NCBI GenBank assembly: GCA_032718475.1
Contig: JAUCBJ010006966.1
Location: 1 to 51,094 of the forward strand
Direction of reading: 5' to 3'
Source of the DNA: Nemertoderma westbladi
Lineage: Eukaryota; Animalia; Xenacoelomorpha
DNA: 51,094 nt
Part shown: positions 1-51,094 of the stretch, piece after piece
Layout of the letters: each line of letters begins with the position of its first letter
How positions within the stretch are numbered: position 1 is the stretch's first letter
Program-made: the position numbers and the translations under genes
Notes under the pieces: generated by a model
The model's database searches: none
What the model saw: only the letters and a program-made list of their open reading frames with translations
Told to the model about the DNA's origin: nothing

Positions 1-1
1 G

Positions 2-2467
2 ACATTTTATTGACATAATAAGATCTTTCAGTGTCTTTCCCGCTATCCTCCCCTTGGGAAGCTTGGCTTTCGCCTCGTCGGTATAACACACTGGTGTTAC
101 CTTTCTTCTGGAGACGGGTTTCTCACTTACCTTGTTTTCCAGTGTCTTCTCTCTGGACTGCTTTATGAGTTGTAATTTTACTTCACTATCTAAGAAGGAC
201 ATGAGATCAGCCATGGTAGGGCCTCGTCGTTGCTGCTCATTCATATACAACACTTTCTTGTCCCAGCGTGTACATACTCCACCCTTTGGTAAAGTAGAGA
301 CTACGGCTCCAATAACCATGGAACTCTGATATTCATGAGACTTACCTAACCAATCCAATTGTCTACAGATCTCCTGAATCTCATCGGAAAACTCTATAAT
401 CCCGCTACTAAGGAACTTTCGGGGGGCTACTAATTTTGCATACAAATACTTAGCTATGTTATCCTTGTTACCATACCTGATGTTTAATGTATCCCAAACT
501 TGTCTTAATCCATCTGGATGTCCAATAAACTTTAACGCCATTAACTTGGGAGGTCCTTCCAAGCACTTGATGAGGAATCTAAGTTTCTCTCCGTTAGATA
601 GTACAGAGTTCTGTATGCTATCTTTGTAATATTCATTGAAAGGTAACCATTTCATCTCATCTCCATTGAATTTGACGATTTCTCCCACTTTGACCGCTTG
701 GCGGGCTTCTGTTCTAGCCATCTGACGCGTAAAGCTTTCTTGGGCCATCGTGTTATTTAATATCGAATTATCGGTATATAAATTTCCCGGATTATTATCA
801 GGTCTATAGGGAATATCATCAACAACAGGTTTATAATCACCCTTAATAGGGTTTGCTATAGGAGTTTCTACTTCACTAGCAGTATAGATGCGTGTAGGCT
901 CCACACCTTGCGCATGTAATACTTCAGACCTAACAGGTTGACACAATGTTACAGGGGGTATTGGTATACCCTTTGGTATATTGACTAATTTGTCGCGTTC
1001 TAGCGCGATACTTTGCTGCACTTCTTGCAATGCTAATATACTTTCCCTTACTGTTCCCTTGAGTTGGTGGACAGTCTCCTGCATCTGTCCGAGCAGGAGA
1101 TTCATCCCCCGCCGTCCCTCCTCTACCCACTCGACCGCCGAAGCGGGAGTCGCCAACATTGTAGCGGGCCGACGCGGGACGACGGGAGACAAATCTTTGA
1201 TTTCTCTCTCAGCTTCCAGGACAGGGATATTCTCATGGACTGTTCTACCGGGTACAGGCAGTGTAGTACTGTGTAAAGGGAATTTAGAGTTAAGCTCTGG
1301 AAGTACAGGGGTCTCTAGCACAGGAGTGGCTTTGGGAACGACAGGCCTAATTATTTCAGGCTCATCAACTATTGTAGGGAGTCTTTTGACCTGAATAATT
1401 TGGTCTGTGGGTTCTGTACTACCTAAGTCTATGCTAGCTAGTTGTCTTCTAACAGCTGGGGGCAAATCAGGCAATTTGTGACGGTGAGATGTTTTTCTAC
1501 GCCTGCTTAGACGAGATCTATTTCCTCCGCCTTCAGGATCGGTGGTTTCGCTTTCCTCCGATGATGTGTATCCCTGGCGTTTGGGAGTAGATCGTCTCAT
1601 CATCTGCATTTGACTAGCAGTTAACTGTTTATTTATGTTGTCTTGCGTCTCTTGCAGATTTTCCAACTCCAGTTGGGTAGTCTGCTCAGACGCTCTCCGT
1701 TCTGCTTCTGCCACTGCCTTTGCCGCCTTTCTTTCCGCTTCTGCTTCTGCCATGGCCGCTGCCTTTTGGTCCTCTATCCGTCTTTTCTTTACTTGTTCTT
1801 CTTGGACTCTAGCGAGGCGGAGTTTTTCATCAAATTTAGCTTGGTTTGCAGCTAACATTTCCGCATCGATTGCGTCCAACACAAGCTTGGTTCCTTCACT
1901 ATTAGGGCGAAGTCCAGACAGTCGTCTCCTCAACTCTTCGTCTCCTATGAATCGCTGATAGTCTGACAGATAGATGTCAATGGCGTCTCTAGTTCGCGGC
2001 TTCTCTGCTGCTGTTAATTCGCTTTCCACTTCGCTTTCCACCTCGCTTTCCACTTGAGAAGAAGTGGCGTCGGTTGATTCTTCATAGGTTGGCCGCTCAT
2101 CATAAACCGTATCCGCCATCTTCGCTCCGCGTTCGGGCGTCCGCTCAACAGTATCCGAACTACTGGAGCTATCGGGCCGCTGAGAACTAGGTTCTTGGCT
2201 AGGAGGTTGCTGCTGTTTTATAGCTTCTTCTTGATCCCGCTTGACTTGGGCCCGAGTGCCTATGGCAGACCAACGGCACTTTACTAACTTCGCAAATTGC
2301 GAAATCGCTCCCACCAACCTAGGTTCTGACACAACCACTGCAGGGGTTGCCCTTCTTACAGTATGAGGGGTTTCAGACCTCGGTCTGGGATTCTCTACAC
2401 TTTGATCTGAGAAACAGGCTGTTGTTTCTAGGAGACTATCTGACAGATTTTGCCTTGTGTCAGCCAT
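2..2467 (-). CDS. gag: BEL/Pao LTR retrotransposon Gag (start of gag/gag-pol), open at the left window edge
   Basis: Hand translation of the minus strand from ATG at 2467 (MADTRQNLSD...) stays open for 822 codons to position 2. It has a coiled-coil/Pro-rich N-terminus, then KFNGDEMKWLPFNEYYKDSIQNSVLSNGEKLRFLIKCLEG...VWDTLNIRYG, the DUF1759-type BEL/Pao capsid pattern. It ends ...MSIKC at the edge, where zinc knuckles would begin. It is missing from the ORF track because there is no stop in the window. Confidence 0.88.
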   Translation of the reverse strand, partial: MADTRQNLSDSLLETTACFSDQSVENPRPRSETPHTVRRATPAVVVSEPRLVGAISQFAKLVKCRWSAIGTRAQVKRDQEEAIKQQQPPSQEPSSQRPDSSSSSDTVERTPERGAKMADTVYDERPTYEESTDATSSQVESEVESEVESELTAAEKPRTRDAIDIYLSDYQRFIGDEELRRRLSGLRPNSEGTKLVLDAIDAEMLAANQAKFDEKLRLARVQEEQVKKRRIEDQKAAAMAEAEAERKAAKAVAEAERRASEQTTQLELENLQETQDNINKQLTASQMQMMRRSTPKRQGYTSSEESETTDPEGGGNRSRLSRRRKTSHRHKLPDLPPAVRRQLASIDLGSTEPTDQIIQVKRLPTIVDEPEIIRPVVPKATPVLETPVLPELNSKFPLHSTTLPVPGRTVHENIPVLEAEREIKDLSPVVPRRPATMLATPASAVEWVEEGRRGMNLLLGQMQETVHQLKGTVRESILALQEVQQSIALERDKLVNIPKGIPIPPVTLCQPVRSEVLHAQGVEPTRIYTASEVETPIANPIKGDYKPVVDDIPYRPDNNPGNLYTDNSILNNTMAQESFTRQMARTEARQAVKVGEIVKFNGDEMKWLPFNEYYKDSIQNSVLSNGEKLRFLIKCLEGPPKLMALKFIGHPDGLRQVWDTLNIRYGNKDNIAKYLYAKLVAPRKFLSSGIIEFSDEIQEICRQLDWLGKSHEYQSSMVIGAVVSTLPKGGVCTRWDKKVLYMNEQQRRGPTMADLMSFLDSEVKLQLIKQSREKTLENKVSEKPVSRRKVTPVCYTDEAKAKLPKGRIAGKTLKDLIMSIKC

Positions 2468-3836
2468 GTTTGATTGTACAGTTGAATGCCTACTGCTATA
2501 TTACAGTTAAAGCAAGTCTAGTAATTCAGTATCACTGTTAGCCTAATAATTAATTACCGATACTGCTACTCAGTGTAGCGTGATATATATATAATATATT
2601 AGAATACCGGTATGCTTATAGTATATATATAAGTATTATTACAGACTAGATTTGTCACAGAGACCGGTATATAAATTTAGCACAAATATATATAAATATA
2701 TAATAGGCCTATCGTGAATACCGGTATACAGCTGACACTTATAGTATATATAAGTATAATTATTACAGACTAGAATTAATTACAGAATACCGGTATGATT
2801 TCAGCCTAAATTTATAGAATAAATATAATAAGCCTATTGTAAATACCGGTATGTCAATTATTTTAAAATAATTGAATTTCTGAATGTTAGGGATTACTTG
2901 GTTACTTTTCTTACTTTATTACCGTTATTTGAGCAGCAGTCCAACTGATATTAAGACCTAAGTGTTGTATAACAGGCCTACTATTCTATTAATAGATTTA
3001 GTGGATTTATATGTACCCGTATGAGGGGTTTTGTTACAATATTGAAATAGATGTTATTATTTCTGGGAATTAATCACTACACAAAAGCTGTGCGCTCTCA
3101 GTGAAGTGCTACTTATTGGACACTAAAACAAATAATTCTACTTCCTAAGTTACTTATCTACGAATTACTTACGATACGGGTGAGATTAAATCTCTAATTA
3201 AACACAACAAAAATATTACGTACGAAATTTTAGGGTAATTTTGCAGGGAAACTACAAACCAGTCTAACAAAGGGTTAGAACTTCTGGTTATTACAACGGA
3301 CAGGATACTACGGTATTTGAAAATAATAAGTAGTAGTAAATACACTGTGTTGTCCAGATAGGAAAATACCACCGCCTGACGACCTATAGCCGTATCGCTA
3401 TAGGTACTACGTTATGTATCACGGAGTGTCCCTACCTAGAAGTTAATTACCGCGGTCTACCAGAACCAACGTGCCTATTAACCACTTTACAACACAAATA
3501 TACTGCCTACACACTAATTACCTTCGGAAAGCACTGTACACTAAACCCTAAATTAGGTACAAGTACTGGTACAACAAATAATCAGTAGTTAAAAATACTT
3601 GAACAGCTAAAAGAACCACGGCATCTGCTGGAGTGACCGGTGCACAAAATCACCAGTCTTTACCTACGCCAAGCAGCCCGTGTAGTACCGGGGTTAATTT
3701 AACTATAACGGTATGTATAACAAGCACAATTACTGTAGGAATAAACTTAGGGATATGAATGTTGCGAATAATCGCATAAACTCTGAATAATAAATATTAC
3801 GCTACCCGTACAGAATACTCAAACAAAATACAAACC

Positions 3837-4360
3837 AAACGCTGGCAGACTACTATCAAGCCTAAATAAACTACAGTATGTGCAGATTCCAAAATGGTTA
3901 GTTAGTATGCGTTCTAACACGGTAGTACGACTTATTCTTTAGGAGGGGATTGACCTTACAGCTCTGGCTGCCCCAACTTACTAACTGGCACTTTATCGGA
4001 CAGACTCTACACACGCAGCAATCTCTTCAGACCTAATAACAGCTAGACAACAATCCAGCCTACAAAATATCTGAGTAATAACTATTACGGTACCTGAACA
4101 GACCACACAAACAAACACAGGCTAAAACGCTGGCAGACTACTATCAAGCCTAAATAAACTACAGTATGTGCAGATTCCAAAATGGTTAGTTAGTATGCGT
4201 TCTAACACGGTAGTACGACTTATTCTTTAGGTGGGGATTGACCTTACAGCTCTGGCTGCCCCTACTTCCTAACCGTACTTTATCAGACATACACTCTACA
4301 TGCACTGCAATCCGTTCAGACCTAACAACAGTCAGAACAACAGTCCAGCCTACAATTGTC
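3837..4360. repeat. ~290-bp direct duplication in retrotransposon leader
   Basis: aaacgctggcagactactatcaagcctaaataaactacagtatgtgcag... occurs at ~3837 and ~4125. The copies are nearly identical for ~135 nt, then diverge. Confidence 0.9.
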
Positions 4361-5100
4361 TGTATAGACTGAGCAAGCTTACACGCCTTCTGCTCAATAC
4401 TGGCCTACAAATAAATAAAACTGACAGAAATAAGTAAAATCTCAATAAAAACCCAGGGCGGGCCCTCCCTGATTAATTATTAAGGCCTACCAGTATATAA
4501 CTATCAAAATCGAATAATACTGCTGTACCTGTACTGTTGTAAGTACCGGTCTGGATGATCAGGCAGTCAGGCCTACTGGTTACCGGTCGACCGGTACTTT
4601 AGTCTTGATCGCTTACGCCGCAATCAAGATCCTACAAACTGTTATTGTTCTTACCAGAACAATATTAAACTGTATTTATTGCCTACACTGCAATCAAGAA
4701 TTTTCCAAACTGTTATTGTTCGCGCTTTTAAGACCTTTGGCAGTTTAACCCGCCAAATCTATATGTCTTCTAGGTTATAAATCTACTCCAGCCTATGACA
4801 AGTATTGAACACCTATAATAATTCTAACATTAGCCAAAGCCAGTCTGTGCGCGACCATTCACCCGCTGGATATACCCGGGAGACTGGATTTGGATGCTTT
4901 AATTTGATTGCGGTGCAGGCCTACCGTACTATTCGATTGATCGTTAATATATAATCTCTGACGAATATTATTCACTTTTGGGAAATATTAGCAGTTCCTT
5001 TAGGACGTGGCGCTCTATCTATTTAAACAGAGCTATGACTTACACTATACACAACAGTATGTCTTATAGATCACCAAAGTGCATTCTTTAGGAAATGCTT

Positions 5101-5622
5101 TGTTACTCGGTCAAGCACACACAGACTATTGCACACAACTGCACACTGAATTGCCGACATTCACTGATTTTAATCATATATAAAGAGAATAACAACCGAC
5201 ATTTGTAGGGCCTATTAAGTAGCATTGAACTCACTACAAACCACGATAATGTATGTCGCAAATTGTTATATGTAACCGGTCTCTCTAACCTTAGTGTATC
5301 AAGAAGATTGGGTTTTCGGATCGTTATCAATATTCTTCCCAATAATAATATGTAAACGAACGATACAATTAACAACACAGTAAATAGCAGTAAATAACGC
5401 AAGTGTACTTAACCAAGTTGACCAAGATAACAGTTTGATGATCTTATAATTAAAGACGCTCTAATGTCAGAAAACATTCCCCGGCCGGTGTTCTTAGGCG
5501 TGGGGGAAACGTCAGTACTGAATCATGGGATTCTGCTGTACAGCTTTTACACAAAGGGAAAATCTCTGATTGGTCGAACTGACGTGGACACAGCTGATAG
5601 ATGTCGTCATTTGAGCTGAGCA
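5101..5622 (-). repeat. Putative 5' LTR (main part; last 5 nt displaced to 8173-8177)
   Basis: Minus strand shows a CCAAT box (GACCAATCAG ~5566-5575), an ATTAAA poly(A)-like signal (~5169-5174), a GT-rich tract and an AACA end at 5101. An alternative end is 5080 (…TGCA), followed by CTT-TGGTGATC, a weak PBS candidate. The second LTR is outside the window, so this is unconfirmed. Confidence 0.5.
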
Positions 5623-7923
5623 ATATCTGGGGTTTTACCTATAGGTCTAAGCGATCATTTTATAGTTTTTTGCACAAGAAAGACACAAAAATCTTTTTTC
5701 GGGGATCATAAAACAGTAACAGTTAGGTCTATGAAAAATTACAGCAAGGAACGCTTTTTAAGTTTGTTAGTTAATTCTGACTGGGAACCCTGTTTTAAGG
5801 CCGCTGACATTAACCTTGCGTACACTGTTTTTAAAGATATATTTTTAAAGGCACTTAATACTGTAGCACCAATTAAAGAAATTAGTCTTAAACAACGCAC
5901 TGAGCCCTGGATGACCTCGGGTATTCTTAGTAATATCAGAGAAAGAGATAACTATTTGTATAAATTTAGGAAATACCGTGTTTTAGCTGATTATAATAAT
6001 TACTGCAAATATAGAAACCTTGTCCAACGGGAAATAAAAAAAGCTAAATCTGAATATTTGTACAACAAAATAAGTGAGAATAAAGATAATCCTAAAAGTC
6101 TATGGTCTACCCTAAAATCTTTAGGTTATAAAAACCTTAAATCTAAATCGAATATTGTTCTGCAAGATAACGGTGAGCTGATTCATGATCATACTCTAGT
6201 TAGTAATTTATTTAATAATTATTTTACTAATGTTGCCTCTAATTTAGTTAAGAAGTTACCGTTATCAAGTAATAAATATAGTATAGGGTCCGAAACTCTA
6301 AATAATTTTTATTTAGAAAAGTTACAAAATTCAGAAAAGTTATTTTTAAAACCCGTTTCTGAGGATTTCGTTTTTAAAAATCTACTTAGCCTATCAGCCT
6401 CAAAAAGTACCGGTCTAGACCTAATACCTGCCCGTTTTCTTAAGGATGGTGCTGAAGTACTTAAAGTGCCTATTACTTTTATTATTAATTACTCTATCGT
6501 AGATAATGTAGTACCAGACGAACTGAAATTAGCTAAGGTTGTTCCTCTGTATAAAAAGAATAGTAAAGTAGAACCCTGTAATTACAGACCTGTTAGTATC
6601 TTAAGTATTGTATCTAAAATTTTAGAACGTTCTGTTTTTCTACAGCTGGAGGCACATCTTAGTAGGCTAAATCTGATCTATGAACTTCAGTCCGGTTTTC
6701 GTAAATCATATTCTACAGACACCTGCCTTATTAACTTAACTGATACAATTAGATGTAATAACGCAAAGGGTTTATATACTGGTATGGTAATGTTGCACCT
6801 ACAAAAGGCTTTCGATACTGTAGATCACGAAATTCTGCTTGGTAAGTTAGGCCTGATGGGTGTAGGTTCTATAGACTGGTTCAAGTCCTACCTGTCAGAC
6901 AGAGGTCAAACTGTAGTCATTAGCAAATCGCTGTCTACTGTACAAGAGATTACCTGTGGTGTACCGCAAGGTAGTATATTAGGTCCTCTGCTTTTTGTAT
7001 GCTATGTAAATGATATGATAAGTAGTATAGATCCCGATTTTAAACTCATTTTATATGCCGACGACAATGCTCTTATTTTCTCTCATAAAGATCCTATCCA
7101 TATTTCCCAAAAGTTAAGTGCAGTTCTAGAATCCTGTAATGAGTGGTTGGTTGATAATAAGCTATCCATTCACTACGGTAAGACTGAAAGTATTTTGTTT
7201 GGTTCCAAAAGAAAGTTAAAGAAGGTAACTAAGTTTGAAGTCACTAGTAATGGACAGAAGATTGAAAATAAAAAGGAAGTTAAATATTTAGGCGCCACAT
7301 TGGATAACTGCTTATCAGGAGAAAGTACAGTGAAAAATATTTTCTCGAAAGTTAACAGTAGGCTTAGGTTTCTATACAGAAATAAAAATAGTTTAAACAC
7401 CGACTCCCGCAAGTTACTTTGCTCTTCTTTAATACAGTGTCACATGGACTATGCGTGCTCTTCTTGGTATGAAGGCTTAACCAAACAGCTTAAATGTAAA
7501 TTACAAGTAGCTCAGAATAAAGTAGTACGATTTATTAAAGACTACAAACCTAGGCACCACCTAACTCCAGATGACTTTTCTGAATCTGGACTACTTAACT
7601 TAGATAGTAGAGTTAAGCAGCTACGCCTTAACCATGTGCATAAAGTGTATAATGGTAAATGTCCCAATTACCTAAAACAAAAATTCAACAGAGTACGCGA
7701 TACACACTCTTACAGTACCAGAGCTAGTGCTTCAAACTTCTACCTCCCGAATTGTAAATCCTTTGAATCTGATACTTTCTTTTTTAACGGCATAAAAAAT
7801 TGGAACGCTCTGCCTAATGAAATTAAAAACCTAAATAATCAACATTCTTTTAAATCTGCAGTTAAATCTCACCTCCGTGTGCAATGTAAAAATAGGTACA
7901 ATAGTCCTACAGTAAGTTATTAG
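5623..7923 (+). CDS. LINE ORF2 remnant (endonuclease C-terminal end + reverse transcriptase); first Met at 5731
   Basis: Motifs NYRPVSIL, QSGFR, LQKAFDTVDH, GVPQGSILGPLLF, YADD and YLG. The motif-A catalytic Asp appears as His (MLHLQKAFD), so this copy is probably inactive. Confidence 0.92.
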   Translation: MSGVLPIGLSDHFIVFCTRKTQKSFFGDHKTVTVRSMKNYSKERFLSLLVNSDWEPCFKAADINLAYTVFKDIFLKALNTVAPIKEISLKQRTEPWMTSGILSNIRERDNYLYKFRKYRVLADYNNYCKYRNLVQREIKKAKSEYLYNKISENKDNPKSLWSTLKSLGYKNLKSKSNIVLQDNGELIHDHTLVSNLFNNYFTNVASNLVKKLPLSSNKYSIGSETLNNFYLEKLQNSEKLFLKPVSEDFVFKNLLSLSASKSTGLDLIPARFLKDGAEVLKVPITFIINYSIVDNVVPDELKLAKVVPLYKKNSKVEPCNYRPVSILSIVSKILERSVFLQLEAHLSRLNLIYELQSGFRKSYSTDTCLINLTDTIRCNNAKGLYTGMVMLHLQKAFDTVDHEILLGKLGLMGVGSIDWFKSYLSDRGQTVVISKSLSTVQEITCGVPQGSILGPLLFVCYVNDMISSIDPDFKLILYADDNALIFSHKDPIHISQKLSAVLESCNEWLVDNKLSIHYGKTESILFGSKRKLKKVTKFEVTSNGQKIENKKEVKYLGATLDNCLSGESTVKNIFSKVNSRLRFLYRNKNSLNTDSRKLLCSSLIQCHMDYACSSWYEGLTKQLKCKLQVAQNKVVRFIKDYKPRHHLTPDDFSESGLLNLDSRVKQLRLNHVHKVYNGKCPNYLKQKFNRVRDTHSYSTRASASNFYLPNCKSFESDTFFFNGIKNWNALPNEIKNLNNQHSFKSAVKSHLRVQCKNRYNSPTVSY

Positions 7924-8166
7924 TTTATTAATTATTTACTATTTATACTGTAATTACGTTTTATATTAAATTGTTCTGTACATTACATCTTTATCGTTGA
8001 GTCGGGCATTGTCACGCTCTCGGTAAAGTTGTACTTGGAAATAAGCTGCAAAGCTTTAGGGGTAATCCTATATGTTATGTTGGACAATACCTTTATACCG
8101 GTACATTGTTTGGTGTATTTGTTATTGTTTTTACATAATGTATAAATAAATCTATCTATCTATCTA
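5623..8166 (+). mobile_element. 5'-truncated CR1-group (Crack/L2/CR1-like) LINE
   Basis: Begins in the end of the APE endonuclease (ISGVLPIGLSDHFIVFCTRK), then RT, a 3'UTR, AATAAA and a (TCTA)n tail at 8151-8166. TGAGCA flanks both sides (5617-5622, 8167-8172). Confidence 0.9.
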
Positions 8167-8442
8167 TGAGCAGAACAAAGAACCAAGGCTCCGTGCAGAG
8201 GCTCCACGTGTACAGCTCAGCTATTAGCTGTCGTCATAGTAACTACACTGTTCAAGAGTATTTCGGCTTTTGCATCATAGAATTGCGGATTATGTCCGCT
8301 AAAGTACACATACAGAAGAAATTACTTTTATGTCCTCTAAAACACCAGTACAGTAAGGACACGGCCTTTTTATGCCTGGTAAACCAACTACAGAGTACTT
8401 TACGGGGAAAATAACCGGCTAATTACGCAAAAGCCTTTACAG

Positions 8443-8615
8443 TCAGCCAACTATTAGGGGGGGGGGGGGGGGGGTTGTATCGCCCCTAAATTGAACTTCA
8501 CATTTTGGTGTCTCAATGTGCTGATGAGTCCACCGTATTCATGAACGTTTCGTTCCGGCCCAACCGGCGCCTTTTTATTGCCATGCAACGATTAGTAGCC
8601 GATAGCAGTAATGTG
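8443..8615 (+). repeat. Dispersed repeat copy shared with 20342-20450 and 20544-20591
   Basis: cagccaactattag(G)nttgtatcgcccctaaattgaacttcac...gtattcat and gcgcctttttattgccatgcaacgattagtagccgatagcagtaatgt each occur twice. Confidence 0.85.
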
Positions 8616-10014
8616 CGCCATCTTGTCGACTGTGCGGGTATTTCTGTATTGAATCATTTATTTTCTCTGTGTCATTAGGACCTGTGAATATGATCTTACC
8701 GTTATCTATCCTGCGTAGTTAGATTCCGTATCTGTCGACGCAGGACCTAACGACCAAATGACGCGGTACCCTCCATCCAGTTCTGTTCATGCATACAGGT
8801 TACTATAGCTGATTCAGGAAAAAAATTGGTGATATATAAAAAATTCCGACTTTCGTCGGAATTTAGACCGGATTTTTTTTTTACAAATACGGCTCCGCCG
8901 GCCTGGCCGGTTTGAAAATGGTCAATCCGGCACATCACTACGGATACGATGATCGCAATATCGAAACCATTTTAAAATTGTATTTGTCACAAGAAACTAA
9001 TGGTCGAGTTACCGTAACCTGTATCGATTGAACTGCATTTTGCCATAGGAATCTTGTTTGCGCATCGTTGGAATTATATGGGATACCATCGCCCCCTAAC
9101 GACAGACAGAGGAACTATAGATGTCTGTCTGTGTGTATAATATCTAAACTTTTGATAGATTAACCAACTTATTAGCTCGTTAAAACATTCTAGCCACAAA
9201 CCCAGACCAAGCAAACTAATAATAGCTGCAGGAACCCGAGCAGAGCTCCAGTGATAATAAGGCTCAGTCTTTATCTCGTATTACATATCAGTGCGCAAAA
9301 AATGAACACAAATACCATCAACATCCACGTGAACCAATCATACGCATTAATGCCCTCCTACCAAACACACGTAGTCATTCCCTCTTACCTAACAATTACA
9401 GACAGTGACAGTCATAACTCCCATTCAGTTAATCACAAACAGTCATCAGACATGCCCCCCAAGTCAACTACCAAAAATGTGCATACACGCTCACCTCTAG
9501 TCCACCAATCTCACTCAGTCTTGCACTCCTACAGTATCAACCAATAAAAGCATTTAAAACTTTCTGTCAACCAATTACAAACTTTACTGTACATTCACAA
9601 TTTTCCTGTCAACCAATCATACACAGTCACGTCCTCCCAGTCGACCAACCACACCATTTCTGCTACCTCTCAGTCGAACAAGGCTGGACCAAACTGCAAC
9701 TTTGCTGTATTAAATTTGAAATTATATACTAGAAAGCCACCAAGCTGGATATAAGAAGATCGTCTATAAGACAACAAAACCGAAAAAACTAAATCTTAAT
9801 TCCGTTTCTCAAGCGAAAAGATGAACAAATGTTTAACCATATCTAATCTGGTGAATCTAGTAAATACTTTTACAGTAAGAAGTCCTAAAGGTCTTTTAAT
9901 ATTAACTATTAACTATTAACCCCATACTACTAACTAGCCATGTACGGATGTAAGTAATGCCATGTAAGTAGCCAAGGGGACGGACCTATAACATCAAAAT
10001 GTTACAATGAAATT

Positions 10015-11330
10015 GTACCCACAGGCGGAACCATAAGAAAAAAATATAGCCACGGGCGAAAATATAGGAACAAATTGTAGCCACGGGCGAAAATATAGGA
10101 ACAAAATGTAGCCACGGGCGAAAATATAGGAAAAAAATTTAGCCACGGGCGAAAATATAGGAACAAATTGTAGTCACAGGCGGAACCAGTAGAAAAAAAT
10201 ATAGCCACGGGCGAAAATATAGGAACAAAATGTAGCCACGGGCAAAAATATAGGAACAAAATATAGCCATGGGCGGAAATATAAGAACAAAATGTAGCCA
10301 CAGGCGGAACCATAAGAAAAAAATATAGCCACGGGCGAAAATATAGGAACAAAATGTAGCCACAGGCGGAACCATAAGAAAAAAATATAGCCACGGGCGA
10401 AAATATAGGAACAAATTGTAGCCACATGCGGAACCATAAGAAAAAAATATAGCCACGGGCGAAAATATAGGAACAAAATGTAGCCACAGGCGGAACCATA
10501 AGAAAAAAATATAGCCACGGGCGAAAATATAGGAACAAATTGTAGCCACATGCGGAACCATAAGAAAAAAATATAGCCACGGGTGAAAATATAGGAACAA
10601 AATGTAGCCACGGGCGAAAATATAGGAACAAAATTTAGCCACGGGCGAAAATATAGGAACAAATTGTAGCCACAGGCGGAACCAGTAAAAAAAAATATAG
10701 CCACGGGCGAAAATATAGGAACAAAATGTAGCCACGGGCGAAAATATAGGAACAAAATATAGCCATGGGCGGAAATATAAGAACAAAATGTAGCCACAAG
10801 CGCAACCATAAGAAAAAAATATAGCCACGGGCGAAAATATAGAAACAAATTGTAGCCACAGGCGGAACCATAAGAAAAAAATGTAGCCACGGGCGGAAAT
10901 ATAAGAACAAAATATAGCCACGGGTGAAACTATAAGAACAAAATGTAGCCACGGGCGAAAATATAGGAACAAAATGTAGCCACGGGCGAAAATATAGGAA
11001 CAAAATATAGCCATGGGCGGAAATATAAGAACAAAATGTAGCCATGGGCGGAAATATAGGAAAAAATTGTAGCCACAGGCGGAACCATAAGAAAAAAATA
11101 TAGCCACGGGCGAAAATATAGGAACAAATTGTAGCCACAGGCGGAACCATAAGAAAAAAATATAGCCATGGGCGGAAATATAAGAACAAAATATAGCCAC
11201 GGGCGAAAATATAGGAACAAAATGTAGCCACCGCGGAACTATAAGAACAAAATGTTCCACGGGCGGAACTCTTACATAGAACAAAATGTAGCTTCGAGTG
11301 GACATGAAATTAGGAACGAAATGTAGTCAC
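10015..11330. repeat. Minisatellite, 31-bp unit (tagccacgggcgaaaatataggaacaaaatg), with A/B variants
   Basis: Roughly 40 tandem copies. Variant B (tagccacaggcggaaccataagaaaaaaata) often alternates with A. The array explains the spurious periodic ORFs at 10002-11305. Confidence 0.97.
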
Positions 11331-11766
11331 AGGATCTAAATTCCTGAACCCTTGACAAGGGTGGGGCAGTTCACCCTCGTCTCTTTTGTATGCTAAACTC
11401 CCTTACTTCGTAGCTCGTCCCACCTTGTTATAATTCAATACTGTAACTTGGAAAATTTCCATGTAATTAATATAATATATACAGTACAAACAATGTGGAC
11501 GGTGATTAGGCCTACTCTCAGCTCATGTGTATACACAACACACCCTAATTATAAGCATTAATAAAATTAAATGCAACTTTATTCAATATTAATTTTTAGT
11601 TAATTTATTTTCTTTTTTTTAAGAAGTATTATTATTTATTTTATTTAATTAATTAATAAATTCATTAGTTTATATGTATGCACTTTGCACACATTTGAGT
11701 TAGCATACCCTGGTTTGAACCGCTGGGCCTAATGTATTTGGTGGCGGTGGGCTTGATTTTCCTTAA

Positions 11767-13635
11767 CCCTTTCCGGCCGACTGTATATTTTTGTATACAC
11801 TGAATTTATTTCACTACGGATTGCATAATATTAAGTAATTATAGTTGGTTTCATCCAATTGTGGCACTATCACACTTCCTTTATTTAGAAATTACCGATT
11901 CTGATTGGATAATTGTAGTAGAAGGCTTCAATGAACGATTTTAGATGCCGTGTTTTCAGGTATTGACATGATGACTACCTGGTATAGGAAAGATGGTATT
12001 TAAACGCTTTGGCAAAACGATATTGAGAATTTTGATTGGGTATTCCAAAGATGGATTGTCCAATGAGATAATAATACTTCCAGGATAAACTTTACAGTAC
12101 ATGTAGGCTGGTAGTGTTATTGATAAATCACTGTATACATTTGTCTACGTTAGGTTTATAAAGTTGGGAAGTAGAAGTGGTGCAGCCACAGTTGTGGAGT
12201 AGATGTGGTGCAGCACCGTTGGGGAGTAGATATGATTCAGCCACCGTTTGGGTGATATGGTGCATCCACCATTGGGGTGTAGGCCTAGATGTGGTGCAGC
12301 CACCATAGGGGAGTCGATGTTGACCATTGGGGTGTAGATGTGGCGCAGCCACCATGGGGAGTAGATGTTGACCATAGGGTAGTAGAGGTGATGCAGCCAC
12401 CATTGTGGATAGATGTGGTGCAGTCACCATTGTGGAGTAGATGTGGCGTAGAACCATAGGGGAGTAGATGTTGACCATTGGGCCTTGGGAGTAGAAGTGA
12501 TGCAGCCACTATTGGGGTGTAGATGTGGCGCAGTCACTATTGGGCCTTGGGAGTAGATGTAATGCAGCCACAATGGTGAGTAGATGTGGCGCAGTCACCA
12601 TTGGGGAGTAAATCTAGCACACCCACCATTAGGGAGTAGATGTGATGCAGCCACTATTTGGGAGTAGATGTGGCGCAGTCACCATTGGGCCTTGGGAGTA
12701 GATCTGATGCAGCCACTAATGGGGAGTAGATGTGCCGCAGTCACCATTGGGGAGTAAATCTGGCGCACCCACCATTGATAAGTAGATGTGGTGCAGCCAC
12801 CATTGGGGAGTAGATGCTGACCATTGATGAGTAGATGTGGTGCAGCCACCATAGTGGAGTAGATGCTGACCATTGATGAGTAGATGTGGTATAGCGACCA
12901 ATGGAGTAAATGTTGACCATTGGGGAGTAGATGTGGTGTAGCCACCATATGGAGTAGATGTTTACCATTGGGCCTTGGGAGTAGATGTGATTCAGCCACC
13001 ATTGGGGAGTAGATGTGGTGCAGCCACCGTTGGGGAGTAGATGTTGTACACCTACAGTATACAGGCAGGGCAGATAGACATACAAACAATTGAAAAAAAG
13101 TCAGTCAATACTGTTTTTTTCAAACTTGAAAAAAACTGACAGAAAAAAACCTTCACTGTATAATTCTTCATTTTAAGTTTTTTGTCGCACTGTGTTACTT
13201 TTAAACAACGTGTGTTGTGAAAACACACAAAATTATAAAATTTTGGCATTTTGGCAAATTTCACAGTATTGACAGCTTTTTAATTCCAAAAAACATAATT
13301 TAAATTTTTATAATTAAAATTGCCTGCTCGTTGCATGCTTTGTTTATTCTACATATTAATATATATATATATAGAGAGAGAGAATATACTTACTATACGA
13401 TTTATGTATGTAAGTACTTACAATCTAGAGTTCGTATACAAAAGTATACATTGGGAACATGTTTCATATACCTAACGTATACAATAAATGTATTTGTATA
13501 CAATAAAAAAAACAAGATTGGAAATAATTTTTTGAAAATTTTTTCATCGAAAATTATTATTTGGTGTATAATTAACCCATTAAATAGACCAACCAATTTT
13601 TTTTCCTAAATTAAATTAATTCAGGCCGGAAAGGG
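11767..13635. mobile_element. Non-autonomous piggyBac-like element
   Basis: TTAA|CCCTTTCCGGCC ... GGCCGGAAAGGG|TTAA: perfect 12-bp TIR, CCC terminus, TTAA TSD, no transposase ORF. Confidence 0.9.
12165..13048. repeat. Degenerate ~28-bp tandem array (ggggagtagatgtggtgcagccaccatt) inside the piggyBac-like element
   Basis: Repeated gagtagatgt core with shorter (~21 bp) and longer (~35 bp) variants. Confidence 0.95.
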
Positions 13636-13944
13636 TTAATGGGCTTTCTCTTCCACTGTAAAGAAATCATTATACACCATGTAAATATCAACCAGCAATT
13701 ATTATTACTGTTAGTACAGTAAACTTAGATCGATTTCGACTTTGCTTGGCTAGGTGCCATATAACATAATATAGTTACAGGATATATAGGAAAAAAGAAT
13801 GAGATCATATAATGTTAAACTTCCATAAATAATAGCGGAATATCAACAGAAATAATAACAATTCTTCAAGTTTTGGTTATAATCTGTCGTAAATACAAAG
13901 TTTCGACGAATAAGTACTGTATTTATCAATATAATAAATACAGT

Positions 13945-14525
13945 TCAGTACTGTCCCAACTAATGAGGCAACATGCCCCAATGCGGCTCCTCGGCACATT
14001 GGAGCAGGTTGTTTCTAGTGTTGATCTTTTTGTAAACTCCAAAATTATAACAGGGAACCTTGACAGCCCTCGATAAATTTTGATCGTAAGGGCATAAGAT
14101 CCAGGGATGGTTTTCATGATCATGTGGGTGACTTCTGGTACTTGGGATCATGGATCAGAAAGTCAGGTGAAGACCTTCGGATACGTAAGGGAAGGCATGG
14201 GCGACATTTAATAGTCTGTCCAGAAATTGGAAGTCCAATAGTAGCTTGACTCTCGAACGGAGCGGCCTCCACTTCGCATGACATTGTTTTTGCCATGAGG
14301 ACCAGGACCCTTATGCCATTATCGTTTGCTTTGGCTGAATCATGGAGTGAATAAGCATGGTGGACAGCACAAGACTTTCTTGAGACGCCTCTTAAAGATG
14401 CGGATGATCTAGCAAATATCATATACTGTATGTATTAGCCTACACAGCCTTCTTAAATGTAATATATATGCAATGCAGCATGACGATAAGCCGATAGTAG
14501 TGGGAGTGATATTAGTAGTAATAAT
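13945..14525 (+). pseudogene. Degraded, internally deleted RTE-clade LINE 3' fragment
   Basis: HVGDFWYLGSWIRKSGEDLRIRKG matches the 35400-35480 copy. The 3' end aatgcagca...gccgatagtagt matches the copy at ~50190-50215 (minus strand). Confidence 0.8.
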
Positions 14526-14912
14526 GCCGATATTAGTACTGTAGGCCTACTAAGCTTACAGTAGAATTATTGAGTTAAAGGTGTACAATGATCGCTTAAA
14601 CCAATTATGTTTCTAGAGGGTTTAAACAATTGATTTAATTCAAATTAAATAATGGAGGGAGCAGGTTACAGTGGCTTTGTTTTCTAACCTAAACAATAAA
14701 CGAAACGTTGTTAGTTCACTTGCAGTCAATTTGCGGCACTAGCTATTATTAGTTAACATTCTCTATATTGAATGATTGGATGAGGATCGTTTATCTTAAA
14801 CGAATGCAGTATCGGAATATATACTGTAGATTTATGTGACATAATTATTTATGATGAGGTAATTTTTCTGCTTTAATATTATTTATCTTATTTATTTTAA
14901 GAATTTGTAAAT

Positions 14913-17615
14913 ATGATTAGATATAAATTTCATACCAGTGTTGTAAAAAACAGGAGGTATACGAGTCCAAAACAAAATGAGAGTCGAGTTCCACATAAAA
15001 CGTTACCGAGACGGGATGTGTCAGCACCACCTAGCGTTCCATCCCAGGCTGATGTTGTCATTATCGGAGGGGGGAGTCTAGGTTGCAACACTCTGTACCA
15101 CTTAACCAAACTAGGCGCTGGTAAAGTGGTCCTACTGGAGCGCGATGCTCTTACTTCCGGGACAACGTGGCACACTGCAGGCCTCATCTATAGCACCGGC
15201 TATCCCGCGAATGATGTCAATTGCGAGTTGCTAACCTATGCGAAGCAGCTAATGGGCGAGATTATCCCCAAGGAGACGGGGCTTTATACGAGTTTCATGC
15301 AGAATGGGACAGTAATGCCAATAACTAAGGATCGTTTAGAGGATATAAAGCGAATATATAGTCTTGCTAAACTAATGAAGATAGATTGCCATCTTTTGAG
15401 TCGGTCGGAAACTCAAAATATATACCCCTTGATGAATACTGATGGTTTAGAGGCGAGTTTATATTTCACTGGTGATGGAGTCATAGATCCTGCGATTTGG
15501 ATTAAAGCCCTCACTAAGACGGCGGTATCCCAGGGTGGAGTCATTGTTGAGCACTGCCCAGTGACTGGTATTATCACGGAAACAGATTTGTACACAGGAG
15601 CGATTCGAGTTACAGGGGTGGAAACCAGTTCTGGGACCATCCAATCCCCCATAGTGGTTAACTGTGCCGGGGCATGGGCGCCTGCGATTGGCAAAATGGT
15701 CGGTGTGGATGTACCTTTGCTCGGCATACGTCATGGATACGTTGTTACCGAGAGCATTTCTGGCATTAAAGGGATGCCGAATATCCGTGATCTAGGGGAA
15801 GGCCTATATTTTCGTATTCAAGGAGAATCGATATTATTCGGAGGTTATGAAAATAATGCAATACTTTGTGGCGAAATACCAGACAATTTTACTTTTCAGT
15901 TGTATGACTTAAATTGGGATCTCTTTGAGAGCCACATCACTGGGGCTGTAAATCGTATTCCTGCTATCGCTAATGCAGGAATTAAATCAACAGTATGCGG
16001 ACCTGAATCGTTTACACCGGACCATGTGCCATTAGTTGGACCATCTGCTAAAGTTCGTGGGTTCTACGTCTGTGCTGGCTTCAATTCGTCTGGTATAATG
16101 CTAGGACCGGGATGCAGTCGTGAACTGGCTGCTTGGATCGTCCATGGGGCTCCCAACCTCCACATGTATTCATACGATATTCGGCGATTCCCAGAGGACA
16201 TTGCCGCCAACCCAATGTTTGTCCAGGAACGAACCCATGAAACCTTCCTACGGCACTACTCTATTCACTATCCCAAAGACGAACTTGTCTCCTCCCGTAA
16301 TTTGAAGAAGACGCCCCTTTATGATTCCCTGTTGAAACAAGGCTGTGTGTTTCAATCTAGAATGGGATGGGAACGACCCTCTTACTTCGATACAACAGGA
16401 GAATTGTTTCCCATTCTAGAATACGATTATTATGGGGATTACCAGCACGTAAAGCATAAAAGATATCGCTATTATGAAATGTTAGAGAAAGAAATGACAT
16501 TTGAGTATCCAGAACATCATAGCGTCATTATGAAAGAATGTCTCTCCTGCCGGAATAATGTAGCTGTTTTCGATATGTCAGACTTTGGTAAAATATATAT
16601 GGTCGGTCCAGATGCTCAGAATGCAGCTGATTGGCTATTTACCAATAATATGAAAGCCCCTGATGGTGGTACTACAATTTACACTTGTATGTGCAACAAG
16701 AAGGGGGGCATTGAAAGCGATCTCACTGTGACTAAACTAAAGGGAGAGGGACTACAAGGAGACCCAAAGGATGCCGCGTTCTATCTGTGTCTGGGTGGCA
16801 GCACTACCGCCTACACAGTGGCACAGATGCGACATGCTGTGGCGGAACAAAGGTTTAATTGTGAATTTATAGACAGAACAGATAATATATCAATTATAAG
16901 TATCCAAGGGCCACGCAGTCGGGAACTTGTTGGAGAAATAACAGGAACTGATCTTGATGACAAATCCTTTCCTTTCTCGACTTACCGAATGGTTACAGTT
17001 GCAAGCTCCTCAGTGCGAGCCATTCGATTAACCTTCGCTGGTGAGCTTGGATTTGAACTGCATGTACCTAGTCACAAAGCAGTGCAAGTTTACGAGGCAG
17101 TCATGGCGGTGGGTCGACAATACAGTGTGAGCAATGCGGGGTACCGCGCTCTGGACGCGTTGAGTTGTGAGAAAGGTTACCGTCATTGGGGTGCAGATAT
17201 TCGTTCGGATGATACACCCCTGGAGGCTGGCTTGGGATTCCTCTGTAAACTCAAGGGCGGTCAAGATTTCATAGGGAGGGAGGCGATAGAGCGTCAGAAA
17301 CAGTTGGGAGTGCGGAAGTTATTGGCATGTTTCACTGTGGAAGAATTTGTTGCGTTCCATGGAGGGGAGGTTATCTACCGAGAGGGTCAACCCGTTGGGT
17401 TTATTCGCAGAGCTGAGTTCGCCCCGATACTTGGGTGCACATTAGCTTGGGGGTACGTATCCAGTCCCGATGGAGTCAACGTTACGCGATCCTGGTTGAA
17501 GGAGACTCAGGATTATCAACTCGAGAGAGCAGGACAGCGTCATCTAGCTACCATGTATTTGCGTTCACCTTTCGATAGAAATAATGATCGGGTAAATGGT
17601 ATTTATACGAATTAA
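14913..17615 (+). CDS. SARDH: Sarcosine dehydrogenase-like mitochondrial flavoprotein (DAO/FAD domain + GCV-T folate domain), 900 aa, no introns in CDS
   Basis: GxGxxG (VVIIGGGSLG), LTSGTTWHTAG with the covalent-FAD His, CGPESFTPDH, GFNSSGIMLG, GWERP, VFDMSDFGK, GELGFELH and EKGYRHW. The basic N-terminus resembles a mitochondrial presequence. Confidence 0.92.
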   Translation: MIRYKFHTSVVKNRRYTSPKQNESRVPHKTLPRRDVSAPPSVPSQADVVIIGGGSLGCNTLYHLTKLGAGKVVLLERDALTSGTTWHTAGLIYSTGYPANDVNCELLTYAKQLMGEIIPKETGLYTSFMQNGTVMPITKDRLEDIKRIYSLAKLMKIDCHLLSRSETQNIYPLMNTDGLEASLYFTGDGVIDPAIWIKALTKTAVSQGGVIVEHCPVTGIITETDLYTGAIRVTGVETSSGTIQSPIVVNCAGAWAPAIGKMVGVDVPLLGIRHGYVVTESISGIKGMPNIRDLGEGLYFRIQGESILFGGYENNAILCGEIPDNFTFQLYDLNWDLFESHITGAVNRIPAIANAGIKSTVCGPESFTPDHVPLVGPSAKVRGFYVCAGFNSSGIMLGPGCSRELAAWIVHGAPNLHMYSYDIRRFPEDIAANPMFVQERTHETFLRHYSIHYPKDELVSSRNLKKTPLYDSLLKQGCVFQSRMGWERPSYFDTTGELFPILEYDYYGDYQHVKHKRYRYYEMLEKEMTFEYPEHHSVIMKECLSCRNNVAVFDMSDFGKIYMVGPDAQNAADWLFTNNMKAPDGGTTIYTCMCNKKGGIESDLTVTKLKGEGLQGDPKDAAFYLCLGGSTTAYTVAQMRHAVAEQRFNCEFIDRTDNISIISIQGPRSRELVGEITGTDLDDKSFPFSTYRMVTVASSSVRAIRLTFAGELGFELHVPSHKAVQVYEAVMAVGRQYSVSNAGYRALDALSCEKGYRHWGADIRSDDTPLEAGLGFLCKLKGGQDFIGREAIERQKQLGVRKLLACFTVEEFVAFHGGEVIYREGQPVGFIRRAEFAPILGCTLAWGYVSSPDGVNVTRSWLKETQDYQLERAGQRHLATMYLRSPFDRNNDRVNGIYTN

Positions 17616-18515
17616 GCCTTTTCTGTAGCTAAATTCTTGGTTACCAATATGTGTAAGTAGTGTTACTTATGTTAACTGCATAACTATGGAAATTGTGTCG
17701 CTAGGTGCACCAACTATGATTGTTAAAAGATTTTGTTCTCATTTATTCATGGGTATCAAATCATTTTTGATTATTTACAGCATTTGATTCAAGTTCAATT
17801 ATTTAGAAAACCAGTGGAAACAATCTCCTTACGTCCATACTTTGGCTCTAAATTGCTAGATGGCACACACTCATGAATGCTATGTACGTCCATCGGGTTC
17901 ATTGTGTTAAGTAAGTATAATGCACTCATCACCAACCAGACTCTGGCTAAGGCAGCAGTTACGGCTGAAACTAGGTCACTGAGCAGCCAGTAGGCCTACT
18001 CTTTTAATTTAAATGAGCTTGTCTATCAGCAGGTTGGCGCCAACATACTGTTGTCGAGTTTTGACGCCTTTTTGGCTACTTATTCATACAGTATCAATAC
18101 TCACTACTCACTCGGGATTCGTTTGACAAAGGGAATTTACAACTGCGTTCTCAGTAACAACTCAGAAACTCGTTAGTATTGTTTTTATCTTTTTTTTTCT
18201 ATTTTTTCCAATGGTCAAACTGGATATTTTCTCTTACTTTGAACCAATTATTTTAAATTTAATGTTCTTTTTAATTTTCTTCAACATTCCTTGTGTAATT
18301 TTAATTTTAATTTCAATATTCTTTTTTTTTCACATTAAAACTAATTATGGACCACCATAAGTGCTATATGCCTGGTAGGTATCCTCTCCCTCGAACCATA
18401 TACTGTATCTTATATCACAATTACAATAATTTTACTTATATTTAGTAAATGTATTTCGTGTATAATTTTGTATTAATATCTGTTGCTTTGTTTTTTTTTA
18501 AATTTGATTTCGTGT

Positions 18516-18544
18516 AAATAAATAAATAAAATAAATAAATAAAC
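18516..18544 (+). repeat. (AAAT)n microsatellite, possibly the tail of an old LINE
   Basis: aaataaataaataaaataaataaataaa. Confidence 0.7.
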
Positions 18545-18870
18545 TACAGTATCACCGCATTCATTGTATCTGAACCACCATATCCTATCAACAATCTATC
18601 CTATCTAATATACTGTAGTACTATTAAAAAAAACTCTGATCTCACTATTGCTTAAATCAATTAACATGTCCTTTCCACTTATAACCTAGAAAACAATACA
18701 GATTTTTATAATTGCCAACTGAATATTGTTTAACCCTTTATATCTGGTCTAAGGAATATATACAATAATTTTTATGATCTGAAAGTTGAACGTTTATGTG
18801 TGAACCAGGACTTAGTTATTTGAAAGTTGATTTTTGAATGTTAAAAGTTGATATATACAATAAGTATGAA

Positions 18871-20504
18871 CAGTGGCGATCCGTCATTATGGGCCAGGTG
18901 GGCCGGGCCCACCCTAATTTCCGACAAGTCAACTAAACATTACTAACTATGTATTGATCACAACGTCAATAAATTATACTATTTTTATTTATATAATTCT
19001 ATATTTCTATTATTATACGATTTATTATAAAGCTAAAAAAATTTCTTAGCTTTATTATTTGACGCGGTTATGTTTTAATCAAATTTTGTACCATGACAAA
19101 TTGCAATTTATCTCTGGTCCCAAACCACAGATATTTTACCCTATATTATCTACCAGACTAGGGTTTGGTGGGTATTGAATCCTTCAAGCCAGCTCTGTAT
19201 AAAGGGAGGGTGGGCCAGAGAGGAACCGGCCCAATATCCAATCAACACAATTATTACAATAATAGCTACCGGTGCTGCCACACCAGTTCAATCAGCTTTC
19301 ATAGGAAGATCTACACTATCTCCCTCATCTCAGACTGTGAAAATATCGTTTCATTTGATTGGATGGCGGGCCTTAAATCCTTGGGCCCACAGGTCGATTT
19401 CTTTGCACTTCGCAGCTACAGACTGAGACAGAGCTGCACCTGCACTTAATTAATATCTCGAACCTAGCGGAATCAATGAGGAGTATGGTGGCTTATCTTG
19501 GAAAATAAATTGTATTATTTTTCTTTATTTCTGCAAACACTAAATTAAATAATTTTATTTATTTTATTGATATGTTTTAGGTTTTTTGCTTGTTGGTCTT
19601 GTGGTAGTTAGCTGAATTATCAAAATATTTAACCGAGAGAAAGCCGCACCAATATTAGATTATAACAACAACATTTCCATTGGGTAAGGAAGTGGAGGAG
19701 AGCCCGACTTTTAATTTAATTTTATGTACAGTATGTAACCAACATGTATGTAACCTTTTGTTAATATGTTAGCTATGCGTTTGCGGCTGTTTGGGCGGGG
19801 TGTGGTACACTTTTCACACTGAAACATTTTGGTTGTGAAATGTTACAGCGATCAAAGATATTGCATTTATATTTTATTATGAGAGGAATTTTGAACATAC
19901 AACGGAATTACTGTATGTAACGAAATAATTGTTTTGGGGTTTAACTTGGAATCCTCCCCAAATATTTGATATATAATTATATTTAAAATTATTTCCATGG
20001 TCATGGCAGCATGGTCATTCATCCGTCTTTAGTTAGAATATTGTTTGCATGAACAGATGAAAGACAGTTTAGAGTTCTAAATTACGAATATTACGGACAG
20101 GCTATCTCTTATCTGACTGGTGTAATAATATAGGATGGGATAAATGGAAGCAAGGTGTGACAGTAACAAATATTTCCCCGACACCCGAGCGTGTCTTAAG
20201 TGTATGATATCTCAAAGGGGGAAGTTTGGAATCACTGCATAAATGCAGTTCACCAAACTTCCCCCAAATGCACACTGAACTCACATAACATATTCTATAA
20301 GCAATATAATCTTAATCTTAAAGCAATATAAGCTCTTAAATTCAGCCAACTATTAGGGGGGGTTGTATCGCCCCTAAATTGAACTTCACATTTTGGTGTC
20401 TCAATGAGCTGATGAGTCCACCGTATTCATCAATTTTTTTCGGTCCGGCCCACCAGTTTTTCAGCCATTTTTTTGTAGCCAGTTTTGGCTACGGACCGCC
20501 ACTG
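18871..20504. mobile_element. Non-autonomous hAT-like element
   Basis: TIR CAGTGGCG(A/G)TCCGT at both ends. Flanks AGTATGAA / GGTATAAA match at 6 of 8, consistent with a decayed 8-bp TSD. Confidence 0.7.
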
Positions 20505-20589
20505 GGTATAAATAACGCATTTTTTTTTCAGAAACTCGAGTTAGCGCCTTTTTATTGCCATGCAACGATTAGTAGCCGATAGCAGTAAT

Positions 20590-20982
20590 GTCTCCGACAA
20601 CAGTCTTGACTACCACCGACAAAAACTAATAATACTAGCAACACACCGACATATGAAAAACACTAATGATTTTTACCATTACGCTATGCAATATAATAAT
20701 TTAAAACAGATAATATATGAAGGCGGTATTATATTTTAAAGAAATTATCATTACAAATTACACCACCGACAACAGGCCGACAGTGGACAATATACTTTGT
20801 TATAAATATTTGTACTGGAAATAAAAATTGTATAATCAATCATGTACTGAAATAGTTTACTAACATTGCCGAAGTTGTCGGTATACTGTCGGTTTGCGAT
20901 CTTACCTGTCGGTTTGTGTCTTTTGTTGTCGGTGGTATGCGAAAGGTGTCGGTGGTTGTCGGTGGCGTATTTAGTCAAACCC
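20590..20982. mobile_element. Degraded TIR element with (ca)ccgaca subterminal repeats
   Basis: ccgaca repeats on the left face tgtcgg repeats on the right. The right end reads ...tttagtcaaaccc; the left terminus is not identifiable. Confidence 0.45.
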
Positions 20983-21778
20983 AACGCCATTGTGTTTATG
21001 TGATATTATTGCATCTAGGCCTAATTAATCTGGTTTTGAATTTGAGTCGTGAACCCCATTAATTATGAGCACCACAACTTACTTAATTTAAATCCGGGTA
21101 CCTCAGTTTTATTTTCATGATAATAATTCTCAAGCACTAATATTTTAATTTTACAGGATCTTTATTGCTCCTGTTTTTGTACGTTGTACCATTTTTTTGC
21201 TTGTAGACAGAGCAAATTTTAATCCACCAATAATTTGGTTTTTATTCTAACCACCCATTATTTAATCCCTGTGTATTGATAAAACTTCTAATAACCGTAA
21301 CTCTGTGTCATTACATTATGTGCTCCACGAGCAGACGAGGTTTCACAAGTTGCCTTGCCAGTGGTCTCTCACTTAGACTCATTACTTCTATTTGTTGTGC
21401 ACGGCCCGTTTTATTTCAGTGCTTATACTGTCTGACTGTGTTATAGTGCAGTGTGATTTTAGTAATTTTGATTATAATAAATTAAATGCCAGCCAGTCTG
21501 GCGTAACCAGTTTAAAAAAAGATATGATGGTTGTATAATGTATATGGTAGGCCTACTTAACATACTACGTTCTGACGTTACTATGTACACCTACCAGCAG
21601 ACCAGAGCTACACATACAGCTGGATAGACTTACAGATCAAAACTGTCAGTGTTAGACTACATCACAGGACTAATCATCACATGACATAATGATCATCACA
21701 GGCTTACAGTGAGTGTGATTATCTCAGTACAGAACAGCAGTCCGGCAGTAGGGCTACTGGGCTAGGCAGCTAGGCATG

Positions 21779-23845
21779 CAGTAGGGAACACATGCCCAAA
21801 CAGGCAGTGCAGACTTTGCAAAATGCACTGCCATATTAGGCAGTTTTAGCCTAAATTTCTGATAAAATGTCAATTTTTATTAACTTCCTGCTTGAAGGGC
21901 CCCTTTTTTATTTCATGGGATGAAAATATAATATGTATTGCAAGGTAAATGGAAAATTTGGTAGACTTTCACAGTTGGGTTTTAGAGACATCAGACTTTG
22001 AAAATTGCTAGTCAAAAGCATGCACTGCCCAAAATAGCAGTGTTCTGCTTAATATAGCAGCATACTGTTTGAACTAGCAGTACAATGCTTAAAATGGCAG
22101 TGCAAAATCAGAAAATGCATTCAGCATCAGCATTACATACAATTCAGCAATTCTGATGGAAACAATATATATATATAAATAACCAATATTCAACAGATTT
22201 TATAAATCAATTTTTCACAGTTTGAAACACCAGTAGAACTGGGAGAGTTGGAAAAAGAAAGACCCGATCATATTTCTCCTGAATTTGTAAATAATATATC
22301 TGTATATTGTTTGTTGGTTTGTATTGTATTCTCTATATCCGTTACTATTGTCGAATGAATGACTTTGTATGTGTTTTAATCTACGTACTCCTATTGCCTA
22401 TTGTAAACATAAACGCTCATCTCAGTTTTAGCTTAATTTATACTATCGCAATATTAGCTTGTTAATTTTAATTTTTAATTTGTAATATTTTTATATTGTA
22501 GATATTCAGTCATTATGTTTGTTTTACTTGTGGCTTACTCTAATGTTTTACTATTGACGTTTTAACCTATCAGCCAGCTTATTGTACTTGTACACAAAAA
22601 TATTAGTATCAAATTTTGCTTTAAAAAAAATAAACTGTTGCAACATGTGTTTGTTAGAATATATTATCTTTATCTTTATTATTATTTTTTATTTATGTTG
22701 GTTTTACTCATTGCTCACTCTATATTTTACGTTTTCCATCTACTGTAAAACCAACATAATACTGTATCAATTTACAATTAATTGATTTATATATATCAAT
22801 TTTAGATTACTGGTCAGCCGGTAAGTCATACTGTATTAAAATTCTAGTTTATTATATAAATTTTGTGTGTGAACGTGTAAATCTAAATATAGGACTATTT
22901 TGTAGTATCTAAATTGGATTTAATTATTTCTTACTAATGATCTGATGACTTCTTATACAGTAATTTGTATTTTGTTAACAAATAATGCCTTATCAGTTAA
23001 TCCTTAAACAGTGCCTTATAAGAAATTTATTTCTACATCCATAAATTACTGAATTATTAAACAATAAATTAATCAAGGGGAGGTAAATTTCTGTACAGAC
23101 CCCTTAAAGATATGACAGTTTTAAATATGATTTATATTAGGCCTAATGATTTTATTACTAACTATTTACTATCAATAATTATCAGTTACCATATCAATCA
23201 GTCAATAAACATAAATTTTATCATTAGCGAACCGTAACTTTTAATATTAACAAACTATAGGCCTATAATACATATTGTTATAATGGCCACATAATCAGTA
23301 TATTAATATTTTATACATTATAATAAATATATTAATAAATTACCTGTCAGTGACTGTGTAAATTGTTAACCAGTTAACTGAATAACTAACAAAAACAAAA
23401 TATATAAATTGCTTTCAAAAGGATAGGCTTATATACTGTAGATAGATAGGCTGCTTAGCAGATACAGTACAGACAGAGATAGATAAACTCTGAAGGACTG
23501 AAGGATGCCTGGCATTGCCAGGCTCTCCAGCTCTCCTACAGTCAGTCAGAAGGAATTAATTCAATACCATAACTGCCATTTTAGGCAGTGCATGTTTTTG
23601 ACTTGCAATTTTCAATGTCAAATATCTCCAAAACCCAACCATGAAACTCTTACCACATTTTGTATTTACCTCCAATATATATCATATTTTCATCCAATGA
23701 AATAAAAATGGGGCCCTTCCAGCAGGAAGTTGATAAAAATTCACATTTTATCCGAAATTTAGGGTAAAACTGCCTAATATGGCAGTGCATTTTTCAAAAA
23801 TGGCAGTGCGTCTGTGCTGCCAATTCGGGCATGTGTTCCCTACTG
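21779..23845. mobile_element. Non-autonomous TIR element, CAG...CTG ends, 5-bp TSD (GCATG)
   Basis: GCATG|CAGTAGGGAACACATGCCC ... GGGCATGTGTTCCCTACTG|GCATG. The 19-bp TIR is perfect and continues imperfectly for ~250 bp. Confidence 0.93.
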
Positions 23846-24364
23846 GCATGTTACATTACAGCATTATAAGGTGATGCTTTGCTTACAGCTGTACAGGCTT
23901 ATATAGATAGGCCTCCTATCAGCCTATTCCTTTATTCAGTTGATAAATTTACCGAACTGAAGCCGAATGCGGGCGAATATATATATATGCCAATTCCCAT
24001 TATGCATAGGGCGCTTCCTGGCTTCCCCCCACTGTCCCAAGATATTAAATAGGCCTGCTATCACTATCAGCCTATCCCCTATTGAAAAGTTTTACATGTA
24101 CGCCGAGCACGTTCGGCGCAGCACTAGAACTTGCGCCGGGAGCTGGCGCAGTAATGTGCTACGCCGGGCAATGAGCCGGAAGGGTCGGCGCAGAGATGTG
24201 CATGATGTGCTACGCCGGCGGAGCACTGGCAATGGTAGAGATGCTGCACTCGGCGCAGCAGGCGTCGAAATATTCCCGGCGTCGACGCTGCAGAAATTGA
24301 CCCAGCGCCGGAGCAGGAATCAGCCCAGCACACCCGGCGTACATATTTGCCTGGCGCAGAAATC

Positions 24365-27300
24365 CAATAGTATCTACATCATTGTCCAGAATAGGGTGTT
24401 TCCCTTCACTTCTAAGGGGCTTTCTATTATTCCTACCTGTCCCAAATACGTTGTGTAATGATTTCCAACCTGTCCAATATAGGGGCATCCAATCAAATCA
24501 TCATATGAGCCAACTCCTCTTCATCGGACCAATACCAACATTCCTCAAGTTAGGCATCTCCCTTATTGGCTATATAATGTAAAGGTTAATGGAAAATTCC
24601 ACTGATATATATATAATCCAAGTGTCAACTACGAATCCAGGGCTCATTATAACAACCTATACTGGACAGAGCAACGTATTTGGGACAAGAGCTTGTTGAG
24701 GTATATGTACAGTGGAAATTCCCATTCTAATTAAGAGCATTTGGAATACTTGTTCCCTAGTTATGGTTAAAGATATACTGTGGGTGCCTTGCAAATGGCC
24801 TGTAAGACTGTGATGCATTATAGGCTATAGTGTCATCATAGTCACGTTATTTAATTTCATGTTGTAGAATTTATTCATATTGTGCAATTTATTCATGTTG
24901 TGCAATTTATTCATTGTGCAATTTATTCATATGGTGCAATTTATTCACTTTATAATAAATCTAAATACATTCTTATATTAATAATTAAATGACAATCAAA
25001 TTAGTGATATCGCAACCTCCTCCCCCGGACACAACTTCATCCCAAATAGTCCTTAATAAGTCTTAAATTTGACTCAAATAGGTTGTTAGTGTCCCATATA
25101 GGGTGTTTGTGTCCCATATAGGTTGATTTTGTCCAAAATAGCCTGTAGCTTTATCAAAATTATTTCAAATAGTTTATAAATGTAAAGGAATACTGAAAAG
25201 AATATCGACTTCATAATCATATCTTTATTTCCAATTTGTCCCAAACAGGTTGTTTATGTCCCATATAGGGTGTTTGTGTCCCACACAAGGTGTTTTTGTA
25301 CCAAATAGCATGTAACTTTCTCAAAATGATTTTACATAGTTTATAAATATGATGGAAATACTCAAAAGAAAATAGAATCCACTATCATAGCTTTAATTTA
25401 AATTTGTCCCAAATAGGTTGTTTGTGGCCCCTGTAGGGTGTTTGTGTCCAGCATATGGTGTGAAGTGCTTATAATGATTTCAAATAGTTTCGAAATGTAA
25501 TGGAATACTCAAAAGAATATAGCATTCACTATCACAGCTTTCATTAAAATTTGTCCCAAATAGGTTGTTTGTGTCCCATATAGGGTGTTTGTGTCCCAAA
25601 TAGCGTGTGACTTTCTCAAATTGATTTTAAATAGTTTCTAAATCTCATGGAATACTCAAAATAATATATAATTCACTACTATAGCTTTAATTTCAATTTG
25701 TCCCAAATAGGTTGTTTATGTCCCATATAGGGTGTTTGTGTCCCATATAGGGTGTTTGTGTCCCAAATTGCGTGTGACTTTCTCAAAATGATTTTACATA
25801 GTTTATAAATATAATGGAATACTAAAAAAAAATAGAATTCACTATCATAGCTTTAATTTCAATTTGTCACAAATAGGTTGTTTATGTCCCATATAGGGTG
25901 TTTGTGTCCCATATAGGGTGTTTGTGTCCCAAATAGCGTGTGACTTTCTCAAAATGATTTTACATAGTTTATAAATATAATGGAATACTCAAAAGAAAAT
26001 ATAATTCACTATCATAGCTTTAATTTAAATTTGTCCCAAATAGGTTGTTTTTGTCCCATATAGGGTGTTTGTGTGCCAAATAGCGTATGACTTTCTCAAA
26101 ATGATTTTACATAATTTATAAAGGAAAAAATATTTTTTTTATTATTCCATTATATTTATAAACTATTACACTAACACCCTATATGGGATAAAAACAACCT
26201 ATTTGGGACAAATTTAAATTAAAGCTATGATAGTGAATTATATTTTCCTCTGAGTATTCCATTATATTTATGAACTATGTACAATCATTTTGAGAAAGCC
26301 ACACGCTATTTGGGACACAAACACCCTATATGGGACACAAACACCCTATATGGGACATAAACAACCTATTTGGGACAAATTTAAATTAAAGCTATGATAG
26401 TGAATTCTATATTATTTTGAGTATTCCATTACATTTCGAAACTATTTGAAATCATTTTAAGCATTTCACACCCTATACGGGACACAAACACCCTATATGG
26501 CATACAAACAACCTATTTGGGACAAATTTTATTTAAAGCTATGGTAGTGGATTCTATTTTCTTTTGAGTATTTCCATTATATTTATAAACTATGTAAAAT
26601 CATTTTGAGAAAGTCATATGCTATTTGGCACACAAACACCCTATATGGGACAAAATCAACCTATTTGGGACAAATTTAAATTAAAGCTATGATAGTCAAT
26701 TATATTTTCTTTTGAGTATTCCATTATATTTATAAACTATGTAAAATCATTTTGAGAAAGTCATACGCTATATGGCACACAAACACCCTATATGGGACAA
26801 AAACAACCTATTTGGGACAAATTTAAATTAAAGCTATGATAGTGATTTCTATATTCTTTTGAGTATTCCATTACATTTCAAAACTATTTGAAGTCATTAT
26901 AAGCACTTCACACCCTATACGGGACACAAACAGCCTATATGGGACAAAAACAACCTATTTGGGACAAATTGAAATTAAAGCTATGGTAGTGAATTCTATA
27001 TTCTTTTGAGTATTCCATGAGATTTAGAAACTAATTAAAATCATTTTGAGAAAGTCATACGCTATTTGGCACAAAAACACCCTATATGGGACAAAAACAA
27101 CCTATTTGGGACAAATTTAAATTAAAGCTATGATACTGAATTATATTTTCTTTTGAGTATTCCATTATATTTATTAACTATGTAAAATAATTTTGAGAAA
27201 GTCACACGCTATTTGGAACACAAACACCCTATATGGGGCACAAACACCCTATATGGGACATAAACAACTTATTTGGGACAAATTGAAATTAAAGCTATGG

Positions 27301-28314
27301 TATTAAATTATATATTCTTTTGAGTATTCAATGAGATTTAGAAACTATTTAAAATCATTTTGAGAAAGTGACACGCTATTTGGGACACAAACACCCTATA
27401 TGGGAAACAAACACCCTATATGGGACACAAACAACCTATTTGGGACAAATTAAAATGAAAGCTATGATAGTGAATTCTATATTCTTTTGAGTATTCCATT
27501 ACATTTAGAAAATATTTGAAATCATTATACGTACTTCAGACCCTATACGTTACACAAACACCCTATATGGGACACAAACAACCTATTTGAGTCAAATTTA
27601 AGACTTATTAAGGACTATTTGGGATGAAGTTAAGTCTGGGGGAGGAGGTTGCGATATCACTAATTTGATTGTAATTAAATTATTATTATACGAATGTATT
27701 TAGATTTATTATATGTGAATAAATTGCACCACATGAATAAATTGCACAATGAATAAATTCCACAATGAATAAATTACACAACATGAATAAATTGCACAAT
27801 ATGAATAAATTGCACAACATGAAATGAAATAACGTCACTATGGTGACACTATAGCCTATAATGCATCACAGTCTTACAGGCCATTTGCAAGGCACCCACA
27901 GTATATCTTTAACCATAACTAGGGAACATGTATTCCAAATGCAATTATTTAGAATGGGAATTTCCACTGTACATATATATACCTCAACCAGCTCTTGTCC
28001 CAAATACGTTGCTCTGTCCAGTATAGGTTGTTATAATGAGCCCCGGATTCGTAGCTGACACTTGGATTATATATCAGTGGAATTTTCCATTAACCTTTAC
28101 ATTATATAGCCAATAAGGGAGATGCCTAACTTTAGGAATGTTGGTATTGGTCCGATGACGAGGAGTTGGCTCATATGATGATTTGATTGGATGCCCCTAT
28201 ATTGGACAGGTGGGAAATCATTACACAACGTATTTGGGACAGGTAGGAATAATAGAAAGCCCCATAGAAGTGAAGGGAAACACCCTATTCTGGACAATGA
28301 TGTAGACACTATTC
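24365..28314. mobile_element. ~3.95-kb foldback (near-complete palindrome) with 8-bp TSD CAGAAATC
   Basis: 24366-25080 is the reverse complement of ~27580-28313. The ends are CAATAG.../...CTATTC, flanked by CAGAAATC at 24357-24364 and 28315-28322. The symmetry axis is near 26120-26165. Confidence 0.92.
25040..27600. repeat. Satellite of ~146-167-bp units with 19/20-bp subrepeats, head-to-head inside the foldback
   Basis: tgtcccaaataggttgttt recurs every ~146-167 bp to ~26100, then as aaacaacctatttgggaca on the other arm. Confidence 0.95.
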
Positions 28315-28789
28315 CAGAAATCAGCCGAACCTAGCACCAGGCAGACAGTGAGACTGAGACAGCAGACATGCGTTCATCAGACCAACAGCACAGCACCCCA
28401 GCAACACAATAACAACTGGCCATGCAGGAGGCAGAAAGGAAACTCACACTGCAGCACTGGCTGACTGCAACTGGTCATTTATTTACGCGTATTAACCTTA
28501 TGCTGTTATGCAGTAGGCAGGTAGGCTATCACAGTTCCAGCTATCAGCTGATCAGTCATTATTGCTATTGGTCATAGTCAGTTTATTTATTTACATAATA
28601 TTGCTGTATTGTATAAGCTATATTTATATTATATTATATTATTTGGATGGAGACACCGCTGTCATAGAAGCGTATAAATAAAACTGCACATATAATAAAT
28701 CTAATAAATGAAGTTGAACAGTGAATAAAACAAAACGACTTATACTACTGTACTATGGCACTATTGATAATGAAACAATTTATTACCGA

Positions 28790-29540
28790 CACACATGTGT
28801 AACCATTGGAAATTACAGTTCAATGACTCCAAGTGCAAGGTCATGCATAAATCTAGGTTCTAGAAATCCCCAAGCAACTTTTTACACAATGAATGGACGG
28901 ACACTTTTATCGGCAACCGACTGACCGAGGAACGTGATTTTGGAATTACATTTACACCAGACTTGTCCTTCACAGCATCACAGCTCACCGCACAAAGACT
29001 CCAGCCCGCGCCATGCGAGTCGTACATTCAATACGAAGAACTTTTACATATTTGGAAGCTCCGATGTTTACCCTCTGACCCTGTTATACAAATCCTTTGT
29101 TCGGCCTCTCCTTTAATACGACACAGTTGTTTGTTCGCCATTCCTCCGACATGATAAATATTGAACGTCTTGAACAAGTACAACACCGTGTGGTCACTCG
29201 CCTTGTACAGTTGTACTATCGCTGGCTGAGTTGTCATATGAAAACCGACTACCTGCACTCAAACTACCGACATTAATATATCGCCGTGTACTAGCCGACC
29301 TTATAACAACATAGGCCTACAAGTTTATCAACGGGATTGACAAAATTGAGCGAAGTAATTTCTTCCAGTTTCGTTCCTAACTCCACAACAACTTTGTAGA
29401 CAGCGTTGTAAACATTTGGAATCCTTTACCATTACCGGAAAGTGTTGTTAATGCATGCAATACCCTTGGTACTCCATGATTGAGCATATTCAAAAATAGA
29501 CTAGACTGCGAAATGTCCCTTAAAATGAATATATAGTGAT
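28790..29540 (+). pseudogene. Degraded CR1 LINE 3' fragment
   Basis: Frameshifted translation gives WKLQFNDSKCKVMH, YTMNG, ERDFG, LYKSFVRPLL, LEQVQ and ADLITTYKFINGID. Confidence 0.8.
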
Positions 29541-30023
29541 ACTCCTGTGCGCCAAGTGGCAGTAGCGAAAGCGATATCTTTCGGATACAACGGATACAAT
29601 CTTTCGGATTTATTAAAATCTAGCTACAGTACCTATTGTTTTAATTTTTTCAATCTCAAAAAACATTTTTTTGTGTTAAATTTTAAAATAGTGTTTTTTT
29701 ATGTTTAATTGTTGTCCTATCTTTTGTAGTTACTTTACTTTGCGCGTTTTATTTCAGCAGTAATATTTTACTTAAAGCGACATACTGTACGGTACTACCT
29801 GCGGTACCAAATTTATGTTACGTATAACTACGTATTGTTGTGTTGTATCATATAGAGTATTGTAAACTTGTCCTTATTAATATGTTTGCCTTTAGTACTG
29901 TATGTTGTTGAAGCCCTTGAACCTACTGTTAGTATGCTTTGCCGTTTTTTAATTTAATTTTACTGTAATTTCATTTTTTTTTAATAATTAATATGCACCA
30001 ACTGTAAGTACTGTAAATAAACT

Positions 30024-30195
30024 ATAATTTTAATTATTTTACTAATTTTAATTATTTTACTAATTTTAATTATTTTACTAATTTTAATCATTTTACTAAT
30101 TTTAATTATTTTACTAATTTTAATTATTTTACTAATTTTAATTATTTTACTAATTTTAATTATTTTACTAATTTTAATTATTTTACTAATTTTAC
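30024..30195. repeat. 18-bp minisatellite (ctaattttaattatttta)n
   Basis: About 9 near-perfect copies. Confidence 0.97.
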
Positions 30196-30839
30196 CTGAA
30201 TACCATTATCCGTATTTTTATTACACTGTTACAATCAGACAATAGTACATACATACGCTTATTAGCGTACTTTGCAGATATGTGTTCATTTTATTTTAAT
30301 CTACTATACGTGTATGTACATGTGCAAAAATTAATATTTTATTGTTATTCTGGCGATATTAATAACATAACATAACATACAGCTAGTCATTATTCATTCA
30401 GACATACCGTATCTGTAGCATAGGCGTATACCGGACCACAGTACGTAGTATGTAGTAAAGTAGAACGTAGTACATAAATACAAGGACTAGGCCTACTGAA
30501 GTAGTCTTTAATATTCTTTCTGTAATTCATATTGTAACATTTGAGTAATTTCAAAAAATGTACACTTTACTTGACAACAAAAATTTACATGCAGTGTTTC
30601 TTAAGTAGTTGTTTCGTAATGTTACACTTTTTGGAATAAAACAACGTACCTACTGTACTTGTTGCATTTGTCTTTAAGGTTTTCCGTCTCTGTATCCTTA
30701 TTTTCATTTCACCCACCCACAACTTTCGTTCGTTTAAGTAACAACTCGGATTAGTGCAGCTGCAGTATTATAGATAACCGAATAAACTACAGGTACTGTA
30801 CAGTACAGTATAACAGGCATATTTTATGTTTTATACCAG

Positions 30840-31105
30840 TCAGCCCGGTGCAGCTTTGAGGAGCCGGTGGAAGATTTTTCACCCGGCGCAGCGTTTTGCA
30901 TTGCACAGAGCCGGCGCAGGATTTTTGCACCTGGCATGGGCGTGGGTTTGCACAGAGCCGGCGCAGGATTTTTTGCACCCGGCGTGGTTTTGCACAGAGC
31001 CGGCGCAGGATTTTTTGCACCCGGCGTGGTTTTGCTCAGAGCCGGCGCAGGATTTTAGGCACCCGGCGCCGCGTTCGGCGCAGAAAATAAAACTTTTCAA
31101 TAGGC
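30840..31105. repeat. ~40-bp GC-rich tandem repeat (tttgcacagagccggcgcaggattttttgcacccggcgtgg), probable subterminal region of a TIR element
   Basis: 4-5 copies, ending in aaaacttttcaatagg, which is the inverse of cctattgaaaagtttt at ~24078. That site is also followed by cggcgcag repeats. Confidence 0.75.
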
Positions 31106-31948
31106 TGATAGGGCCTATGTCTGTTCTGTATGTTGTGATTTGTGAGGGAGCTTTTTTCTTGTTGGAAGCTTGGTGGGAACAGAACAGATACCGGTCAGTC
31201 ACTGATCTATGCCAAAATTGGCATTTTTCAAAATTGGAAGTTTTCATGCCAAAATTGGAATTTTTGATATATTTTCTGTCCAGGGTCAGCCAATATTGGC
31301 TGGGGTTAACTAAATTTTGCAAAAAATTATATTTTGATGCATTTAGAAACTTTTGACGGAGATAAAAAAAAAATTCACCATGCTTTTGGTTTTTTATGAT
31401 TAAAATTTTGATACTGTAACCTCTAGTTCCAAAATTGGAAGTTTTTGACCTGCCGTTTTTGGCATTTTTTATTCTGATAAGAGGAAGAGTAGCTGTAGAC
31501 TGGCAGAGAGAGTGGTTGTAGTTGCTGAGTTGCAGCTTGCAGGCATATATCTGTATATTGGTATATTACCGAACTTTTGTTGTAAATGTGTCAGTCAGTG
31601 TCATGCTGTGACAGCTGTGATGTGACATTATACATTCTAGTGAGTTGCATGTGCTTGTGTGTGTAGTGTAGTATATGGTGTACGTACAGTAGGTACGGTA
31701 CTTCTGTACTTGCACTATCCAATATCCGATCACCTTAATGTTAACCTTGATAAGAAACGCCCTGGGTTGGGCCATACAACAATGTAAGATTTGTTCACAT
31801 TATCAATTTCAATACTTTGTCTCTGTTTGTGTTTAACTATACATTCTGACCTTTTTTTAACAATATTGCTGTACCATAGCTGTGTTAATGTAAAAACGTC
31901 ATCCCCATACTGCCATAGGCCAGCAGCAGACCTTACTGTAAATATTAT

Positions 31949-32259
31949 CACGCTTGAAGGGAAGCGAACTTATAGATCCTACTACCATAATAATAATAAT
32001 AAATAATACATTGCACCGAATTAGCTATTAATTTGCAAATTATAGTTTGTTGGTGAGTAACTAATCGCAACTACTCTCGAGTGTATGACTTATTTGCATT
32101 AGATCATTATAAGTCTGTAAGTACGGGTACTTTTATATGCTTAATTTTAATTGCTTAATGTAAAATGCAACACAGTACAATACTATAATATCAATTGAAC
32201 GTGGCCAGCACTACATGATGTGGGATCTAAGTTCGCCTCTCCTCTAGCAGTCTAGCGTG
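31949..32259. mobile_element. Small MITE with CAC...GTG ends
   Basis: The left end CACGCTTGAAGGGAAGCGAACTTA(TA)GATCC matches the inverse of the right end once an 8-bp scar within 32243-32255 is removed. No TSD seen. Related ggatctaagttc repeats occur at 32280-32375 and 43925-44070. Confidence 0.6.
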
Positions 32260-32413
32260 TGCTAAGGAATTTGTATAAATTGGGATCTAAGTTCACCTAG
32301 TTCGGATCTAAGGCTAAGCTCCTCCAGACTGTCGGATAGGATCTAAGTTCACTTAGTTAGGATCTAAGTTCAACCAGACTGCCAGTTTAGCCTAGCCCAG
32401 GGGTCAGCCTAAT

Positions 32414-32575
32414 CACCCAACTACACCCAACTTTCACCCAACTACACCCAACTACACCCAACTACACCCAACTTTCACCCAACTACACCCAACTTTCACC
32501 CAACTTTCACCCAACTACACCCAACTTTCACCAACTACACCCAACTTCAACACAACAGCATCCAACTTACACCAA
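32414..32575. repeat. (cacccaacta/cacccaacttt)n array in left TIR; inverse arrays at 34690-34905 and 36970-37140
   Basis: 10/11-bp units, reading GTTGGGTGTA/GTTGGGTGAAA on the G-rich strand. Confidence 0.95.
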
Positions 32576-32970
32576 ACTCTATACTGTATGGCACCTATCT
32601 TCCACAAATTACAATATGTACAGTAACAAACTCTGAACTTCTTTGAGGAATTGCTGAGATATGAACTTTTAAAAGTTGCATGTACTCGTGCTGTATTTTG
32701 CCATCACTGCCCTGCAATTATGAAAATAACTAACTAACATTTTATTTTTATTGCAGGTTGATTCTAGAATAATTGATGAATTTAGCAAAAAATATACAAA
32801 GGAGAGACACAGAGACTATTGACGAACGATCCAGATACCTATAGATGTCTACACATACCACGCATCAAAACTCCAAACTAAGCTACAGTACAAACTAAAC
32901 TGGCGCTGTGGGATTGCGGTGAAAATGAAAACGGTATTGATACACAGGAGGGTCACCGTCACAGCCTTAA

Positions 32971-33680
32971 GGGGGGGGTACACCATTTTGGTCCAAAATA
33001 TGTCGAAATTTTTTTTATGGTCTATTGTAATGCACCATTGAATGGTGTTTCCATATCTGAAAACCGCTATTTAATAGCTCTTTTAGTTTTCAAGTTATGT
33101 AAATTTCCATTTACGGAATCCTATTGAAATTACTATTACTATATATAATGAAAGGTCGATTATCTCCAAAAAAATTTTTTATGAAATTCTCGACTTCAAA
33201 ACCCTACTACTTCTACAATTTTTGAGCAATTAGTCTGAAACTTTCTGTGGGTGTCTAGATAGCCACCCTGCATAAAAGTATCAGGCAACTTTTCGAAATT
33301 TTTTGTTAATAAAATTTAATACTATTTATAAAAAACCTAAAAATTTGCATAAATTTGCAGCGCCACCTAGCGGTGCAGAATTATTTTAACAAAATTTCGC
33401 CTGATAGTTATGTTGCCCCATCTTTGATCTATCATATAAAAAAACTTTCATATGATTAGGTTCAAAACTGTAAAAGCCTTAGGGTTTTAAACGCAACCAA
33501 GTTTTTTTTGTTGTTAACTAGTATTAACTAATATTCAATAGCGAAAAAAAAAAATTTTCTGACCTGTCATGTAGAATAGCATCTTAGGCACCTATATGCC
33601 AAATTTTAGCCAAAATCAAACAATTTTGAAACGCTGAGAGTGATAAATCGAAGAGTTGGCCGAAAATGGTGTACCCCCCC
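32971..33680. mobile_element. 710-bp MITE with TTAA TSD and G-run termini (Kolobok-like)
   Basis: TTAA|GGGGGGGGTACACCATTTT ... AAAATGGTGTACCCCCCC|TTAA. The empty site (gtcgTTAAggctg) is visible in the opposite arm at ~36591-36603. Confidence 0.92.
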
Positions 33681-34929
33681 TTAACGACGAAATCGCATTA
33701 TTGGAAACTTCTGCTGTGGGAATAGCAATGCAGATAATTCGTACAAAGTTAATGGACATAAGTTCTATATTATACAGTATGTTTAATGCAATTATAATAA
33801 TGTAATTATCCTTTATGTATCATAGAATACAAGAAAATAAACTGTAACATTATTTTCAGCTTCTTTATCTTAAACTTTATAGCCTTTATACTGTATTAAT
33901 TAATTTTTAACGAAACAACAGAAATAATTTTAGAACTTTTTACATTTCTCATTACATTTTACATGTCTCAAGTTTACACTCCATTTGGCTCCCTGATCCA
34001 ATCTTAATGGTTAGCAAATAAAGTACTTTCTGTATAATATAGGCGAATAATAAATTTCTCATGGAACCAAAATAATAAACGAAAGATAAGATCAAATTAA
34101 TATAAAGGCCACGAAGTTTAGAATAAAACTGTTGAAAATAAAGACTACTGTATGTTACAATCTTTCTTGTAATATGATACAAAGGATAATTATAATATTT
34201 TATTGTTAAATTTCTGAATTACCGTACTTAACGCTTGTCCTTGGACAAGCCGTAAATACAGTAGATAGATGGATTATTTGCGGCTCGTCCATAGACGAGC
34301 GTTAAGTAATAACAATATATTAATAAATTTATTAGTAATAACAATAAATTAACAATAAAACAACATATTATAGTGTATAATGTACTTTTATCTCACTTCG
34401 GTCCCTCGTTTCAATATTTCACTAACTCGAATATGATAATAACTCGAAATAAATTTTCCAGTATTTACTAATTATCATAGTGCGTTAAGGCTCGCCTTTA
34501 CTACGTGGCTCGCATGTTCTCGCTGTTATGCCTCAGAACTAAACATTAGATATATTGTACTGTATGTCCTACTCATCTTCACATCCAAAAAAGCGACGTA
34601 GATTAGGATTTGTATGGTTTTTGACAATTTTATAATTTGCTTTATAATTTTTTATTTTCAAAAATCCTGACCTGCGAGAAAGTGGTGAAAGGTAAGTGTA
34701 GTTGGGTGGAAGTGAGACAATGTTGAGTGTACTGTAGTTGGGTGATAGTTGGGTGTAGTTGGGTGGAGAATTGGGTGTAGTTGGGTGAAAGTTGGGTGTT
34801 GTTGGGGGTAGTTGGGTGAAAGTTGGGTGTAGTTGGGTGAGAGTTGGGTGGAAGTGGAGTGTAGTTGGGTGAAAGTGAGTCAAAGTTGAGTGTAGTTGGT
34901 TGGAGAGTTTGGTGTTCTGTGGGACGAGT

Positions 34930-35080
34930 CACGCAGTCAGGGCAAGCCTTAGCGCACAATTGCAATTAGTAAAAATAGGGCAAAATTTCATCTCCAGTCG
35001 GTCGTTCTGTCCGCTTGTCTGTCTGTAACGAAAAATTCATTCGTAAGTAACTTTTGAAGATTTTCGCCAACTGATCCACA
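34930..35080 (-). mobile_element. Fragment of a Helentron/DINE-1-like non-autonomous repeat
   Basis: The reverse complement matches 50880-51000 (aaaatcttcaaaagtta…cagacagaca…gaaattttgcc…tactaatt…ctaagg). A third partial copy is at 34455-34515. Confidence 0.55.
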
Positions 35081-35202
35081 TTAAAGCCCCATGAGAAACC
35101 CCACTTGGGATCCGACTATGTAGCAACATACCTAAAGTGTGTGACATACTGTATTATTCATTCACATGTGAGAATTTAGCTTGGAAACCTCAATGTTGAT
35201 CA

Positions 35203-35690
35203 GATAGACTTTGCTGATGACTTAGGAGTACTCTCAGAATCATTAGAGGGAGCCCAACGGCTCCTCAGCTCATTAGAACATTCTGCTTCTAGTGTTGGTC
35301 TTTTTATTACCTCCAGAAAGACCACAATTTTGACAGTTAACTTTGAAAGTCCTCAGCAAGTCTCTGATCGGATGAGCATAAGCTCAAAGGATGGTATGCT
35401 TGAGCATGTGGACAACTTCTGTTACCTGGGATCATGGATCCGGAAGTCAGGTGAGGACCTTCGAATACGTAAGGGAAAGGCATGGGCAGCCTTGAATAGG
35501 CTTTCCAGGATTTGGAAGTCACCGAGAATTAATCGGAAACTCAAGGTCCGATTATTTAGAGCAGCAGTAGTTCCAGTACTCCTCTACGGGAGTCCATGCT
35601 GGGCTCTAACTGCTGAGGACACCAAATCTCTGGATGGCACATTCACAAGAATGCTACGCCGGGTTCATTGTGTCAAGTACAATGCACACA
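35203..35690 (+). pseudogene. Internal RTE-clade RT fragment
   Basis: IDFADDLGVLSESLEGAQRLL...FCYLGS...KVRLFRAAVVPVLLYGSPCW...RMLRR. It lacks the family's 3' end and is flanked by a 27-bp direct repeat. Confidence 0.9.
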
Positions 35691-36150
35691 TTAGTTTGGA
35701 AACCTCAATGTTGATCACATGAGGATTTTCGAATGGGTGGAATGTCTGAAAGATTAAATACACTTCTCCCATTTCGTTGTTTGTAATAAAATAAGCTGAA
35801 TATTGTCATATCCTACTGTACATATACTGTACAGTATGTACTAGAGACCACAAGCCGCGTCTATATGATTACGTTGATCAACGTCTGCAATTCTCTACCC
35901 TAGTGTGATGAATTATTATTTCTACTACTGTAAGATCTGTAATGTATAACGATCTTATCGATTCTCATACTGTAGAGATCTTGTCCATTCTGGCATCGCC
36001 TGTATGTGAAGATCATAATAAGTTCCTTGCAGAAATTCCCTTGACCTGTACAGATCTTACCAGATCCCCTTTTAGTTTATCAAAAATGTAAAATGTTCTA
36101 AAATTATTGCTGTTGTTTCGTTAAAAATTAATTAATATAAAGGCCATAAA

Positions 36151-36360
36151 GTTCGCCCATGTGAATAATACCAGGATTTCACTTTTCGGTCGACATTTTA
36201 TTGGAATTTTATGTATGAAGATTTTTTATTTTTTTTAATTTATCTTTTTGATACGTTTCGTTTTGATACGGCTAAATTTCGTTTATTGTTTTGGTTAGAT
36301 TCAGTCCTTTTGTAACCTGTGATTTTAATGAAAACCTGGGATTCTTCACATGGGGGCAAC
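36151..36360. mobile_element. ~200-bp MITE-like insert in right arm of the Mutator-like element
   Basis: cccatgtgaataataccagg ... cctgggattcttcacatggg inverted ends; absent from the left arm. Confidence 0.6.
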
Positions 36361-37689
36361 TGCAAAGTTAAATATATAACGGCAGAAAGTGTTTACATGG
36401 GCCCAAGATTAAAATAAAGCTGCTGAAAATAATGTTACAGTTCTTTTTCTTGTATTCTATGATACATAAAGGATAATTACATTATTATAATTGCATTAAA
36501 CATACTGTATAATATAGAACTTATGTCCATTAACTTTGTACGAATTATCTGCATTGCTATTCCCATAACAGAAGTTTCCAATGCGATTTCGTCGTTAAGG
36601 CTGTGACGGTGACCCCCCTGTGTATCAATACCGTTTTCATTTTCACCACAATCCCAAACAGCGCCAGTTTAGTTTTATACTGTAGCTTGGATCGTTCGTC
36701 AATAGTCTCTGCGTCTCTCCTTTGTATATTTATTGCTAAATTCATCAATTATTCTAGAACCAACCTGCAAAAAATATAAAACGTTAGTTTGTTATTTTCA
36801 TAATTGCTCAGCAGTGGGGGCAACATACAGTACATGAAACATTTAAAAGCTCATATCTCAGCAATTCCTCGAAGAGTTTGTTACTGTACATATTGTAATT
36901 TGTGGAAGTTTGGTGCCATACAGTAGGTATAGTTTGGTGTAAGTTGGATGCAGAGTGGAAGTGCAGTGGAAGTTGGGTGTAGTGGGGTGGAACTGTGTGG
37001 GTGTAGTTGGCTGAAAGTTGGGTGTAGTTGGGTGAAAGTTGGGTGTAGTTGGGTGAAAGTTGGGTGTAGTTGGGTGTAGTTGGGTGAAAGTTGGGTGTAG
37101 TTGGGTGTAGTTGGGTGAAAGTTGGGTGTAGTTGGGTGTTTAGGCTGACCGCTAGCCCAGTAGCCTAGCAGCCTCGGTCAGTCGGTGACAGACTAACAGA
37201 GCAGCAGAGGGTGAGTCGAGTCTTTAGCATATCGTTGCAACTTGTAGACTGGAAATGTTTGAATGCTAATACTGTAATACAGTAATAACAATTAAGTCGG
37301 TTAATGAAATGAAATGGAACAAAACATGATAGAGTCTACACACAGTCCAGCAGTCTGACAGTACCGGTACACTGATAGCTGGATAGGCTTCTTTAGTTCC
37401 TCGGCGACGGTCCGTTTTTGGAAGGTTTTTGCAGGTTTTTGAATGTTATCACTAGGTTTTTTTAGTGTTTCTGTCAGGCTGTATTTGTATTACGGTACTT
37501 GATTGATTAGATTGACCTGACTGCTGGACTGCCTGACAGCCTGAGCTTGGTTGGTCCATCAGTTCATTCGTTATGGTTCGATATATTATATGGCTGTATG
37601 GGGCTGCATTTCTTCAAGATTATATTTTATACAGCACTGGCAGTTGGCTGACTGGCAGTTGGCAGACTGGTAGATAAGCCTACGATATA

Positions 37690-40378
37690 CAGTCGGTGAT
37701 ATAGGCGATTTTGGACTTATTCCAATTTTGGAACTTTGTGCAAGGGTAGATTCCGAAATCGGAATACACTCCAAAATTGGACTTTTATAAATTAAAAAAA
37801 AATATTTTAAAGTCCTGCAAGTATATTTCCATCATAAATTCTATCATTTTTCAATAAATATATGTTTTTTGTGCCAAATTCAATATTCCTACCATGCTTT
37901 TGCAGAAATGTATTCATACATTCCAAAATTGGACTTTGTTTGCAGAGATGCTATGGAGGATGACTGCTGTAACCTGTAACACTAGTAACAAGGTACAGGG
38001 GTCCGACCATAAGCAGATAAGGCTATATGGGCACGACTAGAGCTGTACCCTGTACAGCTGTACAGCACAGTTTTACGATAGAAGCACAGCTGCAGCTAGA
38101 CCCTAGACCAAGCAGCAGCTTGGTCTATTGGTGATGGTGACATTCCTGGGCTTCCAATTAGGAAGCCAAGTTTCGATCCCTAGAAGGTCCTTGTGAGTGG
38201 TCAATAAATGGGAACCAAGGCAACATTGGAAAACATAATGGAAGAGGTTTACTATAGAATATCATCCATGGTGCGATGGTGGTGAACAGGCATTCCTTGG
38301 CTTAATGAGCCTAAAAAGATTATCCCATTCAATCAGCCTCAGCCAATATCATGAAGTGGGGTGTTAGCTATGATGGAAAATAAATAGACCTCTTAATCGT
38401 TTCAATATATTGTTTTAGTGTCTCATGTGCTGCGCGAAGGCCTTTGAACCGTTTCAACAGATTGTTTTAGTATCTCACATACTGCGCGAACGCGAAGGTA
38501 TCTTAAACGTTTCAACAGTTTGTTACACAATGTTGGAGTCTTGGAGTACGCCACGTGCTGCGCGAAGGTCTCTTAAACGTTTCAACAGCTTGTTACACAA
38601 TGTTACAGTGCGCCACGTGCTGCGCGAAGGTCTCTCAAACGTTTCAACAGATTGTTACACAATGTTACAGTAAGCCACGTGCTGCGCGAAGGTCTCTTAA
38701 GCATTTGAACAGTTTGTTACACAATGTTACAGTGCGCCACGTACTGCGCGAAGGTCTCTCAAACGTTTCAACAGATTGTTACACAATGTTACAGTAAGCC
38801 ACGTGCTGCGCGAAGGTCTCTTAAACGTTTCAACAGCTTGTTACACACTGTTACAGTTCGCCACATGCTGCGCAAAGTTCTCAAACGTTTCAACAGATTG
38901 TTTCAGTACCCCATGTGCTGCACGTAGGTCTATTAAACGTTTCAACAGCTTGTTAACAATGTTACAGTACGCCACGTGCTGCGCGAAGGACTCTTAAACG
39001 TTTCAACAGCTTGTTACACAATGTTGGAGTACGCCACGTGCTGCGCGAAGGTCTCTTAAACGTTTCAACAGCTTGTTACAATGTTACAGCGAGCCACGTG
39101 CCCCGTGAAGGTCTCTTAAACGTTTCAACAGTTTGTTGCACAATGTTGGAGTACGCCACGTGCTGCGCGAAGGTCTCTTAAACGTTTCAACAGCTTGTTA
39201 CACAATGTTACAGATCTCCACATGCTGCGCGAAGGTCTCAAACGTTTTAACAGATTGTTTCAGTATTTCACATACTTCGCGAAGGTCTCTCAAACGTTTC
39301 ATCAGATTGTTATACAATGTTACAGTATCGCATGTGCTGCACGAAGGTCTCTTAAACGTTTCAACAGATTGTTTCAGTATCCAACATGCTGCACGAAGGT
39401 CTCTTAAACGTTTCAACAGATTGTTACAGTATCCAACATGCTGCGCGAAGGTCTCTTAAACGTTTCAACAGCTTGTTACACAATGTTACAGATCTCCACA
39501 TGCTGCGCGAAGGTCTCAAACGTTTTAACAGATTGTTTCAGTATTTCACATACTTCGCGAAGGTCTCTCAAACGTTTCATCAGATTGTTATACAATGTTA
39601 CAGTATCGCATGTGCTGCACGAAGGTCTCTTAAACGTTTCAACAGATTGTTTCAGTATCCAACATGCTGCACGAAGGTCTCTTAAACGTTTCAACAGATT
39701 GTTTCAGTATCCAACATGCTGCACGAAGGTCTCTTAAACGTTTCAACAGATTGTTACAGTGCCCCACATGCTGCACGAAGGTCTCTTAAACGTTTCAATG
39801 GATTGTTTAGTATCTCAAATACTGCGTGAAGGACATGGAAGGTATCTTAATCATTTCAACAGATTGTTACAGTTCTAGTTTTTAAAATCTATTTACGTAT
39901 GTACATTGTACGTACATTGACAAAGTGAAACAAAATAGAGTAAATAAGATAAATTTCATTCAGAAAGACAACTGTGGACTTAAAGTGCTAAGTGCTGCTA
40001 TGTGCTGTTCAATACAAACAATACGCTACCCATTCTGCCATTTTACTGCAGTGTACTGTACCTACAGCGTAGTACAGTAGTATAGTGCTGATGGAAAGAC
40101 AAAATTGGACCTAAAGTCCAAAATTGGATGCGCAAAACTTTAAATGTCGGTTGTCTTTGTGGTGCACCGTGAAATTTTCTCGTGCACGGTCAAAGCTCTT
40201 ATTTTGTAGTAAAGAACATGTAGGTTAAATTTCAGATCCCGTCTGAAAAAATTGTAGGCCGTGGAAAATTCACTGTAATTCATATCAAAATTAATTCCGA
40301 TATTGGAATGGAAGTCCAATTTTGACTTAGCAAGTTCCAAAATTGGATCAAGTCCAAAATCGCCTATATCACCGACTG
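37690..40378. mobile_element. Non-autonomous TIR element, CAG...CTG ends, 5-bp TSD (ATATA)
   Basis: ATATA|CAGTCGGTGATATAGGCGATTTTGGACTT ... AAGTCCAAAATCGCCTATATCACCGACTG|ATATA. Perfect 29-bp TIR with ccaaaattgga subterminal repeats. A related solo end (CAGTCACTGATCTATGCCAAAATTGG) is at 31196. Confidence 0.92.
38395..39872. repeat. Satellite of ~44-61-bp units (gctgcgcgaaggtctcttaaacgtttcaacag...)
   Basis: About 25 copies, including an exact 278-bp higher-order duplication (39160-39438 vs 39438-39716). Confidence 0.96.
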
Positions 40379-40564
40379 ATATAGGTACCGGTATTGTGGT
40401 ATTACAATAATCGATTTGATATTTGTTTTAAAAAGTACTAGTCTGTAGTCTGTGGGTTTCATGCATGGACTGATGGAACCAAAATATATTTTTGTCATCA
40501 GAAATTTTCAAAAAATAAGCAATTTGGCTCTTTTTTGTGATCAAAAACCTAAAAACCTAGTTTT

Positions 40565-42821
40565 CAGCCATTCCAGCGTAACGGTCGTGATATTCCGCAT
40601 GGGTTTCCGGTATTAATGAGTATTCTAAGGGCACATGGAAGAATGATATTGAAAAGATATTACTATGATATGATCCTAAGATATGGACCTTTAATAAAAT
40701 AGAAACCGCACTGGAATACATTACGTTTTATTGATTGTATTCCAGTTTAAAGTTGGCGTAACGGTCGTCGTGACCGGGTTTTCTTGTACGCTGATTTTAA
40801 TAGAAGGCTTTTTACATTCCGCAATTGAACACATCTACCATTTTTGGTGCTAAAATGAAAAGTGCAAGTAACAAGTATTTTTCAAATTAATGAAAACAAC
40901 TAGACTTGTAGGAATGGTATTTATTTCAATTACATATAGGTTTTCTGGTACGCCGATTTCAATGGAAGGCTTTTTAAATTCCGCAGTTGAACACATCTAC
41001 TATTTTTGGCGCTAAAATGAAAAGTGCAAGTAAACAGCATTTTTCAAATTAATGAAAACAACTAGACTTGTAGGAATGGTGTTTATTTCAATTACATACA
41101 GGTTTTCTGGTGCGCTGATTTCAATGGAAGGCTTTTTAAATTCCGCAGTTGAACACACCTACCATTTTTGGTGCTAAAATGAAAAGTGCAAGTAACCAGC
41201 ATTTTTCAAATTAGTGAAAACAATAAGAATTTTAGGAATGGTATTTATTTCAATTACATACAGGTTTTCTGGTACGCCGATTTCAATGGAAGGCTTTTTA
41301 AATTCCGCAGTTGAACGCACCTACTGACCTACCGTTTTTGGTGCTAAAATGAAAAGTGCAAGTAACCAGCATTTTTAAAATTAGTTGAAACAATAAGAAT
41401 TGTAGGAATGGCTGAATGGTATTTATTTCAATTACATACAGGTTTTCTGGTACGCCGATTTCAATAGAAGGCTTTTTAAATTCCGCAGTTGAACACATCC
41501 ACTGACATACCATTTTTGGTGCTAAAATGAAAAGTGCAAGTAACGAGCATTTTTCAAATTAGTGAAAACAACTAGAATTGTACGAATGGTGTTTCTTTCT
41601 CTATTACATACAGTTTTTCCTGCTGTTCTGGTACGCCGATTTCAATGAAAGGCTTTTCAAATTCCGCAGTTGACTGGTTGAACATACCTACCATTTTTGG
41701 TGCTAAAATGAAAAGTGCAAGTAAACAGCATTTTTCAAATTAGTGAAAACAACTAGACATGTAGGGATGGTGTTTATTTCTATTACATACAGGTTTTCTG
41801 GTGCGCTGATTTCAATGGAAGGCTTTTTAAATTCCGCAGTTGAATAGGCCTACACCTACAATGTTCGGTGCTAAAATGAAAAGTGCAAGAGTAAATAAAC
41901 ATAATTTTTCAAATTTTGCAGATTATATGTAAGCAGCCATACGTTCTACTGTTCTATGTAGTATTGTAAGCTGATATTTTGGTTATTATGTGTACTACCT
42001 GATTACAGTATAATTATAATTACATCCCACAGCAGCAGTGGTATCATAAATGATACAAATTAATTTATACTGTATAATAATGATTCCTAAGTTTGTGTCA
42101 CAACCGTTACGGTCATAAGTGCTCTTATGGCACATTATAGGTTAAGAAGAAACCTTTGTACACCCAATATTACAATTATCACTTTGTGTGGAATCATATT
42201 CCAAAATGTAATCTAAATGGAGAGTAAAAAAGACGACCTTTCGTTCCTTGAATTATACATGCTATGCTAATATTCCCATTTCCCACATGTTAATGTCACG
42301 ACCGTTACGCTGATTACTACAACTGGAACATACAGTCAAGTTAAACTACATGACTCAAACAATTGATACGAACCACCTAACAATAGATATAAAAGATTAT
42401 AACCATTACTGCCGGGGATATGGAGATATTGGAAAAACTTGTTCTTCAGCGTAACGGTCGTGACATATTTTCCATCCACTCATTACAATGCTATTAGAAA
42501 AATATTTATTAGTTGTACATTATTTAACCGACATAGCTAATTACTACATAGATATAAGATTCTGAAAAACATATGGCATTGCCAGTTTGGTAATTATCAT
42601 GCCATTTTGGTTTGTATGTAATTATGCCAAAAATATTGAATTTTTGGCATTTTTTAAATCACATTTTGCGGACGCTGTAAAAAAAATTGGCGAGGGTTGT
42701 GGAACATTTGAAAGCAGTTTTATGAAGCACAATATGTGTGCTACACACTCAATACAAAATAAATGCATTTCTAAGTACTTTCATTTTTCACCAAAAGGTT
42801 TACTTTTGCTTGGAATGGCTG
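40565..42821. mobile_element. TIR element (CAGCCATTCCA...TGGAATGGCTG) carrying a 162-bp array, nested in a hAT-like relic
   Basis: 11-bp TIR with TTTT on both flanks and cgtaacggtcgtga subterminal motifs. The host relic has aaaaccta repeats and ends ...tttgccagccctg at 42910. Confidence 0.65.
40775..41900. repeat. 162-bp tandem repeat, ~7 copies
   Basis: ttccgca recurs at 40817, 40979, 41141, 41303, 41481, 41662 and 41832 (spacings 162, 162, 162, 178, 181, 170). Confidence 0.96.
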
Positions 42822-44539
42822 TTTTACTGTTTTAGGCTTTTTTCAAATTTTGGGTTTTGACAAAAATCGACAAAAACCTAGGTTTACAAAAACCTACTTT
42901 GCCAGCCCTGACTATCAGACTATGATTATAGCTCATCTATACTTCGTGCTGCGCGAAGGCCCCTTTAGTCAGTTAGTGCAGTAGCAGAGTAGTTTAAGCT
43001 AAATTTTGTACCGGTATATTACAACCGTATTACCTCGTATTAGTCATTACTATAATATAGAATATGAAATTAATTACTGTCAGACTTTGGAGCATTATTT
43101 ATTAGCATCTTATTTGATTAGGCCATCAGTAGAGTTCTAGATTCTAGACCGTAGTTGAGAAAAAGATATTATTTATTGTATTACCTAACCTACAGACCTA
43201 CCTATGTTAAAAAACTCAGGATCCCATCTGGCTTTTCTGGGATACGCAGCAGGAGCAGATAATATTCTACATCCAGGCCAGACTGGAATCCATACACTTT
43301 GCGCCAGATTAATCCGGCGCGCTTTACAATAAAAATAAAAACGCGCCAAGTTGGCGCTTGGCGTGCTCGAAAATCTCAAAACGCGCCGGCTCTGGCGCAT
43401 GGCGCTCCTACAAATATAAACCGGAATGGCCACAACCTATGAACGTGCCAAAGGGTACTTAGCATGGGGTCAACACAACACATTGTCAGTGACCAATGCA
43501 TTAAGACAGTAAGTATCCCAGGAAATACATGGTCGGCTTTTTGTCGACGAAATATAGCTGTCTTTTCTGCTTTTCGCTTGGCTAAAAGGCCGTATTGCCA
43601 GCTGCCAGCTGTGGGAGTGATGAAGGGGGAGGGTCGTAAGCAAGGTGGATCGTAACTAAGTTGGGAGAGGTATTGAAAAAATAAAATTGCATTAGGCCTA
43701 CGTGCTACGTACCGTAATTTATGACCAGCACAGCAACAGACTGACAGATGAATTGAATACCGGTAGGGTAGCCCAATACTGAATACACTGGAATACTGGT
43801 ATAAGGACTCAGGACTACTCTATTAAAATACAGAAATATAATAATACTGAGACAACTGATAAAATACTAATAATATAATTAATTAATATACAGATATATA
43901 GGCCTAATAAATAATATACTGAGACAAGTTCGCTTTGCTTTCAACGTGGGATCTAAGTTCGCTTCGCGACTAACATGATGATTACCAAACAGCCAAAGGC
44001 TTTTATTAATAGCATAAATTGGGATCTATGTTCAACTAGTTAGAATCTATGTTCGGAAATATCTAAGATCATCAAAATCAGGCCTCTAAAAATACAGTAG
44101 CGACTAAGCGAGTAGCCGAGTAGATGTAGCATGTAGGCCTACAAGTTCTCTCCTAAGTGCTTAACATATTATATTTAACATCATGAGATGTATCATTACC
44201 AGTAGCGTAGCGGGTAGCATCCAACTGTCCATGTCCAATGAGTAGAAAGGATTCCAAAAAACCTTTAGAGGGCCTATTATTATGTATTACTGTATTAGTA
44301 GAGTTAAGGATGCTCCTTCCCAGAATTTAGTCTTACAGTCTTATGTTACGCCTACACATGTCTACAGTCCACAGTCCTTTACGGCTGATCGGTGCGATTC
44401 GGTGGTAGTTCTGTGATCTGGGTTAGTAGGGTCTGGCCTTGGCCTACTGCCTGACTGCGATAGGCTGCCTGTGTCGCTGTGTGCCCAGGTCAGCAGGTGT
44501 GCCTGGCCTACTTATATCAGTATATCAGTATATGGAGCA

Positions 44540-45958
44540 ATGGCATACCATATGGTAGATAATAATGATGGTTATGAAAGTAACCGCGTATCCGAACAAC
44601 CGTTATGGAAATCCTATCTGTACCAACTTCAACAGCAGGCACCGAAACCGAAACGGATTGTGTCTGAGCGCTCTATTCCCAACCGTCCGGAATTCTACGG
44701 ACGAGAATACCACGGCCCGATATCGCGCGAACAAGCGACGCAGTTGCTCCGAGCCGACGGTGATTACTTGATCCGCGAGAGTCAACGCCAGCCCGGGAGC
44801 TACACACTGGGACTCCGCTTCCACGGGGATAACAAAAACTACAAACTTTACTTCGACCACTCCAGTCGGACACATTATGTCGGGGAGAAGCGATTCGAGA
44901 CGATGCAGGAGTTGGTGCAAGACGGGTTGATCACGATGTACATGGAGCTGGAAGCCTCGGACTATATCTCAGTGATGGCCCAGGAGCCCGTGTACGACCG
45001 GGTCACCCAGTTCCAGAAACACAAACATCCCGCACGTGTCGGTAACAGCGAGGTATCCGCACGTCCCGGTAACGCCGAAGTTTACGCACCGGTACAGCAG
45101 CTGCAGGTGAGTATCGCTGAGGCTGACACCGCCGGTGACACCGCAGTTAGCACCGCTACTGCCGCACCGCAATGCTACGACTACGAGAAGCCACACGGTT
45201 TCAAGATGAACTCATTCAAAGGCCTCCACTGGTGTCAGTGGTGCGGAAACTTTATGTGGGGATTGGTGCAGCAGGGGATGCGCTGCGCAGATTGCGGTCT
45301 CATTATCCACAAACAATGCGCGGTCTCTGTCCCTCGTGACTGCGTCCCGGACATGAAGTTCGTTAAACGCGTGTTCGGGGTCGACCTGACTACCTTGGTG
45401 AAGGCGTATAAGACCAGCATCCCGTTCGTGGTGGAGGTCTGCGTGCGGGAGTTGGAGAGCCGCGGCTTGCATTGCGAGGGGCTGTACCGGGAGTGCGGGT
45501 TCAACGAGGACATCGAGTCGATCCGATCCGCGTTCGAGTCCGACGGCGCGGGAGCTCGACTCGAAGAGTTCGACGACGTGAACGCGGTCGCCGGGGCGCT
45601 CAAACTCTACTTCCGGGACCTGCCCATCCCGCTGATTAGTTTCGAGGCGTATCCCCACTTTATAGCGGCGGCCAATCGTGAGTCGTTCCCGCAGCGGGTG
45701 GAGTCGCTCCGCGCCGCGTTGCAGGCCCTCCCTCCCGCGCACTTCCAGACGCTCCGATACTTCCTCGCTCATCTCGTTCGCGTCTCCCGCCTCTCCGACT
45801 CCAACCTGATGGGGCCGGAGAACCTCGGCGTTGTGTTCGGCCCCACGCTCCTCCGCTGCCCGGAGTCCCAGTCCTGGGCGATGTTATCCGAGTTGCCCAC
45901 ACAGCGACTCGTTGTGGAACTGCTCGTCACCGGGTATACAACTCTGTTTCCGAGCTAA
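44540..45958 (+). CDS. CHN1: Chimaerin (SH2 - C1 - RhoGAP Rac GAP), 472 aa from first ATG, no introns in CDS
   Basis: Chimaerin N-terminal motif LWKSYLYQLQQQAPKPKRI; SH2 (YHGPISREQA, YLIRES); C1 (H...WCQWC...CADC..H..C...C); RhoGAP (VFGVDL, GLYR, ALKLYFRDLP, NLMGPENLGVVFGPTL). The ORF-track start 44471 is GTG; the first ATG is 44540. Probably co-orthologous to CHN1/CHN2. Confidence 0.93.
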   Translation: MAYHMVDNNDGYESNRVSEQPLWKSYLYQLQQQAPKPKRIVSERSIPNRPEFYGREYHGPISREQATQLLRADGDYLIRESQRQPGSYTLGLRFHGDNKNYKLYFDHSSRTHYVGEKRFETMQELVQDGLITMYMELEASDYISVMAQEPVYDRVTQFQKHKHPARVGNSEVSARPGNAEVYAPVQQLQVSIAEADTAGDTAVSTATAAPQCYDYEKPHGFKMNSFKGLHWCQWCGNFMWGLVQQGMRCADCGLIIHKQCAVSVPRDCVPDMKFVKRVFGVDLTTLVKAYKTSIPFVVEVCVRELESRGLHCEGLYRECGFNEDIESIRSAFESDGAGARLEEFDDVNAVAGALKLYFRDLPIPLISFEAYPHFIAAANRESFPQRVESLRAALQALPPAHFQTLRYFLAHLVRVSRLSDSNLMGPENLGVVFGPTLLRCPESQSWAMLSELPTQRLVVELLVTGYTTLFPS

Positions 45959-47017
45959 TTTAATCGCCCAGTTAATTATTGTAATAATATTACGACCATA
46001 AATAATCTCCACATCTCTCCCCCAATAAACCATTTAGTAAGAAAATTTATAAATATTACAGACAGAGGTGTTTTTATATTAATTAATCAAAATCATTATT
46101 TAATTTTCTACTGACTGCGACTACTACAAATTTTTTAACATTGTACTCGCTGTACATCTAACTTATGCTATACGGATATTTAAATTCTACAAATATTATT
46201 AACGTTTGAAATTAAGTTAAGTTTTAAGTTATCGCTAAAAGTTTGAAGTGAGTTTGCGTAATGATAGAACCGCTTTATATCTAAATGTAATTAATTATTT
46301 GAATGATAATGTTTATGTGTTTCCCAAAATTGCATATTTAACCGATTAATAACCGGCGATTCAGAAATAAAGATTGGACTATATTCCCTCATGTACATGT
46401 AGATGGATACAAATGCAACTTATTTTCATAAAACTGTCTGACGTTCCTGCACCGTAAGCTTTACGTCTGCTTCTGGATGCTGTATAGTGTACGTATGGTG
46501 GTATCATCAATCAGTAACGTAATTTGTTGCATTTAGTCCCACTTTATTTGTATTTAGGGCTACTGGTACTATCAGACACACCACATAAAGTCCACCCTTA
46601 CTATCCCTTGAAGATAATAAATCCAAATAATGTTAATAAATCCATGGCTACTTAAGCAAGGGAAGGTGAGAAAGCAATTTGGTGAAATACAATTTCGTGC
46701 AGTATTACATGAAAATATAAAGTTTTTCTCCTTATTGCCCTTAAGTGGGAATTAAACCTAATTGTTTTTCATGTGATAAACAGTTAACTGGAGTGGATAT
46801 TCTAACTTACAATCTTCCTCTCACTAACCTAACCACAACGAACTAACTCAATCTCTCTATATATCTCTAACCCTTATTATAACATACCGATGACTAGATA
46901 GAACTGTACGTGTACACCTACATCACTACGACACTAACTTACAATAAGTTAATCTATAATTCCAACATCTAACTAAATTGTGATATAATTCTACTCCCGG
47001 CTTTTACAGCTGATAAC

Positions 47018-47036
47018 TTCTCTCTCTCTCTCTCTC
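47018..47036. repeat. (CT)n microsatellite
   Basis: tctctctctctctctctc. Confidence 0.9.
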
Positions 47037-47908
47037 CAGTGCTGCAACAAGCAATTCCATTTATTCATGTTATCTAGTTTGAATCACGTTAGATTGGATA
47101 TATATTTGTATTACTTATTTATTTCACTAAATGGAATGAATACCTAAAAATATATATGTTTTTGATTAGTTGTTTGTTTTGATTTAATGGTCTTTACGGT
47201 TTGTAGACTTAATATATTAATTGTATGAGATTTAAGAGTACAATAAATAATTGTGAAATTATTGATTATTGCCGAGCAACGATTGTATCAAACTTACTAT
47301 TTTTTTAAATCGGAATTATCGTTTTATTTATTTTTGGTTCCCGACTCTTCCACACTAATTAACACCTTCAATAATTGGGAAATAATGATGTAAATTTATC
47401 TTTTAAAATAACATAATAGTAGGTAGTGGGCGGAAGAGTTTAAGTATGTTTTTAAGGCTAACTCCCGCAAGCTAAAAATAAACAGTTGCTATATTTCCCC
47501 TTCGAATCGAGAGGCCTTTCTCCAGGTAGTAAGTAACATAACGATGTTATATTTTCAAAAGTAGCACGTTGGGGCGACAACAGTAATAAGTGCCGCGCAT
47601 AAAGAAAATACCATAATAACAAATTGAAAATTACCCAACTCTAAATTCTAAAATTGTCCGTTTATTTGGCTGTCATGATTGGTTTACTAACTAGTTACTC
47701 TAGTTTTTGGGCCCATCTGAAGTATGCGCTATAAAACACTTAATAAAGATAAATTAAAAAGAAAAAGGAAAAAATCTTCATATATAAAATTCCAATAAAA
47801 TGTCACATGTGCATACTAACTTCTCTTTTTTGAGGCTGTACTGTATACACTGAGTCTGAGTAAATTCCCTACTACCTACGTACCGTACATACTTCCATAT
47901 TATATACA

Positions 47909-48106
47909 AATAATAATAATAATATTGATTATTTATATAGCGCTTTTCTACGCCCAGCATACTGCCAGGTCTTTACCCCAGCAAAGCCAGGTTCCCATTA
48001 TACCGCTGGGTTGGCGTAGGTACTAATGTCTAAAGTTTCTCGCCTATATGGACACAACAGTGCGAAATTTCTACAGCCTTTAATCGGATTCGAACCTGCG
48101 CCACCA
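47909..48106 (-). mobile_element. 5'-truncated tRNA-derived SINE
   Basis: The minus strand has a B box (GGTTCGAATCC ~48088-48098), a central AATGGGAACCTGG segment, a 3' AAGCGCTATATAAAT and a (TAT)n tail typical of L2-partner SINEs. No A box seen. Confidence 0.7.
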
Positions 48107-49129
48107 AACACTATTGTGTTGTGTAAGCTAATGTATATTGTACATTACATGTACGTACATACTACATCATACTACTTGCTACTTTTATAAATCGTAGCTT
48201 AAGGTGACATGGTCCTACGTCAAAAATTGTAATTGTTCAGGAGATCCCATAAAAGATATATAGAGATATATAGGGTCTTTTTGCAGTAAAATATTGCCCA
48301 ATAGGAATATTAGCAATAATCATCACTTCCCATTGGTTAAAACTTTACATAGGACCTTTCTTCGGTAAAATATTGTCCGCTGGGATATAGGGCTTCACTT
48401 TACCACGCAATAATCATCACTTCCCATTGGTTAAAGTGTTCAAAACTTTGCCAGCTGATAGACCATGTATTTAAGCTTGGATTGTATAAAAAAAAAGTAA
48501 ATAAAATACGACAAAAAAACGACTTAGGGCCTTATGGAACTTAGCTTAACATCTTTATGGAAACATAACATCAGTATAATACTTACCTGAAGACAGCAGA
48601 CAGGGAGGCCACATGGTGCTTCCTTAATAATTTATGTTAGCGGGAGTGAGCCTTAAATACAACTACTTAATTTAATATCAATTCAATTGTCTCATTTAAT
48701 ATAAATTTAATTGTTTCTATAAAAGCTTTATAATATTAAAGGCTGTTGCCGCGTCATAAAACGATGCACTTTCATATTGTTGTAGGGCAACTGGCGATCT
48801 TGGAAACATGGGAATTTAAATTTGCATAACAAAAAGTATAAATTATAATTAAATGAGGAAGAAACGTGCAGGAATTTATTATTAAAGAAAGCCACAAACT
48901 ATAATTAAGCATAACAAGTAACCTATTGTTTAGCTAGGTGATTGTGTGTCTTGTTAAGGTTAGATCATTAATAAATTAAATATAATTTATAATAATTTTA
49001 AAATATTGTGCATTATGTATGGCCAGCGCCACCCATTAGTATATTGTCTTGTTCTCGATATAATATAATTAATATAATTTTATTAAAAATAACCCACTCT
49101 GTATTCTGTGCTTTTTTAAATCTACGGGG

Positions 49130-50068
49130 CGCATGGTCACGATTTGAAGTCTGCCACATGGTGCCCCAGTCACGACGTGAGGTCTGCCATATGGTGCCCC
49201 AGTCACGACACGAGGTCTGCCACATGGTGCCCCAGTCACGACTCGAGGTCTGCCACATGGTGCACCACCATGACGTGAGGTCTGCCACATGGTGCACCAC
49301 CATGACGTGAGGTCTGCCACATGGTGCCCCAGTCACGACGTGATGTCTGCCACATGGTGCACCACCATGACGTGAGGTCTGTCACATGGTGCCCCAGTCA
49401 CGACGTGAGGTCTACCACATGGTGCACCACCATGACGTGAGGTCTGCCGCATGGTGCACCACCATGACGTGAGGTCTGCCACATGGTGCCCCAGTCACGA
49501 CGTGATGTCTGCCACATGGTGCACCACCATGACGTGAGGTCTGCCACATGGTGCACCACCATGACGTGAGGTCTGCCACATGGTGCACCACCATGACGTG
49601 AGGTCTGCCACATGGTGCACCACCATGACGTGGGGTCTGCCACATGGTGCACCACCATGACGTGAGGTCTGCCACATGGTGCACCACCATGACGTGAGGT
49701 CTGCCACATGGTGCACCACCATGACATGAGGTCTGCCACATGGTGCACCACCATGACGTGAGGTCTGCCACATGGTGCACCACCATGACGTGAGGTCTAC
49801 CACATGGTGCACCACCATGACGTGAGGTCTGCCGCATGGTGCACCACCATGACGTGAGGTCTGCCACATGGTGCCCCAGTCACGACGTGATGTCTGCCAC
49901 ATGGTGCACCACCATGACGTGAGGTCTGCCACATGGTGCACCACCATGACGTGAGGTCTGCCACATGGTGCACCACCATGACGTGAGGTCTGCCACATGG
50001 TGCACCACCATGACGTGAGGTCTGCCAAATGGTGCACTACCATGACGTGAGGTCTGCCACATGGTACA
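49130..50068. repeat. 32-bp minisatellite (ccacatggtgcaccaccatgacgtgaggtctg), ~29 copies, two variants
   Basis: Highly homogeneous; variant B has cccagtcac in place of accaccat. The array explains the ORFs at 49008-50107. Confidence 0.98.
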
Positions 50069-50179
50069 CACTGCCGTCAGTGAGGTAGCTACAGTGCACA
50101 GCGTCACTCAGATTAAAGTTACATTTTTGCTATTATTGTCACGATTCAATCATTGAAATGAACCTGGAAGTATTTGTGC

Positions 50180-50660
50180 ACTACTGCTACTACTACTATA
50201 ATCGGCCTGCTGCATTGAAACTGCACATTGAGATGCTATACAGGCTTAACAATATTTTGTCACCACCGGCCGTGTCCTTTAAGTAGCGTCTCACAAAATT
50301 CATGGGGTGTCCACCATGCTTATTTTCACCATTGGGCTGCCAAAGCAGAAGATTGTGCACAGGCTGGTCCTCACGGGAAATTTGCATGTCCTTCAAAGCG
50401 GAGGCGGCTTTGTTCTAGTGTCAAGGTTTGGGGAACCAAAGAGATATCTACAATGTTATATTATACTGTAGTGTCTGGTTAGAGATGTGTGCATTGTACT
50501 TGACACAATGAACCCGACGTAGCATTCTGGTGAATGCGCCACCTAGAGATTTGGTATCCTCAGCAGTTAGAGCCCAGCATGGACTCCCGTAGGAGTACTG
50601 GAACTACTGCTGCTCTAAATAATTGGACCGTCAAGTTTCCGATGAAGCCACAACTCTAGG
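50180..50660 (-). pseudogene. RTE-clade LINE 3' end with (TAG)n tail
   Basis: The reverse complement matches 35540-35690, continues to EDQPVHNLLLWQPNGENKHGG, and ends in tagtagtagtagcagtag. Confidence 0.85.
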
Positions 50661-50669
50661 ACTCCCGTG

Positions 50670-51056
50670 AAAATAAGCTGCAAAGCTTTAGGGGTAATCC
50701 TATATGTTATGTTGGACACGTTCGTGGGGCGTCGCGCAGCACGCGAACTTTGGCAAAAATTGGCAAAGAAATCAATTTGATCTGGAGTTAAAAGTTCGAG
50801 AGGTATTTGGCCGTAACTTTTAAAAATATTGGAACGTTTTCTCTAGTATGCCCAGCCCATACAAAATCTGGTTGAAAATTGTTAAAATCTTCAAAAGTTA
50901 TTTACGAATGAATTTTTTATTACAGATAGACAGACAGGCGGACATGAAATTTTGCCATATTTACTAATTATAATTGTGCACTAAGGTTCGCCTTTACTGC
51001 GTGGCACGCCCTACAGTTCCCTTACAGTATACATTGTTGTTATTGTTTTTACATAA
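50670..51056 (+). mobile_element. Fragment of the CR1-group LINE 3'UTR interrupted by a Helentron/DINE-1-like repeat (~50719-51020)
   Basis: 50672-50718 is identical to 8039-8085 and 51031-51056 resembles 8104-8138. The intervening part carries cagatagacagacaggcggac and matches 34930-35080. Confidence 0.7.
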
Positions 51057-51094
51057 GAGAGGGCGTTCATAAAGATTTCACGCAAATTTCCTCG

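Follow-up and report, generated by a model that had tools for sequence, protein, structure and literature searches.

The window, which is the whole 51,094-nt stretch of Nemertoderma westbladi DNA analysed here, raises the question of what process has left so many copies of a single arrangement, in which five bases are repeated on either side of a CAG or CTG triplet. The original prediction took these motifs for footprints of a transposon that duplicates five target bases and, on excision, leaves three nucleotides of its own end. A scan of every 5-base duplication flanking a 3-base spacer over the whole window identified 76 exact N5-(CAG/CTG)-N5 motifs, 38 with CAG and 38 with CTG, of which 69 lie inside the span 21593-44533. 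The excess first reported for that span is thus upheld, its count of 42 perfect cases being too low, and all 19 motifs named as examples proved to be exact and correctly placed.

The arrangement is highly specific in both its spacer and its length. The runner-up spacer triplet, TAT, has 10 cases, and about 5% of CAG and CTG triplets are flanked by a 5-bp duplication as compared with 0.37% for the other 62 triplets. At CAG/CTG, duplications of 4, 5, 6 and 7 bp number 10, 76, 2 and 1, respectively. Shuffled controls preserving 3-mers or 4-mers, over the whole window or in 1-kb blocks (100 runs each), yielded a mean of 1.8-3.4 motifs and at the highest 9 in 400 runs. By these comparisons the enrichment is confined to length 5 and to CAG/CTG, and similar enrichment at other spacers or lengths, which had been named beforehand as the sign of generic slippage or repair, was therefore not seen. 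The spacers CAGCTG, CATG, CAGTG and CACTG, which would be products of filling-in or hairpin-opening, were not in excess in the window (0, 1, 2 and 2 cases, respectively). Copies of the motif with one mismatch number 21 as compared with 7.6 in shuffles (maximum 17 in 60 shuffles), and this modest excess suggests that the majority of the scars are young and that some are older.

Some weaker signals accompany the motif. One exact scar form dominates, and small excesses remain at some other spacings. A class with a 2-base remnant (CA or TG) at first appeared at 15 as compared with 3.1, was non-specific under a stricter count, and is not claimed. After the scars had been collapsed, short duplications of period 5-7 were still enriched 2.7-4-fold in the zones of dense motifs and 1.7-2-fold elsewhere, with no clear preference for CA/TG spacers, so that other duplication processes appear to act in the dense zones too.

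The motif is regional rather than window-wide, as 75 of the 76 copies fall within 20000..44538, an interval without strand that lies upstream of a chimaerin-like gene; the sole motif outside it is at 4559..4571. By the motif scan, the dense zones are 20000-24360, 28313-32400, 37140-38390 and 39870-44540. The other non-coding DNA (17.6 kb) contains that single motif, which corresponds to a binomial p of ~1e-16 for a boundary picked post hoc. The scars total 600 bases, or 2.4% of the 24.5-kb interval, and are spaced at about one per 330 bases across 24 kb. Depletion of CpG was considered as a cause of this clustering and rejected, the observed/expected ratio being 0.74 in dense and 0.81 in poor zones, and within the dense zones there is no stacking beyond chance (10 scar pairs at most 25 bp apart vs 9.2 expected).

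The long ORFs of the window are free of scars. The intronless chimaerin-like CDS (44539..45958, + strand) encodes SH2, C1 and RhoGAP domains, and the best of 120 listed matches to its protein, from many animal phyla, are 51-55% identical; four scars lie in the 100 bp that precede its first ATG. A second intronless ORF (14901..17615, + strand), with the domains DAO, FAO_M and GCV_T, is putatively sarcosine/dimethylglycine dehydrogenase-like by a reading of these domains. The window also has a BEL/Pao-type ORF and LINE-type ORFs. No motif was found in the four long ORFs of the window, so that the reported absence from the two host CDSs holds and extends to two retroelement ORFs; a scar always adds eight bases and would therefore shift the reading frame. 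Likewise, no motif is present in a foldback element or in a G-ended long-repeat element with nested inserts, both within the motif-rich interval.

If the motifs are footprints, related sequences that never received the transposon should be exactly eight bases shorter, and such paralogous empty sites were identified for five scars. Three of them (41319, 41407 and 41669, all exact) belong to a 162-bp tandem array at 40777..41889, in which decayed copies lie near 41490 and 41618; the sister units hold a single 5-mer and are exactly 8 bases shorter. The fourth scar, CATGG-CAG-CATGG (20002..20014), lies in a high-copy repeat. When public sequencing runs, among which no RNA run was listed, were compared over positions 19900-24400, four contigs of run X1 passed at this site from the first 5-mer directly to the sequence beyond the second. 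The same number of bases is skipped by one contig of run X3 at the fifth scar, ATGAA-CAG-ATGAA (20049..20061), with 8 loose letters only. Paralogs within the window are available for only five of the 76 motifs; one of these is a self-match, and for another, the scar at 20404, the paralog has this motif with one mismatch. Several records were set aside. Those of runs X3 and X4 inside the element E1 described below, with 8-12 gaps, do not list the places of the gaps and were not counted as empty sites, and an X4 record with 8 gaps (21374-21518), which could reflect an empty site at 21427, was likewise left out of the count. Among the window paralogs and the contigs of the public runs, no one site was found empty, occupied and scarred. 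The relative age of one scar can be proposed. TAGCC-CAG-TAGCC (37153..37165) lies partly within a 9-bp repeat found at 32392 and 37152, which is the duplication made by the G-ended long-TIR element; part of the scar was thus duplicated along with the target, so that the scar would predate that insertion.

A footprint implies an element, and the original prediction expected inverted-repeat elements with CAG ends and 5-bp duplications. The window contains two gene-less elements of this kind, whose inverted CAG...CTG ends match perfectly and whose flanking 5-bp duplications are exact and differ from TA. E1 (21779..23845, 2067 bp) is flanked by GCATG; the first 16 bases of its terminal inverted repeat are perfect, the arms extend for ~280 bp at 84% identity, and it contains eight scars. 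E2 (37690..40378, 2689 bp) is flanked by ATATA; its terminal inverted bases match at 16 of 16 positions, its arms extend for ~50 bp at 94%, and it contains five scars and an internal tandem array. Palindromic subterminal repeats occur in both elements, each with its own set, and the first 17 bases are identical at 11 positions. In 50 block shuffles no such pair of CAG...CTG ends with an exact 5-bp repeat appeared. A third CAG-ended pair (40574-42312) has no exact duplication, resembles internal repeats of a larger element, and was rejected.

In run X1 the contig depth over the E1 body is 300-350 as compared with 7-11 at the unique E1 junctions, contig depth not being equivalent to copy number, and the X1 contigs over the body differ from the window at 8 of 449 and 14 of 960 letters, which fits a young multi-copy family. 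With terminal inverted repeats, a target duplication, many copies and no transposase gene, E1 has the features of non-autonomous cut-and-paste elements; E2 has terminal inverted repeats and a target duplication, and no transposase match. In the X1 record at 21900-22357 all nine gaps (6+2+1) are listed away from its motifs, so that the motifs at 22104, 22140 and 22295 belong to the E1 family consensus and were brought in with the element rather than formed at the locus. As at least three motifs inside E1 are common to the family consensus and one to a paralogous repeat, the 76 motifs do not represent 76 independent events at this locus. The three consensus motifs also bear on whether the scars could be artefacts of assembly or sequencing, a possibility opened by the fact that X1 may be the source sample of the window. 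Such an origin is exceedingly improbable: besides those motifs, X1 records at 21491-21807 and 23819-24105 cross eight motifs and both E1 junctions with no differences, and a record of run X2, from a different sample and study, crosses the motifs at 21327 and 21427 with no gaps.

The duplicated bases themselves point in the same direction as the elements. The 5-mer had been called arbitrary, and there are indeed 70 distinct 5-mers among the 76 motifs, yet positions 1-2 avoid G (9 of 152 vs 28 expected) and positions 4-5 avoid C (9 of 152 vs 27 expected; p ~1e-5 for each). This palindromic bias is present in the CAG set and in the CTG set separately, and would be expected of an integrase that acts at two ends. 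The rule is not absolute, since the E1 duplication GCATG opens with the disfavoured G and 15 of the 76 scars likewise have a disfavoured base. Short repeats might also arise by replication slippage, by templated end-joining or from retroelement insertions truncated to an extreme degree, and the window does hold LINE-type ORFs and short direct repeats of many periods at 1.3-4-fold over shuffles. However, a geometry fixed at 5+3 with only two of 64 triplets as spacer, the sharing of ends and duplication length with intact elements, and a palindromic bias within each orientation class, where a one-ended process should be directional, make a non-transposon origin very unlikely. The motif excess, its +8 nature, the matching elements and the target bias together support the footprint reading. 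It is highly probable that the motifs are 8-base insertions in ordinary DNA and are the footprints that cut-and-paste transposons such as E1 and E2 left when excised by a 3-nt staggered cut, a degree of confidence that applies to the footprint origin and the staggered cut and does not include the enzyme family.

We infer the cut positions, the repair route and the enzyme family, by analogy with Sleeping Beauty at TA. Elements such as E1 and E2 would be moved by an enzyme encoded elsewhere. On insertion, a 5-nt stagger in joining their ends to the target would duplicate five target bases, as seen at both elements. On excision, the transferred strand would be cut at the end of the element and its partner 3 nt further in, so that both donor ends would be left with a 3'-CAG overhang. 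These overhangs could pair with a single central A:A mismatch, and N5-CAG-N5 and N5-CTG-N5 would then arise with equal frequency, depending on which strand guided repair, which matches the observed 38:38.

For the enzyme itself, a Pfam search of 149 window proteins (146 ORFs of at least 55 aa outside tandem arrays and three long ORFs) found no transposase family. Matches to the end pattern were obtained in metagenomes (55 loci), viral contigs (5 and 0) and prokaryote genomes (0 and 1), none of which extends past the seed, and they are regarded as chance; the motif density in these 61 loci is 0.06 per kb as compared with 1.5 per kb in the window. In the literature searched, which did not extend to Repbase Reports, no description of an N5-CAG/CTG-N5 scar was found, nor was any 5-bp non-TA duplication reported for the Tc1/mariner family. 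A Tc1/mariner-type enzyme is nevertheless the leading candidate, at a little short of an even chance, and is considered likelier than either an unclassified lineage or hAT5.

Close to the original prediction, which recognised no named superfamily in this combination, is an unclassified DDE lineage in which a mariner-like staggered cut would have evolved independently, leaving the same footprints. In favour of this reading, no group in the portions of the literature consulted shows CAG ends together with a 5-bp duplication that is not TA-based and a remnant of 3 nt, and Repbase gives general names to non-autonomous elements that it cannot classify (PMC4455052, in part). However, no protein found in the window supports a separate lineage, the scar geometry and end trinucleotide match those of Sleeping Beauty (PMC6943129, in part), and duplication length varies within both pogo (PMC7386202, in part) and hAT (PMC12730594, in part). 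A Sleeping Beauty-like geometry combined with variable duplication length makes a known fold the simpler guess, and an unclassified lineage, although possible, is on the unlikely side. The accompanying claim that no named superfamily fits is not established, as no transposase was found to classify. It had overlooked hAT5, which has 5-bp duplications (PMC12730594 and PMC9004415, both in part), and is further weakened by pogo-type duplications that vary, with TAA and TAAA described (PMC7386202, in part).

Superfamilies of transposons are defined by duplication length together with cutting chemistry, and each of the named candidates would break one rule here: either a Tc1/mariner enzyme works without TA or a hAT enzyme leaves bases of its own end. 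It is reasonably likely, on balance, that the window records an undescribed animal transposase lineage that accepts nearly any target, joining to it with a 5-nt stagger, and excises as Sleeping Beauty does, whether as the first TA-free animal Tc1/mariner-type enzyme, a hairpin-less hAT5 or a new group. Its exact 8-base scars, about every 330 bases over 24 kb up to a start codon, would then form a base-precise fossil map of landing sites. An enzyme that excises precisely and has low target preference is of interest to those who build transposon tools. In addition, the scars are an easily counted class of mutation; with a single regular expression, earlier transposition can be charted across a whole genome, and genomes can be tested for the presence of the family.

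Among known systems, Transib elements have a 5-bp duplication and CAC...GTG ends. The duplication length is thus common to Transib/RAG and the present motifs, whereas CAC ends and flank hairpins distinguish the former from the CAG...CTG ends found here; the window contains two N5-CAC-N5 motifs and one N5-GTG-N5 motif. In hAT, Transib, MULE and RAG, hairpins are formed on the flanks and are opened and joined by host enzymes (PMC5499845, in part), and varied products would therefore be expected.

hAT5 is a named group of hAT transposons from animals, both invertebrates and fish, in which the target duplication is 5 bp (Kapitonov and Jurka 2007, cited in the available parts of PMC12730594 and PMC9004415). 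Its mark would be a hAT transposase of the Blackjack-related lineage, and the Pfam search of the window proteins returned no transposase. A hAT5 transposase could have produced the same footprints by nicking 3 nt inside the element, so that CAG is kept on the flank, either with no hairpin or with a hairpin always opened at one place. The 5-bp duplications of E1 and E2, their animal host and their subterminal repeats agree with this group, and their ends start with CAG, in agreement with the first three bases of the hAT terminal consensus (T/C)A(A/G)NG (PMC6027215, in part). However, the fifth base, G in that consensus, which describes hAT in general and not hAT5, is A in E1 and C in E2, and the arms of ~280 bp in E1 and ~50 bp in E2 exceed the 10-25 bp typical of hAT (PMC3942097, in part). 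Flank hairpins that are joined by host repair (PMC5499845, in part) would also be expected to yield variable scars; here one exact form that keeps bases of the element occurs 76 times, with small excesses at some other spacings. No description of hAT5 ends or footprints was found in the literature searched, and the comparison is accordingly with hAT in general; hAT5 ends do not appear in the available portions of PMC4455052, PMC10741241 and bioRxiv 10.64898/2026.07.01.735963, and the supplement of PMC12730594 has no hAT5 text. A hAT5 origin is rather unlikely, and the Tc1/mariner-type enzyme is placed above it because of the failed terminal consensus and the uniform scar.

A Tc1/mariner-type enzyme would be a DDE/D transposase of the IS630-Tc1-mariner clade, to which the Pfam search assigned none of the window proteins. 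For this reading, the target is the point of difference. IS630-Tc1-mariner elements generally duplicate TA, while Zator duplicates 3 bp (PMC10045372, in part) and the pogo-type Fot elements duplicate TAA or TAAA (PMC7386202, in part). Pogo (Fot and Fot-like) and Zator thus indicate that the duplication can lengthen within IS630-Tc1-mariner, but in the same accounts their targets are either constant or built on TA, and none is longer than 4 bp. Neither element of the window has a TA target duplication, E1 being flanked by GCATG and E2 by ATATA with no TA at the right junction, and the feature is therefore not filed as a member of Tc1/mariner despite its Tc1/mariner-like excision. The Sleeping Beauty target is likewise TA, whereas here a varied 5-base sequence is duplicated. 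In the footprint itself the two agree. IS630-Tc1-mariner scars keep, between the target copies, 2-4 bases from the start or the end of the element, and the spacer of the present scars is the terminal CAG/CTG of E1 and E2. In Sleeping Beauty the cut on the non-transferred strand falls within the element, and the scar reads TA-CAG-TA or TA-CTG-TA; there, as here, elements with CAG...CTG ends leave a terminal CAG or CTG between the target copies, in both forms (PMC6943129, in part).

Besides the exact N5-(CAG|CTG)-N5 motifs read as excision footprints of a transposon with a 5-bp duplication, scars in the window probably also derive from several TA-targeting families. Counted window-wide, TA-CAG/CTG-TA occurs 86 times against 17 expected, TA-GGCC-TA 15 times and TA-CCGG-TA nine times (0.7 expected for each), and these TA scar-like words (e.g. 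at 41845) are distributed evenly over the window. In the 162-bp tandem array, TAGGCC appears in one unit as a 6-base insertion relative to its sister units.

Both host genes, the sarcosine/dimethylglycine dehydrogenase-like ORF (14901-17615) and the chimaerin-like coding sequence (44539-45958), each consist of one long, intronless open frame. Among the matches listed, vertebrate, hemichordate, spider and coral relatives all share about 50% identity with the chimaerin, and the host therefore has no close relative among these matches. Four N5-type scars lie at 44446-44533, less than 100 bp from the chimaerin start codon; if this segment is a 5' UTR or promoter, regulatory DNA is being reshaped by scars.

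Two open frames belong to retroelements: an 833-aa frame (2-2500, minus strand) that runs past the window edge and carries DUF1759, which we take to be BEL/Pao gag-like, and a 767-aa reverse transcriptase frame (5620-7923, plus strand). The segments 19900-20350 and 20500-21100 are very high-copy repeats, as judged by their depth in sequencing run X1 (up to 40,000, versus 7-11 for unique contigs). A foldback element at 24365-28314 shows an 8-bp duplication and has inverted arms of about 1.8 kb that consist of 147/167-bp repeats. At 24364, loose ends of contigs from runs X3 and X4 continue into the sequence that follows this element and represent empty paralogs.

Among other inverted-repeat elements, an old CAG-ended pair (18871-20504; 13/16 inverted bases, 6/8 direct repeat), which contains three N5-type scars, may represent a conventional hAT whose duplication is 8 bp long. 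The TTAA-flanked element with CCC...GGG ends at 11768-13635, enclosing a 28/49-bp tandem array, is presumably piggyBac-like. The element at 32401-37151 holds a TTAA-flanked insert (32971-36594) and additional nested inverted arms; from its G ends, long imperfect inverted arms and 9-bp duplication, we assume it to be MULE-like.
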